In this document: positions 1-55,548 of the stretch, piece by piece
How positions within the stretch are numbered: the stretch's first letter is position 1
Layout: each line of letters opens with the position of its first letter
UHGV virus genome: UHGV-0016284
Length of the DNA: 55,548 nucleotides
Source of the DNA: a virus
Direction: 5' to 3' (one strand)
The notes under the pieces: model-generated
The model's database searches: none
The model's input: only the letters and a program-made list of their open reading frames with translations
What the model was told of the DNA's origin: nothing
Position numbers and translations under genes: made by a program

Positions 1-192
1 AAGGTAAAAACATCAGCAGAAAGCGCACAAGATAACACCATAACGAACAACACCTACACCAGCGTTGAAAACAAGGTGGGACAAGGCAGGCCAGTGCCAA
101 TCCTGTTGGGTGAGATGAAAATAGGTTCAAACGTCGGATCGTTAGGCATAGACACAAGCAATAACAAAGACGCCTTAGACGTTGTAAGTTAA
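1..192 (+). CDS. 3' end of upstream tail gene, probably tail assembly protein I-like (partial, start outside window)
   Basis: Open frame from base 1 to TAA at 190-192 (ends ...GEMKIGSNVGSLGIDTSNNKDALDVVS), immediately upstream of the J-like gene as in lambda I-J synteny. Confidence 0.35.
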   Translation, partial: KVKTSAESAQDNTITNNTYTSVENKVGQGRPVPILLGEMKIGSNVGSLGIDTSNNKDALDVVS

Positions 193-205
193 CAGGAGAA
201 AAGCC

Positions 206-3200
206 ATGAGTAGCGGCGGCGGCAAAGCCAAAACACCAACATTATTGAACGATAACCTGTATCATAAACAGTTTTATCGTGTCTTAGATATTCTCAGTGA
301 GGGGCCGATATATGGTCCGGTAAACCAGAAAGCACCACTGAATAACGTGATGCTTAATGACACGCCTGTTACTGACGCAAACGGGAATACATCAATACCG
401 GGGATTAGTATAGCCTGGCGAAACGGCACGGCTGACCAATCGCCGATTAATGGTTTTAATGCCATTGAGTCAACCGTTATTGTCAACGCAAAGGTAACTC
501 ACGACACGCCAATAATCAGGACTGTTTCAGATCCAAACGTTACCCGCGTCAGGTTGAATCTTGGTGTTGACGCTCTCGTTCAGTCAGACGACAAGGGCAA
601 TCAATACAATACATCCGTTATGTTGATGGTTGACGTTAAACCGTCATTATCTTCTACGTGGTCGCTGATTAAAGATATACACATTGGCCCCGGTAAACAA
701 AGCGGTGAATATCTGGAAGCTCACATTATCAAAGCGCCGGATGAAAAACCGTTTGATATTCGCATTCGTCGCATAACAGCAGACAGCAACAGCGATCTAT
801 TGCAGAATGATACGCGGTGGAGTAGTTACAGCGAAATCATAGACGATAATCTGTCTTATCCTCATACCGCTGTAGCTGGCGCTGTGATTGACCATGACCA
901 GTACACTGATACACCTACCCGCACCTATCATCTTCGCGGCCTGATTGTTGACGTGCCTGATAACTACAACACAGAAACGCGCACATATTCGGGCTTATGG
1001 CTTGGTGGATTCAAAAAAGCGTACACCAATAACCCTGCGTGGATTTTCCGGTATCTGGTTAAAAACGAGCGCTTCGGGCTTGCTCGACATGCTGGTTACA
1101 TTGATGTTGATGATGGCGCTTTGTACGTGCTCTCCCAATACTGCGATCAGTTGGTTGATGATGGCTATGGTGGCCTTGAACCTCGCATGACGCTTAACGC
1201 TTACATTACGGAGCAAATGAGCGCCCGCGACCTACTGGATAACATTGCAGGTATGTTCCGTGGTATCGCGTTATGGGACGGGCAACGCCTTACCGTGATG
1301 ATTGATGCGCCACAGGATCCAATTGCCACCATCACAAACGCAAGCGTCGTTGATGGCGCGTTTACTCGCTCAAGTCTTCCGCTTGCAGAGTGTTACAACG
1401 CCGTGATCGTATCATGGACTGACCCGGAAAACGGCTGGGAGCAATCAAAGGAATACGTGGCAGATGATGAACTAATCGCCCGCGATGGTTATAACGAAAC
1501 CACGTTGGAGGCGTTCGGGTGCACGTCACGCGGGCAAGCTCACCGCGCTGGGAAGTGGCTGATAGAAACAGCAAAACGCGAGCCGTCTAAATTCACGTTT
1601 AAAATGGCCCGTGACGCAATTCACTTCACCCCTGGTGATATTATCGAGATACTCGACAATAACCGTGCTGGCGCCCGTCTAGGCGGTCGTATCGTAGCAA
1701 ACAATGGCAGGGTTATCACTGTCGATAAGGTTGATTCTGAATATATCACCCCTGGCGACACCATTAGCCTGCTTGATAGTGACGGCAAATTTAAAAAACA
1801 CCAGATCACCGGAGTTAGCGGAAACAAAATTACCCTTGCATCCGCCCCGGCATGGATTCGTAACGGTACTGTATTTGCTGTATCAACTAACGCAGCAAAA
1901 CCCGTATTGTGTCGAATCACCAGCGTAGCAGAAACAGAAAATAACAGCGTGTACACCATAGAGGCTGCACAGCATGATCCGCACAAACAGGCTGTAGTAG
2001 ATAATGGCGCAATCTTTGAGGTCAACAACGATACGCTTAATCACTTCCGCGTGCCGAACATTGAAAACCTGAAGGTGTTAAACATTGGATCTGAAACAGT
2101 TCAATGCCGCGCAACATGGGAAACACTGACGACAACTCATCGCCTGACCTTTGAAATCCGCGTATACAATTCAGCGGGGGCCGTAGTTAAAAGCTACGAA
2201 ACTACTAATTACAGTTATGATTTTTATGGCATTGATGCGGGAACCTACTCATTAGGCATCCGTGGCAGAAATGACACGGGCATGAAGGGTGCTGAAAGCA
2301 TTGTGGATCTGGTTATTGGCGCACCGGCGGCCCCGGTAGGAGTTAACTGGGTTCCTGGTGTATTTCAGGCTACAGTTTACCCGATCAGCAGAACAACGCT
2401 TACCACTGACACTAGTTATGAGTTTTATTACTCAGGTGAAACACAAATCACCGATCCGGCATCAGTAACCACTAAGGCACAATATACCGGGCGTGGTCAT
2501 CAGTGGACGTTTGGCGGCATGAACACGGGCCACACCTATTACGTTTACGTGCGCACACGCAATGCTTTTGGCGTGTCTGACTTTGTAGAGGCGTCAGGTA
2601 AGCCGACAGAGAATTTTGATGAAATCAGTGACTACGTGATGAAGGATGTCATGGGGTCGGAACAGTTCAAGGAAATGATTGGTGACATCAAAGATCTAGG
2701 CGACCGCACCGATGTTATCGAAGGTGTTGCGGAAGAACTGAAAACAGCTACTGACAACCTCAAAACTACAACTGATAACCTTACGAACGTAACTGACGAT
2801 TTAAGGACTGAAACAGACAACCTTACCAGCATAACCGACGATTTGAGGACCGAAACAGACAACCTTACTAACATAACTGAAGATTTAAGGACTGACACTG
2901 ACAACCTGATCACAGAAACGGGAACAATAAAAGCTGACACCGATACACTTAAAAAAGAAACGGAAGATCTTTACAAAAAAGTTAAGGAAAACGCCGATGA
3001 TATTGGTCAGCATGAGTCCAGGATTGACCTATTAGAAGTGTCCAGCGAAAAAGTTGGCAGCGAACTGGCGCAAGCAAAAGCAAGCCTGCAAAACGCGTCA
3101 TTGGCGCTTATCAACAACTCGCTTGCACAGACAAACACGCGCGTTACCCTTACCGCCCAGTACAAAAAAGGCAGAACGGAAACGAAAGCGGAAATTGACC

Positions 3201-5950
3201 GTATTGACAACGTTATCGCTGAAGAGAAAAAAGCAACGGCTGAATCACTGAAAACCATCACGGCAGAAATGAACACGATGGATTCCAACCTTAAAGGTCA
3301 GATCTCCAGTGTGGAACGCGCAGTGGCTGACGAGGCTAGTGCCCGCGCTGAAGCTATTAACGGTGTGAACGCCTCAATAAGCAATCTCGACAAGAAAACG
3401 GATGCCAGCGTCAATAGGCTTGATCAGGCTATTGCAGATGAAACGAACGCCCGCACACAGGCGGTCAGTGACGTTAACGCAAGTATCTCGGTACTTGATA
3501 AGAAAACTGACGCCAGCGTTAAACGCCTGGATCAGGCAATCGCTGACGAAACCAGCGCAAGAACCGAAGCTATCAGTGGCGTGAACGCATCAATTTCAAC
3601 GCTTGATAGCAAAGTGGAAAGCAATATAACGCGCATAGATAAAGCTATTGCAGATGAAACGCAGGCGCGTACAGACGCAATAAGCGGCGTCAAAGCGAGC
3701 ATTAACACACTTGAAGGCAACACCAATTCAGAAGTTAAACGTCTGGATCAGGCAATCGCTGACGAGGCCAGTGCCCGCACACAGGCGGTCAGTGATGTAA
3801 AAGCATCAGTAAGCAACCTTGAAAGCAAAACTGACGCCAGCGTTAAACGCCTGGATAAAGCTATTGCAGACGAAACAAGCGCACGCAGCGAAGCTATTAG
3901 TGGGGTAAATGCCTCAGTATCAGCGCTCGACAAGAAAACCGATTCAAGCATAAGCCGCCTTGATAAAGCCATTGCGGATGAAACAAGCGCGAGAACCGAA
4001 GCCATCAACGGTGTGAATGCGTCAATTTCCACACTCGACGGCAAGGTTACAAGTAACGTTAGCCGCCTTGATAAAGCGATTGCAGACGAAACTAAGGCAC
4101 GCACTGACGCCATCAGCAGCGTTAATGCAAGTATCAGTACGCTTGAAAGCAACACTGAATCAGAAGTAAGTAGACTCGACCAGGCAATCGCTGACGAGGC
4201 CAGTGCCCGCGCACAGGCCGTTAGCGGCGTGAAGGCATCAATAGACAGCCTTGATAAGAAAACAGATGCCAGCGTTTCCCGCCTTGACAAAGCAATATCA
4301 GACGAAACGAAGGCAAGAAGCGACGCAATAACAGAGGTTAAAGCAGACTTAACAACGCTTGAGAACAGCACAAACGCCAGCGTTAAGCGTCTTGATCAGG
4401 CAATTGCCGATGAATCAAGCGCCCGCGCTCAGGCAATATCAGGCCTCAGCGCAAATCTTGGCACTGTTGAAAATAATGTTGGCAAAAACAGCGACGAAAT
4501 AAATCAGGCAAAAGCAAGCCTGCAAAACGCATCTATTGCACTTATCAATAACTCAATCGCTCAAACCAACACGCGTGTTACTCTTTCAGCCCAATACAAG
4601 AAAGGAATCAGAGAAACCAACGCGAAAATTGACCGTATTGACAACGTTATCGCTGAAGAGAAAAAAGCAACGGCTGAAGCCATTAGCGGTGTAAACGCAT
4701 CGATCACTAATCTTGATAAGAAGACTGAAGCAAGCGTAAACCGTCTTGATCAGGCAATTGCTGACGAAACAAGCGCCAGAGGACAAGCTATCAGCGAAGT
4801 TAGCGCAAGTGTCAGCACGCTTGATAATAAAGTGACAAGCAACGTCACCAGGATGGACAAAGCCATCGCCGACGAAAAAAAAGCACGCGCGGACGCAATA
4901 AGCGGCCTTAGCGCATCGCTTACCAGTACGATCAACTCAAAAGTATCTGAAGTGTCGACGGCGCTCTCTACGCATGAGGAATCAAGCGCGGAAAAATTTA
5001 GCCAGATCTCAGCGTCTTTCGAATCAGTAAACTCAAGTATTACAGAATGGTCGCAGACAATGGCTACGGCAGACGAGGCGTTGTCAACGAAAATTGATCA
5101 GCTAACAGTGACCGTTAACGGGAACAAGACGGCAATAGAGACGACATCTAAAGCGTTAACCGACTTTAGGGGTAATGTTGATGCGACATATTCAATCAAG
5201 CTCGCCACAGATAGCAATGGCGTAAAATACGCTACAGGTATGTCGCTTGGCCTTACTGGTGACGGCACTAACTTTCAGTCGCAGTGTATTTTCCTTGTTG
5301 ATCGCTTTATGTTAATGACGGCGGCAAACGGCGCATATACATCGCCCTTCTATGTCACTAACGGCGCAATGTATGTGAAAGAGGCATTTATTAAGGATGC
5401 ATCAATAGGGACAGCTAAAATTGCAGATGCCTCCATTACTATGGCTAAAATTGTCAATGAAATTAAATCAGCAAACTTCGTCCCCGGTTCCAATGGTTGG
5501 AGGATAACACAAAGCGGCGCATCAGAATTTAACAACGTTGTTGTAAGGGGTGAAATACATGCAGACAGCGGCAAGTTTACCGGTTCACTTGAGGCGAAAA
5601 CCTTTATCGGTGATGTTGCAAACATGTACACAGGTTCTGACGTTAGCACGTTAAGGGATGGTGAACTAGAAAAAGTAATAACATACAATGACACATCTGA
5701 CGCAGCGCATAGCCGACATATCTGCGTTATGGCTAACGTTAAGGGTTTTGGTGGTTGCACAATAACAATTGGCGGTTCATCAAAAGGTTTAGCACTGGAT
5801 GGCACGGAGCGCCTTGTTATGCATTCAGCAGCAGTAACCAGCAGGGGCGTTACAGTTAAAATTAAGGTATCTGCTCAAAATGACAAGGGGGCTTATATAA
5901 ATTCGCCGACAGTCATAGTGTCGCGCGGTTCTGGTTCATTCTCAGGATAA
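206..5950 (+). CDS. J: host-specificity / central tail fibre protein, lambda J-like, with inserted coiled-coil repeat stalk
   Basis: N-terminal ~800 aa align by eye with lambda J (TPTLLNDNLYHKQFYRVLDILSEGPIYGPV; FDIRIRRITADSNSDLLQNDTRWSSYSEIID; YCDQLVDDGYGGLEPRMTLNAY; FGCTSRGQAHRAGKWLIET). C-terminal ~350 aa also J-like. Between them lies a ~650-aa Ala/Asp/Glu-rich repeat region absent from lambda J. Confidence 0.9.
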   Translation: MSSGGGKAKTPTLLNDNLYHKQFYRVLDILSEGPIYGPVNQKAPLNNVMLNDTPVTDANGNTSIPGISIAWRNGTADQSPINGFNAIESTVIVNAKVTHDTPIIRTVSDPNVTRVRLNLGVDALVQSDDKGNQYNTSVMLMVDVKPSLSSTWSLIKDIHIGPGKQSGEYLEAHIIKAPDEKPFDIRIRRITADSNSDLLQNDTRWSSYSEIIDDNLSYPHTAVAGAVIDHDQYTDTPTRTYHLRGLIVDVPDNYNTETRTYSGLWLGGFKKAYTNNPAWIFRYLVKNERFGLARHAGYIDVDDGALYVLSQYCDQLVDDGYGGLEPRMTLNAYITEQMSARDLLDNIAGMFRGIALWDGQRLTVMIDAPQDPIATITNASVVDGAFTRSSLPLAECYNAVIVSWTDPENGWEQSKEYVADDELIARDGYNETTLEAFGCTSRGQAHRAGKWLIETAKREPSKFTFKMARDAIHFTPGDIIEILDNNRAGARLGGRIVANNGRVITVDKVDSEYITPGDTISLLDSDGKFKKHQITGVSGNKITLASAPAWIRNGTVFAVSTNAAKPVLCRITSVAETENNSVYTIEAAQHDPHKQAVVDNGAIFEVNNDTLNHFRVPNIENLKVLNIGSETVQCRATWETLTTTHRLTFEIRVYNSAGAVVKSYETTNYSYDFYGIDAGTYSLGIRGRNDTGMKGAESIVDLVIGAPAAPVGVNWVPGVFQATVYPISRTTLTTDTSYEFYYSGETQITDPASVTTKAQYTGRGHQWTFGGMNTGHTYYVYVRTRNAFGVSDFVEASGKPTENFDEISDYVMKDVMGSEQFKEMIGDIKDLGDRTDVIEGVAEELKTATDNLKTTTDNLTNVTDDLRTETDNLTSITDDLRTETDNLTNITEDLRTDTDNLITETGTIKADTDTLKKETEDLYKKVKENADDIGQHESRIDLLEVSSEKVGSELAQAKASLQNASLALINNSLAQTNTRVTLTAQYKKGRTETKAEIDRIDNVIAEEKKATAESLKTITAEMNTMDSNLKGQISSVERAVADEASARAEAINGVNASISNLDKKTDASVNRLDQAIADETNARTQAVSDVNASISVLDKKTDASVKRLDQAIADETSARTEAISGVNASISTLDSKVESNITRIDKAIADETQARTDAISGVKASINTLEGNTNSEVKRLDQAIADEASARTQAVSDVKASVSNLESKTDASVKRLDKAIADETSARSEAISGVNASVSALDKKTDSSISRLDKAIADETSARTEAINGVNASISTLDGKVTSNVSRLDKAIADETKARTDAISSVNASISTLESNTESEVSRLDQAIADEASARAQAVSGVKASIDSLDKKTDASVSRLDKAISDETKARSDAITEVKADLTTLENSTNASVKRLDQAIADESSARAQAISGLSANLGTVENNVGKNSDEINQAKASLQNASIALINNSIAQTNTRVTLSAQYKKGIRETNAKIDRIDNVIAEEKKATAEAISGVNASITNLDKKTEASVNRLDQAIADETSARGQAISEVSASVSTLDNKVTSNVTRMDKAIADEKKARADAISGLSASLTSTINSKVSEVSTALSTHEESSAEKFSQISASFESVNSSITEWSQTMATADEALSTKIDQLTVTVNGNKTAIETTSKALTDFRGNVDATYSIKLATDSNGVKYATGMSLGLTGDGTNFQSQCIFLVDRFMLMTAANGAYTSPFYVTNGAMYVKEAFIKDASIGTAKIADASITMAKIVNEIKSANFVPGSNGWRITQSGASEFNNVVVRGEIHADSGKFTGSLEAKTFIGDVANMYTGSDVSTLRDGELEKVITYNDTSDAAHSRHICVMANVKGFGGCTITIGGSSKGLALDGTERLVMHSAAVTSRGVTVKIKVSAQNDKGAYINSPTVIVSRGSGSFSG
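2745..2960 (+). repeat. short in-frame tandem repeats (about 30-40 bp units) encoding TDNLxxTTDDLRTETDNLT motifs inside J
   Basis: Repeated peptide TDDLRTETDNLT(S/N)IT and matching DNA units (actgacgatttaaggactgaaacagacaacctta...). The antisense ORF 2632..2940 is a by-product of this periodicity. Confidence 0.6.
3194..3244 (+). repeat. 51-bp perfect direct repeat, copy 1 (within J)
   Basis: attgaccgtattgacaacgttatcgctgaagagaaaaaagcaacggctgaa is identical at 3194-3244 and 4628-4678. An additional 23-bp identity (gcaaaagcaagcctgcaaaacgc) lies about 125 bp upstream of each copy. Confidence 0.85.
3310..4450 (+). repeat. about ten tandem 108-bp (36-aa) coding repeats, predicted coiled-coil stalk of J
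   Basis: Protein repeat KKTDASV(K/N)RLDQAIADETSARTEAISGVNASIS(T/N)LD recurs about 10 times with a 36-residue period. Boundaries approximate. Confidence 0.8.
4628..4678 (+). repeat. 51-bp perfect direct repeat, copy 2 (within J)
   Basis: Identical to 3194-3244. Spacing 1434 bp = 478 codons, so recombination between copies would be in frame. Confidence 0.85.
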
Positions 5951-5952
5951 AC

Positions 5953-5984
5953 AAAAACCCCGCTTCGCGCGGGGTTTTCTTTTA
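5953..5984. terminator. bidirectional rho-independent terminator between J and the antisense lipoprotein gene
   Basis: Hairpin ccccgc-ttcgc-gcgggg followed by ttttctttt on the plus strand and preceded by an A-run (T-run on the minus strand). Confidence 0.7.
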
Positions 5985-6230
5985 GTAGTTAGCTACACAG
6001 TTAGAAGGGCTACCGATGCGGCGCATGTTGTGATCGAGTTCATGACACCATTGACCAGTATAAGGCAGTTTTTCAGTGTCATAGACAAGATGACCTTCAC
6101 CATCATAGACAACATCTTGTGGAATTACTCCGCTATTCGGCAGGTTATGCAATGCGGCCTCTTTGTCAACAGCGCAACCAGTAAGAGCTACAGCCGCAGC
6201 GAACAAAACCACTTTGAACATGTTTTTCAT
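5982..6230 (-). CDS. small lipoprotein (signal peptide plus lipobox LTGC), antisense moron next to J
   Basis: MKNMFKVVLFAAAVALTGC...: hydrophobic signal peptide with L-T-G-C lipobox; 82 aa with two further Cys; AGGA ribosome-binding site 8 nt upstream. Confidence 0.65.
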   Translation of the reverse strand: MKNMFKVVLFAAAVALTGCAVDKEAALHNLPNSGVIPQDVVYDGEGHLVYDTEKLPYTGQWCHELDHNMRRIGSPSNCVANY

Positions 6231-6339
6231 TTTTAATCCTCATTCTCGTTCGTTCATCCGGTTCATCCGGTGGCTTAAATATCAGACAAAAGCACATTTC
6301 GTATATTGATATAAATCAACAAATACATTTTGTGTAAGC

Positions 6340-6373
6340 AGAAAATGCAACACAGATCACAAAATGGTAGAAT
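6340..6373 (+). promoter_or_regulatory. candidate extended -10 promoter for the side tail fibre gene
   Basis: TGgTAGAAT at 6365-6373 (TGn plus near-consensus -10); AT-rich upstream; GGAG ribosome-binding site before the ATG at 6407. Confidence 0.3.
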
Positions 6374-6406
6374 TATTCCGTTAATTAACAAAATGGAGTC
6401 ATCGAG

Positions 6407-9400
6407 ATGATTTACACAACTGGAACAATTGCCATCAATGGCAATACTGTTACAGGCACGGGCACAAACTTCTCCGCGCCGCTTTCTCTCATTCGTGTAG
6501 GCTGCACGCTCATTGCTGTTGGCAATCCGGTACAGATCTTTACCATCACAGAAATTAAAAGCGGCACTGAACTGTCAGTGACGCCAGCGGCTAACCCTGC
6601 AATCCCTGCCGGGACAAAATTCAGCATCCTGCTATCTGACTCGATCTCAGTTGATGGGCTTGCTCAGGACGTAGCTGAAACCCTGCGTTACTACCAGGGC
6701 AAGGAAACAGAGATCGCCGCCGCTGTCGAGTGGTGGGAAGATTTTGGCGGTGATGGTCAGGTGGATCAGCTTCTTGCCAACATTCGCGCAGAAACAGCGA
6801 AATCAACCGCTAACGCTCAAAAAACAGAATCTGACAAAAACGCAGCAGAAGCATCAAAAACAGCGGCTGCAAAATCTGCCACGGCAGCAAAAACATCAGA
6901 AACTAACGCAAAGAAAAGCGAGACAGCAGCAAAGACAAGCGAAACCAACGCCAAAACATCAGAGAACAGGGCGCAAGAATATCTGAATCAAATGGGAAGG
7001 CTTACCAGCCCAATGGTTCAATGCGATTGGCCCGTTACAACTGTTGCGACTGACGCTTACGTTAAGATAGCTAAAATTACCAACCCGGGTGGCACCCCCT
7101 GCCACATAACACTAATGATCACTAATGCCGGTAACTACGGGAAAAGTTACGGAAACATTGATTTTGTCGAGATCTCCGCTCGCAATTTTCCCAATGAACT
7201 GAACGCCGACAATGTATCTAGATACTTAAGTATCCGCCGCTTAGGTTCACCGAATCTGGCAACTGATAATCAGATGAGTTATGGGCTTGTTAAGGGCGAT
7301 AACTTTTTTGAGGTCTGGTGTTGTCAGCGAGCATTTACCACAAGCGCAAAGGTCGCTGTACTGGCACAGACTAATGAAAACGTGGAATTATACATTCCTG
7401 AAGGATTCGTTAGACAAGACAACGCACCATCAGGATTTATTGAAAGCCCAGCAGCAAGGATTTACGACCAGGTAAACAAGCCGACTAAAGCAGATTTAGG
7501 TCTTTCTAATGCTATGCTTACAGGCGCTTTCGGTCTTGGCGGTAGCGGTATACCATCAGACGGCAAGATGAGCGATGTAGAACTATTAAAAGCTCTTCGT
7601 GACAAAGGTGGTCATTTCTGGCGTGCTGATAAGCCAGCCGGAAGCACTGCGACCCATTATACCCACGGCGCTGGTATATTCTCTCGGTGTGGCGATACGT
7701 GGGCGGCGTTCAACGTCGAATACGGAACAGGTAGAGTCAAGGTTTACGCTGGTAACGATAATGGACTTAACCAGGGGAATTACTCCCTCAATGAACTATA
7801 CGGAACCCGAAATAAGCCGTCGAAATCGGATGTTGGACTCAGCAACGTAACTAACGATGCGCAGGTGAAAAAATCCGGCGATATTATGTTTGGCGACCTG
7901 GCGATCAAAAAAAGTATACCGTCAGTCTTTCTGCGGTCAGACGATGGAGCCGCCCATGTATGGTTCCAAAACGGGGATCAGTCCGAACGCGGCGTTATTT
8001 ATGCGCCTACAAATACTGATACGCTTGGCGAAGTTCACATCAGGGCTAAAACCGCAAAAGGTGAGACAAAAGGTGATTTTATTGTTCGCCACGACGGTAT
8101 GATTTCAGCCAAAGAGGCAAAAATAGCTTACAAAATCAGCGGAGCCACCGCAGAGCTTGCAAACGCATCAACTAACGTCGCTGATACTACGTTAAAAATC
8201 AGCGGCCCACAGCATACGCCTTTAGTTTTAACTCGCAGTGGAGCAATTAAAAACTTATCTATTGGGTTTAAGGTTGATGATGTTAACCAAAAATACTTGG
8301 GCGTAGCTGGTGACGGTGATTTGTATTTTGGTGATTCTTCTGACCACTCAAAAAACAGCAAAGTAATTACACAAGCAAAACTCGATAGCGGGGTAACGGT
8401 AGGCGGCAAAACAACCTTTTCCGACCTTGCCACATTTAACGCAGGTATGGCGGGATCTATCGAGCCGGAAGCCATTGACGGCCGGACTATTGATTTAAAC
8501 GACTTGATTATTGCTAATACAGAAGCTGGATCCGTTAAATACTATCAATGCAAAACTGTCGCAGGTGGTGCAAATATTACCAATAAGCCTGACGGCGTAA
8601 ACGGTAACTTTTTACTCCGTGTAGAGTCGACTCGTAAGACTACGGGTTCAGATTATGCAAACTTGCAAACGCTGATTGGCAGCGACACAAAACGCATATA
8701 CGTTCGCTTTGTTGTCAATGGAAGTTGGACAGTGTGGAGTCAGGTTGTTGTTTCAGGATGGAATCAGGATGTAACCGTCAGGTCGTTAGCCACACAAAAT
8801 GTTATTCTTGGTAATGTTACTCTTCGAGGGATAAACAAGGATGAAGGGGCGGGGATAGGTGTTGTTTTTGATGGTTCTAACTCTACCGAAAACACCTTCG
8901 GAATAGTTAATACTGGTGGTGGTTCGGCTGTTTTTCACAATTATGCTAAACCGGCTGATTCATCCGCTGTTAATACTGGCGTTCTGATAGGTGGTTATGG
9001 ATCAAGGCCGTGGACAGGCAGCACCTATACAGAGCACAGTAATGTATCTCAACACTTTCTCATGGATGGTGTAGCTTCTGCAACTAACCACGGTGGTTGG
9101 TTCCGTTTGTTAACCACACCATTAAATGCAACCATAGACAAACGTAGACAGACATTTGCTACGAGCAATAATGGCGACCTTTATATAGGTTACGATGTAC
9201 CTATGGGGCTGTACAAGCTAGATACTGCAAATTACAACGGTTTAGACATATTAAACGGTCGCGGCCTTAAGCAAGTAAATAACTCGGTTAATGAAATAGC
9301 CTTAATCACTCCACGAAATGGATCGGCAACCTCTTTAAATTTCAGAGGTGTTGCTTTTGATGGCACAATGACCGGGACTAAGGGTGCAACTCAGAAGGGC

Positions 9401-10066
9401 GATAACTTGTGGTTATCTTTTGCAGGCCACGATGGTGTAAAATTCACTGGGGCAGCAGCTGGTATCAGAATTCAGGCTTCAACTGGTTGGGGCACGACAT
9501 CAACTCAATGCGGGATAACATTTGCAACAACTGCTCAAGGGAGCACAACAAGAGTTGATAGATGGTCTATAACAAGTGATGGCACTCTATCACCTGCACA
9601 AGATAATACTTACGCAATTGGTAGCGCTGTTTCCCGTGCTACGTCAATCTTTGCTACTAATGGTGCAATACAGACGTCAGATGCAAGAATGAAAACAGAT
9701 GTCCGAAAAATGTCGGACGCGGAACTTTCAGCCGCTAAAGATATAGCCAGGGAGTTTGGCTTCTTCCAGTGGATTGAAAGAGTTAAAACGGAGGGTGAGT
9801 CAGCCAGGTGGCATACAGGTATAACGGCCCAGCGTGTTATTAGCATTATGGAATCACACGGATTAAACCCGATGGCGTATGGATTTGTTTGCTATGATTC
9901 CTGGGAAGAACAGGAGGTTGTATCTGTGGACCCAGATAATCAATCCAGGACTATCACAAAAATAGAAGCGGGGGATAGATATAGCTTAAGATATGAAGAA
10001 CTTAGCATTTTTATAGCCAGAGGGTTAGAACAGAGGATTTCGGAGCTGGAGGAAAAACTTTTGTAA
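6407..10066 (+). CDS. side tail fibre: Stf-like N-terminus, C-terminal S74-type intramolecular chaperone (autoproteolytic) domain
   Basis: N-terminal AAKTSETNAKKSETAAKTSETNAKTSE repeats as in lambda Stf-type fibres; Gly-rich beta region; C-terminus ...TSDARMKTDVRKMSDAELSAAKDIAREFGFFQW... resembles the Ser/Lys self-cleaving chaperone of endosialidase-type fibres. Confidence 0.8.
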   Translation: MIYTTGTIAINGNTVTGTGTNFSAPLSLIRVGCTLIAVGNPVQIFTITEIKSGTELSVTPAANPAIPAGTKFSILLSDSISVDGLAQDVAETLRYYQGKETEIAAAVEWWEDFGGDGQVDQLLANIRAETAKSTANAQKTESDKNAAEASKTAAAKSATAAKTSETNAKKSETAAKTSETNAKTSENRAQEYLNQMGRLTSPMVQCDWPVTTVATDAYVKIAKITNPGGTPCHITLMITNAGNYGKSYGNIDFVEISARNFPNELNADNVSRYLSIRRLGSPNLATDNQMSYGLVKGDNFFEVWCCQRAFTTSAKVAVLAQTNENVELYIPEGFVRQDNAPSGFIESPAARIYDQVNKPTKADLGLSNAMLTGAFGLGGSGIPSDGKMSDVELLKALRDKGGHFWRADKPAGSTATHYTHGAGIFSRCGDTWAAFNVEYGTGRVKVYAGNDNGLNQGNYSLNELYGTRNKPSKSDVGLSNVTNDAQVKKSGDIMFGDLAIKKSIPSVFLRSDDGAAHVWFQNGDQSERGVIYAPTNTDTLGEVHIRAKTAKGETKGDFIVRHDGMISAKEAKIAYKISGATAELANASTNVADTTLKISGPQHTPLVLTRSGAIKNLSIGFKVDDVNQKYLGVAGDGDLYFGDSSDHSKNSKVITQAKLDSGVTVGGKTTFSDLATFNAGMAGSIEPEAIDGRTIDLNDLIIANTEAGSVKYYQCKTVAGGANITNKPDGVNGNFLLRVESTRKTTGSDYANLQTLIGSDTKRIYVRFVVNGSWTVWSQVVVSGWNQDVTVRSLATQNVILGNVTLRGINKDEGAGIGVVFDGSNSTENTFGIVNTGGGSAVFHNYAKPADSSAVNTGVLIGGYGSRPWTGSTYTEHSNVSQHFLMDGVASATNHGGWFRLLTTPLNATIDKRRQTFATSNNGDLYIGYDVPMGLYKLDTANYNGLDILNGRGLKQVNNSVNEIALITPRNGSATSLNFRGVAFDGTMTGTKGATQKGDNLWLSFAGHDGVKFTGAAAGIRIQASTGWGTTSTQCGITFATTAQGSTTRVDRWSITSDGTLSPAQDNTYAIGSAVSRATSIFATNGAIQTSDARMKTDVRKMSDAELSAAKDIAREFGFFQWIERVKTEGESARWHTGITAQRVISIMESHGLNPMAYGFVCYDSWEEQEVVSVDPDNQSRTITKIEAGDRYSLRYEELSIFIARGLEQRISELEEKLL

Positions 10067-10169
10067 TATTGCCGCAATGGATGAGCGGATAGCAAAACTT
10101 GAAGCGCTTATCAGTCAGTTGACCGGAAGCGAAGAATAAGAGGTGATGTACGAAGAACATCGCCGCGCG

Positions 10170-10197
10170 AAACGAGGCTTACGCCTCGTTTCTTTTT
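10170..10197 (+). terminator. rho-independent terminator after the tail fibre gene
   Basis: Hairpin aacgaggc-ttac-gcctcgtt followed by tcttttt. Confidence 0.7.
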
Positions 10198-10451
10198 GTG
10201 TACCAAATCGTGACCAAATTGATAAATCAAAAACAAAAACAAATCATAAGATATTGAATGCAAACAGGTTTTTCGCTGAACTACCCATTCAAAAGATAAA
10301 CGGATAGTGCCATTTCTATAATTTCATATCGTGTCGCATCGTCACCGTTTCGCGTTGATTTAAAAAGAAATATTTATTCTATCGTGTCATATCGTTCCCT
10401 ATCGTGGTACTATCCATGCGTAAAATGTGTGTACCAAATAGTGACCAAATT
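10197..10451 (+). promoter_or_regulatory. putative attP / integrase regulatory region with 24-bp direct repeats and ATCGTG-type short repeats
   Basis: tgtgtaccaaatcgtgaccaaatt at 10197-10220 recurs (1 mismatch) at 10428-10451, directly abutting the int ATG; several tatcgtg/catcgtc repeats lie between; no tRNA-like sequence seen. Confidence 0.35.
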
Positions 10452-11651
10452 ATGCTTACAGATACCAAACTAAGAAACATCCACGGCAAGCCATACGACG
10501 GCCCGGAAGAAGTACCGGATGCGGGCGGATTGTCTGCCAGGATAAGCCCGCGCGGAGTTATATCTTTCCAGTATCGCTACCGATTCAACGGCAAGCCTCG
10601 ACGGATGAAGATCGGCACATACGGAGAAATAACACTTAAAGAAGCCCGCGCGGCGGTGGCTGAACATAAGGAAGTGTTAAACTCAGGACGAGATCCATCA
10701 ATCGTAAAAAGAATGCACTTTTCCCGCGTTACGACACGGGCAACGGTTGAGGATATTGTCAGGGAGTACATGGAATCACCACAGGCAAGAAACATGGTTA
10801 ACTATAAGCAGGTTGAAGCGATGTTGAATAAGCACGTCATCAGGCCATACGGTAGCTATATAGTCGATGATATGGACGCTATGATGTGGGAGGGTGTTTT
10901 TAGAAAGGTGGCTAATGGTGGTGCACCAGTTCAGGCGGGCATAGTTCTCAATAGAATGAAAGCGGTAATAAAATACGCCATGCGTCGCCGCCGCGTGGAT
11001 CGTGACGACATATCTTTACTACGCGTGAAAGACGTTGGTAAAAACCCGGCGCAAGGGAAGCGGGTTTTGTCAATACAGGAGATTCGCCATCTAATCAGCC
11101 TTATAGACAGTTCAAAAATGGCGCGTCTAAATCAGATATTGATGAAACTGATTATATTCACCGGATGCAGGACAAGCGAGCTAACAAACGCAAGGCGAGA
11201 ACATTTCGATCTTGATAACTGCGTGTGGACTGTGCCGGGTGCATTGAGTAAGAACAGAAACGAGTTTAAACGCGGTTTATCCGACGTTAGCGTCGATTTA
11301 TTGCGTGAGGCTATGGATCTGCATAGCTTTAATTTTGTCTTCGTTCCTGTGCTTTCTGGAAGGGATGAGGCGGTGGACAGAAGTGTACCGAAAACAGCGG
11401 CAAGGGATTTGATGTTAAGGATGGGCGGCGAGCCGTGGTCGTGTCACGATCTACGCCGCACTGTGAGAACGAACCTCTCTGCCATTGGCATTGCGCCTCA
11501 CGTTGCAGAAAAGGTTTTAGGTCATAAGCTGGCGGGGATGTTGGCTATATATGATCAGTATGACTACGTGAGGGAACAGACAGAGGCGATGAACATGCTT
11601 GCTGATTATTACATGAAGCCCATTGATTTACAAAATGAAATAACGTCCTGA
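10452..11651 (+). CDS. int: tyrosine integrase, P4-type
   Basis: N-terminus MLTDTKLRN...GLSARISPRGVISFQYRYRFNGKPRRMKIGTYGEITLKEARA is the characteristic P4-family start; C-terminal catalytic region with HDLRRT and LGH...Y-containing tail. The track start at 10404 is probably an upstream extension. Confidence 0.9.
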   Translation: MLTDTKLRNIHGKPYDGPEEVPDAGGLSARISPRGVISFQYRYRFNGKPRRMKIGTYGEITLKEARAAVAEHKEVLNSGRDPSIVKRMHFSRVTTRATVEDIVREYMESPQARNMVNYKQVEAMLNKHVIRPYGSYIVDDMDAMMWEGVFRKVANGGAPVQAGIVLNRMKAVIKYAMRRRRVDRDDISLLRVKDVGKNPAQGKRVLSIQEIRHLISLIDSSKMARLNQILMKLIIFTGCRTSELTNARREHFDLDNCVWTVPGALSKNRNEFKRGLSDVSVDLLREAMDLHSFNFVFVPVLSGRDEAVDRSVPKTAARDLMLRMGGEPWSCHDLRRTVRTNLSAIGIAPHVAEKVLGHKLAGMLAIYDQYDYVREQTEAMNMLADYYMKPIDLQNEITS

Positions 11652-11827
11652 TAACGGTAAAGAGATCCGCCGCGCTTTAACGCTGGCATTCCCTTAACGG
11701 GTTCAGGGAATGGAGTACCTGAATCCTTCCATTTTTTAACCAGCTTAAAAAATGCTGACTTACTTAGCCCGCCTAACATTTTTTGCACTTGCTCACGATT
11801 AATAAGAATTGCGCCGATCTTATCCAT
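11609..11827 (-). CDS. AlpA/Xis-like small DNA-binding protein (putative excisionase or regulator)
   Basis: 72 aa; pattern L.G.SKS.FFKLVKK...FP.PVK......W...DV resembles the AlpA/excisionase HTH family; convergent with and overlapping the int 3' end. Confidence 0.5.
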   Translation of the reverse strand: MDKIGAILINREQVQKMLGGLSKSAFFKLVKKWKDSGTPFPEPVKGMPALKRGGSLYRYQDVISFCKSMGFM

Positions 11828-12474
11828 TATCTTTTCCCCGTGTATTCAACGTGTCCGATACATCCATCAATAATAGCTTGCGCCATATTGCGATAATCGC
11901 ACGAAAAATCATTGTCGCGGTTAAAGTTAATCTCTTTTGCCGCGTCTTCACCAATCACCTTAGTAGCCAGCGCAAACGCAATTTGTGACAGTGCTTTTTC
12001 TTTTGGATCTATCCATCTGCGATATTTAAACGAATTCCATCTGGCTGTTTCTTCGTGTTTCCCATCCTTTCTAACAAAGATTCCTAACTCATCACCAGTA
12101 AAAATATATTTAGCTACGCAGTACATAGGGGCAAATTCCCCTGGGTAAAATTCGAGCCATACATCTAACGGCGGTCTTTCTCCTGGCTGCCATTCCTCGA
12201 CTTTCTGCTTATCGCAGTCACGGCGTTCGTCTTCGATTAATTCATCAATAACTTCACTTTCTTTATTCATGCCGTCATCATCCTTTTCAGGGAAGCGCAC
12301 AAAGCGCCACGTATTAGCCATCAACGTATAAGATTCGCCGCCAACCTTAGATCCTGCGTAATACTCCGTACCAAAATCGTAATAGCTAGAAAACGTTGTC
12401 ACTTCAAAAGGAGGAATATCAACGCGGAAGCGGTGAATCATTGTGCCTATTGCACGAGGTGTTTTATTTGCCAT
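11827..12474 (-). CDS. hypothetical protein (215 aa)
   Basis: Long ORF in operon context (start overlaps upstream stop); no motif recognised. Confidence 0.5.
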   Translation of the reverse strand: MANKTPRAIGTMIHRFRVDIPPFEVTTFSSYYDFGTEYYAGSKVGGESYTLMANTWRFVRFPEKDDDGMNKESEVIDELIEDERRDCDKQKVEEWQPGERPPLDVWLEFYPGEFAPMYCVAKYIFTGDELGIFVRKDGKHEETARWNSFKYRRWIDPKEKALSQIAFALATKVIGEDAAKEINFNRDNDFSCDYRNMAQAIIDGCIGHVEYTGKR

Positions 12475-12475
12475 A

Positions 12476-12637
12476 TTACGCCACCGTTACATTGTCAATT
12501 TTGATAAAATATTCAGGGTGATTTTCTATTTCGTGCTTAAAGTGCGCGTGACACAATCGCCAATCACGCGCCTGGTTGTGAAAGTAATAAACGTATTCGC
12601 CATCAATCTTATACAAAATGCCTGTAGGTTTAGCCAT
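12476..12637 (-). CDS. small hypothetical protein (53 aa, Cys/His-containing)
   Basis: ATG at 12637; MAKPTGILYKIDGEYVYYFHNQARDWRLCHAHFKHEIENHPEYFIKIDNVTVA; tightly packed between neighbours; below the ORF-track size cut-off. Confidence 0.3.
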   Translation of the reverse strand: MAKPTGILYKIDGEYVYYFHNQARDWRLCHAHFKHEIENHPEYFIKIDNVTVA

Positions 12638-13082
12638 GTAATAACGAACCATTATTGCCCCAGCGTTTTATAAATTCCTCGTTTAACTTCGTATCGCCAG
12701 ACCACTGAACACCATGTTCCGCACCGAACGAGTAGATCAGTTCGATTAATTCGCTAAACTCTGCTTTACTCATCCGGCTGGTTGACGTACCCAGCACAAC
12801 AAATCCTGATTTATCCAGGTTAGGGACAACGCCATATTTCTTAAGCCCGGCAGTAAATACCGCCTTCCAGTCTTCAGGTGACAACTTCTTGCCGTACCAA
12901 TTAACCTGATCGCTAACATCTGTCAGCAACGCCCAAAGCAACGCGTTTTGACTCAGTGAGCGTGTTTTTCCATGGATGGTAATTATCAGCGGGCTTTTGC
13001 TATCAGGCTGAATACCCCTTATCTGCCTGATAGCATTTTCTTTCACGGCGTCGTTTACTATTTCAAATCTAATTTGCCGCAT
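12630..13082 (-). CDS. ninB: NinB-type recombination protein
   Basis: Aligns by eye with lambda NinB: ...KSPLIITIHGKTRSLSQNALLWALLTDVSDQVNWYGKKLSPEDWKAVFTAGLKK..VVPNLDKSGFVVLGTSTSRMSKAEFSELIELIYSFGAEHGVQWS. Confidence 0.85.
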   Translation of the reverse strand: MRQIRFEIVNDAVKENAIRQIRGIQPDSKSPLIITIHGKTRSLSQNALLWALLTDVSDQVNWYGKKLSPEDWKAVFTAGLKKYGVVPNLDKSGFVVLGTSTSRMSKAEFSELIELIYSFGAEHGVQWSGDTKLNEEFIKRWGNNGSLLHG

Positions 13083-13296
13083 TATTTCTTTTTGCCTTAT
13101 TTTTCGCTTTATATTCCTGCCAACTTTCCCAGCGCGCTTTTATAATTGCATCAAGACTTACCAATCTTGAAGAAGTCATAAAAGCGCCTTTTAAATATTT
13201 CATATCAACCGTGACAGGCTTATCAGGATCGCCGCCGCGCATGTATTCCGCAATTGTGCTTAAGTCTTCCACGGTCAAATCTAATTCCCTATTCAT
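13069..13296 (-). CDS. hypothetical protein (75 aa)
   Basis: ORF in operon; no motif recognised. Confidence 0.45.
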   Translation of the reverse strand: MNRELDLTVEDLSTIAEYMRGGDPDKPVTVDMKYLKGAFMTSSRLVSLDAIIKARWESWQEYKAKNKAKRNNAAN

Positions 13297-13305
13297 GGTT
13301 GCCCC

Positions 13306-13512
13306 TTACACAATCCGCATTGTGTTTCGTAGTTCACCGCGCAACGCCAGCAACGCGTAACGAATTGGCACAAAAGCCCGATTAAATTTTACGTGCTTAT
13401 ACTTGCGCATTAGTGGCGGCGTATAAATCATCGTGCCGCAAGGATCGCATGTGAATTTAAAGTGAGATTCGTCAATAAACGTTTCAACTGAATAAAAAAT
13501 TACCCGTCTCAT
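13306..13512 (-). CDS. hypothetical protein (68 aa)
   Basis: ORF in operon; overlaps the upstream gene by 4 nt. Confidence 0.4.
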   Translation of the reverse strand: MRRVIFYSVETFIDESHFKFTCDPCGTMIYTPPLMRKYKHVKFNRAFVPIRYALLALRGELRNTMRIV

Positions 13513-14066
13513 AATTCCAACCCCGTTTCACCGTTAAGTTTTTCTATTTCAAATACTGGTTTATCCGGCAACAAGCCATTATTTTTCCGGTATTCGTTCA
13601 GGCGGCTATCAAAGTCAAACGCCAGATCATTGGCGTGACCGAATCGCCCAGGTTTAAACAGTGAGTAAAAGTTAACGCCGTGTCTATTTGGATCAACGCA
13701 AAGCGTTTCATCAATCACCATTAAACGCATAGTACGAGAAAGATAATTCCACGGTATTCCCGTTTCAGCGCTAATGTCGCGCATACGTTTTTTAACGCTG
13801 TAGTCACCAAATAACGACGCAACACGCTTACGACGTTCAGCATATAACTGTTTAATGCGATAACCCAGCAGGCGGCGGCGGCGTCCAAAACATGTATACA
13901 CGCGCTCGACGATGCCGTTTTTTATTAAGTGTTTAATTGTCTCAGGCATGATTCCATCCTTATCATACCAAGCCAATAACCCTGTTTTCTGGCGTAACTG
14001 GTGCATTGTTGCGATGCCATCAAGTTCAAGGATATTGATAATTTTTGTTTCAATTTCAGCGCTCAT
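13509..14066 (-). CDS. hypothetical protein (185 aa), downstream of the helicase gene
   Basis: ORF in operon; basic, possibly winged-helix-like; no firm motif. Confidence 0.5.
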   Translation of the reverse strand: MSAEIETKIINILELDGIATMHQLRQKTGLLAWYDKDGIMPETIKHLIKNGIVERVYTCFGRRRRLLGYRIKQLYAERRKRVASLFGDYSVKKRMRDISAETGIPWNYLSRTMRLMVIDETLCVDPNRHGVNFYSLFKPGRFGHANDLAFDFDSRLNEYRKNNGLLPDKPVFEIEKLNGETGLEL

Positions 14067-14142
14067 TTTTAGCCTCGTTTAAAACGCGATAACAGCCACC
14101 AGAAAGCGGTAAACTTTCCGGTAAGCCGTTTGCTCAGATTAA

Positions 14143-15558
14143 TTAAAAAGATGTGTTATTCTGATTGTTTCGTTGGTTAAAACGGCTTGTGCGATGATTC
14201 ATTGACTGAATACACGCGGCGGCTGCGCGAGCCTGGTCGCATGGCAAGATATTACCGTTGTCATCAAACCGCTGGTAAACAGTTCCAGACTTACCATGAC
14301 GGTTTTTGGACACAATGATTTCCATATATTCGCGGGCAACAGACTGTTCGTCGTAATACCCATCGCGGTAAACCATGATGATCCTGTCGGCATCTTGCTC
14401 AAGGTTGCCAGAATCACGAAGATCAGAATTGTTAGGGCGCTTGTTCGGTCGTTCCTCAACGCGGCGTGACAGTTGCGCCAGCGCCAACACTGGTACACGC
14501 AATTCTTTCGCCATCATCTTTAACGACCACGACAATTGCCCAACGGCGAGATCGTGACGTTCGGCCTTAGCCAGCTGCATTAAGCCGATATAGTCAATCA
14601 TTACCATACCCAAATTTGGGTGATCCTGTTTCATGCGTTCCGTTGTTGCGCGTATTTCCTCAACCGTTAACTGCGACGCGTCAACGATCCACACATCAAG
14701 GTTAGCAAGTGCGCTCATACCCTGGCCGACATGCGCCCACCCTTCATCATCAAGTTTTACCGGATTGCGCAGGCAGTCAGTTGATAAATTACCAGCGCCA
14801 GCGATAGCTCGCTCAGTCATCTGATCGAGTGACATTTCAAGAGTGAAGAACAAAACGCCAACCCGCTGATCTTTACTGCCAGGGTAAGGGCGTTCAGCGG
14901 CAGCGCGGGCAATTGTCAGCGCCAACGCAGATTTACCAGACCCAGGGCGTCCGGCGAGAAGTACCAAATCAGTAGCGTTAATGCCGCCTAACATTTCATC
15001 GAGCGGGTCAATACCTGTTTTGATGTTGTCAGAATTAACACCGCATTCCATGCGCTTGCTTAAAACATCCGTATATTCCTGTACCGCATCGCGCAACAAC
15101 ACCGGAATGATCTTGTCTTTCGTTACCTTTAATTTTGAATATCGGGAATCAAAATCCTTCATCGTCTCTTTGACGACCTCAAGCGTACCTGTTTCCAGCT
15201 TGTAACGCATATCGTCGATGAGTTCCAACATCTGCCGCCGCTGGTGCTCTTCACGTAGTAGCTGTGCGTATCCCTTCAGGTTGGCAGCAGACGGGCACGA
15301 TCGCGCCGTTTGCATTAGCGGTACAAAGTTTTCATTGCCAATCTCATCGCCAACCAATAACGCGTCGATAAGATTTCTGTTTCTGGCTTGCGCCCGGATA
15401 ACTTCAAACGCACGTTTATACAGCGGAATCGTGAACACTTCAGGATCAAGCGTGGCGAGAACATCTTGCGCGTTAGGAGTAAGGCCACCCAACAACAGCC
15501 CGCCGATAACTGACGCCTCACGTTCCTGCCGTAGTGAGTTTATTTGCTCAGTTACCAT
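14143..15558 (-). CDS. replicative DNA helicase, DnaB family
   Basis: Walker A GRPGSGKSALALTIA, DnaB-like N-terminal domain, RecA-fold C-terminal half (VMIDYIGLMQ; LAQLSRRVEERPNKRP). Confidence 0.85.
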   Translation of the reverse strand: MVTEQINSLRQEREASVIGGLLLGGLTPNAQDVLATLDPEVFTIPLYKRAFEVIRAQARNRNLIDALLVGDEIGNENFVPLMQTARSCPSAANLKGYAQLLREEHQRRQMLELIDDMRYKLETGTLEVVKETMKDFDSRYSKLKVTKDKIIPVLLRDAVQEYTDVLSKRMECGVNSDNIKTGIDPLDEMLGGINATDLVLLAGRPGSGKSALALTIARAAAERPYPGSKDQRVGVLFFTLEMSLDQMTERAIAGAGNLSTDCLRNPVKLDDEGWAHVGQGMSALANLDVWIVDASQLTVEEIRATTERMKQDHPNLGMVMIDYIGLMQLAKAERHDLAVGQLSWSLKMMAKELRVPVLALAQLSRRVEERPNKRPNNSDLRDSGNLEQDADRIIMVYRDGYYDEQSVAREYMEIIVSKNRHGKSGTVYQRFDDNGNILPCDQARAAAACIQSMNHRTSRFNQRNNQNNTSF

Positions 15559-15576
15559 TATGTTATTGCCTCCGGT

Positions 15577-16695
15577 TTACAAAATGGAATATTCAGGGTA
15601 ATAAACAAAGCGCCCTATCTCACCATGATCCGGGCTGTAAATAATCACCGCTGCCAGCCGACGCGACCGCCAGCCGCCATTAGTTGAATATGCGTCTTTG
15701 CCCGCTAACGTTCCGTGGTGTTCGACGATCCCCAATGATGTTTCAACGACAGATTGGTGGTGTAGGTGTCCAGTGTGAGCGTAAACAGCAACCGACTTGC
15801 CGAAATCCTCCCGCCAGTCAGATACGCAAGCCGACAATAAATTTTCTGGCTTTTTGATAGTGTGCCCGTGGTGGTAAGCAAGGAATGTTTTACCGTACTG
15901 CGTGTGGTGGACGATAGCAGGGGACACATCAACAGTTACGCGCGGTTCGTCTTCGTAAAAAGCTGCCAGCGCCGCACGTAGCCAAATCATGCCTGACTGA
16001 TCGTGATTGCCTGATAACACCTGGATTTCAACATCCTTATGATTTAACAACATTTTACCTACCGCCCGCCGGACCGACCGGATCGCCACATAAACAAGTT
16101 TTGCGTAGCGCGAATCACAATCTAGGACGTGATTGCTTGATGGTGTGACTGGTAATAGCCCGTCAGTGTGAAGTAGATCGCCACCGAGAAGCAATACAGC
16201 TTTTTCAGACATCGGCGCAGCGCCTACAGCGTAGTCGAAGAAGTCATTCAACACGCGCTCAGCGATCCCGGTGTCGTAGCTCTCTCCACATTCTGCTCTG
16301 TGAGCAAGCGCCCCGATATGCAGATCAAATACCGGATAAAGGGCCAGGCTTTTTTGGAAATCAATTTCAGGCACTGGCACAGCCTCCGCGCGTGGTATCT
16401 CATCCGTGAAAGCGTCGCGGGCCGCTTCCATTAGCTGTTCCATTTCGTCGCGGTCACGGGCTGTTTTAATCCAGCGCATGATCACATTGCCGTTCTTATC
16501 GACCAGTAACGACTCGCCATTGACGCCAAAACCAGGGGCGCGGCGCGTTGATAATAAACCGCGTTTCGCCAGCTTTGCGCCCAGCCGCTCGACGTTGCGT
16601 TTTGACATACCATATTTTTCAGCGATCTGCTTGTACGTTAAACCGTTGTTATATTCAGCGATCAATTGCTCATCGCTTATCTTTCTTTGTGACAT
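15577..16695 (-). CDS. fusion protein: N-terminal helix-turn-helix plus C-terminal calcineurin-like metallophosphoesterase
   Basis: N-terminus LTYKQIAEKYGMSKRNVERL (HTH). C-terminal half carries the ordered metallophosphoesterase motifs DLHIG, GGDLLHTDG, GNHD, HHGH, GHLHH. Confidence 0.6.
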   Translation of the reverse strand: MSQRKISDEQLIAEYNNGLTYKQIAEKYGMSKRNVERLGAKLAKRGLLSTRRAPGFGVNGESLLVDKNGNVIMRWIKTARDRDEMEQLMEAARDAFTDEIPRAEAVPVPEIDFQKSLALYPVFDLHIGALAHRAECGESYDTGIAERVLNDFFDYAVGAAPMSEKAVLLLGGDLLHTDGLLPVTPSSNHVLDCDSRYAKLVYVAIRSVRRAVGKMLLNHKDVEIQVLSGNHDQSGMIWLRAALAAFYEDEPRVTVDVSPAIVHHTQYGKTFLAYHHGHTIKKPENLLSACVSDWREDFGKSVAVYAHTGHLHHQSVVETSLGIVEHHGTLAGKDAYSTNGGWRSRRLAAVIIYSPDHGEIGRFVYYPEYSIL

Positions 16696-16729
16696 AGTGT
16701 CATTTCCTCACGAATAACAAATTGTATAC

Positions 16730-17398
16730 TTAGTTACAAGTTAAAAGCTCAGTGATCCATACTTGTCCTTTAGCAGTGAATACAGCCTGCTCATATCCAT
16801 CGTGAGTTACCCTCATTTCACCGTAGCCCTCATCAATAAACCACTGACTAAATACACGGCGGCGACAGCGAAGATCGTAAACACCAACAGCCGAAAGTTT
16901 TCTGTTTAATTTTACGGCTGACATTCCCAGCGGTTTAGCAACCTCTGAAGCCGTTCGGTGCATATCGTTTTTGACTATCGCGTCACATACAGCCGCTTTT
17001 GGCGCAAGTTCCTTATTAACCAGTGCAAGCCGTTCTTTTTCCTCAGCAAGATCGGCAGCAAGGCGCAACGCTTCGCTTAATGTTTGAGGAATTGCAGGGG
17101 CGTTTTGCTGTACCCGTTTTTCAAGTTCCTGCCAGCGGTCGATGATGCGAGCACGTAACTCAACGCTATAGCCAGATACAACCAGCAAAGAGTCACGCTT
17201 AGTTAAAAGCCATTCCCTCTGTGTTTGATTGTTGTATCCTTTGTAAGTTACTGATTTGCTTGATTCCCCCAAATTTGGGGCAATGACGTCAATGTCTCTC
17301 AATATGTGATCGTGCCGTTTACCAGTTAGCTTGGCGATCTCACGAGAAGACATTGTTAATACTTCGTTCGCCCCATTAAGCGCCATTAATTCAGACAT
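16730..17398 (-). CDS. Rha-family phage regulatory protein / antirepressor-like
   Basis: N-terminus ...TMSSREIAKLTGKRHDHILRDI is the Rha-family signature; C-terminal coiled-coil/KilA-C-like region. Confidence 0.6.
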   Translation of the reverse strand: MSELMALNGANEVLTMSSREIAKLTGKRHDHILRDIDVIAPNLGESSKSVTYKGYNNQTQREWLLTKRDSLLVVSGYSVELRARIIDRWQELEKRVQQNAPAIPQTLSEALRLAADLAEEKERLALVNKELAPKAAVCDAIVKNDMHRTASEVAKPLGMSAVKLNRKLSAVGVYDLRCRRRVFSQWFIDEGYGEMRVTHDGYEQAVFTAKGQVWITELLTCN

Positions 17399-17479
17399 TT
17401 TATTTTCTCCGGTTTACTGAATATATATTCACAAAGAAAATTGACATCACCCGCCATAAATGACGTGGTTCTAATGCTT

Positions 17480-19297
17480 TCAATGGTGAAATAAACCTTT
17501 AACCTTGCTAAAGAATCCGTCTTCTGGCTTTTTATCGAGCCGGTACAGTAATTCTTTTACTTTGTCTTGCAATGCCATTATCAGCTTACGATAACGTTCA
17601 TGATTGCGCTGTTGACGCTGTTTCAGGTCGCCCATGTACCGTTTTTGTGCTGCCCGGCGTTGCATGTTGCGAGCAATCAGTTTGTTATATCTGTCTGATA
17701 GTTGGTTATAGCCAGATTGTAAGATGTTCACATTATTTTGCAGTTCCAGTTTATCATCCTCAAGTTCTGCCACTTTAAGCTGATAGCCCTTGATAACTAG
17801 AGCCTTGTTGCCTGCCTCCTGTTGTTGCACTTTGATTATTTCCTTCGCTTCTGTCAGATCTGCACGAAGGTCGTTGATTGTTTGTTTGTCTGCCGCAGCT
17901 TTCGCTTTTGCGTCTTCGTCATTTGCAGCGTTGAGTTTTTGGCGTAGTTCGCAATTAGTTTTTACCAGGTTGTCGCGCTCACTTTCCAGCTTCTGGCGTT
18001 TACCCTGTTCGTCACCAAATGCCTTATTCGCCTCGCTGTATTGGTGTTTCCAGTAGTCAACGCGTTGCTGATAGTTGTCGCGATCTTCTCTCGCTATGTT
18101 GAGCACTCCATGTAATTCCTTGATTTGTCCTTCCAGCGTTTTTACCTGGCATTTAAGATCTCCCACCTGTTTGCTATCTGTTTGCTGCGCAATAGCCGCG
18201 CTGATATGGTTGTCTTTAAATTTGCGAAAGGCCACCGATAAATCAACCCGATCCTTTTCCGCCCCTATACGTGCAACTATCATCCCTGCTATCTCAAACG
18301 GCGCATAGCCTTTTTTGATCTGCATGTCACAGTGTTCAGTGCAATAGATGTAACCAGGAAGTTTATTCAGGCTTTCGATGCGGTGGCGCAATTCGTCATC
18401 GTCAACACCATAAGCCGAAGCAATGTCCATCAGATTGATTTCATCTGTGTCATTAACGCGAACATCGTAACCGTGGAATTTAAACGCTCTAGGTAACTTC
18501 TGTTCCGGCGGTTCAGTGTTAATTTCTATTTGCTTCATTTCTTCACCTTCATAATAACGCTGTTTAATGTGTTCCGCTTCCTCTGGTGAGATATAATCAG
18601 GGAAGTTATTTATTTGTTTGCCGAAATACTTGATCTCACCCTGGATGCGCGCCTTTATTGCGTCGTTGATGTTGTTGAAACAACCAAGATTGTGAGTCAT
18701 TCCATCAGCTGAAATATACGCCCTCCATTTATTAGTCACTTTGTCCAAATAAATACCTTTGATTCCGCTATCTCCAAAAGGCTGACGTTTTACGTTAATC
18801 TCACTGAGTGTGATTAATTTCAGGTTTTCAATTTTCACGCATGAGTCATCAGCGTTTTCTATTACATAACCATCAGGAATAGGGCCGTTAAACATTTCCC
18901 ACACAATGCGATGCAAGTAATATTGGGCGTGATTTATTTTCAACCTAAATTTTTTAGCTACTTTTGCTCTGTCTTCACTCCCGCGAATAATATCGCCAGG
19001 TTTGATACGATTTTTCCCCACTCCCCGCGCCACCTTACTGACCAGATAACCATCAGGATGATAATCAAATAATTCAGGCCAGTTTTCCGCACACTGGCTG
19101 CAATCAGCGTACTGAATATCGCCAGCTTCCACCGCTGTTATTTCCTTCCAATAGCCACCGGCCACCATGCGTACAAACTCGCTTTCTTTACCCCAATGAT
19201 TCCACGTTTGATATTTACGCTTCCGCATAAACACCATTCCTTCATCAATTTTTGCAAACAATTTACTTCCTCTTATCGATATAAAATATCTAGACAT
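17480..19297 (-). CDS. multidomain HNH endonuclease (HNH + AP2-like + Bro-N/KilA-N-like) with long C-terminal coiled coil
   Basis: YLHRIVWEMFNGPIPDGYVIEN.DD..VKIENLKLIT (HNH_3-like); IKGIYLDKVTNKWRAYISADGMTHNLGCFNNINDAIKAR (AP2-like); FKFHGYDVRV..EINLMDIASAYGV (Bro-N-like); about 230 aa heptad-rich tail. Start set to ATG at 19297 (GAGG ribosome-binding site); track start 19345 is TTG. Confidence 0.6.
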   Translation of the reverse strand: MSRYFISIRGSKLFAKIDEGMVFMRKRKYQTWNHWGKESEFVRMVAGGYWKEITAVEAGDIQYADCSQCAENWPELFDYHPDGYLVSKVARGVGKNRIKPGDIIRGSEDRAKVAKKFRLKINHAQYYLHRIVWEMFNGPIPDGYVIENADDSCVKIENLKLITLSEINVKRQPFGDSGIKGIYLDKVTNKWRAYISADGMTHNLGCFNNINDAIKARIQGEIKYFGKQINNFPDYISPEEAEHIKQRYYEGEEMKQIEINTEPPEQKLPRAFKFHGYDVRVNDTDEINLMDIASAYGVDDDELRHRIESLNKLPGYIYCTEHCDMQIKKGYAPFEIAGMIVARIGAEKDRVDLSVAFRKFKDNHISAAIAQQTDSKQVGDLKCQVKTLEGQIKELHGVLNIAREDRDNYQQRVDYWKHQYSEANKAFGDEQGKRQKLESERDNLVKTNCELRQKLNAANDEDAKAKAAADKQTINDLRADLTEAKEIIKVQQQEAGNKALVIKGYQLKVAELEDDKLELQNNVNILQSGYNQLSDRYNKLIARNMQRRAAQKRYMGDLKQRQQRNHERYRKLIMALQDKVKELLYRLDKKPEDGFFSKVKGLFHH

Positions 19298-19464
19298 TAT
19301 TAATACCTCGCATTTAGTAATTTGCTTTTGCATGGATACAATCAATAAAACGCGCTACAACGCAAAAATCCCACCGCGTAACCCATTTGCACAGGTTGCA
19401 GTGTCTTATTGCGTCAGAGGCGCTTTCAGGTGGCTAATTTTTGATTTACAGACTGGTATGAAGG

Positions 19465-19566
19465 TTATGGATTGACCAGAAGGAACAAACCGCCGAACAA
19501 AGCGACGTTAACAGCGATTGCCGCAGCGATGGCAAAAGCCAGGGCGAAAACGTGTTTACCGTCCAT
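19465..19566 (-). CDS. hydrophobic minipeptide (33 aa, one predicted TM helix)
   Basis: MDGKHVFALAFAIAAAIAVNVALFGGLFLLVNP; GAGAGG ribosome-binding site upstream; intergenic location between the HNH and initiator genes. Confidence 0.3.
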   Translation of the reverse strand: MDGKHVFALAFAIAAAIAVNVALFGGLFLLVNP

Positions 19567-19703
19567 TTTAAAATCCTCTCTGTAACGCTCTATAACGAGC
19601 TAATCGCAAAAAGGTAAGCAAGTGTAGCACCATATGCGATTTAGCTCGCTGGTGAGCTTGTTTTGTGGGTGATTTTGGATTTTTGGTAATGCCGAATGGT
19701 TGT

Positions 19704-20750
19704 TTATGGGAAATTCCGTGTCTTGCGGAGCGTTTCGGGCTTCAGCAGAAAATCTATATCAGCCCGCCAGCCAGTGTTGTTGTTGCCAAAGTAGAAGTCG
19801 GGGGCATGCTTGTTGAAGTACTCGAAGTAGTTGATGAATGCTGTGATGTTTTTCTCCTTCATGCTGTCAGCCAGTCTATGTATCTTTCTCTCCAGATCGC
19901 GATCAAGCTCTGCATACGGCAGTGAGTCGCCGAATGTGTTGTTGTAGGCTTCTACTACCTCAGCAGCATCAATAACCGCGCCTTTTTGTTTCCATTGATT
20001 TGCCTTATCAAGTTTCTCAGCAAACAGCGTCTTCCTGCATATATTGAGTGGCGACAACTCGCCAGGTTCTTTCCTCCACACGCTCGCCACCCAATCAATG
20101 ACCAGTTTGATATCGTCAGGTGTAAAGCCGTTTGCTAGCAGCGTAACGAAAGGGCGGCTATCCCTGCTTTTCCCGCCGAGTCTGTCGCGGAAGTAGCTAA
20201 GCATATCCATTGCCTTAATCTGGTTTTGCGAAAGACCATTATCAACCACACTTTCCCCCTGTAGGGGGATTATAGGGGGTATATCTTTTTCTTTTTTTAC
20301 CTTGTTATTATTTATATCTACCTTGTTAGAGTCCCCCTCTAGGGACTTTGACTTGGCAAATGAAAGTCCCCCTCTAGGGACTTTGACTTCTTCTGCGGGG
20401 ATGGGTAAAAGTCCCCCTCTAGGGACTTTGACTTCTTCTGCGAGAATGAAGTCTTCAATGCTCATATCTTCGTTTTTTTGTACGACCTCCTTAAACTTTT
20501 CACTGAACCTGTAGATGTTCGAGGTGTTATATCTTCTTTTTCTGGATAGTACCCCGTATCTTTCCAGGACTTTTATTGCTGCAATGACGGAATCCCTTTT
20601 TATGTGACACCTTCTGGCTAGCGTGTCTATGCTCGGGTAGCATTGGTTTTTATCGTGGTCAGCATACCAGGCCAAAGTAATGAGGACGTAACTTACATTG
20701 CGATCATCAATAAGAAGCCTGAACGCGCGATCCTGTAGTTCGTATGCCAT
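19704..20750 (-). CDS. replication initiator (lambda O-like organisation, origin iterons inside the gene)
   Basis: N-terminal HTH-like domain (PSIDTLARRCHIKRDSVIAAIKVLERYGVL); central linker EEVKVPRGGLLPIPAEEVKVPRGGL encoded by DNA iterons; first long gene of the leftward early operon. Confidence 0.6.
   Translation of the reverse strand: MAYELQDRAFRLLIDDRNVSYVLITLAWYADHDKNQCYPSIDTLARRCHIKRDSVIAAIKVLERYGVLSRKRRYNTSNIYRFSEKFKEVVQKNEDMSIEDFILAEEVKVPRGGLLPIPAEEVKVPRGGLSFAKSKSLEGDSNKVDINNNKVKKEKDIPPIIPLQGESVVDNGLSQNQIKAMDMLSYFRDRLGGKSRDSRPFVTLLANGFTPDDIKLVIDWVASVWRKEPGELSPLNICRKTLFAEKLDKANQWKQKGAVIDAAEVVEAYNNTFGDSLPYAELDRDLERKIHRLADSMKEKNITAFINYFEYFNKHAPDFYFGNNNTGWRADIDFLLKPETLRKTRNFP
20285..20440. 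repeat. origin-like iterons (3 copies of a 25-bp unit) with adjacent AT-rich tract
   Basis: agtccccctctagggactttgactt at 20330-20354, 20365-20389 and 20410-20434, each with an internal inverted repeat (agtccc/gggact); AT-rich ctttttctttttttaccttgttattatttatatc upstream. Confidence 0.55.
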
Positions 20751-20758
20751 ACATCACC

Positions 20759-21163
20759 TCAAAACGGCGCTGTTCTCTGTTGGAATTTATCCAGAAAATC
20801 ATCGCTACCATCAAGTTCTAATGCGTAAAACATATCGCAATCACCCTTGCCTGGCTTATCATGCTTGATGGCTATGATGTCCTTAATTTCTTTGTCTTTT
20901 ATGTCCTTATATGGCCCGCAAAATACAGGGTGATACGGGAAAACACCTTCGCGTAGTTTTTGGTATAAGTCAGATCTCGTTATTCCGGCCCACCAGGCTA
21001 ATCTAAACAGATTGTCTTCGCGGAACACCACATAGTAAGTGTTGTGGTATTGGCAATCGGCAAGATACATGGCGATCAGCCTGTCTTCCGCTTTCCAGTA
21101 ATAAGTCTTATCGATGATATCCCTTGCTGTAGCAGCAAGATTGATTGAGTCATCGTTAATCAT
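20759..21163 (-). CDS. hypothetical protein (134 aa), first gene of the leftward operon
   Basis: ATG at 21163 preceded by AGGAGA; track version starts at TTG 21241. Not Cro-like in size or sequence. Confidence 0.5.
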   Translation of the reverse strand: MINDDSINLAATARDIIDKTYYWKAEDRLIAMYLADCQYHNTYYVVFREDNLFRLAWWAGITRSDLYQKLREGVFPYHPVFCGPYKDIKDKEIKDIIAIKHDKPGKGDCDMFYALELDGSDDFLDKFQQRTAPF

Positions 21164-21380
21164 TCTTGTGTCTCCTATGGTTAGAGTGAACGCGCGGGCG
21201 GGCATCCCATTAGCATTAGATAGCAGTGACTGACCGCTCAACAGATCCCGCCGTTGCGTGATATTTGTTTTTCGCTTCGCAGCGACACCGGATTTTTAAA
21301 GAGCTTAAGTGGTTGGCCTTTTGTGCTTTCCGTTATCTTTTTTCTTGCATCATTGCAACTATGGCCTTACCTTGTTTGCA

Positions 21381-21425
21381 AGTTTACAGAATGGCGTTGA
21401 CAGGTCAAGGCTTTAAAAATACGTT
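21381..21425. promoter_or_regulatory. divergent overlapping promoters with palindromic -35 region (immunity-region control)
   Basis: Plus strand: TTGACA (21397-21402), 17-bp spacer, TACGTT. Minus strand: TTGACC (complement of 21403-21408), 16-bp spacer, TAAACT (complement of 21381-21386). The two -35 elements form the palindrome TTGACAGGTCAA. Confidence 0.4.
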
Positions 21426-21467
21426 TTGTGACTTGTATCAAACTTTTTTAGGTTATAGGGTAGCGAC

Positions 21468-22115
21468 ATGAAAACAAAATGGTATGACTTAGCAAAACAA
21501 CTCATGCGGGCGCAGGGCATGAGCCAGGATTCATTGGCTGATCTCATGGGGATAACCAAAGGTGGCCTTTCGCACTGGCTGAACGGTCGCCGTGAGCCAA
21601 ATCTTGAAGATATTGCGCGGATTATGCGGGCGCTTGGGCGTCGGCAGTTTACTGTCACACATGACGGGATGGTTATCGATGATTCTGTTTCTAACACTTT
21701 ACCGGGAGCGCCACCGCGTGATTTAGGCAGTTACCCGGTTGTTGACTGGAAGGATGTAGCAAACAATATGGAAGGCATACGCCGATCAACATTGCCACAT
21801 GTTACTACTAACGTTATTTGTTCGGATGATAGTTATTGGCTGGTAGCTAAAGGTGAATCAATGAACGCACCGCAGGGGTTAAGCATCCCTGCCGGTACTA
21901 TGATACTTATTGACCCGCACGCGCCAGCTATTGATGGTAAACTGGTTATAGCTCAACTCGAAGAAGGGCAAATACCGACGTTTAAACAATTGATTATTGA
22001 TGGAGGCCGAAAACTTTTGCGTTCACTGAATCCGTTGTATCCGCCGATCCCTATGAATCCAGAATCAAAAATCATTGGCGTGGTTGTTGATGCGAAGATC
22101 GTAAACCTGCCATAA
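21468..22115 (+). CDS. cI-like repressor (HTH_XRE N-terminus, LexA/S24 autopeptidase C-terminus)
   Basis: N-terminal HTH (MSQDSLADLMGITKGGLSHWLNGRREP); C-terminal S24 fold with GESM (Ser nucleophile) and downstream Lys (TFKQL). Confidence 0.8.
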   Translation: MKTKWYDLAKQLMRAQGMSQDSLADLMGITKGGLSHWLNGRREPNLEDIARIMRALGRRQFTVTHDGMVIDDSVSNTLPGAPPRDLGSYPVVDWKDVANNMEGIRRSTLPHVTTNVICSDDSYWLVAKGESMNAPQGLSIPAGTMILIDPHAPAIDGKLVIAQLEEGQIPTFKQLIIDGGRKLLRSLNPLYPPIPMNPESKIIGVVVDAKIVNLP

Positions 22116-22120
22116 ACATT

Positions 22121-22148
22121 AGCCGCCTGGTGGCGGCTTTTCTTTGTT
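22121..22148 (+). terminator. rho-independent terminator after the repressor gene
   Basis: Hairpin agccgcc-tggt-ggcggct followed by tttctttgtt. Confidence 0.65.
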
Positions 22149-22239
22149 CGAAAAAACACCAAAACGTAAACAGAAAACGCTATTTATTGTTTAAATATCA
22201 ATAGTATATAAAATATTTTAAAAAAGTATACAAAATGGA

Positions 22240-22268
22240 TTGACTCGGTGTTTTACGGGGCGTATATT
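22240..22268 (+). promoter_or_regulatory. strong sigma70-type promoter for the rightward operon
   Basis: TTGACT (22240-22245), 17-bp spacer, TATATT (22263-22268). Confidence 0.55.
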
Positions 22269-22312
22269 GCGAGTCAAAGGAGGTAGCAAGGCAGGGAAAG
22301 GGAAGGTTATTT

Positions 22313-22349
22313 GCTCTTTAACAATCTGGTCAGCCGCTGGAAGTGCGGC
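22313..22349 (+). promoter_or_regulatory. nut-like site: boxA-like sequence plus boxB-like hairpin
   Basis: GCTCTTTAA (22313-22321) resembles boxA (CGCTCTTA); hairpin GCCGC-tggaagt-GCGGC at 22333-22349 resembles boxB. Confidence 0.35.
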
Positions 22350-22406
22350 AATTAACGAAGATGATTTTTTTATTAAGTATCATCAAGGATATACGGAGAT
22401 CAGATT

Positions 22407-22697
22407 ATGAGCGTTACAATCATGTATGGCAAATGTGACAGTAAACTGAATGCCAGGGAACGCAGAAAAATAAAAAGAGAAAACGAAAGAAAATCATCAC
22501 CTGCAATTAATAAAACAGACAATGTGGATAAAGCTATTCGATTTGCAAACGAGGAAAGGTGCAAACCAAATAGCATTAAAGAACGTCGCAAAGGATCAGT
22601 AAAATGGTATATGGAAAATGAAAGCGGCAGCTACTACCACGCAACGCAACCACGCCATTTAGGGGAAAAACCCCTGGATAAAGTCCGCTATCATTAA
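22407..22697 (+). CDS. basic protein with arginine-rich motif, candidate N-like antiterminator
   Basis: First gene after the promoter and nut-like site; KLNARERRKIKRENERK near the N-terminus resembles an arginine-rich RNA-binding motif. Weak assignment. Confidence 0.35.
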   Translation: MSVTIMYGKCDSKLNARERRKIKRENERKSSPAINKTDNVDKAIRFANEERCKPNSIKERRKGSVKWYMENESGSYYHATQPRHLGEKPLDKVRYH

Positions 22698-22727
22698 TAC
22701 AAAATGTAAACATTCGGAGGTGACATT

Positions 22728-22850
22728 ATGGTTATTCAGGCGCTTCAATTCAAACTGGCAGTAGCGGAAATGCTTCATGATGCCGAAATGTGGAGCGCCG
22801 CGAATAAAGCCTTATACGTAGTGTTAACAGCGAAGGAGATTAAAGAGTGA
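22728..22850 (+). CDS. small hypothetical protein (40 aa)
   Basis: ATG at 22728; stop overlaps the erf start (GTGA); below the track cut-off. Confidence 0.25.
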   Translation: MVIQALQFKLAVAEMLHDAEMWSAANKALYVVLTAKEIKE

Positions 22851-23500
22851 AAACAGAGTTACACAAAAAACTGTGGACGATTCAGCAAACGCTGAACGCG
22901 CCGAAAAATCAGCGTAATAATTTTGGTGGATATAATTACAGGTCGGCGGAGGATATTTTAGAGGCGGTTAAACCACTGCTTCAAAATATCACGCTGACTG
23001 TTAGTGATGAAATTGTCCTGATCGGCAATCGCTATTATGTGAAAGCAACGGCTACACTAAGCGACGGCGAGGATGAAATTGCGGTAACTGCTTACGCCAG
23101 GGAAGAAGAAAGCAAGAAGGGCATGGATTGTTCACAGCTAACTGGCGCGACATCAAGTTATGCGCGTAAATACGCGTTGAACGGATTGTTCTGTATTGAT
23201 GATGCGCGAGATCCTGATACTGACGCATACGCTAAGCAGACAGGCCAGCAGCCTCGCCAACAGAAAAACCCACCAAAACAACAAACTAATCAGAAACCAC
23301 AGCAGCAGAAAGCGCCGCCAAATCCTGATGAAGTGTTAGCGCGTTTCTGTGATGCGGCAGCGAAAGCGCCGGACGCTAATAAGTTGCGCGAGATATTCGG
23401 GAAGTGCTGGAAGCTACTTCCTAAAGATTCAGAGCAGCAACAGAAAGCAAAAGACTGTTATGACATTCGCTTAAAAGAGCTTAAAGGGGAGATCAGTTAA
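22847..23500 (+). CDS. erf: Erf-family single-strand annealing recombinase
   Basis: Aligns by eye with P22 Erf: LNAPKNQ.N.FG.Y.YRS.EDILE.VKPLL......SDEIVLIG.RYYVKATAT..DGE......A.AREEE.KKGMD..Q.TGATSSYARKY.LNGLF.IDDA.D.DT. Confidence 0.8.
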   Translation: MKTELHKKLWTIQQTLNAPKNQRNNFGGYNYRSAEDILEAVKPLLQNITLTVSDEIVLIGNRYYVKATATLSDGEDEIAVTAYAREEESKKGMDCSQLTGATSSYARKYALNGLFCIDDARDPDTDAYAKQTGQQPRQQKNPPKQQTNQKPQQQKAPPNPDEVLARFCDAAAKAPDANKLREIFGKCWKLLPKDSEQQQKAKDCYDIRLKELKGEIS

Positions 23501-23919
23501 TGAGCTTAAATTCAATCACGCTGGGCGGTAATATCGGGAATGATATGGAGGTTCGCTACACGCAAAACGGTAAAGCTATTGGTAGCTTTCCGTTGGCTGT
23601 AACGAATGGCTACGGTGATAATAAACGGACTATGTGGATCACTTGCCTGGTATTTGGCGAGCGTGCGGAAAAATTAGCGCCACATATTCGTAAGGGTGGA
23701 AAAATAGTGGTAAGCGGTCGCCTGGATGTTCGGCAATATGACCGGAACGACGGCACGAAGGGAACTGCGGTAGAAGTGGCGGTTAATGAGTTCGAATTCA
23801 TGAACATTAACCAGCAAGGCCAGCAGCAAGGCCAGCAGCATAAAGCGCCTCCGCAGCAGCAGAATAATAACGGGAATAATCCGCCTCCGATGGACTTCGA
23901 TGACGATATTCCTTTTTAG
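23500..23919 (+). CDS. ssb: single-stranded DNA-binding protein (SSB)
   Basis: OB-fold N-terminus (MSLNSITLGGNIGNDMEVRYTQNGKAIGSFPLAV...), Gln/Gly/Pro-rich linker, acidic C-terminal tail DFDDDIPF. Confidence 0.85.
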   Translation: MSLNSITLGGNIGNDMEVRYTQNGKAIGSFPLAVTNGYGDNKRTMWITCLVFGERAEKLAPHIRKGGKIVVSGRLDVRQYDRNDGTKGTAVEVAVNEFEFMNINQQGQQQGQQHKAPPQQQNNNGNNPPPMDFDDDIPF

Positions 23920-23935
23920 AATCAATGTGTTAGCG

Positions 23936-24214
23936 ATGAGTGATTATCTAAAAACGCCACCGCCACCGCGAACAAAAGAGCAAGTTTTAAAAGAAGCCCG
24001 TGATCATATCGATCATGGGCTTTTTTTATGCGGCACGGCAGCGGAACGGATGGCAAAAAGATTTAGTGACCTGTACGCAAAACAAATATGGTTCGACAAC
24101 TGGCAGGCAAGTTTTTATCCGCTGCAAAGAAAACCGGATATGCATTGGCCTGAATATGTCGATCCACGTATGCGCAAATATCGCGGGCGTATGGGCCAGG
24201 TTATTAACGATTAA
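23936..24214 (+). CDS. hypothetical protein (92 aa)
   Basis: ORF in operon; start set to the internal ATG after the SSB stop. Confidence 0.4.
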   Translation: MSDYLKTPPPPRTKEQVLKEARDHIDHGLFLCGTAAERMAKRFSDLYAKQIWFDNWQASFYPLQRKPDMHWPEYVDPRMRKYRGRMGQVIND

Positions 24215-24228
24215 TGAGGTATCAAATC

Positions 24229-24453
24229 ATGATCGAAGAAAAGGAAATTGATAAAGAAATGCCTGATGGTCGTGATGAGCTTATTTGTTTTGATGGCGGC
24301 CTGTATGAGTTCGATACGTCGGCTGGGTGGACGGATAAGTGGCCGCAATTAACAAAACAGGAGCTTTTAAGCAGAAACAGTTTTGGTAATGACAAAGAAC
24401 GGCTGGCTAATAACAAATGGCTTGATAAGTTAATTGCGGAGGGTGGCAAATGA
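24229..24453 (+). CDS. hypothetical protein (74 aa)
   Basis: GAGG ribosome-binding site before ATG 24229. Confidence 0.4.
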   Translation: MIEEKEIDKEMPDGRDELICFDGGLYEFDTSAGWTDKWPQLTKQELLSRNSFGNDKERLANNKWLDKLIAEGGK

Positions 24454-24563
24454 GCTTTGCAAAAATTGCCGCATTGCTTGCGGCTTTATCTATCGCTGTG
24501 CTGTATCTCAGCGTATCTCTTTATATCACGGTAGCGATTATTAAACTCATTACTAACATGTGA
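24450..24563 (+). CDS. hydrophobic minipeptide (37 aa)
   Basis: MSFAKIAALLAALSIAVLYLSVSLYITVAIIKLITNM; ATGA overlap with the upstream stop. Confidence 0.35.
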   Translation: MSFAKIAALLAALSIAVLYLSVSLYITVAIIKLITNM

Positions 24564-24571
24564 GGCCAATC

Positions 24572-24691
24572 ATGAAAGTCGGTAAGGACATTGTGACTGT
24601 CGCGTTTTGCATTATTTGCTTCCTGTTTGTGGTTGTTTTTTGTGGCGCATTTGCCGCGCTGGTTAGCCTTATTTTCAGGGGGTTACTGTGA
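24572..24691 (+). CDS. hydrophobic minipeptide (39 aa)
   Basis: MKVGKDIVTVAFCIICFLFVVVFCGAFAALVSLIFRGLL; GAGG ribosome-binding site upstream; stop overlaps the next start. Confidence 0.35.
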   Translation: MKVGKDIVTVAFCIICFLFVVVFCGAFAALVSLIFRGLL

Positions 24692-24963
24692 TGAAAACAT
24701 GGGATGCAAAGGCTGGTGATCTTGTCGTGTTGCCTGAATATCGTGATGACCCTGGCCTGGTTGTACTGAATAAGATGTGTAACGATCTCGAACGTCCATT
24801 ACTGGTTAAATACCTGGACGGAACAATCATAGAGCCGCGTTTCTTTGATGATATTGAACTGAAGGCCCGCAATGTTCGCGTTAAGCCGTTCCGGGCTTAT
24901 GTTGAAAACCACTGGCGGAAATTGTTTGCCGGACTGAATGGGATGTTTGGCGTATGGCTATAA
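24691..24963 (+). CDS. hypothetical protein (90 aa)
   Basis: ORF in operon (alternative GTG start at 24688). Confidence 0.4.
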   Translation: MKTWDAKAGDLVVLPEYRDDPGLVVLNKMCNDLERPLLVKYLDGTIIEPRFFDDIELKARNVRVKPFRAYVENHWRKLFAGLNGMFGVWL

Positions 24964-25145
24964 AATTAGTGAAAGTTAAAGACCTGAAAGGCGGCGAAAA
25001 GATCCGCACATGGTATGGCTATAAATTTATTGTCGCTGCCTTTTCTTTCGGGCCAGGGGGTCAAGTAACATTATTTGATGAAGAAGACGACGAGGTGGGT
25101 AAATGGCATCTTGAACAATATGTTGAGGTGTTAAATGAAAATTAA
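24954..25145 (+). CDS. hypothetical protein (63 aa)
   Basis: ORF in operon, overlapping neighbours. Confidence 0.35.
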   Translation: MAIKLVKVKDLKGGEKIRTWYGYKFIVAAFSFGPGGQVTLFDEEDDEVGKWHLEQYVEVLNEN

Positions 25146-25467
25146 ATTACATAAGGCCTATGATAGCGAAACAAATAAGCTATCACTATTTATTGTGTTC
25201 GAACGCCGGATCGTGTGTGTACCGTGGGCGCGTCGCTTTAATGATGCAGCAGGGCGGCGGCAGTTCGCGTTAGACATGTTGTTACGCGGTTGCGGCCTTA
25301 TGCGCCCACTATCTGATTTAAAACGGATGATGCCTGGATCGTTCGGTCAGATTGATGAAATCGAAGTAAGCCAGGACGAGCTAAAACGGGCGCGTGATTT
25401 GTTCCTTTCAAGCGAAGGAAACCCGTTTAATTCAGAAACTGAAATGAAATGGCATCACCCACTATAA
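25135..25467 (+). CDS. hypothetical protein (110 aa)
   Basis: ORF in operon. Confidence 0.4.
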   Translation: MKIKLHKAYDSETNKLSLFIVFERRIVCVPWARRFNDAAGRRQFALDMLLRGCGLMRPLSDLKRMMPGSFGQIDEIEVSQDELKRARDLFLSSEGNPFNSETEMKWHHPL

Positions 25468-25480
25468 AAGGATAAATATC

Positions 25481-26101
25481 ATGAACGACATCAAAACAGC
25501 TTATTCACTTGGCAGCAATGGCATGTTAATCACTCGCTACACTGAAGATGCAAGTTTTCATGAAGTGGAAACGAAGGATTATCACGAAGTATTAAAAGAT
25601 ATGGAAGCTGGCGCGTATGACGCTGATTTAAACCTGGCTATGCAGATTGTTGATATTATGATGGACGCGTCGATCCGCGATTATGTGTCTTTAAACGCTG
25701 AAGAAAAAACTGCCGTAGCTCGTTATGTCTTCTGCCTTGCTTTCGTAAAACGCATGGAAGAAGAATTTGGACGAGTACCAGTGCCGGAAGAAATTGACCC
25801 ACTGGCGTTCGGAAGTGCTGTTATTTTCCCGTTAGATGAAAATCATACGGGTAGCGTTGCGCTGTATTCTGTGCGCGGCGTAATGAAAAAAGTATTCGAG
25901 GCTAAAGCGTTACAGAAGTGTATTGATGAAGGGCACAAAGAGGAAGAAGTAAAGGCGATCATGCCATTATTTTACGGCGAAATGGTTGGCAATAATATGC
26001 GCGCAAATGATTTAGGTGTACAGGCAGCTATAGCTGTGCTTAATGACGCGCGGAAAGACGCACAGCTAGTGCCTGAACCTGAAAAACGCGTACTTCATTA
26101 A
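25481..26101 (+). CDS. hypothetical protein (206 aa)
   Basis: ORF in operon; no motif recognised. Confidence 0.5.
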   Translation: MNDIKTAYSLGSNGMLITRYTEDASFHEVETKDYHEVLKDMEAGAYDADLNLAMQIVDIMMDASIRDYVSLNAEEKTAVARYVFCLAFVKRMEEEFGRVPVPEEIDPLAFGSAVIFPLDENHTGSVALYSVRGVMKKVFEAKALQKCIDEGHKEEEVKAIMPLFYGEMVGNNMRANDLGVQAAIAVLNDARKDAQLVPEPEKRVLH

Positions 26102-26104
26102 CAT

Positions 26105-26120
26105 TGTGATTGCGATCACA
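26105..26120. promoter_or_regulatory. perfect CRP-consensus-type palindrome TGTGA-N6-TCACA
   Basis: tgtgattgcgatcaca at 26105-26120 in a 100-bp intergenic gap; further TGTGA half-sites just downstream (tgtgatcgca, ttttgtgaact). Confidence 0.4.
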
Positions 26121-26200
26121 TAAATATACATTTTGTTTTGTGATCGCATGTCCGTTTTGTGAACTGAAATCAAAAGGTTTACGGCGCGGAGGAAAACAAG

Positions 26201-26419
26201 ATGGCCCGCGAATTAATGCTTTATTGCGTTGAGGGTGGCGTAGGCCATGATGCCTATGTCGCAGGGAAAAGCTATCCAGCCGATGAAGTACTTTCTAACA
26301 TGCACTTCCGGGAAAATGAAAGCCGGGTGTCTGTGTGGAAACGGTGCATTGATGGTATTGAAGTTGTAAGTATCGAACGGTATTTAGGCACATTTGATTA
26401 CGGTGTTATTGAGGCTTAA
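26201..26419 (+). CDS. hypothetical protein (72 aa)
   Basis: Strong GGAGGA ribosome-binding site before the ATG. Confidence 0.45.
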   Translation: MARELMLYCVEGGVGHDAYVAGKSYPADEVLSNMHFRENESRVSVWKRCIDGIEVVSIERYLGTFDYGVIEA

Positions 26420-26421
26420 TT

Positions 26422-26514
26422 ATGGACGACACATTGTTTTATATGTGCTGTTGCTGGGGTTTTATTGCCTTATGCCTGTTTATCAGGTGGTTTATTGAAT
26501 ACCATATGAGGTGA
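26422..26514 (+). CDS. hydrophobic Cys-rich minipeptide (30 aa)
   Basis: MDDTLFYMCCCWGFIALCLFIRWFIEYHMR; GAGG ribosome-binding site; packed between two ORFs. Confidence 0.3.
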   Translation: MDDTLFYMCCCWGFIALCLFIRWFIEYHMR

Positions 26515-26517
26515 TAT

Positions 26518-26712
26518 ATGGAACAAAAAACTGATTATAGAATACCTGATAACCTAATATTAGTTGGCATTGGTTTTGGGTGTAGATTTGTATCTGACAC
26601 AAAAGGGGAAATTTATTTAGTGCGCATCATTGATGGCGTTCAGCATATAAGAAGGCTAGGACTTTACATCAAAGCATTCAGAAGAGGTTATTTAAAAGCT
26701 CATGAAATTTAA
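26518..26712 (+). CDS. hypothetical protein (64 aa)
   Basis: ORF with GAGGTGA ribosome-binding site. Confidence 0.4.
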   Translation: MEQKTDYRIPDNLILVGIGFGCRFVSDTKGEIYLVRIIDGVQHIRRLGLYIKAFRRGYLKAHEI

Positions 26713-26905
26713 ACACTATAGGGAATGGAAAATTCCAGAATCAGCAACAAAGGCAGCGCCAGGTAATGTTTCTGGCGTTTATTTTTATATGGATGGCAAA
26801 TGGTATTTCGGCAGCAGGCCGGATCATTTCTATCTCGAGTTATGCAAGCCGCACACATGGGATATTAAAGAGCGCGTGAAAGATGGGGTAATTGATGAGG
26901 TTTAA
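26702..26905 (+). CDS. hypothetical protein (67 aa)
   Basis: ORF in operon. Confidence 0.4.
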   Translation: MKFKHYREWKIPESATKAAPGNVSGVYFYMDGKWYFGSRPDHFYLELCKPHTWDIKERVKDGVIDEV

Positions 26906-26910
26906 ATCCT

Positions 26911-27144
26911 ATGGCTTTATTCAATATGTCAGAGCCGCAATTTAACGCCGTAAAAATTGCCGCCCGCGCCGCGCTTTCGGCCTGCAAAGCGGAGGTAGAA
27001 AAGAACGGCTACAGCGATAAAGCCACGCGGCTGATACTCGACAAGCATTATCGCAAGGTCGCCCCGCTAATCAGTATTGAGCGTTTTGTGTGGTTGGTGG
27101 GGTATCTGAATAACCGCTGGGGAACAGATCAGGATTATTTCTAA
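26911..27144 (+). CDS. hypothetical protein (77 aa)
   Basis: ORF in operon. Confidence 0.4.
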   Translation: MALFNMSEPQFNAVKIAARAALSACKAEVEKNGYSDKATRLILDKHYRKVAPLISIERFVWLVGYLNNRWGTDQDYF

Positions 27145-27153
27145 GGGGGCGTA

Positions 27154-27693
27154 ATGAAAAATGATTACGGCGGCAGCCATACGCCGAAAGAAATAAAAGA
27201 CTTATGGCAAACGCCAAAACCCGTTTTTAGAGGAATGGATCGCGAGTTCGAGTTTGTCGCAGATGTGGCAGCAAACGAAGCAAACGCATTAATACCGCGA
27301 TATATAACCGAAGAAATGGACACGCTCCATTATCCGTGGGGAGCGGTGGCAATGCCTGGTGAGTATGTCTGGATGAATCCGCCATATTCTAATCCGGGGC
27401 CATTCGTTGATAAGGCGGCGATAGAACATCAACGAAATCACATTGGCTGTGTAATGTTATTGCCCGCTGACATTTCTGTTAGCTGGTTTATGAACGGCGT
27501 GGAGACGGCAAACGAATGCCGATTAATCACGCGCGGGCGGCTGGCGTTTATCAATGCTGCAACAGGTAAACCAGCAAGTGGAAACAATAAAGGGAGCTTG
27601 TTCTTGATCTGGCATCCACGATGCAGACATGAATGTATTTTCACGCAGATAACACGTAAAGAGCTATATGCAAGAGGTGCAGAAAATGAATAA
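27154..27693 (+). CDS. DNA N6-adenine methyltransferase (phage Dam-like, orphan)
   Basis: Catalytic NPPY motif (VWMNPPYSNPGPF); size and context typical of lambdoid nin-region Dam methyltransferases. Confidence 0.75.
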   Translation: MKNDYGGSHTPKEIKDLWQTPKPVFRGMDREFEFVADVAANEANALIPRYITEEMDTLHYPWGAVAMPGEYVWMNPPYSNPGPFVDKAAIEHQRNHIGCVMLLPADISVSWFMNGVETANECRLITRGRLAFINAATGKPASGNNKGSLFLIWHPRCRHECIFTQITRKELYARGAENE

Positions 27694-28177
27694 AGCGGCT
27701 GAATTGCTGAGACTTGCGGCTGAAACTATCGAGGCAAGAGGAGAACAAAACGGATACGATCGAAAAGAAGAAAAATCAGCGCCAAAAATAGCCACTATTT
27801 ACAACGCTAAGAAGGGGACAAGTTTAACCCCGCTTGATGTATGGGATCTAATGATTTGCCTCAAGGAGGCGCGATTAGAGGCCATTTTAAGCAATGGAAG
27901 CGATCCGCTCGACACTCTCATAGACCTTATTGCTTACAACGCGCTAAAAGCGGAGCAAATATTAGCGGAGCGGGAGGAAGAGCAAAAGAAAAAACAGGGT
28001 GATTTTGATATGTCGTTAAATTGCCGCTGTAAGAAAACCTCAATACCAGGCGACCTAATCGCTAGTGGTGAAGTAATAATGAATGGTAGCTTCCAGCTTG
28101 GTAACGGCTGGCGGTTTAATAAAGAGGCTTTATTGTATACACCGAAGGATCATAAAAATGGAAAGGGTGACGATTGA
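27686..28177 (+). CDS. hypothetical protein (163 aa)
   Basis: GAGGTG ribosome-binding site before ATG 27686 (track start 27668). Confidence 0.45.
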   Translation: MNKAAELLRLAAETIEARGEQNGYDRKEEKSAPKIATIYNAKKGTSLTPLDVWDLMICLKEARLEAILSNGSDPLDTLIDLIAYNALKAEQILAEREEEQKKKQGDFDMSLNCRCKKTSIPGDLIASGEVIMNGSFQLGNGWRFNKEALLYTPKDHKNGKGDD

Positions 28178-28661
28178 CAGGTTATTAGCCTGCGTTTATG
28201 TCGCCGTTTTTGTGATCATCAACCTTATTGTTAACCACTGCGGCCCGTGGGTAATTCCGATCACCACGGTAGCCGCCGTGTGTGTCAATATGATGATCCG
28301 CGACTTTCTGTTATATGACGGCGGCCTGAAATGGTCGGCTACAACATGCGCCGTCGCTGGCGCAATCACGGTGCTAATAAATTACGATGCAGGAATGGTG
28401 GCAATAGCGTCATTCGTCGCGGTTGTTTCAGGTGCGCTTATATCTGGCGGTGTTTACCGGGTTTTGCCTGGTGATTTCGATTCGAAGCGCTGGCCTGCAA
28501 ATATAGCTTCAGCCATCGGGGATGCGTTAATTTTCCCGACGCTATCGTTTATGGCGTTTATGCCGGAAATATCAGCAATGCAGTTTATCTCAAAAATGGC
28601 AGCGGTAACGGTGATCACTATCATCATGCGCCGCTATTTCACGTTTGAGGGTAGGAAATGA
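28158..28661 (+). CDS. integral membrane protein (4-5 predicted TM helices); possible DUF165/VUT-type transporter
   Basis: Hydrophobic throughout; loose similarity by eye to YhhQ-family transporters (ASAIGDALIFPTLSFMAF versus YhhQ ASTLFGNVSDTLAFFFIAF). Family assignment is tentative. Confidence 0.5.
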   Translation: MERVTIDRLLACVYVAVFVIINLIVNHCGPWVIPITTVAAVCVNMMIRDFLLYDGGLKWSATTCAVAGAITVLINYDAGMVAIASFVAVVSGALISGGVYRVLPGDFDSKRWPANIASAIGDALIFPTLSFMAFMPEISAMQFISKMAAVTVITIIMRRYFTFEGRK

Positions 28662-29185
28662 ATTGGGATGATTATTTTATATACAATCCAGATACAGGTA
28701 AGTTGTACTGGAAATATAGAAATGACATAGAAGAATCAAGGCGTAAACAATGGAATGCGTGTAATGCTGGTCATGAAGTTGGACATATTGGCGGTAGCGG
28801 TGGGTATCTTAATACAGCGCTTACCGTTGGTGGAAAGCGTTATAATTTAAAAGTTCACAGAATATGTTATGAGATGTACTATGGCCCAATACCTGAAGGA
28901 AAGGAGGTTGATCATATAAATCACATTAAAACAGATAACAGAGCAGTAAATCTTGGATTAAAGGACCATAAAGATAATATGCGCAACATGTCTTTGATGG
29001 TAAACAATACCAGTGGATGTACTGGCGTACATAAAAACAAACATGGGAAATGGGTTGTTAGAATAGGAGGAGGCAAAAGAGGCAATAGGATTTATATAGG
29101 TTGTTTTTCTGATATTAATGACGCAATAAAAGCGCGGCGCGACGCTGAAAAAGAGTATGGATATCACGAAAACCACGGCAAATAG
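28658..29185 (+). CDS. HNH endonuclease with AP2-like DNA-binding domain (homing-endonuclease-like)
   Basis: YNLKVHRICYEMYYGPIPEGKEVDHINHIKTDNRAVNL (HNH_3-like); CTGVHKNKHGKWVVRIG....IYIGCFSDINDAIKARR (AP2-like). Confidence 0.65.
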   Translation: MNWDDYFIYNPDTGKLYWKYRNDIEESRRKQWNACNAGHEVGHIGGSGGYLNTALTVGGKRYNLKVHRICYEMYYGPIPEGKEVDHINHIKTDNRAVNLGLKDHKDNMRNMSLMVNNTSGCTGVHKNKHGKWVVRIGGGKRGNRIYIGCFSDINDAIKARRDAEKEYGYHENHGK

Positions 29186-29286
29186 AACAAGCCACCGCCG
29201 CGCGGCTTCGCCCGTGCTGTATTCCTGGCTAACGACCGGGCCATCACGCGGACTACGCTTAACCGCGTTTTACCGGACTAAAGTTT

Positions 29287-29359
29287 ACAAAATGGCGTCA
29301 TTGCGTGATATGGATCACATAATGGCGCTTTTCGCCTTGTTCTGGTGTATCCATTTTGT
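29287..29359. promoter_or_regulatory. nested inverted repeats (TTTACAAAATGG ... GTGATatggATCAC ... CCATTTTGTA)
   Basis: ACAAAATGG at 29287-29295 and its reverse complement at 29351-29359 flank the palindrome gtgatatggatcac; intergenic between the HNH gene and the next ORFs. Confidence 0.3.
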
Positions 29360-29440
29360 ATACTTCAAGCAAACAAAATGCTCTTTAAAAATCCGGCAGC
29401 GCTGAAATGCGTAGAAATCACCTGAAAATGAGAGGGCATT

Positions 29441-29617
29441 ATGTCTTTTGATAATTACCAATGGCATGACGACTATGAACGAGAGAGCGTCATGCGTGCA
29501 ATGTGCAATGTATGCAGCACGAAGAAAGGAGGCTGTAACGAGTGCAACGAATGCTTAGAACATTGGCTAAGGGCCGGACACGCCGAAAGGCTGAACGAAA
29601 CAGAGAATCAAAAATAA
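29441..29617 (+). CDS. small Cys-rich protein (58 aa, CxxC...CxxC, zinc-ribbon-like)
   Basis: MSFDNYQWHDDYERESVMRAMCNVCSTKKGGCNECNECLEHW...; GAGGG ribosome-binding site; below the track cut-off. Confidence 0.35.
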   Translation: MSFDNYQWHDDYERESVMRAMCNVCSTKKGGCNECNECLEHWLRAGHAERLNETENQK

Positions 29618-29631
29618 TCGGGGTGGTTTTT

Positions 29632-30237
29632 ATGCAAAACCCTAAAAAACCCATAAGACGCCGTTGCAAATGCTGCGGCGTTTTTTTTGAGCCTAAATAC
29701 CATAATCAAACGTGGTGCAGCGATGAATGTCTGGAAGAACTGAAATTTGATCAGCTATGCCGCGACCGTGAGAAGGCTATGAAGGCTATGGAACGGAAGA
29801 AACGCCGTGATAGCCAGCGTGATGAACGCAACCGAAAGCGGAAGCAGTTAAATCCGCGTAGCTATTGGTTAAAGCAGGCGCAAGCGGTATTTAATGCCTA
29901 TATCCGCGAGCGTGACGCGAGTTTGCCGTGTATATCCTGCGGGACTTATTACGGTGAGCAATGCGGATACGATGCGGGCCATTATAGGACTGTAGCCGCC
30001 GCCGGACACCTTCGCTTCAATGAAGATAACGTCCACAAGCAATGTAGGCACTGCAACCAGACACTAGACGGCAACATCGGAGGGTATCGCCCGGCGCTGA
30101 TTCGAAAAATTGGCCTCGCCAGGGTGGTGGCGCTGGAGAACAACAACGAAACTCACAAATGGACGATAGAAGAATGTAAGGAGATCATAAAAGTCTATCA
30201 GGCTAAGTTAAACGCCTTAAGGAGGAAGGCGGCATGA
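29632..30237 (+). CDS. ninG: NinG/Rap-type recombination protein
   Basis: N-terminal CKCCGVFFEPKYHNQTWCSDECLEE zinc motif and C-terminal Cys/His cluster typical of lambda NinG. Start set to ATG 29632 (track start 29542). Confidence 0.7.
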   Translation: MQNPKKPIRRRCKCCGVFFEPKYHNQTWCSDECLEELKFDQLCRDREKAMKAMERKKRRDSQRDERNRKRKQLNPRSYWLKQAQAVFNAYIRERDASLPCISCGTYYGEQCGYDAGHYRTVAAAGHLRFNEDNVHKQCRHCNQTLDGNIGGYRPALIRKIGLARVVALENNNETHKWTIEECKEIIKVYQAKLNALRRKAA

Positions 30238-30635
30238 ACGAGTATACATTTAGCCTACCATACCCGCCATCGAACAACCGCTATTACCGGCATTCACGCG
30301 GTTTTCACTATATCAGCAAGGTTGGGAAAGAATACCGGGAGCAAGTAAAAGACATCATCGAACTATTAAATTTAAACATCAACCTATCTTGCCGACTGGC
30401 AATAGCCATTTATGCCGCGCCGCCGGATAACCGAACCAGGGATCTTGATAATATCCCTAAATGCCTTTTTGACAGCCTTACTTATGCCGGATTCTGGAAG
30501 GATGACGGGCAAATTGACTCAATAAAAATTGTTCGCTGCCGGAAGGTAAAAGGCGGGCGATTGTTTATTAAGGTACGCGAACGCGGCGACCTGTTACCGG
30601 ATATTGGTGAATACGAAACTAATATGTGGGGGTGA
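30234..30635 (+). CDS. rusA: RusA Holliday-junction resolvase
   Basis: N-terminus FSLPYPPSNNRYY and catalytic acidic cluster DLDNIPKCLFDSL. Confidence 0.8.
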   Translation: MNEYTFSLPYPPSNNRYYRHSRGFHYISKVGKEYREQVKDIIELLNLNINLSCRLAIAIYAAPPDNRTRDLDNIPKCLFDSLTYAGFWKDDGQIDSIKIVRCRKVKGGRLFIKVRERGDLLPDIGEYETNMWG

Positions 30636-30638
30636 CAA

Positions 30639-30821
30639 ATGAAAAACGAAATTAAAGATCTGCAAATAGATATTCAGCGCGATGAGCATGATTTAGAGAC
30701 TGTGCGACAAATACAGGCTTTCCACATGCGAGAATTGCTTGCGCTTAAAGAGCTTGAAAGAAAGTTGGTGCAGGCAATATCTGATCGCAAGAAACTTGTT
30801 GCGCGTTACGGGGGCAAATAA
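30639..30821 (+). CDS. hypothetical coiled-coil protein (60 aa)
   Basis: ORF in operon. Confidence 0.4.
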   Translation: MKNEIKDLQIDIQRDEHDLETVRQIQAFHMRELLALKELERKLVQAISDRKKLVARYGGK

Positions 30822-31543
30822 TGAATTTGGAATCAATTCTCAAATTCCACTTCCCAAAATCACCGCGTTTATCAGATGAAAGTCGGGGCACGTCCCCGGA
30901 TGCGTTTAATACTACGGATGCACTAACTGCCGCAGGTATGGCGCAATCGCGCGTAGAGCTTGGTTATAGCGCTTTTTTAGGGAAGATGGAACTATCACAA
31001 GCCGAAAAACATAAGGCCGTAGTTTTGCTTACAGAGCGTTTAAGGGCTATGGCAAAAGATTATGAATACGTTATGGAACTGGACGAGGCCAAACGCAATG
31101 ATCTCATTATTCTTGTTGCCGTTTTCGCGTTTCGGGATTATTGCCAAAGCGCCGCGACGGAAAAAACTTGTATGGAGTGCGGCGGATATAAATTTACGTT
31201 TGACGAATACGGAGAAAAACACCTTTGCAAAAAATGCAAGGGGCATGGGACAGTTCGCAATCATTGTAAACAATGCAAGGGTCGTGGCGAGATACCGGAT
31301 AAAACAGCCAGCGAAGCGGCGGAAATGCCAGTATTCAAAACGTGCCAGCACTGCGGCGGGCGCGGGTACTCGCGTTTCCCTGTAGATCTTGTCCGGCAGG
31401 CGGTTAATCAGCTTGTTTTTCCGGTAAGCCGATCAACATGGTGGAAGAAGTACCGCGCTTTCTATGAAGACGCCATTGCCGAATTGTTCAAAGAAGAGGC
31501 GCGGGCTGACAACGAAATCAAACGAGTGACACGGGGTGAATGA
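30821..31543 (+). CDS. Q: late-gene antiterminator Q (lambda Q-like)
   Basis: Aligns by eye with lambda Q from the N-terminus (MNLESILKFHFPKSPRLSDESRGTSPDAF...TAAGMAQSRVELGYSAFLGKMELSQAEKHKAV) through the Cys-rich zinc region. Confidence 0.85.
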   Translation: MNLESILKFHFPKSPRLSDESRGTSPDAFNTTDALTAAGMAQSRVELGYSAFLGKMELSQAEKHKAVVLLTERLRAMAKDYEYVMELDEAKRNDLIILVAVFAFRDYCQSAATEKTCMECGGYKFTFDEYGEKHLCKKCKGHGTVRNHCKQCKGRGEIPDKTASEAAEMPVFKTCQHCGGRGYSRFPVDLVRQAVNQLVFPVSRSTWWKKYRAFYEDAIAELFKEEARADNEIKRVTRGE

Positions 31544-31743
31544 TGGATAAGCTGGAAATAAACGATCAGTTTGCTGTTATCTTGTTCGAAGATAAAACGG
31601 GCGGTGCATGGTGCAAGAAAGTTACCGGTGCTGAAGCGCGTTTAATATTGGGCATGGCAAGCGCATTAAACGAAGGTGAATTACCAGCCGTGCCAATTGA
31701 GCCTGTTCATATTTACGGACGGAGAAACGACAATGAAGCCTAA
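31540..31743 (+). CDS. hypothetical protein (67 aa)
   Basis: ATGA overlap with the Q stop. Confidence 0.4.
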   Translation: MMDKLEINDQFAVILFEDKTGGAWCKKVTGAEARLILGMASALNEGELPAVPIEPVHIYGRRNDNEA

Positions 31744-32002
31744 ATTAAAGGATCATGAATTTAGGGAGCTTATAAACGGAATAACTGACAAAGCAAGGAC
31801 GTACTCAAATGCACAACAATTAAGGGCGGTAATAGTTACTGAATTGCGGAAATATATAGACTTAACAGATCCGGTTGATGCTATGACTATGGACAAGGCC
31901 ATCAAGCGCCGTTCGGCTGATTGGTCAGTTAGCAACACTGGATTAACCGGATACATCGAAGGCTATAACGACTGTTTACAGGATCATAGCAATGAAAAGT
32001 AA
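31733..32002 (+). CDS. hypothetical protein (89 aa)
   Basis: GGAGA ribosome-binding site before ATG 31733. Confidence 0.4.
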   Translation: MKPKLKDHEFRELINGITDKARTYSNAQQLRAVIVTELRKYIDLTDPVDAMTMDKAIKRRSADWSVSNTGLTGYIEGYNDCLQDHSNEK

Positions 32003-32204
32003 CCGTAAGCGCCTTGTAAGGGCATATGACAAAGCATTAAAGGCTTTTGATGATTTGCGTCGCAATAAGCGCCAGCGCCGTAAATGGGCGCGAATGCTTG
32101 TAAGAGAATGGCATAGCGAGGACTATTTCCTTGATGCCAAGCACATGACGCAGGATGTAGCCGACATGTTAGCTGATGAGAACGTTTATTATATGATGTG
32201 GTGA
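31992..32204 (+). CDS. hypothetical basic protein (70 aa)
   Basis: ORF in operon. Confidence 0.35.
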   Translation: MKSNRKRLVRAYDKALKAFDDLRRNKRQRRKWARMLVREWHSEDYFLDAKHMTQDVADMLADENVYYMMW

Positions 32205-32208
32205 TAAT

Positions 32209-32574
32209 ATGCAAATAATTATTGATTATCTTTGTCATGCTGTGAATACGCTTTTTGGTTTTTATCAACAACCATTCCTAAAAGAATGGGATGAAATGCT
32301 TAATGACATCATTGATAAAGGGTTAATAGTTGAAGTAGGCGAGCTAACGATAAAATTCAATTACGAAGGAAAAGAATATGATATATGGGTAGGTAACAGA
32401 TGGTACGCATACGGGCATATTTATTCAATTGGCGGCAAATACATTAAACGCAGCCAGGAGTTCAGGCCACGATTCCGCACAATGCGCCGCCTGCGTGACC
32501 TGCATATGAATATATTGGAAAATCAGGAAGCGTGTGAACTATTCAAGATCTACGGAGATAAATCATGGAGCTAA
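32209..32574 (+). CDS. hypothetical protein (121 aa)
   Basis: GGTGA ribosome-binding site before the ATG. Confidence 0.45.
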   Translation: MQIIIDYLCHAVNTLFGFYQQPFLKEWDEMLNDIIDKGLIVEVGELTIKFNYEGKEYDIWVGNRWYAYGHIYSIGGKYIKRSQEFRPRFRTMRRLRDLHMNILENQEACELFKIYGDKSWS

Positions 32575-32795
32575 AAATCTGGCAGGCTATCGACGTAGTT
32601 GATAATGAATTATCTATGTTTGCCACTGACGGAAAGCGCGTGGTGATCGCTACATGGACGCGCAACCATGATGATATTTCTTTTCGTCGCAGAACGGCGG
32701 AGTGGTTTTTCTCTGAAGGCGGCTACACGATGAACATCGCACAGCTTGCCAGAATGAAAGATGAAAAGCTGGTGGACAGCTACACAACTGCTTAA
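32565..32795 (+). CDS. hypothetical protein (76 aa)
   Basis: ORF overlapping upstream gene. Confidence 0.4.
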   Translation: MELKIWQAIDVVDNELSMFATDGKRVVIATWTRNHDDISFRRRTAEWFFSEGGYTMNIAQLARMKDEKLVDSYTTA

Positions 32796-32805
32796 CGGGG
32801 TGAAT

Positions 32806-33039
32806 ATGCGTATCTATGAACACAAGCGGGATAAAACCCGCTTTTTTGTCCGTGCTGGCGTGGCGTACTGGTATCACGAATGCGGATACATTGAAGCTGT
32901 TGCTTACGATTTGGATTTTGAACAGGAAAAAGAATGGTTCGACTTCAAGATCTACCGGAAGCGCAAACCAACGCGCGACGAACGCCACGCCATCCGGGAC
33001 TTTTTAATCAGCATTGAGCGTTGGGGGACAGAAGAGTGA
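32806..33039 (+). CDS. hypothetical protein (77 aa)
   Basis: GGGGTGA ribosome-binding site before ATG 32806. Confidence 0.4.
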   Translation: MRIYEHKRDKTRFFVRAGVAYWYHECGYIEAVAYDLDFEQEKEWFDFKIYRKRKPTRDERHAIRDFLISIERWGTEE

Positions 33040-33263
33040 AAGTTAAATTCTTGCACGATCACGGTTATCCGTCATTGAAACAGGTTGTTGGTAAGGTCGT
33101 TAATGTCGTTCATAGCGATGATGTCACTTGCATGATTAACGGTGCTGATTTAATCGCCGCTGGCGCTGATGACCATTACATAAATCCGGCATGGTCGTAT
33201 ACGTTCAGCCTGGGCGACTTCGTTGGCGATAAGGGGCGCGGGCTGGAAGTAGTCGAGGGTTAA
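33036..33263 (+). CDS. hypothetical protein (75 aa, GTG start)
   Basis: GTG at 33036 preceded by GGGGGA. Confidence 0.35.
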   Translation: MKVKFLHDHGYPSLKQVVGKVVNVVHSDDVTCMINGADLIAAGADDHYINPAWSYTFSLGDFVGDKGRGLEVVEG

Positions 33264-33267
33264 CATC

Positions 33268-33516
33268 ATGGACGTTTACGAAGATGTTTACCTGGCCCCT
33301 TCATTCTGTAGCTTTTACTTTCTGATCAACGATAAGACTTACAGGTGCGATTCTGATGGGGTTAGGGAAGAAAAGCTGTTTTGCACCAGGGGGCACCTGG
33401 ACGATTTGGTTTTTGCTGGCATATTCCGTAAACGTCCTGCCAACCTGGAAGAAGAAATGTTGATTGAGGTTATTAAAAATGAAAATCAGGGTAAGTTATT
33501 TCCGGGCAAAAGATAA
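33268..33516 (+). CDS. hypothetical protein (82 aa)
   Basis: GAGGG ribosome-binding site. Confidence 0.4.
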   Translation: MDVYEDVYLAPSFCSFYFLINDKTYRCDSDGVREEKLFCTRGHLDDLVFAGIFRKRPANLEEEMLIEVIKNENQGKLFPGKR

Positions 33517-33532
33517 GGCAACAGGAAAGCAG

Positions 33533-33730
33533 ATGGCGATCCTGGTTAACGAGGCTGGATACATGTTTGTGCTTCAGTCGTGGTGTGTTGTAGATCTTAA
33601 CGACAACTGTCGCCGCCACGCTGCGCGAAGTGCTGTTGGTATGAAAGGCTGGCAACCGCGCGACATGGAAAACTACTGTGACTGGAAATTAGTAGCAAAA
33701 TACACGGTAGATTATAAAGGGGTTTTCTGA
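33533..33730 (+). CDS. hypothetical Cys-containing protein (65 aa)
   Basis: AGGAAA ribosome-binding site before ATG 33533 (track start 33464). Confidence 0.35.
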   Translation: MAILVNEAGYMFVLQSWCVVDLNDNCRRHAARSAVGMKGWQPRDMENYCDWKLVAKYTVDYKGVF

Positions 33731-33748
33731 TAGTGGTGAGGTGGTGTT

Positions 33749-33955
33749 ATGCAGGTTAAATGTGTCGAATCAAATAGCAACATTTTTGTAGTCGATAAGA
33801 TTTATCACGTCTATCAGGTTTTGGGCGTTGACTGCGATGAAAGAGATCAAGTGCTAATTGATGAAGATGGCGACCCGTGGAAATTCCTATATCGCTACGC
33901 CAGCGGCGGCGATGTTATTGGTATTCACATTCGTGCAAAATTTGAACTATGTTAA
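33749..33955 (+). CDS. hypothetical protein (68 aa)
   Basis: GGTGAGG ribosome-binding site. Confidence 0.4.
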   Translation: MQVKCVESNSNIFVVDKIYHVYQVLGVDCDERDQVLIDEDGDPWKFLYRYASGGDVIGIHIRAKFELC

Positions 33956-33964
33956 GGTTTAATC

Positions 33965-34264
33965 ATGAAAAGCGACAAATTCATTGCGTGCTGTTTTGTT
34001 GAAGTTCCTAAAGGTGATGTTTTCTGCAATTATGAATTTAAAGACAGCTTAGGCAGATCTCATGTTGTTGTTGGTAAGCGCGGCGACTGGTTATATATCA
34101 CTGATGGAGACAGGATCTTCACTAAAAACCAGTTGTTAAGAATAAAGGCAGAAAATAATGAAATACCGGTTGGTAATATGGGGATTATGAATTATCACGC
34201 TGGTTTATCGTTAAAACACGATGCGGTAAATAAAGCGCGTAGCTTACCTGGTGCAGAATTTTAA
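33965..34264 (+). CDS. hypothetical protein (99 aa)
   Basis: ORF in operon. Confidence 0.4.
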   Translation: MKSDKFIACCFVEVPKGDVFCNYEFKDSLGRSHVVVGKRGDWLYITDGDRIFTKNQLLRIKAENNEIPVGNMGIMNYHAGLSLKHDAVNKARSLPGAEF

Positions 34265-34287
34265 TTTATTACGAAGGAGAATAACAA

Positions 34288-34611
34288 ATGTCTAAATTTG
34301 TCAGTGTTAAAGTTTTTCGTGGTACTTTTCCGAACGAAGAAAGATTGGGACAATTCGCCGGACAATCTGGCGCATGTTTCCGCGTGGCAACTGACGACGA
34401 AGCTAACGTCAAGTGCTTCCATGTAGCTGAACCGCCTTTTAATGCAGACCATCTTGAAGACCTGAATAGAATTAAAAGCCTTATTTTTGCTTATCTGGCG
34501 TTCCCTGGTATTGGTGATGCTGATGTCGAATTACTTGGCGCTGAACTGTTTGCGGAATACAAAATGACTGAAGGGGTAGAAGGGGGAATTGAAATTGAGC
34601 GCATCAAGTAA
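34288..34611 (+). CDS. hypothetical protein (107 aa)
   Basis: GAAGGAGA ribosome-binding site. Confidence 0.45.
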   Translation: MSKFVSVKVFRGTFPNEERLGQFAGQSGACFRVATDDEANVKCFHVAEPPFNADHLEDLNRIKSLIFAYLAFPGIGDADVELLGAELFAEYKMTEGVEGGIEIERIK

Positions 34612-34849
34612 GCTATACAAGATCAGGTGCAAAGGCGAATACCCTGGCTTTACTACTGGATGCGAATACCTGGGCCATATTGGGTATGGCCCTTTCGGTG
34701 AGTTAGGGATGAATACGATGGACGACGACGGCGACAGCAGGACGCTTGATCTTGATTCTGATGATTTCGAATACATCCCGCCGATAACTTACCGCGACGT
34801 TGATGATTTCATGGCCGAACATGACGACGAGGACGATGATGATGATTGA
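34589..34849 (+). CDS. small highly acidic protein (Asp-rich, C-terminal poly-D/E tail)
   Basis: Track ORF starts at a non-ATG codon; a likelier start is ATG 34709 (46 aa, MNTMDDDGDSRTLDLDSDDFEYIPPITYRDVDDFMAEHDDEDDDDD). Confidence 0.35.
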   Translation: MKLSASSKLYKIRCKGEYPGFTTGCEYLGHIGYGPFGELGMNTMDDDGDSRTLDLDSDDFEYIPPITYRDVDDFMAEHDDEDDDDD

Positions 34850-35036
34850 GTGCCTTATTGCTGTTATTGTTTTGCTTTATATCGCTGGCGCTATCCTGAT
34901 GTCATGTTTTATTAAGGTTAGCGAGGCTGACCGTTGCGGATTTGAGATCCCTTTCTGGCCTGTATTGGTTTTTCTCGCTTTCTTTGATGCTACGGTAGTG
35001 CAGATCAAGCGAGCTATTAAGGAGCGCGAGAAATGA
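34842..35036 (+). CDS. small membrane protein (64 aa, two hydrophobic segments)
   Basis: MIECLIAVIVLLYIAGAILMSCFIKV...FWPVLVFLAFFDATVV; ATG overlaps the upstream stop. Confidence 0.4.
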   Translation: MIECLIAVIVLLYIAGAILMSCFIKVSEADRCGFEIPFWPVLVFLAFFDATVVQIKRAIKEREK

Positions 35037-35203
35037 TTGAAGACGGTATCTATTTGCACAAGTTATTTACCTTCGCTTACTTGGTTAAAGGTGATAGGGT
35101 GTTGATACAAAGCGCGGGCAATAAATATTGGGAATCAAGCGGTATGGATCGCGAACACATGCAAACATTGCTTGATAACGGCCTGATATACAGAACTGCA
35201 TAA
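35033..35203 (+). CDS. small hypothetical protein (56 aa)
   Basis: ATGA overlap with the upstream stop; followed by a terminator. Confidence 0.35.
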   Translation: MIEDGIYLHKLFTFAYLVKGDRVLIQSAGNKYWESSGMDREHMQTLLDNGLIYRTA

Positions 35204-35228
35204 AGCCGTATTTGTAGAGCGCAAACAG

Positions 35229-35252
35229 GACCCGCTTCGGCGGGTTTTATTT
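35229..35252 (+). terminator. rho-independent terminator upstream of the cargo gene
   Basis: Hairpin cccgc-ttcg-gcggg followed by ttttattt. Confidence 0.65.
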
Positions 35253-35264
35253 ATTGGGGGCAAT

Positions 35265-35963
35265 ATGGAAGAAATGGTTTTATTGTCATCAATATGGCAT
35301 AAATTCGGAAGCGAGAAAGGTTATTCCCCAGCTTGCTGGTTGAATAGCAAAAGCGGTGAGGAATATCAAGATAAGTGTGAGTTGCGACGGATAGGGAAAA
35401 AAGGGAGCGCTGCTCGCGGGTATTTTGCTCCGCAATATGTGGCAAATGAGTATGGCGGCTGGTTGGCCAGGTCATTGACTAAAGTATCGTCACTTGTCTG
35501 CCTTACAGATATATGGAGGAATCACGATGCGCCCGAGTCGCGTCGTCCTTATCTTTGGTTGCAACGTCGTGGGTGGATATACAAAGACAGCACAAAAGTT
35601 ATAGGCAGTAAGACTTACGCAACAAAAGATGTGGCCGCTGCTTATGATGCGTGGTTGTGTGGTATTGAGAATAATAGACCTTACGGCAATGAGGCGTTTG
35701 CCAGAATTGAGCACGGCGCTTTATGCATGTATGAACAATTGGTTGGTGTTAAGCTAATTAGACAATATAAGGTATTGGAATACCGGATAGATGGTTATGA
35801 TCCGGTAAATAATATCGCCGTAGAAATTGACGAAGGGCATCATAAAAGCCAGGAGGCATCTGACGCTATACGTCAGCGCCGTATTGAAGAGGAGTTGGGA
35901 TGTTCATTTTTTCGGTGTCGCATATTTGACACGGAAACTGCGCAATATTGCAATGAAAAATAA
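35265..35963 (+). CDS. cargo protein with C-terminal Vsr/DUF559-like (PD-(D/E)xK-type) nuclease domain
   Basis: C-terminus YRIDGYDPVNNIAVEIDEGHH.......DAIRQRRIEEELGCSFFR matches the DUF559/Vsr-like pattern (..VDF..P...L.IE.DG..H......D..R...L...G..V.RF) by eye. N-terminal ~140 aa unassigned. Confidence 0.5.
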   Translation: MEEMVLLSSIWHKFGSEKGYSPACWLNSKSGEEYQDKCELRRIGKKGSAARGYFAPQYVANEYGGWLARSLTKVSSLVCLTDIWRNHDAPESRRPYLWLQRRGWIYKDSTKVIGSKTYATKDVAAAYDAWLCGIENNRPYGNEAFARIEHGALCMYEQLVGVKLIRQYKVLEYRIDGYDPVNNIAVEIDEGHHKSQEASDAIRQRRIEEELGCSFFRCRIFDTETAQYCNEK

Positions 35964-36003
35964 AAAAGATTAGCATATTTACAACAATGCGAAACTGTAA
36001 CTA

Positions 36004-36030
36004 CCCGGCCCCGCGCCGGGTTTTTGCTTT
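36004..36030 (+). terminator. rho-independent terminator immediately upstream of the holin gene (tR'-like position)
   Basis: Hairpin cccggc-cccgc-gccggg followed by ttttt; GGAGGA ribosome-binding site and holin ATG follow. Confidence 0.65.
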
Positions 36031-36045
36031 GTTGGAGGAAAATCT

Positions 36046-36246
36046 ATGTTCGACAGAATACGGGAGGCGTGTGCGTATGTGACTGGGGCCGTAACTGCTT
36101 TTTTCGGCGCGATAACCATCAATGACGTCGCTGTTTTCGTTGGTATCTTATCAACCGTAGGCACATTTGCCGTTAATTATTACTTCAAATCACAGGAGAA
36201 CAAGCGGGCGCAAGAGGAACACGACGCGCGAATGGGGAATAAGTAA
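36046..36246 (+). CDS. holin (small two-TM type, pinholin-like)
   Basis: 66 aa, two hydrophobic segments, charged C-terminus (KSQENKRAQEEHDARMGNK); directly precedes the endolysin. Confidence 0.6.
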   Translation: MFDRIREACAYVTGAVTAFFGAITINDVAVFVGILSTVGTFAVNYYFKSQENKRAQEEHDARMGNK

Positions 36247-36738
36247 ATGATTAGCCAATCGCTGAAAAACAAGATTGTTGCGGCGGCGGCTGGTGGGGCG
36301 ATCGCTATTGCGGGGGCGATGATAAAAGATCTTGAAGGCGTTGAGTATAAGCCATACAGAGATGTCATCGGTGTTTACACGATATGTTATGGACACGTCG
36401 GAAAAGACATCATGCTTGGTAAGACTTACACGCAATCAGAATGCGATGCTTTGTTAAATAAAGATCTACACAAGACCGCAAAAGCGATTGACCCATATAT
36501 CAAAGTCGAAGTATCAGATTTTACCCGCGCTGCACTTTATTCCTTCGCCTATAACGTAGGCGCAACCAACTTCAAAACATCAACCTTATTAAAGCTACTC
36601 AATGACGGCAAGAAATCGGAAGCGTGCGCACAGCTTAAGCGCTGGGTATACGCTGGCGGTAAGAAGTGGCAAGGCCTGGTTAACCGCCGCGATGTTGAAT
36701 ATGCCGTTTGCGAATGGGGTGAGAAATGGACAAGGTGA
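36247..36738 (+). CDS. SAR endolysin (lysozyme, GH24 / T4-lysozyme-like)
   Basis: Catalytic E-x8-D-x5-T triad in [22 protein letters not shown]; N-terminal weakly hydrophobic Gly/Ala-rich signal-anchor-release segment ([17 protein letters not shown]). Confidence 0.8.
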
Positions 36739-37196
36739 AGACGTTAATCATCGCCGTTGTTGTTTGCATTATTGCCAGCCTTACCGCCGTAACGTGTTAT
36801 TACCAGGGTGAGGCAGCAAGGTTACAGGAAGAAGTCACGGTAACGAAAGGCGCACTGAAAACGGCAAGTAACACTATTCAGCAGATGAAGGAGCGAAACG
36901 CCGAACTGTCAAAACTTGATAAGAGGTATCACGATGAGATTAAAGCTATCAGATCTGACATTGCTGATCTGCGCACTGGTATTGACAATGGCACTATCAA
37001 GCTGCGCGTCAACGCCGTGCCAATGCGAACGGACAGTAATACCGGAGCCGCCAGCCGCATTGATGGAGCCTCCTGTAGACTCACTCCCGACGCTGAATCG
37101 GCTTATCTATCCCTCAGAGAACAACTAAAAACGAAAGACGCTCAGATCACTGGGTTACAGGACTACATAAAAACGCAGTGCTTACGCAAAGAATAA
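36726..37196 (+). CDS. Rz-like inner-membrane spanin
   Basis: N-terminal TM helix ([16 protein letters not shown]), coiled-coil periplasmic domain; overlaps the endolysin stop. Confidence 0.7.
36934..37128 (+). CDS. Rz1-like outer-membrane lipoprotein spanin, embedded in the +1 frame of Rz
   Basis: [26 protein letters not shown]: lipobox LSSC; Pro-rich mature peptide; fully nested inside the Rz gene. Confidence 0.6.
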   Translation: MRLKLSDLTLLICALVLTMALSSCASTPCQCERTVIPEPPAALMEPPVDSLPTLNRLIYPSENN

Positions 37197-37533
37197 CAGC
37201 GCGTGGACGTGTCGCCGTTTCCGCCAGCCAGCCATAACCGGGCCAATCCTTCCCGCGAGCGACGGCGGAAATTCAAAAACACGTAATACCGGATCAACAG
37301 TCCCATTAACAGGTCCGGCGCTACCTGGGTAGAAGAAAGCGCCATTTACTCACCTGCCATGCGTAGGACGAGCGCCCGGATCTGTTTATCAGAGATGTTA
37401 AGCAGGTCCAGTTTTATAAAATTCTGCAAACGGTACTCATGCAGTGCCGTTTTTAGTGTTTTATAGCTGTTTTCACTCCCTGCGGTGTCCAGTTTTGCGG
37501 GGGTTATACTTTTCAGGATAGAGGAATATTCTG

Positions 37534-38118
37534 ATGGCTAAGGCTAAAGGCATCAAGTTGCCTCAATTCAAAGTTCCGCTCTTTGAGCATACAATAGTTT
37601 TCTTCTGCCCGACCCGCGACATGTTTTATGAATTTTGCGAAAGGGCTGGAATACCAATTGAACCTGATTTCGAACTGGCAGGAGGGTTGACGCTTACTTG
37701 CACTGGTGAGAAAGGCGGTAACTTCTACGTGATCGCAGTATTCGATAATGAGCTTGGTACGCTGGTCCATGAAGCGGCGCATACGACATTCCACGTTCTA
37801 AGCGATGTAGGTGTCGTGGCAACCACTGATCCAACTCATCCGGCGAACGAGACTTATGCTTACATGGTAGGCCGCATCTTTGACGCATTCTTCCCAATCC
37901 TGGCTGAGTCAAACGAAGCACAGATTGCAGCTATGCAGGCCGCTGAAGTCGTAGAGAAGGCATTAGATCAGGCGGAAAAGGCGACCGATGCAGCAGAACA
38001 GGCAGTGGAACAGGTAGAGGAGCCGAAAGAAGAGAAAAAGCCAGTTAAGAAAGGCAAACGTAAGCCTAAAGCAAAAGAAGCGCTTGTACCGCGTGTTATG
38101 AGCTTTAAACGGGGGTGA
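37534..38118 (+). CDS. hypothetical protein with HExxH motif and Lys/Glu/Ala-rich C-terminal tail
   Basis: LVHEAAHTTFHVL (HEAAH...H) in a ~110-aa N-terminal domain; C-terminal low-complexity basic tail (EEPKEEKKPVKKGKRKPKAKE). Confidence 0.5.
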   Translation: MAKAKGIKLPQFKVPLFEHTIVFFCPTRDMFYEFCERAGIPIEPDFELAGGLTLTCTGEKGGNFYVIAVFDNELGTLVHEAAHTTFHVLSDVGVVATTDPTHPANETYAYMVGRIFDAFFPILAESNEAQIAAMQAAEVVEKALDQAEKATDAAEQAVEQVEEPKEEKKPVKKGKRKPKAKEALVPRVMSFKRG

Positions 38119-38120
38119 TT

Positions 38121-38189
38121 ATGGTTACTTTCCTGTTAGGTTTATTTATCGGAATGGCTGCGGCTGTAATATTGCTGGTTGGTGAATAA
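38121..38189 (+). CDS. minipeptide 1 of tandem array (22 aa, single TM helix)
   Basis: MVTFLLGLFIGMAAAVILLVGE; GGGGGTGA ribosome-binding site; starts 2 nt after the upstream stop. Confidence 0.4.
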   Translation: MVTFLLGLFIGMAAAVILLVGE

Positions 38190-38193
38190 TGTT

Positions 38194-38310
38194 ATGGATG
38201 ATTATATCATTGCCGGATTGATCGGCATTTCTGTATATCTGGTGGGTTTTATTGCAGTTGCACTAATAAACGCAAAGATCAAGCACTGGGGGGGGGGAGG
38301 GGCAAGATGA
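38194..38310 (+). CDS. minipeptide 2 of tandem array (38 aa); contains a G10 homopolymer
   Basis: MDDYIIAGLIGISVYLVGFIAVALINAKIKHWGGGGAR; GGTGA ribosome-binding site; the G10 tract at 38288-38297 encodes WGGGG. Confidence 0.4.
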   Translation: MDDYIIAGLIGISVYLVGFIAVALINAKIKHWGGGGAR

Positions 38311-38381
38311 TTGACCCGCTCATTATCCTTTCTGCCTGCGTCGCTGTATGGCTGGCTATCATGATATTCATTGAAAGCTAA
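38307..38381 (+). CDS. minipeptide 3 of tandem array (24 aa)
   Basis: MIDPLIILSACVAVWLAIMIFIES; ATGA overlap with peptide 2; GGAGGGG ribosome-binding site. Confidence 0.4.
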   Translation: MIDPLIILSACVAVWLAIMIFIES

Positions 38382-38392
38382 AGGTTCTCATC

Positions 38393-38467
38393 ATGAATAT
38401 TTACGATCTAATCTGGTGGTCGTTGGTCGCCGTCATTATCTATTTCTGGTGGAAGAATGTTGTATAG
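38393..38467 (+). CDS. minipeptide 4 of tandem array (24 aa)
   Basis: MNIYDLIWWSLVAVIIYFWWKNVV. Confidence 0.35.
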   Translation: MNIYDLIWWSLVAVIIYFWWKNVV

Positions 38468-38475
38468 GTGAAAGC

Positions 38476-38556
38476 ATGAACGCATACGAAATGCTATTGC
38501 TGGTGGCTGTTATTACAGTTATTGCCGTTGATTTCTATAGAGGGTTAAAAAGATGA
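38476..38556 (+). CDS. minipeptide 5 of tandem array (26 aa)
   Basis: MNAYEMLLLVAVITVIAVDFYRGLKR; AGGTGA ribosome-binding site. The track ORF 38371..38556 is a probable over-extension from a non-ATG start. Confidence 0.4.
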   Translation: MNAYEMLLLVAVITVIAVDFYRGLKR

Positions 38557-38639
38557 GAGAAGCAGACTTCTTTTGCATAATTATAGTGATCGTCATCGTT
38601 GCGGTGCTTTTAAGCGTTAACGGAATCGCAGGGGGTTGA
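38553..38639 (+). CDS. minipeptide 6 of tandem array (28 aa)
   Basis: MREADFFCIIIVIVIVAVLLSVNGIAGG; ATGA overlap with peptide 5. Confidence 0.4.
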   Translation: MREADFFCIIIVIVIVAVLLSVNGIAGG

Positions 38640-38641
38640 AA

Positions 38642-38710
38642 ATGAAATGGCTTGATTTCTTTTTCCTGATTGTCGCGATTGTTCTAACCATGACCGCGCT
38701 GACTCAATAG
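38642..38710 (+). CDS. minipeptide 7 of tandem array (22 aa)
   Basis: MKWLDFFFLIVAIVLTMTALTQ; GGGGG ribosome-binding site; starts 2 nt after the peptide 6 stop. Confidence 0.4.
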   Translation: MKWLDFFFLIVAIVLTMTALTQ

Positions 38711-38778
38711 GTTGTGGCTTGGACGCGCATTTTATGCGCTTCCTAAATTCAGCAAGTCAAATAAAGTGGACGGCAACA

Positions 38779-38862
38779 ATGAAAGAGCTATTCGACTGGT
38801 TGGAAGTATTAACATACTGCGCAAGTTTTGTGGCTTGCGTATATATCATCAACAAATATTAA
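38779..38862 (+). CDS. minipeptide 8 (27 aa)
   Basis: MKELFDWLEVLTYCASFVACVYIINKY; same architecture as peptides 4-7 (M-x-x-acidic, then hydrophobic helix); weak ribosome-binding site. Confidence 0.3.
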   Translation: MKELFDWLEVLTYCASFVACVYIINKY

Positions 38863-39017
38863 TGGGTGACGCGATGAATAATGAAGAACTAAAAATTGCT
38901 GATGAAGTCAGAAAGGCACTTGACGCGGCAGAAAACAATAAAACTATCTATCTTTCCGAGCGGGAAGTAGAAAAGATGATGGATGAATTTAAATTAAAAT
39001 TTGAAAAAGATAATTGA
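38862..39017 (+). CDS. small acidic helical protein (51 aa)
   Basis: MGDAMNNEELKIADEVRKALDAAENNKTIYLSEREVEKMMDEFKLKFEKDN; start overlaps the peptide 8 stop; lies just before terminase. Confidence 0.35.
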   Translation: MGDAMNNEELKIADEVRKALDAAENNKTIYLSEREVEKMMDEFKLKFEKDN

Positions 39018-39027
39018 GAGGTGAATT

Positions 39028-39513
39028 ATGGCCCGCACTAAAAAGGCAAAGGCTGACGATAAAAAGCCAGCGGCTAAAAAGGTGGGCCGTCCGCATGGTT
39101 ATACCGAAGAAAAGGCATTAGAGATCTGTGAGCTGGTGGCGGACGGTCAGAGTATTAACAAGATTTCGAAGATGCCTGATATGCCTGCGCGTTCAACAAT
39201 CCTTAAATGGTTCAGAGACGTGCCGGAATTCTCGGACATGTACATGCGCGCGAAGGAAATCGGCTTCGAGGTATTAGCTGATGAGATCATCGATATAGCC
39301 GATGCGGCGGAGAATATCGATAAAGACGAATGCCGCCGCCATCAACTGATGATTGAAACCCGTAAATGGCTATTGGCAAAACTGCAACCGCGTAAGTATG
39401 GTGAACGCGTTACACAGGAGATCGTCGGCAACAGGGAAGAAGCGCCCGTACAGGTAGAAGTCACAAAAGAAGAGATCGCCCGCATCGTTCAGGAAGTAGA
39501 AGATGAGGTGTGA
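39028..39513 (+). CDS. terminase small subunit
   Basis: GRPHGYTEEKALEICELVADGQSINKISKMPDMPARSTILKWFRDVPEFSDMYMRAKEIGFEVLADEIIDIADAA matches the common phage small-terminase HTH family; directly precedes the large subunit. Confidence 0.8.
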   Translation: MARTKKAKADDKKPAAKKVGRPHGYTEEKALEICELVADGQSINKISKMPDMPARSTILKWFRDVPEFSDMYMRAKEIGFEVLADEIIDIADAAENIDKDECRRHQLMIETRKWLLAKLQPRKYGERVTQEIVGNREEAPVQVEVTKEEIARIVQEVEDEV

Positions 39514-39515
39514 TT

Positions 39516-40994
39516 ATGTTGACAATCAAAGAACGAGTTATTCAGTCCAAATGTGAAAACGATGGCCTGTTTTTCAATCGCTACTTTTACAAGCAAGCGA
39601 ACGGAACGAAGATGTTAATCTCAGGCCATCATTTAGCTATCCGCGACGCACTGCAACACGTTGTCAATGGTGAGATAACCCGACTCATCATTAACATTCC
39701 CCCAGGGTACGGCAAAACCATGATCGCTACTATCAACATGATGGCGCGGTCCCTCGCAATAAATCCCCGCACAAGATTCCTTCACGTTTCCTATTCCAAC
39801 AACCTGGCGCTACTCAACTCCTCGACCGTAAGAAACATGATTTGTACGCCTGAATATCAGGCAATGTGGCCCATGAGGATCCGCAACGATGCAAACTCAA
39901 AATCGATGTGGTGGACTGAATACGGTGGCGGCGTGTATGCAACGTCATCGCTGGGCCAGGTAACTGGGTTCCGTGCTGGGTATATGGAACCGGGATTCAA
40001 CGGTGCGTTAATCATCGACGACCCATTAAAACCCGCTGACGCTTACTCAGACGTGGTGAGAAAGCAGGTTAACACTAACTATAACGACACGCTTGCTTCA
40101 CGTCTGGCAGTGCAAACGACGCCTGTTATCGTCATTATGCAGCGCATCCACTACGATGATTTGTCCGGCTACCTGCTACGCGGTGGGAGCGGTGAAAAAT
40201 GGTATCACCTTAACCTGCCAGTGAAGATCGACAACAGCGTTGACTATCGGGATTTGTACCCTGAAAACGAGTTCGCCATCCCTATTGCTCACAACCTGCC
40301 AGATGGCTGGCTGTGGCCTAAAAAGCACAATGACGCCCATGAAGCTGGATTGAAGGCACACAGACGGTCATTTGAGGCCCAGTACATGCAGCGCCCGCGT
40401 AAATTCGACGAAGAGGGTGCATTGTGGACTGAAGCGATGATAACCGCAGCGCACCGGATGCAGATAACGCAGGACAAGATCCGCACGGTGATAGCCATTG
40501 ACCCAGCGACAACGTCATCTGATGAGTCTGACGAAACGGGGATCGTGGCGTGTTCCGCATATGGTGGCGGCAAGAATGCTCAGTATTCTGTTGATGGTGA
40601 CTATTCAGGCCGCATGTCGCCTAACGACTGGGCGCAAGCATCAATGAACGCCTACAACATCCATGAAGCTGACGCGATGGTTATCGAAACCAACCAGGGT
40701 GGGGAAATGGCAGAGGCCACACTACGCAATGCAGGATTTAAGGGCCGCATTGTTAAGGTGCACGCAAGTAAAGGTAAATTCGCCCGCGCCGAACCAATAT
40801 CAGCACTATATGCCCAGGGCAGAGTAGCCCACACTGGCAGCCTGTACACGCTGGAAAATCAAATGATGGAATACGTGCCAGCTACCGCTAAAAAATCCCC
40901 TGACCGTATGGATGCGATGGTATGGGGCATCACTGAATTAAGCCAACCACAGGCAATGGGCCTCATGTTACCCAAGCGCCTACGCGGATTTTAA
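39516..40994 (+). CDS. terminase large subunit
   Basis: Walker A-like PPGYGKT; ATPase plus nuclease-size architecture (493 aa); GAGGTG ribosome-binding site before ATG 39516. Confidence 0.85.
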   Translation: MLTIKERVIQSKCENDGLFFNRYFYKQANGTKMLISGHHLAIRDALQHVVNGEITRLIINIPPGYGKTMIATINMMARSLAINPRTRFLHVSYSNNLALLNSSTVRNMICTPEYQAMWPMRIRNDANSKSMWWTEYGGGVYATSSLGQVTGFRAGYMEPGFNGALIIDDPLKPADAYSDVVRKQVNTNYNDTLASRLAVQTTPVIVIMQRIHYDDLSGYLLRGGSGEKWYHLNLPVKIDNSVDYRDLYPENEFAIPIAHNLPDGWLWPKKHNDAHEAGLKAHRRSFEAQYMQRPRKFDEEGALWTEAMITAAHRMQITQDKIRTVIAIDPATTSSDESDETGIVACSAYGGGKNAQYSVDGDYSGRMSPNDWAQASMNAYNIHEADAMVIETNQGGEMAEATLRNAGFKGRIVKVHASKGKFARAEPISALYAQGRVAHTGSLYTLENQMMEYVPATAKKSPDRMDAMVWGITELSQPQAMGLMLPKRLRGF

Positions 40995-41072
40995 AATCTG
41001 CCTCACAATCCCCCACAAGTTTTTCTATTTTTCGCGTAGCAACGCGTAAACATGTATTCAGGAGTAAACATT

Positions 41073-42443
41073 ATGCCATCAAATTTAGATTTGGCGGTTA
41101 ATGCTGCCTTGTCACAACGTCAGGCGGCCTATGCCCGCTATGCAGCCGCCAACCCATTCACTATGGGGATAGATGCCAAACGTGATTCTGCATGGAGTGA
41201 ATACGGATTCAAAGAAGAGATCACATATAGCGACCTATACAAATTGTATCGACGTGGCGGTATCGCTCATGGTGCTGTAGAAAAGATTATTACAACTTGC
41301 TGGCGCACAATGCCAATGATGATCGAGGGAACAGAAGACGAGAAAGCGGAAACGGAAACACCCTGGGAAAGAGAAATCAAGAAACGGTTTGATAACAGGT
41401 TCTGGCGCATCATTGCCGAATGTGACCGCCGCCGCCTCATTGGTCGTTATGCTGGCCTGTTGATTCATGTCAGAGATAACCAGCCGTGGGATCAGCCAGT
41501 GACAAAAGGCGTAGGCATTGCCAAATTTACCCCGGTATGGGCTGGCGCTCTTACACCGAAGGACTTCGAAGAAAACCCTGATAATGAAAACTATGGCCTA
41601 CCTACATGGTGGGAATACAAGGAACGCATTAACAATAAGACCATTGCAAGAAAGATCCACCCTGACCGCATATTTATCTTTGGTGACTATTCTGATGATG
41701 CTATCGCCTTCCTTGAACCGTCATATAACGCCTTTGTGTCACTGGAGAAAGTGGAGGGGGGTAGCGGTGAATCATTCCTGAAAAACGCCGCCCGTCAGCT
41801 TGCTATCTCATTCGATAAGGAAATCGACTTCCGTTCCCTGGCTGCAACATACGATTGCGACGTTACAGAGCTACGCGAAAGATTCAATGAGGCTGCGGCT
41901 GAAATGAACAAGGGTAACGATGTGATGATGGCATTACAAGGGGCGACAGTAAGCCCGCTGGTGACTGCCGTATCTGACCCGTCAGCAACCTATGACGTCA
42001 ACCTGCAAACCGCCGCCGCTGGTATTGATATTCCAACCCGCATCCTGATTGGGAACCAGCAGGGGGAACGCGCATCAACTGAAGACCTCCGCTATTTCAA
42101 CAGTCGCTGCATGACACGCAGGGAGGAAATCGGGGGTGAGCTTGAAGATCTGTTTCGCAAGATGGCAGATCTCCGCCTTATCAGTATGCCAGTCGATGTA
42201 TCAGTCTTATGGGACGACCTAAACGCCATGACCAAAGCCGAACTACTGGAAGCGGCATACAAAATGGCACAAATCAATCAGGCTTGTTTGGCTACTGGTG
42301 AAGAAATATTTAGCGGTGATGAGATCCGCGAGGCTGCCGGATACGAAGGCCCAGCCAGTGAGGTAGAAACGGAAGAGGAGGACGATGATGAAGGTGAAAA
42401 AGATAATCAGGCGAATACCTCCAGCCGCGATAATGCCATCTAA
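41073..42443 (+). CDS. portal protein (by position and size; family not resolved)
   Basis: 456-aa protein directly after terminase; acidic C-terminal tail (ETEEEDDDEGEKD); AGGAG ribosome-binding site before ATG 41073. Confidence 0.6.
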   Translation: MPSNLDLAVNAALSQRQAAYARYAAANPFTMGIDAKRDSAWSEYGFKEEITYSDLYKLYRRGGIAHGAVEKIITTCWRTMPMMIEGTEDEKAETETPWEREIKKRFDNRFWRIIAECDRRRLIGRYAGLLIHVRDNQPWDQPVTKGVGIAKFTPVWAGALTPKDFEENPDNENYGLPTWWEYKERINNKTIARKIHPDRIFIFGDYSDDAIAFLEPSYNAFVSLEKVEGGSGESFLKNAARQLAISFDKEIDFRSLAATYDCDVTELRERFNEAAAEMNKGNDVMMALQGATVSPLVTAVSDPSATYDVNLQTAAAGIDIPTRILIGNQQGERASTEDLRYFNSRCMTRREEIGGELEDLFRKMADLRLISMPVDVSVLWDDLNAMTKAELLEAAYKMAQINQACLATGEEIFSGDEIREAAGYEGPASEVETEEEDDDEGEKDNQANTSSRDNAI

Positions 42444-43329
42444 CACCGAAGACCCGACCATGACAGGGAAGTTAAGGTCTGGTGCTATCAAGCGTTTTAA
42501 AGCCTGCCTGAAGAAAGTAGCCGATCCGTATATTGCCATACTGGACAGAATACAATATACCCTGGCTGTTAATAAAAAATACACCTTCCAGATCTACATC
42601 GACGAATTACATGATTTGCTGGAAGACGCCAGCGACATGATTGATGAAATATTCGAGTTAACCGACCCGGAAGACTTCTGGTTCTGGCAGGAATACGTGA
42701 AGGTGGCGTATCAGCGTGGCACTTCCCAAGAGTACGCTAACCTCGCCAATCAGTCAGTTACATATTCCAGGGCTTACCCCGAAGTGTCAGCGGTATTAAC
42801 CAGCCAGACCTATCGCACGCGCCTTGCCCTGGTTCGTACCCGTGTATTTGAAGAGATGCGCGGGCTGACCGCGCAGATCAAGAAGGATATGGCCCGCCGA
42901 TTAACTGAAGGTATGGCCCGTGGCTTAAACCCACTTGAAATAGCGCGCACATTGCAGCAGGAAACGCAATTGCCGCTATACAGGTGCAAGCGTATTGCCC
43001 GTACTGAAATATGTACAGCGTTGCGCACAGCGCGTATGGATGAGGCAGAAGCAGCTTCAGAAGAGCTTAACTTGCGCACTATGCAAATGCACATTTCGGC
43101 ATTGTCACCGACTACCAGGCTATCACACGCACAGCGACACGGGAAAACATACACCATAGAAGAGCAGCGCGAATGGTGGAGCAGATCACCAAACTCGATA
43201 AATTGCAAATGTGTATGTATTACCGTATTAGTTGACGAAGACGGTAATATATTAAACAAACGAATATTAGATCGGGCGCAAGAAAACTATAAGGTTGCGC
43301 ACGCTAAATATGGCGAAGATTGGGAGTAA
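42385..43329 (+). CDS. head morphogenesis protein (Mu F / SPP1 gp7-like minor capsid protein)
   Basis: Position after portal; conserved-looking central region (RIARTEICTALRTARMD...SHAQRHGKTYT); GGAGGA ribosome-binding site before ATG 42385; overlaps the portal 3' end in another frame. Confidence 0.55.
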   Translation: MMKVKKIIRRIPPAAIMPSNTEDPTMTGKLRSGAIKRFKACLKKVADPYIAILDRIQYTLAVNKKYTFQIYIDELHDLLEDASDMIDEIFELTDPEDFWFWQEYVKVAYQRGTSQEYANLANQSVTYSRAYPEVSAVLTSQTYRTRLALVRTRVFEEMRGLTAQIKKDMARRLTEGMARGLNPLEIARTLQQETQLPLYRCKRIARTEICTALRTARMDEAEAASEELNLRTMQMHISALSPTTRLSHAQRHGKTYTIEEQREWWSRSPNSINCKCVCITVLVDEDGNILNKRILDRAQENYKVAHAKYGEDWE

Positions 43330-43334
43330 AAATC

Positions 43335-44603
43335 GTGAGTAAAGAACTGATTCAGGTTAATACCAAATTAACCGCTAATACCATCCGCCGGGAAACATAT
43401 AACGGGCGTGAACACATTGTAGTCCCGTCGTATACGTTGCCCTTCAATATCGTTATGAATCGTGAATATTACCCGGAAGCCGAAATCATTGCTAATTATC
43501 AGTCACTGGAAGGCACACTCGCACCGCTGGGCCATCCTACGGTTGACGGTGAATTTGTTTCCGCATTTAGCCCGGAAGGTCTGAATATTGGCTTTTGTGG
43601 AGCGTGGAACAGAAATGTTGAATTACGCGGCAACCGTGTTTATGTGGAAAAATGGGTGGATGTTGAAACCGCCAGCCATTCAGAACAAGGCCGCGAATTA
43701 TTAAGCCGACTGGAAGCACTGGAAAAAGGCGAAAGCAAAGATCCGATCTGGTCATCTGTTGCCGTATATCGTCAGCGTATGCCAGCTACTGAAGAAATGA
43801 AAGCCCAGGGCGCTGACAGCGTTGTCAAAATCATGTCGATTGACCATGACGCCATCTTACTGCATGAACCGCCAGCCGCATCGCCTGAACAGGGCGTTGG
43901 CCTGATGGTTAACACTGACCAGGCGAAGCCGTTAATGGCGGTGGCAATGAAAGAAAACAGCTATCGCACGCTTGAAAGACAACTTGAGGAAGCGGCGCGT
44001 AAACTGTTCCCCGATGCAGATTATGTCTATGTCGTGGACTTCACTGATAAAGAAGTGACGATTGCTACTAACGCTGAAAATGCTCAAGTTTGCACGTATG
44101 AAAAACAGGCTGATAAAATAATTCTCAATAATGGCGAGCTTGCAACCAATGAGGAAAGTAAATCATGGTTCGCTCAGTTCGCTGAACACCTATCCAATCT
44201 TTTCTCACTGAATGAAAAAATTAAGGCCAATAAATCGGAGGACGATCCCATGCCTTTGACCAAAGAAGAACGCGCCGAACTGGTAAAAGAAATTAACGAA
44301 GGCTTAGCCGCTAATATCGCCAATGCAGTAGCAGAGGCATTAAAACCAGTGCAGGCAAGCGTTGAAGAATTACAGACCAATCAGAAAGCGATTAAAGAAG
44401 AGATCGCAGCAAACGCAAATAAAGAAGTAGCAGAAAAACGCGCCGCAGTTGCGAAAGTACACGGCGAAATTGTTGCTAACGCATTAAGCGGTGAAGCGTT
44501 AGAAGCAATGTTTAAATCCCTGGGCAAAGCCGCGCCGATGGCAACCAACGCAGCAAGCGAAGGTAAAAAAGGCGAAGTACCAGACTTTAACACTTATTTC
44601 TAA
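43335..44603 (+). CDS. putative prohead scaffolding / protease-like protein
   Basis: Precedes the capsid gene; C-terminal half is Ala/Glu/Lys-rich coiled coil typical of scaffolds. GTG start with GGAG ribosome-binding site (track start 43320 is TTG). Confidence 0.45.
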   Translation: MSKELIQVNTKLTANTIRRETYNGREHIVVPSYTLPFNIVMNREYYPEAEIIANYQSLEGTLAPLGHPTVDGEFVSAFSPEGLNIGFCGAWNRNVELRGNRVYVEKWVDVETASHSEQGRELLSRLEALEKGESKDPIWSSVAVYRQRMPATEEMKAQGADSVVKIMSIDHDAILLHEPPAASPEQGVGLMVNTDQAKPLMAVAMKENSYRTLERQLEEAARKLFPDADYVYVVDFTDKEVTIATNAENAQVCTYEKQADKIILNNGELATNEESKSWFAQFAEHLSNLFSLNEKIKANKSEDDPMPLTKEERAELVKEINEGLAANIANAVAEALKPVQASVEELQTNQKAIKEEIAANANKEVAEKRAAVAKVHGEIVANALSGEALEAMFKSLGKAAPMATNAASEGKKGEVPDFNTYF

Positions 44604-44619
44604 TTAAAAGGGGATCACA

Positions 44620-45045
44620 ATGTTTCGTTTTCGTCGTGTAAATATTGATGGTAAGTCAATTACCGAAACCTATGCAGCCAATGAGGCGGTGAAGCCTGGT
44701 GAACTGGTTAAACTGGCTGAAGGTAAATTCGCTAAAGCAGCCCTTGCAGATGTTGGCAAGGCCCAACTTTTCATCGTTAACCCGGCATTCCATGAAGGCA
44801 AAACCATTGCTGATGAAATTGCTAAAGACGCAACCGTTGTTGCTGATTATGTGGAACAGGGTCGTGAGTTTGCTCTCCGTGTTCCTGCTGGAGAATACAA
44901 AAAAGGGGCAGCTATCGCTCTTTCGGCTACTGGCGTGAAACTGTTTGCCGCACCGGAAAGTGGTGCCGCAGACCCAATCATTGCGTACTGCCAGGAAGAC
45001 GTAACCCTGGAAGGCGTTGACTTCATCCGCGTTCGCGTCGCTTAA
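44620..45045 (+). CDS. putative head decoration / minor capsid protein
   Basis: 141-aa protein between scaffold-like and major capsid genes. Confidence 0.4.
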   Translation: MFRFRRVNIDGKSITETYAANEAVKPGELVKLAEGKFAKAALADVGKAQLFIVNPAFHEGKTIADEIAKDATVVADYVEQGREFALRVPAGEYKKGAAIALSATGVKLFAAPESGAADPIIAYCQEDVTLEGVDFIRVRVA

Positions 45046-45062
45046 TTTAAAAGGGGAAAAAC

Positions 45063-46127
45063 ATGTACTTTACAAAAGAAAACCTTGCCACCAACGCCCG
45101 TATGCAGGGCCATTGGAAAGAACTGTGGGCGCAACGCAATATCTTCAACGAGCAGCACAACGCCATGATTGCAGCAAATCAGGCAAATATGACCGCTGAA
45201 ATGTTGACCTGTAACGCCGTCGGCGGCTTCGCAAAAGAATTCTGGAAAGAAATCGATAACCAGATTATCGAACTGAACACCGAAGAAATCGGTATTGAGA
45301 TCGTAAACGACCTGATGGGTGTGCAAACCGTACTGCCAATCGGTAAAACGTTGAAAATGTACAACGTATCCGGTGACATCAACGACGAAGTCGTAATGTC
45401 TATGGATGGTCAAGCGCCACACGGCTTTGATCACACCGAATACGGCAGCGATGGCGACCCGATCCCGATGTTCGCAGCGGGTTACGGTGTTAACTGGCGT
45501 TTAGCTCAGGGCTTAAATACCGTGGGTATCGATCTTGCACTGGATAGCCAACGCCTGAAACTGAAAAAATTCAATAAAGCCCGCGTTCAGTTCTATCTGA
45601 ATGGTAACGACCGTATCGTGGTTGATGGTCATAAAGCAATGGGTATTAAAAACCACAAAAACACCCAGCAACTTAAACTGAAAACTGTCGCTAAAATCGA
45701 CCTTACCACTGCGGCTTTCGATAAGATTATTGAATTCTTTACCACTGGTGAGTTCGGGAAACTGGCCCGCGCCAACTTCGTAGCTAAATACGATGTAATG
45801 TGGGTATCGCCAGAAATTATGGCTAACCTGGCACGTCCGCACATCGTTAACGGCGCTATTGTTGGTAGTGTGCTGGATGTTGTTAAACCGTTCATCCCGG
45901 TTGGCGATGTTCGCCAGACCTATGCGCTGTCCGGCAACGAATTTATCGCTTATCAGCGTAGTCGCAGCGTCATCACCCCGCTGATTGGTATGACCACTGG
46001 CGTAGTTCCGTTACCGCGCATGATGCCGACTGATAACTACAACTTCCGCATTATGTCCGCCGAGGGTCTACAGATCACCTGTGACATGAAAGGTCGTTCT
46101 GGTGTTGTTTACGGCAGCAACACCTGA
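45063..46127 (+). CDS. major capsid protein
   Basis: 354-aa protein in the canonical position, followed by a strong terminator as is typical for major capsid genes. Confidence 0.7.
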   Translation: MYFTKENLATNARMQGHWKELWAQRNIFNEQHNAMIAANQANMTAEMLTCNAVGGFAKEFWKEIDNQIIELNTEEIGIEIVNDLMGVQTVLPIGKTLKMYNVSGDINDEVVMSMDGQAPHGFDHTEYGSDGDPIPMFAAGYGVNWRLAQGLNTVGIDLALDSQRLKLKKFNKARVQFYLNGNDRIVVDGHKAMGIKNHKNTQQLKLKTVAKIDLTTAAFDKIIEFFTTGEFGKLARANFVAKYDVMWVSPEIMANLARPHIVNGAIVGSVLDVVKPFIPVGDVRQTYALSGNEFIAYQRSRSVITPLIGMTTGVVPLPRMMPTDNYNFRIMSAEGLQITCDMKGRSGVVYGSNT

Positions 46128-46147
46128 TTGATATATTCTCTGTAACT

Positions 46148-46176
46148 CCCCGGCGCGATGCCGGGGATTTTTTTTG
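46148..46176 (+). terminator. rho-independent terminator after the major capsid gene
   Basis: Hairpin ccccggc-gcgat-gccgggg followed by attttttttt. Confidence 0.75.
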
Positions 46177-46193
46177 TATGTGGAGCAAACAAA

Positions 46194-46580
46194 ATGGTCA
46201 CTACAGAACAGGCGCGGGAATATCTTGAAAGCCAGGGTATTGACCTGCCAGACATTATCTTATCCTTGCTGGTGGAGCAGGCAAACAGCGTTAATGAATG
46301 CCTTGATGCCAACTATCCGGCCTCCACTGCAACATTGATTCAACTTTATCTGATTGGCCTGTTAGGACTCACTCAGGCCAACAAGTACGTTTCCTCGCAA
46401 ACTGGTCCGAACGGTGCAAGCCAGTCATACCGCTATGTCGATTTTAATAAAAAATGGAAGGCGGCCTATTCGTTGCTTTATTCCCTGGACAAACATAACT
46501 GTACAGCAGAACTAATTCCACCAGATCCAGAAAACACAGCACACGCCGGGCTGTGGATAGGTAAAAGCGGGAGGATGTGA
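46194..46580 (+). CDS. putative head-tail connector / head completion protein
   Basis: Position between capsid and tail genes; start set to ATG 46194. Confidence 0.4.
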   Translation: MVTTEQAREYLESQGIDLPDIILSLLVEQANSVNECLDANYPASTATLIQLYLIGLLGLTQANKYVSSQTGPNGASQSYRYVDFNKKWKAAYSLLYSLDKHNCTAELIPPDPENTAHAGLWIGKSGRM

Positions 46581-46768
46581 CGATGTGGAACGACCTTACA
46601 TTACCGGACCCGTTATTACCGAAACTGTTTACCCGCGTGTGGGTGAAAACTGACGCCGGGCGACAGGTGGCGGCCTATCTTAATGACGCTGGCGAATGGG
46701 TAATTCTTTGCCCGCGCGTGGCGAAAACCCATCCGAAAATTGTTAAATGGAGCTATGGCTATGAGTAA
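46577..46768 (+). CDS. hypothetical structural protein (63 aa)
   Basis: ATGA overlap with the upstream stop. Confidence 0.4.
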   Translation: MTMWNDLTLPDPLLPKLFTRVWVKTDAGRQVAAYLNDAGEWVILCPRVAKTHPKIVKWSYGYE

Positions 46769-47129
46769 GATTGCCAGATTCAGCTATAAGGCATTAGCCA
46801 CCATTTACCCCGTAACGCGTGACGACTGGACAAACTCCGACGTATACGGTGCGCCATACCTGGTAGATTGTGCATGGGAGCGTACTGACGGAACCGCAAC
46901 AGACGCAAACGGGAATGAGGTTAGCAACACGATAACCGTATATACCGAACTGCTTCACAAGATGCAGCCAGTGCAGCGCCCGGAAAAAGGGTGGATGATT
47001 GCCACTGGCGACACTGCCGCTATTGCCGACCCGCTGGCGGCAGGTGCGAACGTTATAACCGGAATCGTTGAATGGGATATGAGCATGTTTAACGACACGC
47101 CGGATTATAAGATCGTGACAGGGGGTTAA
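46761..47129 (+). CDS. putative head-tail joining protein (122 aa)
   Basis: Position; overlapping start. Confidence 0.4.
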   Translation: MSKIARFSYKALATIYPVTRDDWTNSDVYGAPYLVDCAWERTDGTATDANGNEVSNTITVYTELLHKMQPVQRPEKGWMIATGDTAAIADPLAAGANVITGIVEWDMSMFNDTPDYKIVTGG

Positions 47130-47131
47130 TC

Positions 47132-47572
47132 ATGCCTATCAAGGGTGTTAAACGTGTCAGGGAGCGATTAAAGCAGGAGCTAAAGGAAATCACAGATAAG
47201 AAAACTCATGAGGTGTTATGGCGAGTAGGGATGCTGGCTGGTGGCTTCGCGGCGAACATGACCCCCGTTGATACGGGTTTTTTAATTAACAGCCAATTTC
47301 AGTATATAGGTAGCACGGCGGAGGGCATGCAGTTACGGCTGGGATATACGGCCCGGTATGCTGAATGGGTGCACAATATGCCAGGTAAATTAAAAGGACA
47401 GCCGCGCGAACATTTCGGCAAGACTAGCGAAGGGGTTGAATTCGGCGGCGGTACTGGAAAAGGTAAATATTGGGACCCAAACGCGGAGCCGGAATTTTTG
47501 CGCAAGGCATTCGAAGATCCAAACAACGCTGACGATATTTATAAAGAGATTGTAGAAGGTTACAAAACATGA
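47132..47572 (+). CDS. putative tail completion protein (HK97 gp10-like)
   Basis: Size and position; loose resemblance to the HK97 gp10 family. Confidence 0.4.
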   Translation: MPIKGVKRVRERLKQELKEITDKKTHEVLWRVGMLAGGFAANMTPVDTGFLINSQFQYIGSTAEGMQLRLGYTARYAEWVHNMPGKLKGQPREHFGKTSEGVEFGGGTGKGKYWDPNAEPEFLRKAFEDPNNADDIYKEIVEGYKT

Positions 47573-47955
47573 AACGCAGCGAAGTATACGACGAAATAAG
47601 GGATTGGATTAAATCCCACGGGTACGATGAAGGCTATATTTTGCAGGCCCGTTTCTGGAATGAGCGATCCAATTCTAATAAAGACAGATACATTGTCATA
47701 CAGCAAAACGGCGGAGCGGCGGGAGAAGAGGCGATAACCCGCGACTATTTCCGCATCCTGGTTATTTCGGCGCGTAATGACGCAAATATCAGTGAAGTGG
47801 AAGATCTCGCCGACGCTATACGGCAAAGTATGATAACAGAGTATAAAACTGATAAAATTACACACATGAAGCCAGTAGGCGCTATTCCTGCAATGCAGAC
47901 AAAAGAAGGGCGCTTTATTTTTACCGTAGCTTTTCAAACTATCATATCTAGATAA
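47569..47955 (+). CDS. putative tail terminator / tail completion protein
   Basis: Position immediately upstream of the major tail gene; ATGA overlap. Confidence 0.4.
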   Translation: MKRSEVYDEIRDWIKSHGYDEGYILQARFWNERSNSNKDRYIVIQQNGGAAGEEAITRDYFRILVISARNDANISEVEDLADAIRQSMITEYKTDKITHMKPVGAIPAMQTKEGRFIFTVAFQTIISR

Positions 47956-47968
47956 GAGGTAACAAACC

Positions 47969-48445
47969 ATGTCTCAGACTTGCGAAAATGGCTCATTTAC
48001 AGGCCGTGACGTTGCTGTATTCTTTGCTATCGCTTGCCCTAATGCGAAACCTAGTAAAGAAGCATATAAAGCGTTAGGCATGATGCGCGGCAAAACGCTT
48101 TCCGTAGAATGGGAAACCGCAGACGCCACCGCTGATAAATCCGCCGACTATACCAAAGAATCCCTGGTCACTTACAAATCTGTTTCTTTCTCCGGCGACG
48201 GCGTATCACGTAGTGATGCTCTACACAACCAGAAAGAACTAAAGCGTCATGTAATGTCACCGGGCACTGCTACCGGAAATCAGCCATACGTGTGGCTAAA
48301 AATCGTCACCCCCACCGATGTGACTGAGGGTCCATTCCTTTGCACGTCTTTCGAAGAAGAAGCGCCGCACGATGATGTGACAACCTGGTCCATTGAGTGC
48401 GAAAGCGCGGGCCAGGTAACTGTAACCGATCCGGTTGCTGCATAA
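47969..48445 (+). CDS. major tail (tube) protein
   Basis: 158-aa protein directly upstream of the tail chaperone and tape measure; followed by a hairpin. Confidence 0.6.
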   Translation: MSQTCENGSFTGRDVAVFFAIACPNAKPSKEAYKALGMMRGKTLSVEWETADATADKSADYTKESLVTYKSVSFSGDGVSRSDALHNQKELKRHVMSPGTATGNQPYVWLKIVTPTDVTEGPFLCTSFEEEAPHDDVTTWSIECESAGQVTVTDPVAA

Positions 48446-48452
48446 ACAATAA

Positions 48453-48476
48453 AGGGGCTGTCTAGCCCCTTCCTTT
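48453..48476 (+). terminator. hairpin (attenuator/terminator) after the major tail gene
   Basis: ggggct-gtct-agcccc followed by ttccttttagg; the T-run is weak. Confidence 0.45.
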
Positions 48477-48489
48477 TAGGGTGAATACT

Positions 48490-49170
48490 ATGATCCATGT
48501 TCGTACAGGACAATTTGCGGCTGTGGTGAACGGTAAGCGCTATGAATTTAATCCTTGCTTTGCTGCGATGGCTAAAATCGGCAACGATAGTGAGCTTGTC
48601 GAATATTTCGCACTTATCCACGGCAGCAAATACCCTTCACGATTACCTACAGATCCAGACCTCCGCAATCGCATTATGGCGCGGTGTTATGGTGAGATAG
48701 TGCAAACGTCTATACACATCCTGAAATGTTGCTCAGACGACGAAACAGGCCCGTTATTGGGCGAATGCTGGTTTACTCCTTCAGGTAAATTAAGGTTAAG
48801 GCCCGGAATAATGCCAGTTGATGATGTTATTACGCTGGCGCAACACTGCATGTACCACGGTTTAATTGGTGACGGCCCTGAAGAGGTCGCAAGCGAGAGG
48901 CGGGAAGGTGAATACAAACCAACGTTCGACATACTGGAGTTTGTTTATTCTGCCGTTGCTCACCTGGGGTTATCAGAATCAGAAGCGTGGAATATGACAA
49001 TGACCGGATATAGGGCCGCTGTGCGTGCTAAAACGCCGCCAGAAGCAAGAAACAAACAAAAACGACCAGATGTATTACTGGATAAAAAGGCTTATGACGA
49101 TGGAATGAGGGAGGCTATGGAGATACTAAAAAGAATGGAAAATAGCGAGCAAGAAAAAGCCCGGGATTAG
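48490..49170 (+). CDS. tail assembly chaperone
   Basis: Position between major tail and tape measure; AGGGTGA ribosome-binding site before ATG 48490. No frameshift site could be assessed. Confidence 0.55.
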   Translation: MIHVRTGQFAAVVNGKRYEFNPCFAAMAKIGNDSELVEYFALIHGSKYPSRLPTDPDLRNRIMARCYGEIVQTSIHILKCCSDDETGPLLGECWFTPSGKLRLRPGIMPVDDVITLAQHCMYHGLIGDGPEEVASERREGEYKPTFDILEFVYSAVAHLGLSESEAWNMTMTGYRAAVRAKTPPEARNKQKRPDVLLDKKAYDDGMREAMEILKRMENSEQEKARD

Positions 49171-49191
49171 CCGGGCCTCTAAAATTCTGTG

Positions 49192-49551
49192 TTAGTTGAA
49201 ATACGCATCAACTCTGTGGGCCACGTTTACACCATAAGACTCGCCATCATTAAACGCATTTAGTGACGCTTTATTGTTTTTTGCCGCCTCTTTTAATCCA
49301 TTGTACTTGCTATTAAGATCTTTCCATTCAGCGGTTTTTTCTAATACTGGCTTCATTGCGTAATGAATACAGCCAACGTTAAATGGCATTTCCAGATCAC
49401 CATTACCGTCACCATGCTTTATATCGTACAACTGAGCATTATGCGCACATTCACGAAGTATGTATTTTGCGGACGGAGAGTGCTCAGCATTAGCATTAAG
49501 CGCAACTCCTGCAAGTACCGCCACGATTAAGATTTTTGCCAGACTTTTCAT
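49192..49551 (-). CDS. secreted/periplasmic protein (Sec signal peptide), antisense moron
   Basis: MKSLAKILIVAVLAGVALNANA then EHSP...: classic signal peptide with AxA cleavage site; mature ~97 aa with 2 Cys; GGGGTGA ribosome-binding site. Confidence 0.6.
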   Translation of the reverse strand: MKSLAKILIVAVLAGVALNANAEHSPSAKYILRECAHNAQLYDIKHGDGNGDLEMPFNVGCIHYAMKPVLEKTAEWKDLNSKYNGLKEAAKNNKASLNAFNDGESYGVNVAHRVDAYFN

Positions 49552-49563
49552 ATTTCACCCCGC

Positions 49564-49653
49564 TTAGTTTTTGTTTTTCAGCGCTTTTAACATTTGCTCG
49601 ATAAAGTCAGCATAGCGCTCATGTTCGTTGGGGTGGTAGTTTACGTTTTTCAT
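49564..49653 (-). CDS. small protein (29 aa) upstream of the secreted protein in the same antisense moron
   Basis: MKNVNYHPNEHERYADFIEQMLKALKNKN; AAGAGGA ribosome-binding site; 12 nt before the next start. Confidence 0.35.
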   Translation of the reverse strand: MKNVNYHPNEHERYADFIEQMLKALKNKN

Positions 49654-49729
49654 TTTCTTATCCTCTTTTGCTTCCTCCGGTCAATCCGGCCTTTTAAGTC
49701 CCTTCGCTCTATCCCTTTCCTTTGGCTTC

Positions 49730-49800
49730 TTTATACAAAATGTGTTCACTGAAGTAAATCCATTTTGTATAAAATAGAGGCATAGATCACATTTTGTATG
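49730..49800. promoter_or_regulatory. inverted/direct repeat cluster and candidate minus-strand promoter upstream of the moron (and of the tape measure gene)
   Basis: ATACAAAATGT (49733-49743), CCATTTTGTAT (49760-49770), ACATTTTGTAT (49788-49798). Minus-strand TTTACT-17-TATAAA promoter (complement of 49753-49758 and 49730-49735). Confidence 0.4.
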
Positions 49801-49810
49801 AGGTTAAATC

Positions 49811-52800
49811 ATGTCAACAAATTTAGGCACAATTTATTACGAGGTTGATGCAAAAACGGGTCAGCTTCTGACTGTTCAGCGCGAGGTAGATCGCGCAACT
49901 GGCAAAATGGAAAAGGATTTGGAGCGCGTGGATAGTGCCGCCACTCAGGCAAGTAAGTCACTGTCAAAGCTATCCTCGATTGCCAGTGCCCTGGGTGCTG
50001 CAATGGCAGCAAAAAAAATCATTGAGTATGCAAACGCCTGGCAGGAGGTGAATAACAGGCTAATCAATAGCGTTCGTGCTGGTGAATCACTGGCAGACGT
50101 TAATCAGCGTGTATTTCAGATCGCGCAAAATTCACGAAGCGATCTTGATGCTACAGCAGATCTTTACGGTAAATTAGAGCGCTCGACGCGCGACGCTGGT
50201 TTATCGACGAAAGCACTTGGTGATATGGTTGAAACCATTAACAAAACATTCCGCATTTCTGGCGCTTCTGCCGCTGAAGCAGAAGGCGGGATCCGTCAGT
50301 TGGGTCAATCCCTCGCCAAAGGTGTTTTGAATGGCGATGAATTTAACTCCGTTACAGAAAACGCCACCAGGCTGTCAGAGGGTTTGGCTAAATCACTGGG
50401 CGTATCGTCAGCGGAAATGCGCAAGATGGCAGCAGAAGGGAAAATCACCCGTGAAGCTATCATTAAAGCCCTTAAGGAAATGAAAGCGGAGGTTGATGCT
50501 GAGTTTTCTAAACTCACCCCAACTATGCAGGAGGCTTTCACTGTTGCAGGCAACAACGCAGCTAAATTTTTCGGCAGCAATTCGTCAATTATGGGCGGGA
50601 TTGGTGCTTTTAATTCGGCAGTTGTAACCCTGTCAGAAAACCTTAACGAAATAGCTACTGCATTTATTGGCATTGCCACTGTGATGGGTGGCAGAGTGGT
50701 AAATAAATTCGTAGCTGCAACAGCAGAGGTATTAACTAACGCTCAGGCGACCAGGGCACAAACGGCAGCGGCACGGCAGGCCGCTCAGAGTGAATTGGCG
50801 CTAGCTAACGCTCAGGTGGTATCAGCACGGCAATCAGTAGCGGCGGCGGCGGCAAGGTTGAGAGAGGCGCAGGCTTATGCTGCGGCAAATGCCGGAACAA
50901 AATTCGAAGTTCAGACACTGAAAGAATTGGCTGTAGCCAAAGCACAGAACACAGCGGCATCAAACGCCCTTACTGCGGCAGAGCAGCGCCTTGCTGCGGC
51001 CCACACTGCGGCGGCGGCTAATGCAGGGCTACTAAAAACAGCGTTTAGCGCTACTCTGGGTGCGATTGGTGGTATCCCTGGCGCGTTAATGCTTGCTGTT
51101 TACGGGTTGACAGCATATGTAGATCACGTAGATCAAACGGCAGAGGCAAACCGCAACCTTGCCGATTCAGTGGACGTTAGTACCGAATCACTGGAACGAA
51201 TGAGTAAGGCGGCTAAGCTGGCTGGTGCAGATAAACTACAAATATCAATGGGTCAGTTAGAGGAAGACGTTGCCAGTCTCAACAAACAGATTGACCAGGA
51301 CACGCAGGCGCTGGAACTGAATAAACAGGCACTGGAGAAAGCAGAGGAGGGGTCACGCGCTTACGCCAACCTATCGAAAGCTAATCAGGAAATCACAGCC
51401 CGCCTGACCAGGGAAGAGGCGCAGCGTGAGGATATTCTCGACCGCCTTAATCAAATGCAGCGCAAATATATTCTGCTTATGCAGGATACAGATCCGCTAA
51501 TGAAGACCGTTGCCACTTCATTGGGGTTGGTAGCGGATGCATACGGAAGAATCACCACAGAAGCAGAACGCGCAGCAGCAGCAACGCAACACGCTTCAGC
51601 AGCACTTAACGCAGATCAGCAAGAATTAATGAATCTGGCAAACCGCCGCCTGGAGCTGGCAAAACTCGACTCCAAAACAGCCAGCAGGGAAAAGGCGATT
51701 GATGGGTTTAAGCGTGAGGCTGAGAAAGCAAACCTGACCGGGGAAGCGTATGAAAAATACATGGCTACAATGACCAAAGCATACGACACCGAGCAGAAAC
51801 GCGCCGAAGCTGAAAGAAAGGCCAGTCATGGGAAAAAAACTGGCGAAAGCGAGGAGAAAAAACATCTAAAAGAGGCTGAACGCCTGCGCAAAGAGCTTGA
51901 GAAACGGGGCCAGAATGTTGCAGATAAATACAATGTAGAAGCCGCCGCGCAACGGAAATTAAAAGAGGATCAGGATGCGCTAAATGCAGCATTAAAAAGC
52001 GGCAAAATAAGCGCGGAACAATATAATAAGGCATGGAAAGAATTAATTGGAACCGAGGAACAACGCAAACGTCAGGCTAGCTGGGATAATCTGGTAAACA
52101 AAGAGCTACAACTACGCGGGCAACTAGACCCAATTCAGCAGGCGATGAATGAATGGGCGGTTCGCAAGCAGATGCTCACAGATTTAGGCGCTACAGAGCA
52201 ATATATGAGGGAGCAAGAAAAAGCGCATGAGAGGGAAATGCTATCACTTCAGTGGGAGAGGTATAAGGCGCAGTCATTGACCAACCAACTGTTAGGCGAT
52301 GCTGTTGATGCAATGAGCGGATCCGCAACTAACGCGCTTGTCGGCCTGATTAACGGTACTCAAAATTGGCAACAGGCGATCGCTAACATTGGCAATACAA
52401 TCCTTTCCTCCGTGATTGGTACGATTGTTCAAATGGGTACTGAGTGGGTCAAGCAGCAATTGATTGGTGATACAGCAAGAACTATGGCAACAGCTAAAGC
52501 AATGGGCGAGGCGGTGGCGTTAAGTTCTGCATGGTCAACCCCAGCCTACCTGGCAAGCGTGGCAACAATGGGCGGCGCAGCGACGGCGGGGTCAGCGGCG
52601 ATAGCAACCGGATTGGCTGGAGCAAAAGCGCTTGGCCTGGCTGGCGCTCGTTATAACGGCGGTGCGGTTAATGGTGGTAGCCTGTATCGCGTAGGGGAAC
52701 ACGGTAAGCCAGAGATCTTCCAATCTCGAAACGGTGAACAGTATATGATTCCTGGTGACAACGGCAGGGTAATACCAAATCGCGACATTGGTGGTGCGGG

Positions 52801-52966
52801 TGGTGGTAACGTTAGTATAAACGCACCGATTAGCGTTTACCCACAAAATGGATGGAGTGATGAGGACGCCAAAAAACTACAGCAGGATATGGAAAAGATC
52901 TGCATGGGCCTGATACACCGCGAATCATCCAGACCGGGCGGAATGCTGCAACCGCGCCGCAAATAA
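49811..52966 (+). CDS. tail tape measure protein
   Basis: 1051 aa, long Ala/Gln/Glu-rich coiled coil, Gly-rich C-terminal region; canonical position. Confidence 0.85.
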   Translation: MSTNLGTIYYEVDAKTGQLLTVQREVDRATGKMEKDLERVDSAATQASKSLSKLSSIASALGAAMAAKKIIEYANAWQEVNNRLINSVRAGESLADVNQRVFQIAQNSRSDLDATADLYGKLERSTRDAGLSTKALGDMVETINKTFRISGASAAEAEGGIRQLGQSLAKGVLNGDEFNSVTENATRLSEGLAKSLGVSSAEMRKMAAEGKITREAIIKALKEMKAEVDAEFSKLTPTMQEAFTVAGNNAAKFFGSNSSIMGGIGAFNSAVVTLSENLNEIATAFIGIATVMGGRVVNKFVAATAEVLTNAQATRAQTAAARQAAQSELALANAQVVSARQSVAAAAARLREAQAYAAANAGTKFEVQTLKELAVAKAQNTAASNALTAAEQRLAAAHTAAAANAGLLKTAFSATLGAIGGIPGALMLAVYGLTAYVDHVDQTAEANRNLADSVDVSTESLERMSKAAKLAGADKLQISMGQLEEDVASLNKQIDQDTQALELNKQALEKAEEGSRAYANLSKANQEITARLTREEAQREDILDRLNQMQRKYILLMQDTDPLMKTVATSLGLVADAYGRITTEAERAAAATQHASAALNADQQELMNLANRRLELAKLDSKTASREKAIDGFKREAEKANLTGEAYEKYMATMTKAYDTEQKRAEAERKASHGKKTGESEEKKHLKEAERLRKELEKRGQNVADKYNVEAAAQRKLKEDQDALNAALKSGKISAEQYNKAWKELIGTEEQRKRQASWDNLVNKELQLRGQLDPIQQAMNEWAVRKQMLTDLGATEQYMREQEKAHEREMLSLQWERYKAQSLTNQLLGDAVDAMSGSATNALVGLINGTQNWQQAIANIGNTILSSVIGTIVQMGTEWVKQQLIGDTARTMATAKAMGEAVALSSAWSTPAYLASVATMGGAATAGSAAIATGLAGAKALGLAGARYNGGAVNGGSLYRVGEHGKPEIFQSRNGEQYMIPGDNGRVIPNRDIGGAGGGNVSINAPISVYPQNGWSDEDAKKLQQDMEKICMGLIHRESSRPGGMLQPRRK

Positions 52967-52972
52967 TCAAAA

Positions 52973-53000
52973 CCCCGGCGCAATGCCGGGGTTATTTTTA
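52973..53000. terminator. rho-independent terminator after tape measure (probably bidirectional)
   Basis: Hairpin ccccggc-gcaat-gccgggg followed by ttattttta; same stem as the terminator at 46148. Confidence 0.7.
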
Positions 53001-53177
53001 TTCAATTTCATCATTTTTAAATTCGCCGTTTGCATAAAGCTGTAATGCGCTTATCAGTTCGTCAGCTTGCTTTTTGTCTATTACAATCATCTCGCAGTCG
53101 CTAACGATCCATAATCTTCCATCATCTTCAACACTAAGATCAATCCTTCTACATTCTTCAGTCTCGTGAATAATCAT
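52998..53177 (-). CDS. small protein (59 aa), antisense cassette gene 4
   Basis: MIIHETEECRRIDLSVEDDGRLWIVSDCEMIVIDKKQADELISALQLYANGEFKNDEIE; GAAGG ribosome-binding site. Confidence 0.4.
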   Translation of the reverse strand: MIIHETEECRRIDLSVEDDGRLWIVSDCEMIVIDKKQADELISALQLYANGEFKNDEIE

Positions 53178-53215
53178 TATAAACCTTCATCATGTTATTG
53201 ATTTCGTGAATAAAT

Positions 53216-53386
53216 TTACTCAAATCTTGTATATCCTCTTTCAATTTTCCCTCCGTGTACACTTCTGGCAAATACCGCGTCAGTATACCTGAAAAATGGG
53301 CATGTATATGTATCCCCTTTGCTATCCATATATTTTAGCACCCACGCTATGCGTTTTACGTTGCTTTTATTTGCCGGGTTTTTCAT
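53216..53386 (-). CDS. small protein (56 aa), antisense cassette gene 3
   Basis: MKNPANKSNVKRIAWVLKYMDSKGDTYTCPFFRYTDAVFARSVHGGKIERGYTRFE; GGAGGA ribosome-binding site before ATG 53386. Confidence 0.4.
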   Translation of the reverse strand: MKNPANKSNVKRIAWVLKYMDSKGDTYTCPFFRYTDAVFARSVHGGKIERGYTRFE

Positions 53387-53417
53387 TTTGTTTTCCTCCG
53401 CAACATTCAAATCCGTG

Positions 53418-53672
53418 TCACTTGTGAGCGCCTTTCACCCCACAGTGCCTGTTATATTCCAGGTGGTCAATAATTAACCACATCTTTAAATCTTCGCTGA
53501 ATAACCGCCAATCGGGGTTAATATCAAATTTATAACCGTAGCCATCGCGTAATTTTTTGGGGGTGGCCTCTTTTCTCAGGAAAGCATTTAATAAAGCCTT
53601 GCCCTTTTTGATGATCCGGTCCTGTGCGTTTTTCTGTGCTTTCAGATTTTTACCAATCGCTACCAATTTCAT
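53418..53672 (-). CDS. small protein (84 aa) with weak RelE/YafQ-like toxin resemblance, antisense cassette gene 2
   Basis: ...KKLRDGYGYKFDINPDWRLFSEDLKMWLIIDHLEYNRH: PDW-containing segment resembles YafQ (KGYRDAHVEPDWILIYKL). Unverified. Confidence 0.4.
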   Translation of the reverse strand: MKLVAIGKNLKAQKNAQDRIIKKGKALLNAFLRKEATPKKLRDGYGYKFDINPDWRLFSEDLKMWLIIDHLEYNRHCGVKGAHK

Positions 53673-53690
53673 AACACACCCCACAATCCA

Positions 53691-53846
53691 TTAGTTGACC
53701 ACTTTCAGGAAGAAATCACGGTATTCATCTTCTTTTGCATTCATCATGAATTGACCGTATTTGAATGCGTCATCAAAGCCTTTAACTATCGCCACTTCCA
53801 CCTGTTCGAATGCGTTGTTCAGCATCACAACCACATAGCGTTCCAT
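53691..53846 (-). CDS. small protein (51 aa), antisense cassette gene 1
   Basis: MERYVVVMLNNAFEQVEVAIVKGFDDAFKYGQFMMNAKEDEYRDFFLKVVN; GGGGGGAGGGG ribosome-binding site before ATG 53846. Confidence 0.4.
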   Translation of the reverse strand: MERYVVVMLNNAFEQVEVAIVKGFDDAFKYGQFMMNAKEDEYRDFFLKVVN

Positions 53847-54019
53847 ATTGCCCCTCCCCCCTTGTCGGTACTGCTTTTTCTTCTTGCTTACTATATACAT
53901 CTTGTCACGCCTTATGTGAAGCCATTTTGTAAACTGGTTATAATTCTTGTGATGAATTTCTCATTTTTCGCGTAGAAGCGCGTAAAGATGTATGCAATAT
54001 GTAACTTATAGGGGGAATC

Positions 54020-54373
54020 ATGCCAGAAGTTTTCAGATGGACGCCGCAAAGAAGCTACAGCGTGACCAGGGAACCAAATGTGTCTGTCGTTAAACTTGGT
54101 GATGGTTATGAACAGCGCCAGGCGAAAGGGATTAACACGTTGCTTGATAGTTATACCCTGGTTTTCAAAGGCAGTAGCGCGGGATGTGGTGATGGTGGAA
54201 ACGTGGCGATCCAGGCTGAAGCATTTTTGAGGGCGCGCGGCGCTGTCGATGCTTTCTACTGGACGCCTTCGATGGATGGGGTGCAAAGGCTTTTCGTTTG
54301 CCGTAGCTGGAGCATGACCAAAGACGGGCCTGTGTACACGCTAAACGCAACGTTTGAACAAGTTGTTGGCTAA
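54020..54373 (+). CDS. M: minor tail protein M (lambda M-like)
   Basis: Aligns by eye with lambda M along its length (FRWTPQ.....V.....V.KL.GDGYEQRQAKGIN..L.SYTLVF........EAFL...G....FYWTP.......F.C..WS.........ATFEQVV). Confidence 0.8.
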   Translation: MPEVFRWTPQRSYSVTREPNVSVVKLGDGYEQRQAKGINTLLDSYTLVFKGSSAGCGDGGNVAIQAEAFLRARGAVDAFYWTPSMDGVQRLFVCRSWSMTKDGPVYTLNATFEQVVG

Positions 54374-54570
54374 TGGGGGTTGTTATGTACGGGACTTGTG
54401 TAGTTGACAAAACTTACGCTTTTACATTGTTTGACGACTATGAGATCAACGACCTTACTGTAAAAGCTGACAACGGCGATATATGGTATCTTCACGACGT
54501 TGGTGATGGGTACGTGGGGTGTAGATCCCGGGAAGGGAAGGAGGTTTTATTTTTGGTTGATGGCGTATAA
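54373..54570 (+). CDS. small hypothetical protein (61-65 aa) after M
   Basis: ORF overlapping the M stop; likelier start is ATG 54385 (GGGGG ribosome-binding site). Not L-like. Confidence 0.4.
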   Translation: MGVVMYGTCVVDKTYAFTLFDDYEINDLTVKADNGDIWYLHDVGDGYVGCRSREGKEVLFLVDGV

Positions 54571-54575
54571 ACACG

Positions 54576-54604
54576 ACCCCGCGCGAAGCGGGGTTATTAT
54601 TATT
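54576..54604. terminator. bidirectional hairpin terminator
   Basis: ccccgc-gcgaa-gcgggg followed by ttattattatt; the stem is the reverse complement of the one at 5958. Confidence 0.6.
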
Positions 54605-54716
54605 CCATTTCCATTAATGCTATATTTTCTGCTATCGTTTTCCAGTCCAGATCTACAGCATGAACGCCAAATACTATCAATCCCATTATTATTAGCGCCA
54701 AAACTTCTATTTTCAT
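54600..54716 (-). CDS. hydrophobic minipeptide (38 aa)
   Basis: MKIEVLALIIMGLIVFGVHAVDLDWKTIAENIALMEME; GGTGA ribosome-binding site. Confidence 0.35.
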   Translation of the reverse strand: MKIEVLALIIMGLIVFGVHAVDLDWKTIAENIALMEME

Positions 54717-54726
54717 AATCTGTCAC

Positions 54727-54975
54727 CTATAAGTTATCACGCAGATAATTAACGCCCTTATCAGTGACGAATGAATGGTTAACCTGGTTTTCATCCGTCA
54801 TGATGATGAATAACTTTTCCTGTAGGTATTTCGCTTTCGGGTACAGCGTTAAACAGACCTGGTACAGTATCCCGCGCTCAATCAGCAAATCAATAAATTC
54901 GTGCTCATGATAACCGACGAGGCGGGCGGCCTGTTTCAACGTGTACACATAGTCACCGTGATTGCTCCGCCCCAT
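54727..54975 (-). CDS. hypothetical protein (82 aa), possible DNA-binding
   Basis: YTLKQAARLVGYHEHEFIDLLIERGIL looks HTH-like. Tentative. Confidence 0.4.
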   Translation of the reverse strand: MGRSNHGDYVYTLKQAARLVGYHEHEFIDLLIERGILYQVCLTLYPKAKYLQEKLFIIMTDENQVNHSFVTDKGVNYLRDNL

Positions 54976-54984
54976 ATTACCGCC

Positions 54985-55335
54985 TTATTTATCGAAGGCT
55001 GAAAGATTATCAATACAGAAGTCTTTAGCCGCTTTTTCGTATTCGCGTTTTGCTTCTGGATCGTCAGCCGGGAAACCTTTTGCGTGTATTTCACCAGGGC
55101 AAGACTGATCCATAGAGTCTGCAAATTCAACATTGACGTTAAAGTTAATATCTTTCGGGTTCATCTCTTCCACCTTATCCGGTACTTGGACCGGAGTAAT
55201 GTCAAATTCACGAGCGCTAGACCAACAGCGCAGTAATTCACGACCTTCATCACGCGCGGCGTTGTATGTATCGAATAACCCCATGCGCTCCCATTCGCAT
55301 TTATCAGTGAACACTTCTAAGCTGTATTTTTGCAT
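54985..55335 (-). CDS. hypothetical protein (116 aa)
   Basis: Antisense ORF overlapping the upstream gene end. Confidence 0.45.
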   Translation of the reverse strand: MQKYSLEVFTDKCEWERMGLFDTYNAARDEGRELLRCWSSAREFDITPVQVPDKVEEMNPKDINFNVNVEFADSMDQSCPGEIHAKGFPADDPEAKREYEKAAKDFCIDNLSAFDK

Positions 55336-55507
55336 TTTTTGTTATAACCTCCCATTTGGCAGGTTCGATCCTGTATCCCAAAACGCGGTCATCTTCAGCA
55401 AGTAAAAGCGCGTCAGTTAGTGCCTCGCCTTCGTCTTTATACAGAGCTACAGTCATTTCCCTGCCGCCTGACAGGAATACCGTCAACCTCCACACCTTAT
55501 CAGCCAT
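55304..55507 (-). CDS. hypothetical protein (67 aa)
   Basis: GGAGGTG ribosome-binding site before ATG 55507 (track start 55525); the cassette may continue beyond the window end. Confidence 0.4.
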   Translation of the reverse strand: MADKVWRLTVFLSGGREMTVALYKDEGEALTDALLLAEDDRVLGYRIEPAKWEVITKNAKIQLRSVH

Positions 55508-55548
55508 CTCACACCTCCGCGCCATTTTGTTAACCCTGCTTCCTTTTG

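Follow-up and report, generated by a model that had tools for sequence, protein, structure and literature searches.

A CRP-type palindrome in the early operon of an mEpimmI coliphage belongs to a repeated promoter-like module and overlaps conserved RNA structure

The lac P1 promoter exemplifies the class I layout, in which the 16-mer recognized by CRP lies 17 bp upstream of the -35 hexamer. Among temperate coliphages, N/nut antitermination has reportedly been described for mEp021, by Valencia-Toxqui in 2023. Control of phage promoters by host CRP is already known: in coliphage T1, cAMP-CRP directly represses the pir, dam and recE promoters, tying the phage to sugar influx (Laganenka et al. 2019, PMC6737242). 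The phrase 'binding site' never occurs in the main text of that paper, and the T1 sites do not lend themselves to comparison with the one described here. The mEpimmI group consists of Nus-dependent temperate coliphages that were reported to be as frequent as lambdoid phages in their source collection (PMC11893012). The description of mEp021 in the same paper has no occurrence of 'CRP', places an annotated promoter neither ahead of nutR2 nor in the gap between gp25 and gp26, and treats the hairpin next to nutR2 only as the predicted terminator t4. Here, we analyze a stretch of 55,548 bp (the window) from a temperate coliphage of the mEpimmI group, 84-90% identical to mEp021, mEp515, mEp010 and related phages, and examine a CRP-type palindrome situated between its homologues of mEp021 gp25 and gp26, inside a PR/N-type early operon.

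Like lambda-type phages and mEp021 (PMC11893012), the window phage possesses PR, PL, an N-like gene (22407-22697) and three nut sites, and the gap falls within the PR operon. The first-pass annotation had placed the element in an early operon, correctly so, since the gap lies downstream of PR, the nutR1 boxA, the N-like gene, erf and ssb and shares their strand; the boxA sequence of a nut site, GCTCTTTAA, after which a boxB hairpin with an A-rich loop would be expected, is absent from the gap itself. A gap of about 100 bp ahead of a gene with a strong ribosome-binding site, as that annotation had it, is what we find: 99 bp (26102-26200) between a 206-aa ORF (25481-26101) and the 72-aa ORF of the gp26 homologue (26201-26419), with a GGAGG Shine-Dalgarno sequence (26188-26192) 8 nt ahead of the ATG at 26201. 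The gp26 homologue belongs to a PHROG of unknown function (phrog_28996), and the flanking genes matched exclusively PHROGs without a known function, and no Pfam domain. The published records of seven GenBank relatives carry no annotation within the gap. We judged two short ORFs in these regions to be non-coding, namely a 40-aa ORF at 26110-26232 that is a PHANOTATE call in mEp010 and mEp554, and a 38-aa ORF at 29292-29405 that gains a stop in one relative (L060). The gap is also a mosaic boundary, with a different downstream gene in the relatives L042-L044, and further downstream the phage encodes a Dam-family methylase (27154-27693; PF05869).

The palindrome reads TGTGATTGCGATCACA, that is tgtgattgcgatcaca or TGTGAT-TGCG-ATCACA, centered on 26112.5, and matches the CRP consensus at 10/10 core positions and at 12/12 positions of the extended TGTGAT-N4-ATCACA. 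The exact TGTGA-N6-TCACA noted in the first-pass annotation is there, and it is the only one in the window (0.08 expected; at least one arose in 6 of 100 shuffles). The two further TGTGA half-sites of that annotation are present as pentamers, at 26139-26143 and 26158-26162, but are not half-sites for CRP, since neither has a TCACA partner 6 bp away and the third reads TGTAA in 30 of 38 relatives; the end of the element, given as 26161, has to move by one base, to the last letter of the third TGTGA at 26162. The second pentamer falls within a -35-like hexamer and the third within a copy of a phage-wide 13-mer (Table 1).

Table 1. Positions and layout of the early-region elements of the window
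Feature	Position	Strand	Description
PL module	21381-21442	-	CRP-like TTTGATACAAGTCACA (plus strand TGTGACTTGTATCAAA, 21427-21442, 9/10)
PL promoter		-	TTGACC (21408-21403), 16 bp ending CCATTCTG, TAAACT (21386-21381); nutL boxA next, 21304-21296
Layout, PL		-	TTTGATACAAGTCACA / 18 bp / TTGACC / 16 bp / TAAACT / then nutL
PR promoter	22240-22268		TTGACT-17-TATATT; promoter scan
boxA of nut sites	21304-21296 (minus, nutL); 22313 (nutR1); 29380, within 29379-29391 (nutR2)		GCTCTTTAA search
CRP-type palindrome	26105-26120	.	Conserved core GTGAT-N4-ATCACAT, G26106 to T26121
RNA hairpin A	26111-26148	+	TGCGATCACA (26111-26120) pairs with TGTGATCGCA (26139-26148); short inner stem
-35-like hexamer TTGTGA	26138-26143	+	17 bp after the 16-mer; T in 36/38, T in 37/38, G in 38/38
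RNA hairpin B	26151-26190	+	UCCGU.UUGUGAACU (26151-26165) pairs with GGUUUACGG.GCGGA (26176-26190)
13-mer copy CCGTTTTGTGAAC	26152-26165	+	Version of phage-wide CCRTTTTGTRWAC; ends in -10-like TGAACT (26160-26165)
Shine-Dalgarno and ATG of gp26 homologue	26188-26203	+	GGAGG invariant in relatives
Layout, gp25/gp26 gap			TGTGATTGCGATCACA / 17 bp / TTGTGA / 16 bp / TGAACT / then gp26
nutR2 module copy	29283-29391	+	Between HNH-like gene and NinF; module proper 29304-29364
nutR2 copy, inverted 13-mer	29283-29295	+	Start of module region
nutR2 copy, hairpin	29295-29328	+	CGTGAT-ATGG-ATCACA (29304-29319) at tip; equals predicted t4 (TERM_4) of mEp021
nutR2 copy, -35-like TTGTTC	29337-29342	+	Promoter layout
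nutR2 copy, 13-mer	29351-29363	+	-10 TATACT, 29359-29364
Layout, nutR2 copy			CGTGATATGGATCACA / 17 bp / TTGTTC / 16 bp / TATACT / nutR2 boxA 15 nt later

The position of the palindrome relative to these hexamers is close to that of the CRP site at lac P1. In both, a weak -35 hexamer follows a 16-bp site of the TGTGA-N6-TCACA type after exactly 17 bp, with 25.5 bp between the site center and the hexamer; the interval is AT-rich, and the promoter core is weak, as it is in activator-dependent promoters. The distance from the center to the -10-like hexamer is 47.5 bp, which puts the center at -59.5 to -60.5 from the predicted start, near -60 rather than at the canonical class I position of -61.5, the promoter spacer being 16 bp here and 18 bp at lac P1. 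Class I sites may also lie farther upstream by whole helical turns, on the face that serves the alpha C-terminal domain. The window also differs from lac P1 in that its -10 lacks the essential A and its site lies within an operon and within RNA hairpins. A consensus scan of 25000-27500 for promoters and terminators called neither within the gap. If a usable -10 is taken to have A at position 2 and T at position 6 and to lie 16-18 bp from the -35, the window hexamer TGAACT, with G at the critical second position, is not one, whereas TAAACT, found in 14 of 38 relatives, and TATACT, found in all 37 sequences of the nutR2 copy, are. Judged by these hexamers, relatives such as mEp021 (TAAACT) have a better predicted gap promoter than the window does. 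CRP probably binds the window copy, and it is doubtful that it activates transcription there; cAMP dependence of the downstream genes would be less likely in the window than in mEp021-like relatives, because the window -10 is impaired.

The gap element is not alone in the phage. A module consisting of the 16-mer, 17-18 bp, TTGnnn, a 16-bp spacer ending in CCRTTTTG, and TAWACT occurs at three loci. An nhmmer search with the gap profile finds a second copy at 29302-29373 (E = 9.6e-7), reading CGTGAT-ATGG-ATCACATAA and then, 36 bp after ATCAC, TCCATTTTGTATAC; the distance from ATCAC to TCCRTTTTGT is identical in the gap and nutR2 copies. As these two copies are paralogues, we count their shared geometry as one observation. 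The third copy, on the minus strand, is PL, which the promoter scan calls independently (TTGACC-16-TAAACT, 9/12) and which is conserved in all relatives (25 unique sequences), so this phage does use TAWACT as a -10. The consensus scan makes no call at the nutR2 copy, where TTGTTC matches only 3/6 positions. The window has 11 copies of the 13-mer CCRTTTTGTRWAC, whose last six bases at PL are the -10 hexamer of that promoter, where 0.79 would be expected and none of 100 shuffles has that many; most copies are intergenic, between genes that diverge or follow one another. Moreover, allowing up to one mismatch to TGTGA-N6-TCACA gives five sites in the window where 1.67 would be expected, and four of the five, at 21427, 26105, 29304 and 53948, are in regulatory gaps.

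The most informative alignment is that of the nutR2 copy, with 37 unique sequences. All of them share GTGAT, TCACA, TATACT and a -35-like hexamer that begins with TTGT, and the stretches in between are hypervariable, with 13 variants of the 4-nt palindrome center and 19 and 16 variants of the spacers that flank TTGT. Fixed arms around a free center are what these sequences would be expected to show for a site of a dimeric protein, here an activator site plus promoter, and the isolated TTGT island has no explanation in an RNA fold. The flanks CATTG and TAATGGCGC are invariant as well and reach beyond a typical CRP core.

For the gap itself we compared seven GenBank phages and 40 IMG/VR contigs, which yielded 38 unique sequences; the module was not found in the more distant relatives L095 and L140-L142, and a search of genome contigs with gp25 found no relatives. 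Purifying selection acts on the gap: its nucleotide diversity (pi 0.13) lies between those of third (0.20-0.25) and of first and second (0.05-0.08) codon positions in the flanking genes. Positions 26102-26105 are neutral (diversity 0.45), and no column of the gap varies more than T26105 (A17/C12/T9): the perfect match depends on a first T that evolves neutrally. Conservation sets in at G26106, with a block that reads GTGAT-T(G/C)CG-ATCACAT across the 38 sequences, in all of which G26106, T26107, A26120 and T26121 are invariant. A CRP site would be expected to have its conservation in the half-sites, above all at the G of positions 5 and 7, around a free center. G26108, a key contact position for CRP, is G in 33 and A in 5, and the bases at the center of the palindrome, C26113 and G26114, are conserved in the gap copy. 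The perfect match is a peculiarity of the window, as only 6 of 38 relatives score 10/10 for the core; 25 score at least 9/10, and the rest 8/10.

Particular clades show how the parts of the gap vary together or apart. In L042-L044, the most divergent clade, the 3' arm of hairpin A is lost while GTGA-N6-TCAC, TTGTCC and TAAACT are kept; the L043 palindrome has a changed center (TGTGACATCGTTCACA). In L009, L011 and L012, A26118G and T26141C (TGTGG...TCGCA) preserve hairpin A at the cost of a CRP core reduced to 8/10, and the nutR2 copies of the same phages remain canonical. The -10-like position reads TAAGCC, TGAGCC or TAAGTC in 15 relatives, all of which keep the pairing of hairpin B. Loss of the -10 is coupled to substitution in the core: all nine core bases are kept by 13 of the 14 sequences whose -10 is intact, while 12 of the 24 whose -10 is defective have substitutions there (Fisher p = 0.012, with no correction for phylogeny).

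The same sequence is predicted to fold as RNA. For 26095-26205, the plus strand has a fold of -33.1 kcal/mol (z = -3.5; none of 200 shuffles is as stable), and the minus strand has z = -0.56; gap sequences from the whole family have a median z of -3.4 on the plus strand and of -1.9 on the minus strand, with the plus strand more stable in 37 of 38. The fold contains two hairpins. The 5' arm of hairpin A is the right half of the palindrome; 88.9% of its alignment cells are paired, its register is part of the minimum free energy (MFE) structure of 23 of 38 sequences and is absent in L042-L044, and it has one compensatory pair, the A26118G and T26141C change of L009, L011 and L012. Hairpin B is retained by RNAalifold in all 38 sequences and is in the MFE structure of 37, with 98.9% of cells paired; seven of its pairs vary, each through a change of one partner from GU to AU or GC and none through a double change, and the -10-like hexamer is damaged by these same pair-preserving substitutions. 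Like known intercistronic hairpins that sequester a Shine-Dalgarno sequence, hairpin B is a stable stem on the ribosome-binding site, 8 nt before the ATG and kept in all relatives, whose base pairs UCCG with the CGGA of GCGGAGG and so takes in the first three bases of the Shine-Dalgarno sequence; unlike theirs, its covariation is one-sided. Covariation is statistically weak throughout, and in the gap hairpins it does not exceed shuffle controls. A hairpin formed by the palindrome itself (26105-26110 with 26115-26120) was rejected, with 84.8% of cells paired, the outer pair broken in 27 of 35 and a place in the MFE structure of only 4 of 38.

In the nutR2 copy, a 14-bp hairpin, the annotated TERM_4 of mEp021, carries the palindrome at its tip and is enclosed by a stem of two inverted 13-mers. 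With this outer stem the region folds to -46.7 kcal/mol (z = -2.9), and the family z values are -4.6 for the plus and -3.1 for the minus strand; the 14-bp stem contains G-U pairs and is therefore workable on the plus strand only. Its stems are invariant, without covariation, while their neutral loop and spacer neighbors are saturated, which suggests that the constraint is sequence-specific and not merely one of pairing. The invariant flanks of this hairpin are not accounted for by CRP. Inspection by eye of the variable spacer of the nutR2 copy, for covariation in favor of a small conserved hairpin, showed registers that shift from sequence to sequence and no pairing common to them. Neither locus has the form of an intrinsic terminator, a GC-rich stem-loop followed by a U tract: in the gap, hairpin A is followed by AUGUCCGUUUUGU, and the nutR2-proximal hairpin fails the T-run rule. 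An Rfam search of the whole window gave no match at the gathering score, and only sub-threshold chance matches (E up to 10) in 25950-26350.

These results raise the question of whether RNA alone could account for the element, with hairpin A as a processing or stability element, hairpin B masking the gp26 ribosome-binding site and thereby setting how much gp26 is translated, and the likeness to a CRP site incidental. We regard this as possible, though on the whole unlikely. It would explain the strand asymmetry of folding in both the window and the family, the retention of hairpin B in all 38 sequences through pair-preserving GU, AU and GC changes only, the compensatory change in hairpin A, and the G-U pairs, usable on one strand only, of the stem that the nutR2 palindrome tops; it also predicts the conservation of C26113 and G26114, which CRP does not. 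Yet a single compensatory pair and covariation no better than in shuffles are weak signs of an RNA, no Rfam family matches, and the palindrome is kept in L042-L044 although hairpin A is absent there. Nor does an RNA account fit the nutR2 stems, which show no covariation beside saturated loop and spacer positions, or the similar site upstream of PL, which is unable to form a good hairpin, and it leaves both the TTGT island and the fixed distance to TAWACT unexplained.

If a protein is the reader of the palindrome, fixed arms with a free center and a fixed geometry indicate its presence without identifying it, and the element might be the operator of another dimeric DNA-binding protein, of phage or host origin, that recognizes GTGAT-N4-ATCAC and controls the three modules independently of cAMP. 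The invariant nutR2 flanks, which exceed a typical CRP core, and the many early ORFs with no assigned function speak for such a protein, but we consider it improbable: the CRP consensus is matched at all 12 positions of TGTGAT/ATCACA, Pfam searches give no candidate for a DNA-binding regulator among the flanking genes and no CRP/FNR-type domain in the scanned ORFs, including 10 further ones, and the repressor-controlled PR has no such site. A CI-like repressor operator can be dismissed on this last ground, the PR region containing no GTGAT-N4-ATCAC. The drift of the gap copy in one clade with no matching change in the nutR2 copy also argues for a factor of fixed specificity. Very improbable, in our estimate, is a chance match in a gap conserved only through close kinship or as a recombination boundary between cassettes. 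A perfect site does appear in 6 of 100 shuffles of the window, the entire window had been scanned for any motif when the site was first picked out, its first T is neutral, and the gap is a mosaic boundary (L042-L044, with another downstream gene); however, synonymous positions are twice as diverse as the gap, the element recurs in the same arrangement, and near-perfect sites cluster in regulatory gaps. Least credible of all is a switch in which methylation by the Dam enzyme of phage or host would act through the two GATC sites in the arms of hairpin A (26114-26117 and 26142-26145). The presence of GATC in both arms and of a Dam-family methylase in the phage would suit it, but many relatives replace GATC with GATT, TATC, GGTC, GATT(G) or GAAC, and the nutR2 copy has GTCACA variants.

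In the reading that we tentatively favor, a CRP-type activator site, part of a class I promoter module, coexists with RNA structure in the same sequence. The DNA and RNA readings are compatible, and each accounts for something the other does not: the fixed geometry, the TTGT island, the PL copy, L042-L044, the coupled decay of -10 and core, and the clustering of near-perfect sites in regulatory gaps favor a protein site with a promoter, while the strand asymmetry of folding, the conserved center of the gap palindrome, the pair-preserving changes in hairpin B and the compensatory change in hairpin A favor RNA structure. A host factor is the simplest candidate for the protein, since no CRP/FNR-family protein or other obvious candidate was found among the 19 phage ORFs scanned, and the factor would have fixed specificity, as a host protein would, because the nutR2 copy stays canonical in L009, L011 and L012, where the gap copy drifts. 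Control of the downstream genes by CRP, which the first-pass annotation had proposed, has on its side the conserved and repeated element, the lac-like spacing, the near-perfect sites in regulatory gaps and the T1 precedent (PMC6737242); weighing against it are the TGAACT hexamer, the absence of a promoter call in the gap, the neutral first T, and hairpins that explain much of the conservation. The likeness to T1 lies in host CRP acting directly on phage promoters, which for the window phage is a proposal; T1 belongs to another phage family, and CRP represses there, whereas the geometry here suggests activation (PMC6737242). Control by host sugar status is plausible on the present sequence comparisons.

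From the sequence, repetition, conservation pattern, geometry and folding we have observed, we infer CRP binding, promoter activity, start sites and a translational consequence that would combine as follows. A bound cAMP-CRP dimer near -60 would recruit the C-terminal domain of the RNA polymerase alpha subunit and thereby activate a weak sigma-70 promoter in class I fashion, which is possible since the site center lies near -60 and, as at lac P1, 25.5 bp from the -35. In the gap, the module promoter would give rise to transcripts from about 26172, within the early operon. A PR transcript reading through the gap would fold into hairpins A and B, with hairpin B pairing the gp26 Shine-Dalgarno sequence; a transcript starting at about 26172 would be without the 5' arm of hairpin B and have its ribosome-binding site exposed. 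A broader proposal, which we put forward as distinctly speculative and rather unlikely in its full extent, is that a class I cAMP-CRP site before each of three early promoters (PL-nutL, pre-nutR2 and the gp25/gp26 gap) gates early development, and possibly prophage expression such as ipe-linked hemolysis, by carbon status, that the palindromes double as RNA stems (terminator-like at nutR2, hairpins A and B in the gap), CRP reading as DNA the same sequence that read-through transcripts use as RNA, and that gp26 is translated only from promoter-proximal transcripts.

If CRP does not act here, the gap is an ordinary structured intercistronic region. The element also makes a compact test case of sequence constrained both as protein-binding DNA and as an RNA hairpin. 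What would be new, if true, is the use of CRP at all three early transcription units, including the promoter before nutR2, and the double use of the palindrome. If CRP does act, a temperate coliphage group prevalent in the human gut, mEpimmI, would link its early operons to host cAMP; the third nut site would then have a reason, nutR2 having a promoter of its own, and there would be a concrete mechanism for nutrient-dependent lysis-lysogeny behavior.

We propose that the segment of the window lying immediately 5' of nutR2, the third nut site, is probably an unannotated promoter (29283-29391). The start predicted from its hexamers falls about 8 nt 5' of boxA (29379-29391), and across 37 relatives TTGT and TATACT at this copy never vary, while the spacers beside them are hypervariable. 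The hairpin of t4, a predicted terminator annotated in mEp021 (window 29295-29328), is found without a proper U tract, and a GGCGC-TTTT-CGCC element 3' of it is not conserved. In this region the mEp021 cytosine methyltransferase gene (gp33) is replaced in the window by a 175-aa ORF (28658-29185) that is separated from NinF by a 255-bp gap, and which, from a motif picked out by eye (VDHINHIKTDN), looks like a candidate HNH-type endonuclease.

Repeat copies, promoter-like elements and CRP-like sites in the window
Feature	Position	Sequence or layout	Match
13-mer copies	6355(-), 15575(-), 21382(-), 22226(-), 26152(+), 29283(-), 29351(+), 42255(-), 49760(+), 53922(+), 55522(+)		at most one mismatch
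PL	21381-21442, minus strand	TTGACC-16-TAAACT	
CRP-like site at PL	21427-21442	TGTGACTTGTATCAAA	9/10 core bases
nutR2 promoter-like hexamers	29337-29342, 29359-29364	TTGTTC, 16 bp, TATACT	
CRP-like site	53948-53963	TGTGATGAATTTCTCA	9/10 core bases

A 13-mer, CCRTTTTGTRWAC, recurs across the window: with up to one mismatch allowed, 11 copies are present against 0.79 expected, a number equaled in none of 100 shuffles, and its core, CRTTTTGT, occurs 30 times against an expected 4.4 or so. The copies are concentrated in the intervals that separate divergent genes, frequently as inverted or direct pairs with 16-55 bp between them, and at PL the final six bases of a copy form the -10 hexamer. A Shine-Dalgarno sequence directly follows the motif at 15575 and 49790, and some reverse-strand matches are simply start-codon contexts (ACAAAATG). 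The repeat may belong to promoters, serve as an operator or act as a motif in RNA.

Two further features relate to the gp25/gp26 intergenic gap. The sequence GTAATTCCGATCAC, identical to the degraded gap palindrome of five relatives (L031, L032, L035, L039 and L040), also occurs within the membrane-protein gene 28083-28661 (at 28251-28264); this match is probably due to chance, since neither the 13-mer nor promoter-like hexamers were found 3' of it. A gene of 29-33 aa inside the gap, annotated in PHANOTATE-based records of mEp010 and mEp554 (L003, 1211-1312; L004, 1211-1300) and unannotated in mEp021, mEp515, mEp013, mEp044 and MagusPhagus, corresponds in the window to a 40-aa ORF with a TTG start (26110-26232). 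The annotated gene, which overlaps the gap's RNA hairpins and the gp26 start, appears to be an over-call.

The second CRP-like site (53948-53963) lies in the interval that separates small genes clustered on the minus strand from a tail protein M-like gene (54020-54373); it directly follows a consensus TATAAT (53939-53944) and a 13-mer copy (53922-53934), a placement that would suit repression. At PL, the predicted start lies about 61 bp downstream of the CRP-like site, and on its other side the repressor gene's ATG (21468, opposite strand) lies 26 bp from the site; in 25 unique relatives the arms of this site never vary. Two -35-like hexamers abut on opposite strands in TTGACAGGTCAA (21397-21408); the plus-strand TTGACA is peculiar to the window, with relatives reading TTAACA, CTTTAA or TTTTAA, and because it is not conserved the repressor gene's promoter cannot be assigned to it. 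CRP bound at the PL site could activate PL and simultaneously hinder transcription into the repressor gene.

Follow-up and report, generated by a model that had tools for sequence, protein, structure and literature searches.

A conserved block of small genes between Q and the lysis cassette of an mEp021-like phage is probably early accessory cargo

The window analysed here (the whole stretch of DNA, 55,548 nt) is an mEp021-like (mEpimmI) phage, and the block of small genes between its Q and lysis genes is typical of these recently described coliphages. We consider it reasonably likely that the block is a conserved small-gene accessory region of the mEpimmI group, nin-like in character, expressed early and situated between Q and the target site of Q. 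This reading is favoured because of a promoter-like element in front of the holin gene, the type of the Q protein and the overlapping or tightly packed genes from Q to the end of the block. With the late promoter most likely located immediately before the holin gene, the cargo in the block is probably expressed early, not late. All features described below are on the plus strand.

An earlier note on this DNA had described a tightly packed run of about 15 small plus-strand ORFs (56-121 aa) after Q, and the ORF listing bears this out: 15 consecutive ORFs, here o1 to o15, lie between the Q stop codon (31543) and 35203 and fill 31540-35203 (about 3.7 kb). The flanking genes had also been named correctly. 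Q (30821-31543, 240 aa) is a member of the Q-lambda family (PF03589, E = 1.2e-29; PMC9388147), matches lambda Q (PDB 7ubm_Q) with E = 6e-38 and carries an extra CxxC zinc-ribbon insert of about 33 aa, and the lysis cassette (36046-37196) consists of the holin (36046-36246), the lysozyme (36247-36738) and Rz (36726-37196) with an embedded Rz1 (36916-37128). The earlier description needs one correction, in that a sixteenth gene and two strong terminators intervene between the 15 ORFs and the holin. This gene, o16 (35265-35963, 232 aa), combines an N-terminal domain (phrog_23715, with a weak KilA-N match) with a C-terminal Vsr-like nuclease domain (DUF559; AbaSI/PvuRts1I-type; PADLOC mREase_II, E = 2e-8). 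It was present at full length in 0/53 relatives, in most of which o15 is the final gene ahead of the holin, and its cassette interrupts the intergenic region between o15 and the holin. An intrinsic terminator with a 9-bp stem is predicted at the cassette's 5' edge (35227-35258), with no counterpart at that position in mEp021, mEp554 or the related locus L005.

The ORF starts were refined with PHROG alignments and the annotation of relatives. The junctions within the block range from -38 to +23 nt, and a GGAG/GGGG motif precedes most of the ORFs. A switch would find no space after Q, since the Q stop codon overlaps the o1 start (ATGA) and the gaps from Q to o15 in the window are at most 23 bp; in the annotated relatives, too, the ORF after Q abuts or overlaps the Q stop. 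When the window was compared with nine relatives and the differences were counted by codon position (1st/2nd/3rd), a third-position excess was detected in 14/15 block ORFs, for example in o1 (29/4/141), o4 (55/33/254), o6 (31/16/173), o7 (34/13/133), o11 (131/107/287) and o13 (45/27/141; 60/81/305 for its N-terminal half alone). Because the differences fall mostly at third codon positions, this comparison shows the block ORFs to be real protein-coding genes. In addition, 13 of the 15 matched PHROG families, with E-values down to 1e-61.

The block had been called unusually long, which is true relative to lambda, where Q ends at 44509 and S starts at 45186. Within the mEpimmI phages every member has such a block: the Q-to-holin distance in 54 related loci ranges from 2003 to 6801 bp, so the block is a group trait, and at 4.5 kb the window lies below the median of 5.45 kb. 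The block DNA is 87-91% identical to, and syntenic with, that of mEp554, mEp010, mEp044, MagusPhagus and mEp013, and it was matched in 35/5426 E. coli genomes.

The earlier impression that none of the genes is recognisable also stood, as no block ORF matched a family of known function: searches of Pfam, NCBIfam, PADLOC and PDB were uninformative, and the PHROG matches were to families of "unknown function", with one weak secondary match of o4 as the sole exception. The first four genes are the acidic o1 (31540-31743, 67 aa, phrog_35000; in 49/53 relatives), o2 (31733-32002, 89 aa, phrog_29262; 46/53), the basic o3 (31992-32204, 70 aa, pI 9.9, phrog_8758; 49/53) with its Arg-rich stretch RRNKRQRRKWAR, and o4 (32209-32574, 121 aa, phrog_16975; 52/53), which has a homologue with 41% identity within the block of the distant relative L104. 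The core genes, each in 53/53 relatives, are o5 (32565-32795, 76 aa, homologue of mEp021 gp38), o6 (32806-33039, 77 aa, homologue of gp39), o7 (33036-33263, 75 aa, GTG start, phrog_5009), o8 (33268-33516, 82 aa, homologue of gp41) and the basic o9 (33479-33730, 83 aa, phrog_38609). The o5 homologue of L104 sits in the upstream early region, indicating gene mobility, and the structure model of o8 was too poor for use (pLDDT 60). They are followed by o10 (33749-33955, 68 aa, acidic; phrog_31142, E = 4e-8), a rare variant found in 11/53 relatives at a median identity of 41%, o11 (33965-34264, 99 aa, homologue of mEp021 gp43; 39/53), the acidic o12 (34288-34611, 107 aa, phrog_23107; 50/53), o13 (34595-34849, 84 aa, TTG start, phrog_25234; 49/53), o14 (34821-35036, about 66-71 aa, phrog_10061; 47/53) and o15 (35033-35203, 56 aa, homologue of mEp021 gp45, phrog_15318; 42/53). 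Inspection of o14 revealed two hydrophobic segments, which makes a small membrane protein probable. By these counts most block genes are near-core within the group, and mEp021 is a viable phage without o1-o4, o10 and o12-o14. In published mEpimmI records all block genes are labelled hypothetical, and PHANOTATE truncates the o13 homologue.

No convincing late promoter had been located previously. We found a credible candidate just before the holin and not after Q, which points to an early block. From pattern, PWM and layout relative to lambda pR', the proposed pR' with its sigma-dependent pause element (35948-35988) would comprise a -35 TTGCAA (35948-53), a 17-nt spacer, a -10 TAGCAT (35971-76), 6 nt and AACAAT (35983-88), followed by G. 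The proposed tR' (36003-36026; ACCCGGCCCCGCGCCGGGT then TTTTT, -21 kcal/mol), equivalent to TERM_5 of mEp021, lies about 20 nt past the pause-like element and 20 nt ahead of the holin start codon; across 54 loci its stem is constant and its loop varies, and it is an annotated terminator in mEp021 and mEp010. All 54 loci have conserved the whole element (-10, 6-7 nt, AACAAT pause-like element, intrinsic terminator), which is true of no other noncoding element; in close relatives its conservation is not above that of the adjoining holin gene. It is also present in relatives with Q proteins 75% and 47% identical. The layout in mEp021 (TTGTAG-17-TAAAAT-ATTACCT-AACAAT-G, then the terminator) matches that of lambda pR' (TTGACT-17-TAAATT-TGACTC-AACGAT-G), and the same layout occurs at sites in L104, L106, L108 and L109. 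The -10 of the window departs from the TAAAAT of the group because the o16 cassette was inserted there.

The pattern TA...T-N6/7-AA[CT][AG]AT was searched from Q to the lysis genes with lambda as positive control, where it matched exactly once, at the known pR'. One match each was found in Citrobacter and Serratia prophages in the classical layout, just after Q with a terminator next, and one in L109 (Q 75% identical) and in L104/L105 (Q 47%), just before the holin with a strong terminator next, the L104 site having diverged in sequence (TATAAT-TCCCTC-AATAAT). The PWM promoter score of the pre-holin site in the window was 9.3 bits, the third-highest from Q to the holin, and in 39/53 loci the site ranked 1st to 4th. 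The strength of this promoter is uncertain because the -35 is poor in 14/53 close loci (TCGCGC, 6.2 bits) and in L104 (AAGCGC).

Given a Q of the Q-lambda family, the window should contain a qut site of the lambda type. The Q-dependent late switch would thus lie not after Q as in lambda, but in the intergenic region of about 80-110 bp upstream of the holin, and with the switch placed there the block would form the distal end of the delayed-early operon that runs rightward. In the sequence upstream of the NinF-like gene we read a nutR2-like site (29379-29412), consisting of a boxA-like TGCTCTTTAA at 29379-29388 and, at 29399-29412, a small hairpin that resembles boxB and has an A-rich loop; we take the site to be nutR2 by its resemblance to the rrn/lambda boxA. 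The sequence is also present in mEp021, and nutR2 has been placed downstream of a methyltransferase gene (PMC11893012). Transcription of the block would then start at an early promoter, carried out by polymerase that Gp17, an N-like protein, has modified at nutR2, and its translation may be coupled to that of Q. The 5' part of o6 contains an intrinsic terminator (32824-32849, AAGCGGGATAAAACCCGCTTTTTTGT, a 7-bp stem then T6), which is the longest near-invariant run in o5-o9, is annotated as T9 in mEp554 and is conserved in 54/54 loci, one of them with a compensatory change from GCGGG/CCCGC to GCGCG/CGCGC. It may gate the distal genes like the terminators of the lambda nin region. More tentatively, from size, charge and dispensability, the products could be small, individually dispensable single-domain proteins (such as the SH3-like acidic o13, the Arg-rich o3 and the membrane protein o14) that act early on host or competitor proteins, in takeover, anti-defence or exclusion, and not in lysis or as virion parts.

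It is unlikely that the block is instead late cargo, read together with the late genes by Q-modified polymerase from a late promoter at the Q/o1 junction, as stx is in Stx phages, with the o6 terminator or the pre-holin terminator serving as tR'. A pR'-like pattern match does exist where lambda has its pR', at the Q end and o1 start (31526-31566; GTGACA-16-TAAGCT-7-AACGAT). Its pause-like hexamer is the exact lambda AACGAT, GAAATAAACGAT does not vary among loci with o1, and 38/54 close loci have a pattern match at the Q end. However, the site is absent in mEp021 (viable, Q gene 92% identical), in 15 other close loci and in L104 and L109; mEp021, L104, L109 and the other loci without the site would need a common binding site, because their Q is of the same type. 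It also lies within coding sequence, its -10 lacks the first T in eight loci, its PWM score is only 7.3 bits, no G follows the hexamer and the nearest terminator (32824) is 1.26 kb downstream. In addition, one chance match of the pattern per 5 kb is not unlikely (mononucleotide shuffling gave about 1.5 matches of a narrower pattern per 55-kb strand). Late expression would agree with the mass-spectrometric detection of mEp021 gp41, the o8 homologue, in virions, but virions also contained the early protein Ssb.

The extremely acidic peptide that had been pointed out is o13, which ends in DDFMAEHDDEDDDDD and has a net charge of -18 in 84 aa (pI 4.1). Its predicted fold (pLDDT 83) is an SH3-like beta-barrel followed by a C-terminal helix and the acidic tail, and the poly-Asp/Glu tail and acidic DDDGD/DLDSDD segments are conserved across the o13 family. 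The earlier proposal that it is a DNA-mimic anti-restriction protein of the Ocr/ArdA kind seems distinctly unlikely to us. The very high negative charge density, the small size and the family-wide retention of the acidic parts are as expected of Ocr (T7 gp0.3) and ArdA, and a place in an early operon, as proposed here, would suit anti-restriction; sequence and structure comparison, on the other hand, detected no similarity to Ocr or ArdA in sequence or fold. The idea has its basis in charge and is neither refuted nor supported. A comparable small, non-essential phage beta-barrel protein is Gp54 of phage Bas11 (PDB 9axb; PMC11578894), known only as a trigger of CapRel. It has no detectable sequence similarity to o13, which adds the C-terminal helix and the poly-acidic tail.

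Very unlikely, in our view, is that the block genes are morons or lysogenic-conversion genes, active in the prophage under promoters of their own and of use to the host, for instance in defence or exclusion. The mosaic content with gains and losses between relatives, the resemblance of o14 to a small membrane protein and the self-contained o16 insertion, which is flanked on both sides by terminators and encodes a restriction-type nuclease domain, agree with this. However, the overlapping or abutting genes leave promoters no room, nor is there space for one between the terminator at 35227 and the o16 start codon; no promoter-like site is conserved in the block (the -10 of a site within o5 is lost through synonymous changes in many loci), and most of the genes are near-core and fixed in order. 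That the ORFs arose by chance in DNA that is noncoding or decaying, for which the missing functional annotation is the sole point, has virtually no probability left and is refuted by the third-position excess, the PHROG matches, recurrence in up to 53/53 related phages and the confident o13 model.

The closest known system is the flexible region between Q and the lysis genes of the mEpimmI phages mEp021, mEp554, mEp010, mEp044, mEp013, mEp515 and MagusPhagus (PMC11893012, which discusses neither the block nor a late promoter). Genes and gene order of the window correspond to those of these phages at 83-99% DNA identity, and Q, holin, lysozyme, Rz and the pre-holin terminator are shared. The window differs in its own gene mix, with o1-o4 and o12-o14 (which mEp021 lacks) and the rare o10 variant, and in the unique nuclease-domain gene before the holin. 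The nin region of lambda (ninA-ninI with tR2-tR4, in the pR delayed-early operon) likewise consists of small, overlapping and mostly dispensable genes adjoining Q in the early rightward operon, as we propose for the block, and in both an intrinsic terminator is embedded, so that full expression would depend on N-type antitermination. In contrast to the nin region, which lies between P and Q, the block is downstream of Q. Synteny with known nin genes, which according to the earlier note would speak against its reading, was not found: no homologue of a Nin protein is among the 15 ORFs, and true NinF, NinG and RusA homologues lie upstream of Q.

The lambda late switch (Q/pR'/qut/tR'; PMC9388147) and the window have in common a Q-lambda-family protein and the succession of a -10, 6-7 nt, a -10-like AAYRAT hexamer with G, an intrinsic terminator and lysis genes. 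The mEpimmI site, in contrast, is 2-6.8 kb from the Q gene, which the lambda site adjoins, the terminated RNA, of 194 nt in lambda, would have a length of about 45 nt, some members of the group have a weak -35 or none, and the Q of the window carries the additional zinc-ribbon insert. The Q-S cargo of Stx and other lambdoid prophages (stx, tRNAs, nanS-p) resembles the block as a variable insert, several kilobases long, that separates Q from the lysis cassette. In those prophages the cargo is late and depends on Q, as pR'-tR' comes immediately after Q, whereas in the window the pR'-like element is downstream of the cargo.

The ORF listing gave 15 consecutive plus-strand ORFs (o1-o15) from the Q stop codon at 31543 to 35203, and the run of tightly packed small genes after Q described in the earlier note is borne out by an excess of differences at third codon positions and by PHROG matches. 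With start codons refined from PHROG alignments and the annotation of relatives, the products are 56-121 aa long, neighbouring ORFs overlap by up to 38 nt or are spaced by up to 23 nt, and an upstream Shine-Dalgarno-like motif is found for most ORFs. When the window ORFs were compared with nine related loci, most nucleotide differences fell on third codon positions, the counts at positions 1/2/3 being 29/4/141 for o1, 55/33/254 for o4, 31/16/173 for o6, 34/13/133 for o7, 45/27/141 for o13 and, for comparison, 114/75/390 for Q. PHROG families were matched by 13 of the 15 ORFs (E down to 1e-61), the best matches all being of "unknown function", and o4 had a weak secondary match to phrog_14894, a "membrane protein" in the moron/host-takeover category (E = 1e-5). 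Pfam, NCBIfam and PADLOC searches of all block ORFs yielded nothing useful, o4, o12 and the o13 profile retrieved no sequence from the PDB, and 30000-38500 had no match in Rfam. Judged by codon-position pattern and homology, the block ORFs are real genes, mostly near-core in the group. Paralogous expansion was rejected, as an all-against-all phmmer comparison among 16 ORFs gave no significant pair. We also observed that o3 (31992-32204) encodes a basic protein of 70 aa (pI 9.9) with an arginine-rich stretch, LRRNKRQRRKWARM, which resembles the arginine-rich RNA-binding motifs of N-type proteins.

The flanks were also identified correctly at first reading: Q (PF03589, E = 1e-29) precedes the block, and a gene with an HP1-type holin family match, then lysozyme and Rz/Rz1, follow it. 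In lambda the distance from Q to S is 676 bp. Between the block and the holin there are, beyond what was first described, a further gene, o16 (35265-35963, 232 aa), and two strong intrinsic terminators, one of them (35227-35248) between the block and o16.

The block DNA is 87-91% identical to that of mEp554, mEp010, mEp044, MagusPhagus and mEp013 and in part also matches mEp021 and mEp515; seven phage records fall at 87-91% identity, two of which cover at least 80% of the block. The Q protein is 83-98% identical in 46 IMG/VR loci, and the gene order is common to the window and its mEpimmI relatives. DNA similarity and synteny over Q, the block and the lysis genes thus place the window in the mEpimmI (mEp021-like) group, whose defining properties are a requirement for host Nus factors, common immunity and an N-like Gp17 with three nut sites. 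These phages were described in 2025 as Nus-dependent, non-lambdoid temperate coliphages of human faeces, and their frequency in human faecal samples is reported to be on a par with that of lambdoid phages (PMC11893012). Related prophage segments were detected in 35 of 5426 complete E. coli genomes, none of which covers 80% of the query, and the region is therefore mosaic.

Both Q and holin were present in 54 loci (nine from GenBank, 44 from IMG/VR and the window), in which the distance from Q stop to holin start varies from 2003 bp in mEp021 to 6801 bp (median 5452 bp); at 4502 bp the window is under the median. In annotated relatives this interval holds 8 to 28 small same-strand ORFs. Homologues of o5-o9 occur in all 53 relatives, of o4 in 52, of o12 in 50, of o1, o3 and o13 in 49 each, of o14 in 47, of o2 in 46, of o15 in 42 and of o11 in 39, while o10 has a homologue in 11 and full-length o16 in none. 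The conservation of these ORFs across the loci indicates that the block content is not random cargo, and the block characterises a phage group that is known but has been little studied. As mEp021 is viable without o1-o4, o10 and o12-o14, those genes are dispensable. The o8 homologue (gp41 of mEp021) is a core gene according to published work, and mass spectrometry detected it in virions; our o8 structure model (pLDDT 60.5) was too poor for testing the published RegA-like suggestion, and no fold search was made from it. Searchable papers contained no description of a late switch or of the 8-28 small Q-to-lysis genes in mEpimmI phages. Many relatives also have an intergenic element in mid-block, upstream of the o11 homologue (5430-5505 in mEp554, 4135-4205 in the close locus L005), in which a terminator comes after a perfect CRP-like palindrome (in mEp554, TGTGATCTTTATCACA). 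The sequence TTTACAAAATGGC is common to this element and to the terminator/nutR2 region that precedes NinF (around 29285 in the window), and the window itself is without the element, o11 directly following o10.

Q matches full-length lambda Q (PDB 7ubm_Q, E = 6e-38), and PF03589 is the Q-lambda family (PMC9388147); by these matches the window Q is a member of that family and homologous to lambda Q. In the cassette described for this family, pR', a sigma-dependent pause element and a terminator come after the Q gene (PMC9388147). Relative to lambda Q, the protein has an extra insert of about 33 aa (residues ~115-147, 31163-31261) with additional CxxC pairs, which matches the DnaJ CXXCXGXG domain and forms a second zinc-ribbon-like element; homologues with the same domain occur in Xenorhabdus and Serratia. 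A 23-nt run within the gene (31106-31128, ATTATTCTTGTTGCCGTTTTCGC) is almost invariant over 45 distinct Q sequences and is the longest such run in Q.

There is no room for a promoter and terminator after Q. In the window its stop codon overlaps the start of o1, and whichever gene comes next in the annotated relatives, its ORF adjoins or overlaps the stop of Q. Noncoding conservation across all 54 loci is confined to a region of 80-110 bp upstream of the holin, and the layout of this region matches that of lambda pR' (lambda sequence J02459). Lambda pR' has a -35 TTGACT, a spacer of 17, a -10 TAAATT, the gap TGACTC and the pause hexamer AACGAT, then GGG. The site of mEp021 reads TTGTAG, 17, TAAAAT, ATTACCT and AACAAT in the same order, followed by GCG, about 13 nt and ACCCGGC...GCCGGGTTTTT. 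In the window the corresponding elements are TTGCAA (35948), a spacer of 17, TAGCAT (35971), the gap ATTTAC and AACAAT (35983), after which come GCG, the strong terminator at 36003-36026, GGAGG and the holin start at 36046. The earlier note had found no convincing late promoter; a candidate pR'-like element is present before the holin in 54 of 54 loci. Its terminator has a constant stem and a variable loop and corresponds to the annotated TERM_5 of mEp021.

We searched for the pattern TA...T-N6/7-AA[CT][AG]AT from the Q start to the lysis genes with lambda as the positive control, in which the single match was at the known pR'. Single matches shortly after Q, each followed by a terminator, were also obtained in two prophages of classical layout, one of Citrobacter (Q 40% identical; TTTACA-17-TAATCT-GAAACC-AATGAT-GG) and one of Serratia (Q 32% identical; TTTACT-16-TAATTT-CTTTCT-AACGAT-GGG). 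The distant mEp-like locus L109 (Q 75% identical, 6.5-kb block) has its single match directly upstream of the holin, and the pair L104/L105 (Q 47% identical, 3.1-kb block) has a single pre-holin match, TATAAT-TCCCTC-AATAAT-GG, followed by a terminator with a 10-bp stem. The pre-holin match is found in 54 of 54 close loci, and the exact pattern of the element occurred in IMG/VR only in the mEpimmI group, once per contig. By PWM promoter score the site is among the top four between Q and holin in 39 of 53 loci (10.2 bits, versus 12.9 for lambda pR'), and its -35 is poor in 14 close loci and in L104. The candidate switch lies 4.4 kb downstream of the Q stop in the window and 2.0-6.8 kb downstream in relatives. 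It is favoured because a Q type common to all these phages should require a target site common to them as well, and we consider it probable that a lambda-type late switch is here separated from Q by the block, which would then be a nin-like early region downstream of Q.

The window site has been altered by the gene next to it. In mEp021 and mEp554 the pre-holin element is directly 3' of the o15 homologue, and in two close loci (L005 and L009) a gene of 75 aa, equal to only the N-terminal part of o16, is inserted at this spot with flanking GCCGTATTTGT direct repeats. The window has a longer version, o16, which brings its own upstream terminator and sits exactly in the o15-holin intergenic region (35204-35970), and the insertion replaces the usual -35 region and turns the -10 TAAAAT into TAGCAT, the new TTGCAA at the right spacing coming from the 3' end of the o16 cassette. 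The N-terminal domain of o16 is phrog_23715 with a weak KilA-N match, and the C-terminal domain is a Vsr-like nuclease of the AbaSI/PvuRts1I type (DUF559; PADLOC mREase_II, E = 2e-8) with an EIDEGHH motif like that in AbaSI. A full-length o16 homologue was found neither between Q and holin in 53 relatives nor in 50,697 phage records.

Alternatively, a promoter at the end of Q could transcribe the block as late cargo, and a second, weaker pattern match does exist at the Q/o1 junction (31526-31566; GTGACA-16-TAAGCT-7-AACGAT) with an exact AACGAT in 38 of 54 loci, where GAAATAAACGAT has no synonymous variation among the loci carrying o1. This site is absent from mEp021, L104 and L109 and lies inside coding sequence with no nearby terminator. 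The string may be a chance match or a secondary promoter. Late cargo is an unlikely account of the block. Were it correct, the block would be an ordinary lambdoid-style insert, of interest only for its proteins of unknown function. A promoter-like site at the start of o5 (CTGGCA-16-GATAAT), paired with the o6 terminator, was rejected as an alternative pR'/tR', since synonymous changes have removed the critical last T of the -10 in many loci.

Should pR' lie immediately in front of the holin, the late switch would come after the block, which would then be part of the rightward delayed-early operon. This reading is supported by gene packing, a nutR2-like site, the terminator in o6 and the place of the o5 homologue in L104. 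From Q to o15 no intergenic gap exceeds 23 bp, and before Q the NinF-like, NinG, RusA and 60-aa ORFs likewise run into or adjoin each other and Q. NinG (PF05766) is at 29542-30237, upstream of Q, and no match to a Nin family was found for o1-o15 in Pfam, PHROGs or NCBIfam. Upstream of the NinF-like gene we read from the sequence a nutR2-like boxA, TGCTCTTTAA (29379-88), with a boxB-like hairpin, at a position that agrees with the published placement (PMC11893012). Within the first 45 nt of o6 there is a predicted intrinsic terminator (32824-32849); all 54 loci conserve it, and no near-invariant run in o5-o9 is longer. By analogy with the lambda nin region, this putative terminator would make the distal genes dependent on processive antitermination. 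Its synonymous sites do not vary among the 54 loci, barring one compensatory double change, seen in a single locus, and one G-U change. The distant locus L104 has its o5 homologue in the upstream early region (2122-2448) and homologues of o4, o6, o7 and o9 between Q and holin. The block of L104 also holds a HAD/PNKP-like gene of 179 aa, and L109 has a PAPS-reductase-like gene of 251 aa.

The early programme is the usual home of host-takeover and anti-defence genes. A late promoter just before the holin, if true, would mean that Q and its target site can be separated as modules, that the block belongs to the early programme and that about 12 near-core small proteins form a candidate set for bacterial-defence screens. 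A far-reaching extension, which we regard as quite improbable, is that conserved small early genes, arrayed over 2-7 kb, split the Q cassette throughout this gut coliphage family by separating Q from its target site, and that the array is an early arsenal of new host- or defence-binding protein families with the SH3-like, poly-acidic o13 as a new nucleic-acid mimic or anti-restriction factor.

The acidic protein o13 (34595-34849, TTG start) has the C-terminus DDFMAEHDDEDDDDD, a net charge of -18 and a pI of 4.1. In its N-terminal half alone the differences at the three codon positions are 60/81/305, and this third-position excess supports the long TTG-start frame; codon-position statistics and the confident predicted fold together support a protein of 84 aa. 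In mEp554 (6603-6841) PHANOTATE calls only the C-terminal ~59 aa of the homologue. The homologues form only 52 clusters; wherever a source is named it is E. coli or a phage, and the 50,697 phage records contain the gene in no more than four phages, all mEpimmI. The acidic tail and the DDDGD/DLDSDD segments are conserved. The AlphaFold model (pLDDT 83) predicts a five-stranded SH3-like barrel and a C-terminal helix, the acidic tail at the C-terminus being of low confidence. A Foldseek search of the model against the PDB gave nothing below E = 0.2, the best matches being SH3 domains, and the best match in BFVD, a set of predicted viral protein structures, was an uncharacterised 58-aa protein of phage LL5 (46% identity). 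No known DNA mimic appeared in any list of structure matches, and charge is therefore the one feature that argues for an anti-restriction role. Profile searches of Pfam, NCBIfam, PADLOC and the PDB gave no match placing o13 in the Ocr/ArdA family. With Ocr and ArdA, which inhibit type I restriction enzymes, it has the strong net negative charge in common, whereas their fold displays carboxylates in a B-DNA-like array and the o13 model predicts no such fold.

The organisation proposed here can be set beside three known systems. In Stx-phage-type late cargo the genes are downstream of pR'/tR' and Q-dependent, whereas here the block precedes the pR'-like element that all loci conserve, and 38 of 54 loci also have the weaker site at the Q end. 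A lambda-type switch consists of a -10, a pause hexamer 6-7 nt further on and an intrinsic terminator before the late genes, all of which the candidate in the window shares (35971-36026), but the lambda-type switch adjoins the Q gene and the candidate does not. In operation, the lambda-type switch involves Q binding to a Q-binding element, a sigma-dependent pause at about +16 and Q-dependent read-through. The lambda nin region is located between the replication genes and Q, whereas the block is downstream of Q; the embedded terminators of the nin region tie its distal genes to N-type antitermination, and the block has a conserved putative terminator in o6.

Follow-up and report, generated by a model that had tools for sequence, protein, structure and literature searches.

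A Vsr-like nuclease gene inserted before the lysis genes of an mEpimmI coliphage: a candidate homing endonuclease

Just upstream of its lysis genes, a temperate coliphage carries a gene for a 232-amino-acid protein that joins a minimal Vsr-like nuclease domain to two N-terminal repeats, and the gene lies on a discrete insertion that close relatives of the phage lack. Our best explanation, of which we are about half convinced, is that this is a promoter-less, free-standing gene of the homing-endonuclease type, carried on a 735-bp cassette. In its favor we count the nuclease domain, the architecture of the protein, the discrete insertion, the mobility of the cassette, selection on the gene, the behavior of the wider family, and regulation. 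The window, by which we mean the whole 55,548-nucleotide stretch that was analyzed (UHGV-0016284), is a near-complete genome from the mEpimmI (mEp021-like) group of temperate coliphages. The phage is non-lambdoid, and mEpimmI phages as a group are reportedly prevalent in the human gut. The features of the locus are listed in Table 1; the Pfam families of the lysis genes were read from near-identical contigs. The open reading frame and its C-terminal sequence are as the original prediction gave them, and the holin gene does come next.

Table 1. Features of the cassette and its surroundings (positions in the window)
Feature	Position	Strand	Remarks
Q-type antiterminator gene	30821..31543	+	Pfam Antiterm PF03589, E 1.2e-29
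56-aa backbone ORF	35033..35203	+	left flank of the cassette; mosaic sequence among cassette-bearing phages
Left part of conserved intergenic block	35201..35227	+	TAAAGCCGTATTTGTAGAGCGCAAACA; homology to cassette-less phages stops at 35227
Upstream intrinsic-terminator-like hairpin	35227-35248, T-run to ~35255	+	stem ACCCGC, loop TTCG, stem GCGGGT
Inserted cassette, 735 bp	35228..35962	+	upstream hairpin, ribosome-binding site, and ORF
Shine-Dalgarno-like GGGGG	35256..35260	+	4 nt before ATG; read from sequence
232-aa ORF, modular nuclease	35265..35963	+	ATG start
Repeat 1, KilA-N-like / winged-helix-like module	35265..35480	+	aa 1-72; homologous to stand-alone 75-aa proteins, phrog_23715
Repeat 2, second copy of module	35487..35669	+	aa 75-135
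Minimal Vsr-like PD-(D/E)xK nuclease domain	35685..35924	+	aa 141-220
Candidate catalytic residues	D176, 35790-35792; E190, 35832-35834; H193, 35841-35843	+	also E157, E187, D189, D200
Right remnant of intergenic block	35963..35989	+	AAAAGATTAGCATATTTACAACAATG here; ACAGATTAAAATATTACCTAACAATG in every cassette-less phage
Downstream intrinsic terminator	36003-36021, then TTTTT; element to 36031	+	before holin; stem ACCCGGC, loop CCCGC, stem GCCGGGT
Holin	36046-36246	+	directly 3' of the 232-aa gene
Endolysin	36247-36738	+	
Rz-like spanin	36726-37196	+	
Lysis cassette overall	36046..37196	+	Pfam PF16080, PF00959, PF03245

The C-terminal domain was originally predicted to be a Vsr/DUF559-like nuclease, with a PD-(D/E)xK fold that profile or structure searches should recover, and this is what both the profiles and the predicted fold indicate. 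Residues 157-209 match Pfam DUF559 (PF04480) with 24.0 bits, above the gathering threshold of 20.6 bits (E = 3.8e-5), and the homologues P0002 and P0003 and a Krischvirus protein also pass. Because only positions 28-80 of the 109 in the profile are matched, the domain is a pared-down alpha-beta-beta-beta-alpha-beta core. The PADLOC profile mREase_II matches within the nuclease domain only (E = 2e-8, profile positions 48-107 of 294), and PF21598 scores under its curated cut-off. In the AF2 model, the nuclease domain has a pLDDT of 90-96, and the predicted core superposes on solved Vsr-like PD-(D/E)xK proteins. As in Vsr-like enzymes, the catalytic aspartate is on beta2, acidic residues follow beta3, and a histidine lies in the next loop. 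D176, E187, D189, E190, and H193 are invariant in 37 family sequences, and they align with D61, E72, D74, E75, and H78 of AbaSI; mutating D61, E75, or H78 of AbaSI abolishes cleavage. No equivalent of AbaSI's K23 was identified, and the Zn site and the intercalating residues of Vsr are not evident. A search of NCBIfam gave nothing meaningful, and the full-length protein had only marginal matches among PDB sequences.

By sequence, the nuclease domain is closest to the cleavage domain of PvuRts1I and AbaSI, which are 5hmC-dependent restriction enzymes, and the motif D...E-x-D-E-x-H-H is common to both. Those enzymes, however, are encoded by bacterial defence genes rather than by a phage, and the order of their domains is reversed. 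Also, the 232-aa protein has no SRA-like reader of modified bases, so its specificity must come from the N-terminal repeats.

The first 140 residues, which the original prediction left unassigned, are two tandem repeats, of about 60 amino acids each, of a rare, probably DNA-binding module. The repeats are 30% identical to each other (BLASTP, E = 3e-6), and the order of their secondary-structure elements is alike in the predicted model. They are weakly similar to KilA-N/APSES winged-helix domains. For example, repeat 1 scores 18.9 bits against KilA-N (PF04383; E = 1.4e-3), which is below the gathering threshold of 23.8 bits, and a 75-aa homologue with a single module scores 15.2 bits. KilA-N was matched by 3 of 7 repeat sequences (best E = 8e-4), and no other family was matched. 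A phmmer search with residues 1-145 against 1.84 billion representative proteins found two proteins only, and among 5.8 billion proteins, only the 75-aa family matched a profile built from the repeats. As the N-terminus is close to being an orphan, a deep alignment could not be built for it. A Pfam scan at E <= 10 found no NUMOD family.

This arrangement resembles that of I-Bth0305I, in which tandem N-terminal DNA-binding modules are followed by a C-terminal Vsr-like nuclease (PMC3239194). The I-Bth0305I/EDxHD enzymes, including the free-standing Hef of T4-related phages, are likewise phage-borne, follow the same plan (two DNA-binding modules and then a Vsr-like nuclease of about 100 amino acids), and have an equivalent set of acidic and histidine catalytic residues. 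Nevertheless, there is no detectable sequence similarity: 3r3p was not found at E <= 10 when a profile of the C-terminal domain was compared with all PDB sequences, and we count this against homing. The DNA-binding modules are KilA-N-like repeats here and NUMOD/HTH there, and I-Bth0305I lies in a group I intron, whereas our candidate is found between genes in a temperate phage. Phage homing endonucleases in which a Bro-N or KilA-N domain is joined to a nuclease domain are also an established class (PMC8096241). The ICP1-family enzymes of this type use the same classes of swappable phage DNA-binding domains, but their nuclease modules are GIY-YIG/T5orf172 rather than Vsr-like PD-(D/E)xK. Each family has a derivative with DNA binding only: the 75-aa protein here, and CapR, which is a domesticated homing-endonuclease DNA-binding domain that acts as a repressor (PMC8096241).

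None of the seven isolated relatives (mEp021, mEp010, mEp013, mEp515, mEp554, mEp044, and MagusPhagus) carries the cassette, nor does any of the 26 E. coli prophages with the slot. Alignments to the cassette-less relatives run to 35227 and resume at 35963. In a second allele of the cassette (the L007 type), homology begins at 35230. The cassette also occurs in a second backbone, whose upstream gene is a different one; it is inserted there at the identical point of the conserved block, and this backbone, too, exists in a cassette-less version. A homing endonuclease gene is expected to be present or absent at one fixed site in close relatives, with exact junctions, and this is the pattern that we see. 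Both the L007-type and the 75-aa alleles keep the Shine-Dalgarno-like GGGGG. We rejected an IS200/IS605-type, transposon-like element with a hairpin end, as there is no transposase and only one hairpin.

Cassettes that are just 2 synonymous changes apart in 696 nt adjoin three different haplotypes of the left flank (the 56-aa ORF). The left-flank haplotypes L004 and L006 match, wholly or partly, haplotypes of cassette-less phages, and the right flank is likewise mosaic. Near-identical cassettes beside varied flanks are compatible with homing, and also with ordinary recombination. Temperate phages often have mosaic flanks, no matter what cargo they carry, and this counts against the homing explanation. 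So does the divergence of the cassette, which is similar to that of the backbones: its alleles have 84% nucleotide identity, versus about 85% for the lysis genes. Much of the pattern could thus have arisen by long vertical co-inheritance combined with ordinary homologous recombination.

A decaying pseudogene or a chance ORF is ruled out by the dN/dS of 0.054 between the gene and a 90%-identical allele (dS is about 1). Within single domains, dN/dS is 0.03-0.08, so all of them are under strong purifying selection, and dN is lower in the nuclease domain than in the other two regions. Such selection agrees equally well with a gene that is useful to its phage. For example, the protein might be a late, sequence-directed nuclease that, to its carrier's advantage, cuts the DNA of competitor phages (co-infecting or resident) or of a different mobile element, and that is spread by ordinary recombination without homing. 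The evidence from the domains is identical for this alternative, strong selection points to a benefit for the phage, the nearest relative of the nuclease domain comes from defence enzymes, and similar divergence of cassette and backbone is as expected. On the other hand, there is no SRA domain or other defence-system signature (the PADLOC match covers just the nuclease domain), and insertion at the same point in two backbones, with varied flanks, is easier to explain by nuclease-driven copying. We consider exclusion without homing to be rather unlikely, and in practice homing and exclusion can go together.

Strong hairpin terminators were originally thought to isolate the gene on both sides. 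A scan for terminators from 31000 to 40000 found 17 sites, versus 8.6 +/- 2.8 in shuffled sequence, and the two flanking hairpins do rank first and second. Their folding energies are -15.8 kcal/mol upstream (z = -2.4) and -18.4 kcal/mol downstream (z = -2.6). But they are not a matched, isolating pair. The upstream hairpin is part of the insert and accompanies the 232-aa gene in both backbone contexts, while the pre-holin terminator belongs to the phage backbone and is kept in every relative (it is annotated as TERM_5 in mEp021 and as T9 in mEp010). The 17 nt between the upstream hairpin and the ATG contain no match to a sigma-70 promoter, so the gene does not form an autonomous unit of the moron type. 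The region has about as many promoter-like sites as expected by chance (16 versus 15.5), and a weak TTGATA-16-AATATT at 35102-35129 was rejected as the gene's own promoter because it is not conserved in mEp021. An Rfam search of the whole window found no RNA family. We expect that the gene would be silent in the lysogen, because no promoter fits between the cassette hairpin and the ATG, and that it would be read with the lysis genes, and only by a terminator-resistant RNA polymerase (Q-modified or modified by the N-like Gp17).

The original prediction also likened the locus to the slot where Stx phages carry their cargo. As in those phages, the gene lies between Q and the holin, and dependence on antiterminated transcription is presumed here too. 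But Q lies 3.7 kb further upstream and some 15-20 small ORFs come in between, so the gene is in the Q-to-lysis interval but not directly after Q. It is adjacent neither to Q nor to a late promoter, its phage is not lambdoid, and, unlike a moron, it has no promoter of its own and shares its downstream terminator with all cassette-less relatives. So we do not retain terminator-insulated cargo, or a moron, as an explanation. The seg and mob genes of T4 are also intergenic, often promoter-less cassettes that are oriented as their neighbors, that are present or absent between close relatives, and that have terminators limiting their transcripts, although their nuclease families differ from ours. 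In T4, free-standing endonucleases are known to have promoter-less cassettes, and terminators that damp their transcripts, and segG lies between genes 32 and 59 (PMC2988022).

In the homing explanation, the two winged-helix-type (KilA-N-like) modules, to which a minimal Vsr-like cleavage domain, predicted to be Mg2+-dependent, is tethered, would bind one particular DNA sequence. The cleavage domain has a single active site, and for a double-strand break it would probably have to act as a dimer, like AbaSI and I-Bth0305I. On an encounter between a phage with the cassette and a related phage or prophage that lacks it, the enzyme would cut the allele without the cassette, in or close to the conserved intergenic block AAACAAACAGATTAAAATATT...AACAATGCGAAA that precedes the pre-holin terminator. 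Recombinational repair, with the cassette-bearing genome as template, would then copy the cassette in. T4 homing enzymes usually cut hundreds of bp from their own gene. Cassette-bearing genomes are proposed to be immune because their block is interrupted and altered. Alternatively, a gene in a lysis-proximal transcription unit might encode a late nuclease that degrades host DNA for nucleotides or that processes RNA, and RAP/FASTK domains do have the same fold as the Vsr-like domain. We find this very improbable, as two sequence-specific-looking DNA-binding modules speak against bulk degradation, the motif D...ExDExHH matches DNA endonucleases, and most relatives of the phage can dispense with the gene. 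Among the functions that were first offered (homing, exclusion, or a host-directed factor), a homing endonuclease agrees best with the comparative evidence.

Family members with Rha or Bro-N N-termini fill presence/absence slots in other phages, one of which is T4-like. In one Krischvirus, a Rha-nuclease gene lies directly after gene 32, in a variable slot that recalls T4 seg/mob; PHB13 has nothing in this slot, Phi1 has a 460-aa "endonuclease" there, and the Rha-nuclease gene is missing from the other 63 related records. Only one of the seven mEp phages has a Bro-N-nuclease member. (A common Bro-N domain in mEp044_11 and mEp044_12 was rejected, as BLASTP finds no similarity between them.) Many members of the family carry the label "Rha family transcriptional regulator" or "DUF559 protein". 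These N-termini and annotations would fit a DNA-binding regulator, or an antirepressor-like KilA/Rha/Bro protein, whose Vsr-like domain serves for dimerisation, nicking, or binding and not for double-strand cleavage. Also, a Rha-KilAC antirepressor-type gene in the window fills a slot that nuclease-family members hold in sibling phages, the stand-alone 75-aa module is itself under purifying selection, and CapR is a precedent for a domesticated repressor (PMC8096241). But all of the residues that AbaSI needs for catalysis are invariant across the family, the nuclease domain is the region with the lowest dN, and there is no evident reason to place a regulator behind a terminator and before the lysis genes. 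A purely regulatory role seems quite improbable to us.

If cleavage and homing are confirmed, the 232-aa protein would represent a further lineage of phage homing endonucleases, not yet described, in which a Vsr-like module of unusually small size (~80 aa), a relative of the AbaSI/PvuRts1I cutters, is mounted on interchangeable KilA-N-like repeats, Rha, or Bro-N domains. The regulator and DUF559 labels would then hide nucleases in the annotation of phages and prophages. The insertion also marks a hot spot of recombination just before the lysis genes of mEpimmI phages, and the compact, modular nuclease scaffold is a candidate for retargeting.

The DNA-binding domains of the family have counterparts nearby: the Rha-nuclease gene adjoins a Rha gene, the Bro-N-nuclease gene is within a Bro-N gene region, and the KilA-N-like nuclease sits in the slot of a KilA-N-like gene. 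It is a long shot, but the slot before the pre-holin terminator might hold a "cutter versus shield" allelic pair, in which the 232-aa nuclease homes into the block and the 75-aa protein binds the same DNA and either protects its carrier or regulates. The family would then gain homing sites by swapping in DNA-binding domains that are related to resident phage regulators. The 75-aa homologue takes the same slot in other prophages, and the idea that it is a decayed remnant is not supported (dN/dS of 0.11, on only 12 differences). Its gene is inserted about 15 bp upstream, and the conserved block is left intact.

The ORF of 232 amino acids (aa), the hairpins on both sides of it, and the holin gene just downstream are where the original prediction placed them, and the two hairpins are the top two in a terminator scan of positions 31000-40000. 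Their folding energies are -15.8 kcal/mol (upstream) and -18.4 kcal/mol (downstream), with z-scores of -2.4 and -2.6 relative to shuffled sequences. At 55.5 kb, the window is as long as whole-phage contigs in which this gene occurs. The sequence around the gene shares 90-93% identity with Escherichia phages mEp021, mEp010, mEp013, mEp515, mEp554, mEp044, and MagusPhagus. These phages are members of the mEpimmI group of Nus-dependent, non-lambdoid temperate siphoviruses, which are reported to be prevalent in the human gut (PMC11893012). The gene is absent from all seven isolated relatives and from all 26 complete E. coli genomes in which the slot is present. Relatives have an ORF of 56-58 aa, then about 60 bp, a single terminator (annotated as TERM_5 in mEp021 and as T9 in mEp010), and the holin. 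By BLAST, homology to these relatives ends at 35227 and resumes at 35963, so the window carries a 735-bp insertion that consists of a hairpin, a ribosome binding site, and the ORF. Of the two hairpins, just the upstream one goes with the gene; the downstream terminator is a backbone element. The idea that this is terminator-insulated cargo, as in Stx phages, is not supported: the downstream terminator is not part of the insertion, the phage group is not lambdoid, and the Q gene lies 3.7 kb upstream, with about 15-20 small ORFs between.

Features of the cassette, its slot, and the neighboring genes (window positions unless a locus is named)
Feature	Position	Strand	Description
232-aa ORF, nuclease gene	35265-35963	+	ATG start; C-terminal sequence quoted in the original prediction is present
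Upstream terminator-like hairpin	35227-35248		stem ACCCGC, loop TTCG, stem GCGGGT, then T-run
Downstream terminator-like hairpin	36003-36021		stem ACCCGGC, loop CCCGC, stem GCCGGGT, then TTTTT
Ribosome binding site of 232-aa ORF	35256-35260		GGGGG
Holin	36046-36246		directly 3' of cassette/terminator
Endolysin	36247-36738		directly 3' of cassette/terminator
Rz-like spanin	36726-37196		directly 3' of cassette/terminator
Q-type antiterminator gene	30821-31543		PF03589, E = 1e-29
Slot	35204-36002
75-aa gene, E. coli FAH	L015 1577-1804
75-aa gene, E. coli strain 190	L023 450-677
75-aa gene, other loci	L020/L021 1501-1728

The small ORFs between Q and the lysis genes (31543-35203) have unknown functions, and their order and content vary among relatives. 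This interval gives no clear location for the late promoter, and in related contigs the next ORF overlaps the stop codon of Q, leaving no intergenic gap. Immediately 5' of the pre-holin terminator is an imperfect palindrome (35980-36002, TAACAAT-GCGAA-ATTGTAA), which is kept in phages with and without the cassette and could be a protein-binding site.

Contigs from many metagenomes and assemblies (62 index blocks) encode the exact 232-aa protein, and 17 further contigs have an allele with 90% identity (P0001). On every contig that we examined, the gene is immediately upstream of the holin. In phages with P0001, the upstream gene is different (a 65-aa ORF), yet homology to the window begins exactly at the hairpin, at 35230. 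This second backbone also exists without the cassette, in E. coli 09-00049 (L024), and comparison to the filled version shows that the insertion point within the conserved intergenic block, AAACAAA[C/T]AGATTAAAATATT...AACAATGCGAAA, is identical to that in the window. On the cassette's right side, every carrier has GATTA[G/C]CATATTTACAACAATG, while every non-carrier has GATTAAAATATT[A/T]CCTAACAATG at this site.

The cassettes of loci L004 and L006 differ from that of the window by just 2 synonymous changes in 696 nt, while the neighboring 56-aa ORF is only 76-81% identical. Three left-flank haplotypes adjoin near-identical cassettes, the switch lies within about 25 bp of the cassette's end, and the left flanks of L004 and L006 match, wholly or partly, the haplotypes of phages that lack the cassette. 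The right flanks are mosaic, with haplotypes that are common to phages with and without it. Repeated copying into new backgrounds would leave such a pattern, and so could ordinary recombination where the junction is conserved. Comparison of the two cassette alleles gives a dN/dS of 0.054 (dS about 1), and constraint holds in all three regions of the protein (dN/dS of 0.03-0.08), so the protein is functional and has long been maintained.

What does the protein do? The prediction of a nuclease domain like DUF559 or Vsr at the C terminus is borne out. Pfam's DUF559 matches residues 157-209 above its curated cut-off (24.0 versus 20.6 bits), and a PADLOC model of PvuRts1I-type modification-dependent enzymes matches residues 168-225 (E = 2e-8). 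Matches of the domain profile to PDB are weak and consistent: AbaSI (E = 0.017), PvuRts1I (0.15), and the DUF559 structure 3hrl (0.33). The AlphaFold2 model of the domain (pLDDT 90-96) has alpha-beta-beta-beta-alpha-beta topology; profiles and the predicted structure both point to the PD-(D/E)xK fold. In a survey of that fold, 1cw0, 3hrl, and 3r3p form one clade (PMC3424549). In the alignment to AbaSI, D176, E187, D189, E190, and H193 correspond to D61, E72, D74, E75, and H78, and the mutations D61A, E75A, and H78A abolish AbaSI's activity (PMC4081097). Across 37 family members, none of these five residues varies, and neither does E149, E157, or D200. Given the profiles, the fold, and these residues, we predict that the domain is an active nuclease with one catalytic site. 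A regulator of the KilA or Rha type that has put the nuclease fold to another use is quite unlikely, given that the catalytic residues are invariant.

The N-terminal 140 aa, which had been left unassigned, turn out to be two tandem repeats (aa 1-72 and 75-135) that are 30% identical (E = 3e-6). In the model, both have helices and then a beta-hairpin and a long helix, in the same order. Repeat 1 is the sole part of the N terminus with a family match: it matches phrog_23715, a family of 75-aa proteins (E = 8.5e-34), while its match to KilA-N (E = 1.4e-3) is below Pfam's threshold. With phmmer, an exhaustive search of 1.84 billion representative sequences yielded two proteins that match the N terminus, and a search with the repeat profile yielded only the 75-aa family. 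By these searches, the module is nearly an orphan. That the repeats bind DNA is a reasonable inference.

A gene for a 75-aa protein of this family, homologous to repeat 1 only, occupies the same slot in E. coli FAH, E. coli strain 190, and several metagenomic phages. The slot thus has three states: empty, the DNA-binding module alone, or modules with a nuclease. The 75-aa gene is bordered by a 15-bp direct repeat, TAA[A/C]GCCGTATTTGT, and its insertion point is some 15 bp left of the junction of the 232-aa cassette, so the intergenic block stays intact. Two versions of it have a dN/dS of 0.11, on only 12 differences. Synonymous divergence between the 75-aa gene and repeat 1 is saturated. The 75-aa protein may shield the site or act there as a regulator.

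We think there is about an even chance that the cassette is a promoter-less, free-standing, homing-type endonuclease gene. First, the layout of two DNA-binding modules and then a Vsr-like nuclease matches that of I-Bth0305I, the founding member of the Vsr-like "EDxHD" homing family, to which free-standing Hef also belongs (PMC3239194). Second, the joining of a Bro-N or KilA-N domain to a nuclease domain is well established among phage homing endonucleases (PMC8096241). Of the three roles that were originally suggested, homing fits best. A nuclease for competition or exclusion, without homing, would fit most of the data too and is compatible with homing; as the whole explanation we consider it unlikely. 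A nuclease directed at the host or at RNA is highly improbable, since the DNA-binding modules look specific and most relatives dispense with the gene.

If this is a homing-type gene, it would probably target the conserved intergenic block into which the cassette is inserted, or else a conserved gene nearby, and cleavage there would bias inheritance of the cassette. The gap between hairpin and ATG is only 17 nt and a promoter scan found no match in it, so expression should depend on terminator-resistant transcription. The gene would then be expressed with the lysis genes by transcription modified by Q or Gp17, and the upstream hairpin would hold the nuclease off in the lysogen. T4 offers documented precedents both for endonuclease cassettes without a promoter and for terminators that reduce endonuclease transcripts (PMC2988022). 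The kind of nuclease is known, so what would be new is its set of DNA-binding partners.

Our literature search found no published description of this Vsr-like nuclease family. Small phage and prophage proteins with differing N termini, including Rha (PF09669) and Bro-N (PF02498, for example mEp044_12), have the same domain of about 75 aa at their C-terminal end, with 55-70% identity. P0002 has one copy of the present repeat module and P0003 has more than two. In their genomic behavior, family members are similar to free-standing endonucleases. Directly after gene 32, Krischvirus vB_ESM-pEJ01 has a gene for a 145-aa protein with Rha and a Vsr-like nuclease (L017 2782-3219); Phi1 has a 460-aa "endonuclease" in this slot, PHB13 has no gene there (loci L017, L025, and L026), and the pEJ01 gene is missing from the other 63 related records. 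(pEJ01 carries an HNH gene too, which lies between gene 59, the helicase loader, and gene 32.) mEp044_12 is present in just one of seven mEp phages. P0002 and P0003 occupy a slot in the replication region of mEpimmI-like phages. In the window, the equivalent slot (16730-19345, - strand) lies between the 372-aa/DnaB genes and the replication initiator (19704-20750). It is occupied by an ORF of 621 aa that has an HNH_3 domain and by an antirepressor-type gene of 222 aa (Rha and KilAC (ANT)); sibling phages have P0002, P0003, or mEp044_12 there.

Some other arrangements caught our attention. mEp554_12 (247 aa) has its first ~72 codons in common with mEp044_12 (Bro-N and nuclease) and its C-terminal part in common with mEp044_11, and a 732-bp segment of mEp044 (L018 2117-3471) stands in place of about 120 bp of mEp554 (L019 1313-2056). 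One mEp554 gene thus corresponds to two mEp044 genes. In E. coli prophages (L027-L029 3128-4471), P0004 (156 aa, Rha and nuclease) is immediately downstream of a 276-aa Rha-domain gene. With 33% identity between the two Rha domains (E = 2e-7), this nuclease-family member adjoins a paralogous regulator.

Within the Rz-like gene, a nested 70-aa ORF (36916-37128, + strand) with a lipoprotein-like signal looks like an Rz1-type o-spanin, and a patch at about 37000-37100 is 66-69% identical between loci that are otherwise 95-100% identical. Finally, a 175-aa HNH_3 endonuclease gene (28658-29185, + strand; PF13392, E = 3e-16) is upstream of a RusA-like gene. It has a counterpart between NinG and RusA in loci L004 and L005, while in L007 and L008 RusA comes right after NinG. 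The gene looks like another free-standing endonuclease, a second one that shows presence/absence polymorphism.

What the first reader, a model, noticed from the sequence alone, without database searches (positions are those of the whole stretch)
37346..38118. HExxH-motif protein with basic low-complexity tail, preceded by a start-less gene remnant
Between the lysis cassette and the minipeptide array lies a 194-aa protein with HEAAHTTFH in its N-terminal domain and a Lys/Glu/Ala-rich tail. This looks like a small zinc-dependent hydrolase fused to a nucleic-acid- or membrane-binding tail, but the spacing does not fit a classical metzincin. Just upstream on the minus strand (about 37346-37540) there is a protein-like open frame (...LKTALHEYRLQNFIKLDLLNISDKQIRALVLRMAGE) without a start codon, consistent with a decayed gene, so this junction appears to be a site of gene turnover.
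Basis: partly seen in the sequence, partly recalled or inferred. Interest (0 to 1): 0.45.

Follow-up and report, generated by a model that had tools for sequence, protein, structure and literature searches.

The report
Small phage zinc-peptidase; 'remnant' is regulatory
A conserved late gene of an mEp021-like coliphage encodes a small zinc-peptidase-like protein with a charged tail, and the 'dead gene' in front of it is only a chance open frame lying across a conserved hairpin-containing leader that precedes the DNA-packaging genes of several enterobacterial phages.

Summary
The 194-aa ORF (37534-38118, +) is real. It is the homologue of mEp021 gp49 and belongs to phrog_1365 (function unknown). 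It evolves under strong purifying selection (dN/dS 0.06 in residues 1-125, about 0.2 in the tail).

The start-less minus-strand frame is not a decayed gene. It has no homologue outside this locus, carries stops in 3 of 10 relatives, and loses a 58-nt indel in others. Open stretches of 63 codons are common (256 in the window, about 193 in shuffles).

It overlies a conserved non-coding leader: a 19-bp hairpin with compensatory changes, a second hairpin and a Shine-Dalgarno hairpin. This leader lies at fixed spacing before the first packaging-module gene in Escherichia, Klebsiella, Raoultella and Providencia phages. That gene is this zincin, PF18894, an HslV-like peptidase or TerS.

Verdict: an ordinary new member of a known kind, with a modestly interesting cis-element.

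The parts
37534..38118 (+). CDS of 194 aa, homologue of mEp021 gp49 and member of phrog_1365. A small zincin-like domain plus a charged tail.
   Evidence: ORF list. mEp021_49 is annotated at the same place. phrog_1365, E 1.7e-28. 122 homologues. dN/dS 0.06-0.21.
37534..37908 (+). N-terminal domain (residues 1-125), predicted zincin-like fold: strands 11-13, 21-25, 51-57 and 63-69; helices 28-38, 74-91 and 104-129.
   Evidence: AF2 model built on a 64-sequence alignment, pLDDT 93.8, pTM 0.87. 228 family representatives, mostly about 120 aa.
37768..37782 (+). HEAAH (H79 E80 A81 A82 H83): two predicted zinc ligands and the catalytic base.
   Evidence: H79, E80 and H83 are invariant in 64 diverse family members. 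They lie on helix 74-91 of the model.
37849..37851 (+). E106 (in the motif NETYAY): predicted third zinc ligand, 22 residues after H83.
   Evidence: Invariant in 64 members, and Y110 is at least 90% conserved. It lies at the start of helix 104-129.
37906..38115 (+). Lineage-specific tail (residues 125-194): an acidic Ala/Glu/Gln-rich helix (125-165, net -8, with a 14-residue indel) followed by a Lys-rich end, KKPVKKGKRKPKAKEALVPRVMSFKRG (net +9).
   Evidence: Composition. Helix to about residue 162, then pLDDT below 50. Conservation and indels. Absent from the distant relatives of about 120 aa.
37346..37540 (-). A chance open frame, not a gene.
   Evidence: only a TTG start, 27 aa. Stops and a deletion in relatives. 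No outside homologue. Stop-free in 22 of 44 element copies. Chance expectation.
37415..37465 (+). Hairpin 1 of the conserved leader: 19 base pairs with two small internal loops, flanked by TTATAAA and TTTTATA. Its inner stem, 37428-37452 followed by TTAGTGTTTT, scores as an intrinsic terminator.
   Evidence: Annotated TERM_6 in mEp021. Terminator scan. RNAalifold on 44 sequences: 98.9% of cells paired, 5 pairs with compensatory changes, 0 of 500 shuffles reach the score.
37477..37503 (+). Hairpin 2 of the leader (CTCCCTGCG...loop...GCGGGGG). The position is conserved, but the stem sequence differs completely between phage groups.
   Evidence: Per-sequence RNAfold on the ungapped alignment A6. 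Alignment.
37513..37536 (+). Shine-Dalgarno hairpin: stem UCAGGAUA / UAUUCUGA with GAGGAA in the loop. The 3' arm ends at the A of the start codon. The family consensus is CAGAGGAWTRTTCTG followed by ATG.
   Evidence: Helix 2 is 95% paired.
37180..37413 (.). Highly conserved non-coding block between the Rz stop and hairpin 1. It contains the 58-nt indel segment (about 37349-37407). Function unknown.
   Evidence: Mean pairwise divergence is 2-6% here, against 11-20% in flanking coding DNA. Indels are not multiples of 3. No excess RNA stability on either strand, z about -0.1.
37163..37345 (-). 60-aa ATG ORF abutting the 'remnant' (TAA then ATG). Probably not a gene.
   Evidence: Frames differ between relatives: MALSSTQVAPTC* in MagusPhagus and LSU61, frame-switched in mEp554. 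Only 7 database clusters, all from this E. coli locus, with 1-7 members each. Called by one annotation only, mEp013_65.
38121..38189 (+). First hydrophobic mini-ORF (MVTFLLGLFIGMAAAVILLVGE). Its ATG lies 2 nt after the gp49 stop, and its ribosome-binding site lies inside the last gp49 codons.
   Evidence: Sequence. The junction is conserved as CG(G/A)GG(N)TGATTATG in relatives.

Best explanation
The 194-aa ORF is a functional late gene of an mEp021-like (mEpimmI) temperate coliphage. It encodes a small zinc metallopeptidase of the gluzincin type.

Inferred mechanism:
- H79 and H83, on helix 74-91, and E106, on helix 104-129, hold one zinc ion.
- E80 activates the water molecule.
- Strand 63-69, at the edge of the sheet, lines the substrate groove.
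- Y110 may help stabilise the transition state.

The catalytic module is a stand-alone phage domain of about 120 aa. In this lineage it carries an added acidic helix and a Lys-rich end. I take the Lys-rich end to be a tether to a polyanionic surface: DNA in the packaging complex, or the inner face of the membrane beside the co-translated hydrophobic mini-peptides.

The gene is the first cistron behind a conserved structured leader that opens the DNA-packaging module. It is therefore made together with terminase late in infection. It is an accessory gene, not a core packaging gene, because other phages with the same leader go straight to terS. The substrate is unknown.

The upstream 'remnant' is not a gene. 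It is a chance open frame on the antisense strand of that leader. The leader's hairpin 1 most likely acts as an intra-operon terminator or processing site that insulates the packaging genes from non-antiterminated transcription.

Shown: the gene is real and under constraint, the motif is invariant, the model has this layout, the hairpin covaries, and the synteny holds. Inferred: zinc binding, proteolysis, the tail's target and the leader's function.
For: Gene identity and constraint:
- mEp021_49 and its homologues sit at the same place in 7 phages and 35 of 5,426 complete E. coli genomes.
- dN/dS is 0.06, 0.20 and 0.21 for the domain, linker and tail, with pS about 0.37.

Family and signature:
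- A profile search finds 228 representatives, mostly about 120 aa.
- The only invariant residues in 64 diverse members are G51, H79, E80, H83 and E106. Y110 is at least 90% conserved.
- This matches the definition of zincin-like metallopeptidases, HExxH on one helix and Glu on the next (PMC5512222).

Structure:
- The AF2 model has pLDDT 93.8 and the expected sheet plus two C-terminal helices.
- 27 BFVD phage proteins match at E <= 1e-3. Between E 3.6e-5 and 0.2, the named matches in this list are SprT-like, SprT or Metalloprotease, except for three nucleotidyltransferase-type names near E 0.05-0.09.
- 9 of 64 relatives hit Pfam SprT-like weakly.
- One 60%-identical relative is named 'PolyVal Metallopeptidase superfamily domain' by its source.

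Synteny:
- P0130 lies between a Terminase_2 terS and the next large gene. P0142 and P0145 lie just upstream of SU10-type portal genes.
- The same leader precedes PF18894 PhageMetallopep, an HslV-family peptidase (phrog_1040) or terS in other phages.

Leader and 'remnant'.

Literature: intra-late-operon terminators of unknown role are described in P22-like phages (PMC8022706).
Against: No curated model (Pfam, NCBIfam, PADLOC) matches the window protein. No solved structure is found by sequence.

The protein was not labelled a virion protein in the mEp021 record, and the paper gives it no function.

The tail's role is pure inference. Its last residues are also constrained by the ribosome-binding site of the next ORF. 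In mEp013-type phages the end of the tail is replaced.

The Klebsiella copies of hairpin 1 lack a U-tract and are not flagged as terminators. Termination therefore cannot be the whole story for the leader.
Confidence: 0.65

Rival explanations
1. The peptidase works at the inner membrane. The Lys-rich end sits at the cytoplasmic face beside the translationally coupled hydrophobic mini-peptides. The enzyme would cleave a membrane-associated target, for example a lysis-timing, exclusion or host envelope protein, rather than acting on DNA-bound or packaging proteins.
For: The tail and the mini-peptide array are both specific to this E. coli lineage. The next ORF, a single predicted transmembrane helix, starts 2 nt after the stop in all relatives. 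A one-G gain in the G5 run fuses the peptidase to that helix in one assembly (P0009), which gives a positive-inside topology. The gene follows the lysis cassette. The tail hits a holin PHROG weakly, E 0.0097.
Against: Fusions are rare: 2 of 120 clusters, each with 1 member. One of them (P0010) reads into a non-membrane frame, so they may be errors. The G-run is absent in many relatives. Distant relatives sit by terminase or portal genes without mini-peptides. There is no transmembrane segment or amphipathic helix in the protein itself.
Confidence: 0.2
2. The protein is a counter-defence protease. It is made with terminase and portal to destroy host immune proteins that sense those late proteins. 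This would explain why three unrelated peptidase families occupy the same slot.
For: The slot behind the same leader holds this zincin, PF18894 or an HslV-family peptidase, or nothing. Hence the gene is accessory and proteolysis is the shared feature. Zincin peptidases are the commonest domain of phage and plasmid conflict proteins (PMC5512222).
Against: There is no direct evidence and no PADLOC hit. No defence or anti-defence neighbour was seen. The literature searches found nothing relevant. Many phages with the leader lack any peptidase.
Confidence: 0.12
3. The domain keeps a zincin-like shape but is not a peptidase. It could be a different metal-dependent hydrolase or a binding module.
Against: The only invariant residues of a family diverged to 23-39% identity among the distant ~120-aa members are exactly the catalytic set H-E-x-x-H...E, plus one Gly. 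Among structural neighbours below E 0.01, the only named ones are SprT-like proteins or metalloproteases.
Confidence: 0.08
4. The minus-strand frame (37346-37540), alone or with the adjacent 60-aa ORF (37163-37345), is a decayed or still-functional small gene on the opposite strand, like bor downstream of Rz in phage lambda.
For: The 63 codons look protein-like. A TAA-ATG junction with an AGGTGA ribosome-binding site precedes the 60-aa ORF. Variable sites show a mild third-position excess, 12:7:4, not significant at n=23. Indels in the left block partly compensate: +1/-1 in one lineage and +1/+2 in another. mEp013_65 is annotated there.
Against: No homologue exists outside the locus in 5.8 billion clusters or in 50,697 phage records. 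There are in-frame stops in 3 of 10 relatives and a 58-nt deletion in 8 of 14. The N- and C-terminal frames of the 60-aa ORF differ between relatives, and the ATG frame stops after 12 codons in MagusPhagus and LSU61. Substitutions follow the hairpin, with stems conserved or compensated and loops variable. The frame is open in only 22 of 44 element copies.
Confidence: 0.05

Closest known systems
Zincin-like metallopeptidases of phage and plasmid 'polyvalent' proteins (MPTase-PolyVal; Iyer et al. 2017, PMC5512222)
   Same: An HExxH helix followed by a helix carrying the Glu ligand, behind a small beta-sheet. Encoded by phages. A 60%-identical relative (P0118) is given this name by its source.
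   Different: This protein is stand-alone at 120-194 aa, not a domain of a giant multidomain protein. No Pfam match was obtained here at E <= 1. It is expressed from the late operon and shows no sign of being a virion-delivered early effector.
SprT-like family (PF10263; SprT, Spartan, Wss1 and the ArdC C-terminal domain)
   Same: A small zincin core. 9 of 64 relatives give weak Pfam hits (best E 0.009). Several BFVD structural neighbours are named SprT-like. A basic tail next to a zincin recalls the DNA-dependent Spartan-type proteases (from my own knowledge).
   Different: All hits are below Pfam's threshold, and the window protein itself gives none. No SprT zinc-ribbon is present. DNA dependence was not tested.
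Classical gluzincins (thermolysin M4, M1, M3 oligopeptidases) and minigluzincins
   Different: The whole domain is about 125 residues. The spacing is 22 residues. There is no sequence-level relationship to any solved structure.
PhageMetallopep (PF18894), the 211-aa 'putative metallopeptidase' of Klebsiella prophages
   Same: It occupies the same slot: 69 nt downstream of the same conserved leader, and immediately upstream of terS and terL. It also has an HExxH motif (HELYH).
   Different: It is not demonstrably homologous. BLASTP gives E 0.09 and hhalign gives 1.3% probability, with only the HExxH helix aligned. It has no charged tail.
Intra-operon terminators and boundary sequences of lambdoid late operons
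   Same: A hairpin inside the late operon, between the lysis and virion-assembly modules, that Q-modified polymerase would read through. Such terminators are described, with unknown roles, in P22-like phages (PMC8022706). It is annotated as a terminator in mEp021.
   Different: The hairpin is about 19-22 bp long with sequence-invariant flanks. It is shared by phages with different terS families, lies at fixed spacing from the start codon, and is accompanied by two further hairpins. The Klebsiella copies lack a U-tract. There is no Rfam family.

Membership tests
Zincin-like (gluzincin-type) metallopeptidase | HExxH motif located on an alpha-helix | tested here: met
   H79, E80 and H83 are invariant in 64 diverse relatives. 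They lie on helix 74-91 of a model with pLDDT 94.
Zincin-like (gluzincin-type) metallopeptidase | Third zinc ligand is a Glu on the next helix, about 18-25 residues downstream | tested here: met
   E106 is invariant, 22 residues after H83, in the motif NETYAY at the start of helix 104-129.
Zincin-like (gluzincin-type) metallopeptidase | Small mixed beta-sheet with an N-terminal helix preceding the active-site helix | tested here: met
   The model has strands 11-13, 21-25, 51-57 and 63-69 and helix 28-38. This is a prediction, not an experimental structure.
Zincin-like (gluzincin-type) metallopeptidase | Significant structural superposition on solved zincins | tested here: inconclusive
Zincin-like (gluzincin-type) metallopeptidase | Binds zinc and hydrolyses peptide bonds | not testable with these tools
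   This needs biochemistry.
Metzincin | Extended motif HExxHxxGxxH plus a Met-turn | tested here: not met
   The sequence is HEAAHTTFHVL: no Gly at +3 after the second His and no His at +6. H87 is not conserved in the family.
SprT-like (PF10263) | Match to the Pfam model above its gathering score | tested here: not met
   The window protein gives no hit at E <= 1. 9 of 64 relatives hit with best E 0.009, below threshold. Structural neighbours named SprT-like are only a lead.
MPTase-PolyVal (polyvalent-protein metallopeptidase) | Match to the family model and occurrence inside multidomain polyvalent proteins | tested here: not met
   No Pfam hit. The protein is stand-alone. Only a third-party name on relative P0118 points there. 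Two giant proteins (P0148, P0167) matched only 15-22 residues of the profile's N-terminal region.
PhageMetallopep (PF18894) | Match to the Pfam model, or profile-profile homology | tested here: not met
   No Pfam hit. hhalign probability 1.3%.
phrog_1365 (phage proteins of unknown function) | Match to the PHROG profile | tested here: met
   E 1.7e-28 over residues 1-130. Distant relatives P0130 and P0145 hit the same PHROG.
Pseudogene / decayed gene (the minus-strand frame) | Recognisable homology to an intact gene elsewhere | tested here: not met
   tblastn against 50,697 phage records finds only the same intergenic element. The search of 5.8 billion protein clusters finds only 3 ORF calls, all on this locus.
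Pseudogene / decayed gene (the minus-strand frame) | Neutral, unconstrained evolution of the DNA | tested here: not met
   The DNA is more conserved than neighbouring coding sequence and shows compensatory base-pair changes.
Rho-independent terminator (hairpin 1) | G+C-containing stem directly followed by a U-tract | tested here: inconclusive
   Met in the window and the E. coli group: a 10-pair stem followed by TTAGTGTTTT, annotated TERM_6 in mEp021. Not met in the Klebsiella copies.
Rho-independent terminator (hairpin 1) | Terminates transcription | not testable with these tools
   This needs 3'-end mapping or reporter assays.
Known RNA family (Rfam 15) | Covariance-model match | tested here: not met
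   No match at E <= 1 in 37000-39100 on either strand.

The most novel reading that the evidence does not exclude
The roughly 120-nt leader (hairpin 1, hairpin 2 and the Shine-Dalgarno hairpin, at fixed spacing) could be an undescribed cis-regulatory RNA. It would gate the DNA-packaging module of temperate Enterobacterales phages through processing, termination and/or translation control. The gene slot right behind it would be a dedicated 'late peptidase' slot, filled convergently by three unrelated peptidase families: this mini-zincin, PF18894 and an HslV-like peptidase. That would imply a still-unknown proteolytic step tied to the onset of packaging, for example removal of DNA-bound proteins or of host sensors of terminase and portal.
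Probability: 0.2. Interest if true: 0.6.

Novelty: new member of a known kind. Interest (0 to 1): 0.3.

Why it matters
The result gives a defensible annotation to a core 'hypothetical protein' of the mEpimmI coliphages, which are common in the human gut, and to phrog_1365. The annotation is a small gluzincin-type metallopeptidase with ligands H79, H83 and E106. It also removes a false pseudogene call.

Two testable leads follow:
- A conserved, covarying leader marks the start of the packaging module across phages with different terminases.
- The first gene behind it is repeatedly a peptidase of one family or another.

If that proteolysis has a defined target, it would expose an unrecognised late-infection step. 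If not, this is one more accessory phage protease.

Tried and rejected
- **Curated families.** Pfam, NCBIfam and PADLOC scans of the 194-aa protein gave nothing above noise. The SPICE, Alanine_zipper and YqzE hits come from the low-complexity tail.
- **Solved structures by sequence.** Searches with the protein, the 64-sequence profile and three distant relatives gave only chance hits.
- **Unavailable searches.** The afdb50 fold library was not available. The search for related loci on the diverse alignment failed because it has no conserved 7-10-column stretch.
- **Link to PF18894.** hhalign of the family against PF18894 proteins gave 1.3% probability, so homology is rejected.
- **Programmed -1 frameshift.** I considered a frameshift at the G5 run that would join the peptidase to the next transmembrane peptide. 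I rejected it because many relatives lack the run, and the two fused forms are single G gain or loss variants.
- **Sigma-70 promoter in the leader.** None was found in the window. An antisense TTAACG-17-TATAAT in one Klebsiella copy is not conserved.
- **Terminase recognition (pac/cos) site.** This is unlikely for the leader, because it precedes four different terS families.
- **Stable RNA in the left block.** The conserved block 37190-37350 shows no excess folding energy on either strand.
- **Rfam.** No match.
- **Literature.** Searches for functions of phrog_1365, PF18894 or phage SprT-like proteins near terminase found nothing relevant. The mEpimmI paper does not discuss gp49.
Full report
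**Setting.** The window is an mEp021-like temperate coliphage or prophage of the mEpimmI group (PMC11893012). Bases 36700-38400 match seven phage records at 88-94% identity: mEp021, mEp515, mEp010, mEp013, mEp044, mEp554 and MagusPhagus. The local gene order is:
- holin (36046-36246)
- lysozyme (36247-36738)
- Rz (36726-37196, Pfam Phage_lysis)
- 337 nt without an annotated gene
- the 194-aa ORF (37534-38118)
- several tiny hydrophobic ORFs
- an Sf6-type small terminase (39028-39513)
- the large terminase

In mEp021 the ORF is gp49, 'hypothetical protein'. A terminator, TERM_6, is annotated in the gap.

**The observation.**
- The ORF has HEAAHTTFH at residues 79-87 and a 70-residue tail rich in Ala, Glu and Lys.
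- On the minus strand, 63 sense codons lie between stops at 37538-37540 and 37346-37348, with the quoted peptide. There is no ATG or GTG. A TTG at 37429 would give only 27 aa.
- The ORF is clearly non-random, as shown below.
- The open frame is not. The window has 256 stop-to-stop stretches of at least 63 codons, and shuffled sequence has about 193.

**The protein is a real, constrained gene.**
- The word-indexed search found 122 homologues, nearly all from E. coli prophages. The closest cluster alone has 556 members. Typical lengths are 180 and 194 aa, because of a 14-residue indel in the tail.
- Over 16 distinct relatives, pooled Nei-Gojobori estimates give dN/dS of 0.06 for residues 1-125, 0.20 for 126-165 and 0.21 for 166-194. 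Synonymous divergence is about 0.37.
- The region is present in 35 of 5,426 complete E. coli genomes.

**What the N-terminal domain is.**
- No curated Pfam, NCBIfam or PADLOC model matches. PHROGs places it in phrog_1365, function unknown (E 1.7e-28).
- An exhaustive profile search with residues 1-130 found 228 cluster representatives at E <= 1e-3. Almost all are stand-alone proteins of about 110-140 aa.
- In an alignment of 64 of them (23-65% identical to the window protein), the only invariant positions are G51, H79, E80, H83 and E106. P15, F70 and Y110 are at least 90% conserved.
- HExxH followed 22 residues later by Glu in the motif N-E-T/A-F/Y-x-Y is the gluzincin arrangement. It matches the published definition of zincin-like metallopeptidases: HExxH on one helix, Glu on the next, behind a small sheet (PMC5512222).
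- AlphaFold2 on this alignment gives a confident model (pLDDT 93.8, pTM 0.87). It has strands 11-13, 21-25, 51-57 and 63-69, helix 28-38, the HExxH helix 74-91 and the Glu helix 104-129.

**Structural matches are weak but point the same way.**
- Against predicted viral structures there are 27 matches at E <= 1e-3. All are small phage proteins. The first named matches are 'SprT-like family protein', 'SprT-like' and 'Metalloprotease' (E 3.6e-5 to 5.7e-3), with two more SprT names at weaker E; three nucleotidyltransferase-type names also appear near E 0.05-0.09.
- Nine of 64 relatives hit Pfam SprT-like weakly.
- One relative, 60% identical, carries the third-party name 'PolyVal Metallopeptidase superfamily domain'.
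- I therefore file the domain as a zincin-like, gluzincin-type metallopeptidase. It is not a member of SprT-like, MPTase-PolyVal, PF18894 or the metzincins, whose defining tests it failed.

**The tail.**
- In the full-length model the Glu helix continues to about residue 162. The last 33 residues are disordered.
- The tail splits into an acidic Ala/Glu/Gln-rich part (net -8) and a Lys-rich end, KKPVKKGKRKPKAKEALVPRVMSFKRG (net +9).
- It is specific to the E. coli lineage.
- In mEp013-type phages its end is replaced where an HNH endonuclease gene is inserted. A Lys-rich stretch remains there.
- The final codons double as the ribosome-binding site of the next ORF, a 22-aa hydrophobic peptide that starts 2 nt after the stop.
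- Two database variants, of 209 and 211 aa, come from a gain or loss of one G in the G5 run at the stop. The gain fuses the peptidase to that hydrophobic peptide. Many relatives lack the run, so I do not regard this as programmed.
- Whether the tail binds DNA, membrane or a partner protein cannot be decided here.

**Genomic company.**
- Distant members of the family also sit at the head of the packaging module. P0130 lies between a Terminase_2 small terminase and the next large gene, downstream of CHAP and holin genes. P0142 and P0145 lie shortly upstream of SU10-type portal genes. P0125 follows Bro-N, Rha and ParE genes at a contig end.
- This recurrent linkage, together with the late-operon position, is the only functional hint.

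**The 'remnant' is not a decayed gene.**
- The frame has no relative. tblastn against 50,697 phage records returns only the same intergenic DNA. The search of 5.8 billion clusters returns three ORF calls from this very locus, each created by a frameshift that borrows an ATG.
- In relatives the frame carries in-frame stops (mEp044, mEp013, strain GN05505). Its last third is removed by a 58-nt deletion in mEp044, MagusPhagus, mEp554, N25, LSU61 and others.
- The substitutions follow a hairpin, not a codon pattern. Two arms (AAACGGTAC / GTGCCGTTT) are conserved and the loop between them varies.
- The adjacent 60-aa ATG ORF (37163-37345) fares no better. Its reading frame differs among relatives. 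Only seven small clusters from this locus exist in the database.

**What lies under the frame.**
- The weak tblastn hits led to the intergenic DNA immediately upstream of a 211-aa 'putative metallopeptidase' in Klebsiella phages, and of the small terminase in a Providencia phage.
- A pattern built from the shared motif, TTATAAARTTCTRCAAAYG-N25-GTTTTATA, finds 56 IMG/VR contigs. It also finds Raoultella and Providencia genomes. There is a single copy in the window.
- Forty-four distinct copies align without a single gap over 147 nt.
- RNAalifold folds window positions 37415-37465 into a 19-pair hairpin. Of its cells, 98.9% are paired. Five pairs show compensatory double changes: GC/AU, UA/CG, GC/UG/CG, GC/AU and CG/UA. 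None of 500 shuffles reaches the covariation score, and slid controls pair at only 35-54%.
- One caveat applies. The outer stem was fixed by the search pattern, so only the inner pairs are informative.
- Downstream there is a second hairpin whose position is kept while its sequence differs entirely between groups. A short hairpin then presents or sequesters the Shine-Dalgarno sequence right before the ATG.
- Rfam has no such family.

**What follows the leader.** The first gene starts 68-69 nt after hairpin 1 in most copies and 80-105 nt after it in the Providencia-type and a few other copies. It is one of the following:

| First gene after the leader | Loci |
|---|---|
| This mini-zincin (E. 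coli group) | the window + 5 other loci |
| PF18894 PhageMetallopep | about 34 |
| Terminase_2 small terminase | about 15 |
| gp3-type small terminase | 2 |
| HslV-family peptidase (phrog_1040) | 1 |
| Coiled-coil protein | 1 |

PF18894 is not detectably homologous to the mini-zincin.

**How the leader probably works.**
- In the window the inner stem plus TTAGTGTTTT scores as an intrinsic terminator, as annotated in mEp021.
- Terminators inside lambdoid late operons are known. They are thought either to attenuate transcription or to stop transcription that did not start under Q antitermination (PMC8022706).
- That is my preferred reading. However, the Klebsiella copies lack the U-tract, and the stem is long enough to be a double-strand-specific processing site.
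- Recognition by terminase is unlikely, because four different small-terminase families follow the same element.

**An unexplained residue.**
- The 230 nt between the Rz stop and hairpin 1 are the most conserved stretch of the region. They diverge by 2-6%, against 11-20% in the flanking genes.
- They tolerate 1-2-nt indels and show no excess RNA stability.
- I have no explanation for this.

**Verdict.**
The tail's role is open. The 'decayed gene' is wrong.
- The protein is a new, uncharacterised member of a known kind: small phage zincin-like metallopeptidases.
- The conserved leader and the recurring peptidase slot are the only parts that might repay experiments.

Noticed in passing
window 37414-37536; also L010-L068, L081, L082: A conserved ungapped leader of about 120 nt: a 19-bp covarying hairpin, a second hairpin of variable sequence and a Shine-Dalgarno hairpin. 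It lies at fixed distance upstream of the first packaging-module gene in Escherichia, Klebsiella, Raoultella and Providencia phages. There is no Rfam family for it.
   Followed up: yes
window 37180-37413: This non-coding block is more conserved (2-6% divergence) than the neighbouring genes (11-20%). It tolerates 1-2-nt indels and a 58-nt indel (about 37349-37407). No RNA-fold signal, no promoter and no homologous protein were found. Its function is unknown.
   Followed up: partly
L010, L012 and others (Klebsiella phages); L026 2343-2912: The slot directly behind the same leader holds three unrelated peptidase types in different phages: the mini-zincin, PF18894 PhageMetallopep and an HslV-family peptidase (phrog_1040). 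In other phages it holds no peptidase at all.
   Followed up: partly
L010 1865-2500 (Klebsiella phage RAH1 ORF38): There is an annotation conflict. The protein matches Pfam PF18894 'putative phage metallopeptidase' (E 5e-44), but its PHROG (phrog_513, E 1e-100) is labelled 'transposase, integration and excision'.
   Followed up: no
window 38108-38123; L077 and L078 about 2030-2045: A G5 run sits at the gp49 stop codon. An assembly with G6 fuses gp49 to the downstream transmembrane mini-peptide (P0009). One with G4 reads into another frame (P0010). Other relatives have no run, so this is probably a mutation or a sequencing error rather than recoding.
   Followed up: yes
window 38121-38560: An array of five or so tiny hydrophobic ORFs (22-61 aa, each with one predicted transmembrane helix). 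They are tightly packed and translationally coupled. Their content varies between relatives, with different peptides following the same gp49 stop. A G8AG4 run lies at about 38289-38301.
   Followed up: no
L003 4354-4839 (mEp013): An HNH endonuclease gene (T7 gp2.8/gp7.7-like) is inserted right after the gp49 homologue and overlaps its end. It replaces the usual C-terminal 20 residues of the tail. This variant tail is shared by a cluster of 108 sequences (P0113).
   Followed up: partly
L079 110-712, L080 110-712 (E. coli MLI107, STEC306-308): Some prophages carry an extra 200-aa hypothetical gene between Rz and the conserved non-coding block. The block therefore travels with gp49, not with Rz.
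   Followed up: no
window 35265-35963: A 232-aa protein upstream of the holin combines a weak KilA-N N-terminal match with a DUF559 / Vsr-like endonuclease C-terminal match (E 4e-5). This is an unusual fusion.
   Followed up: no
window 36880-36980 and 37080-37130: Two pockets of very low divergence (0.6-4.5%) lie inside Rz. They coincide with the start and end of an embedded +1-frame ORF (36916-37128), which is presumably Rz1. Double coding would explain the conservation.
   Followed up: no
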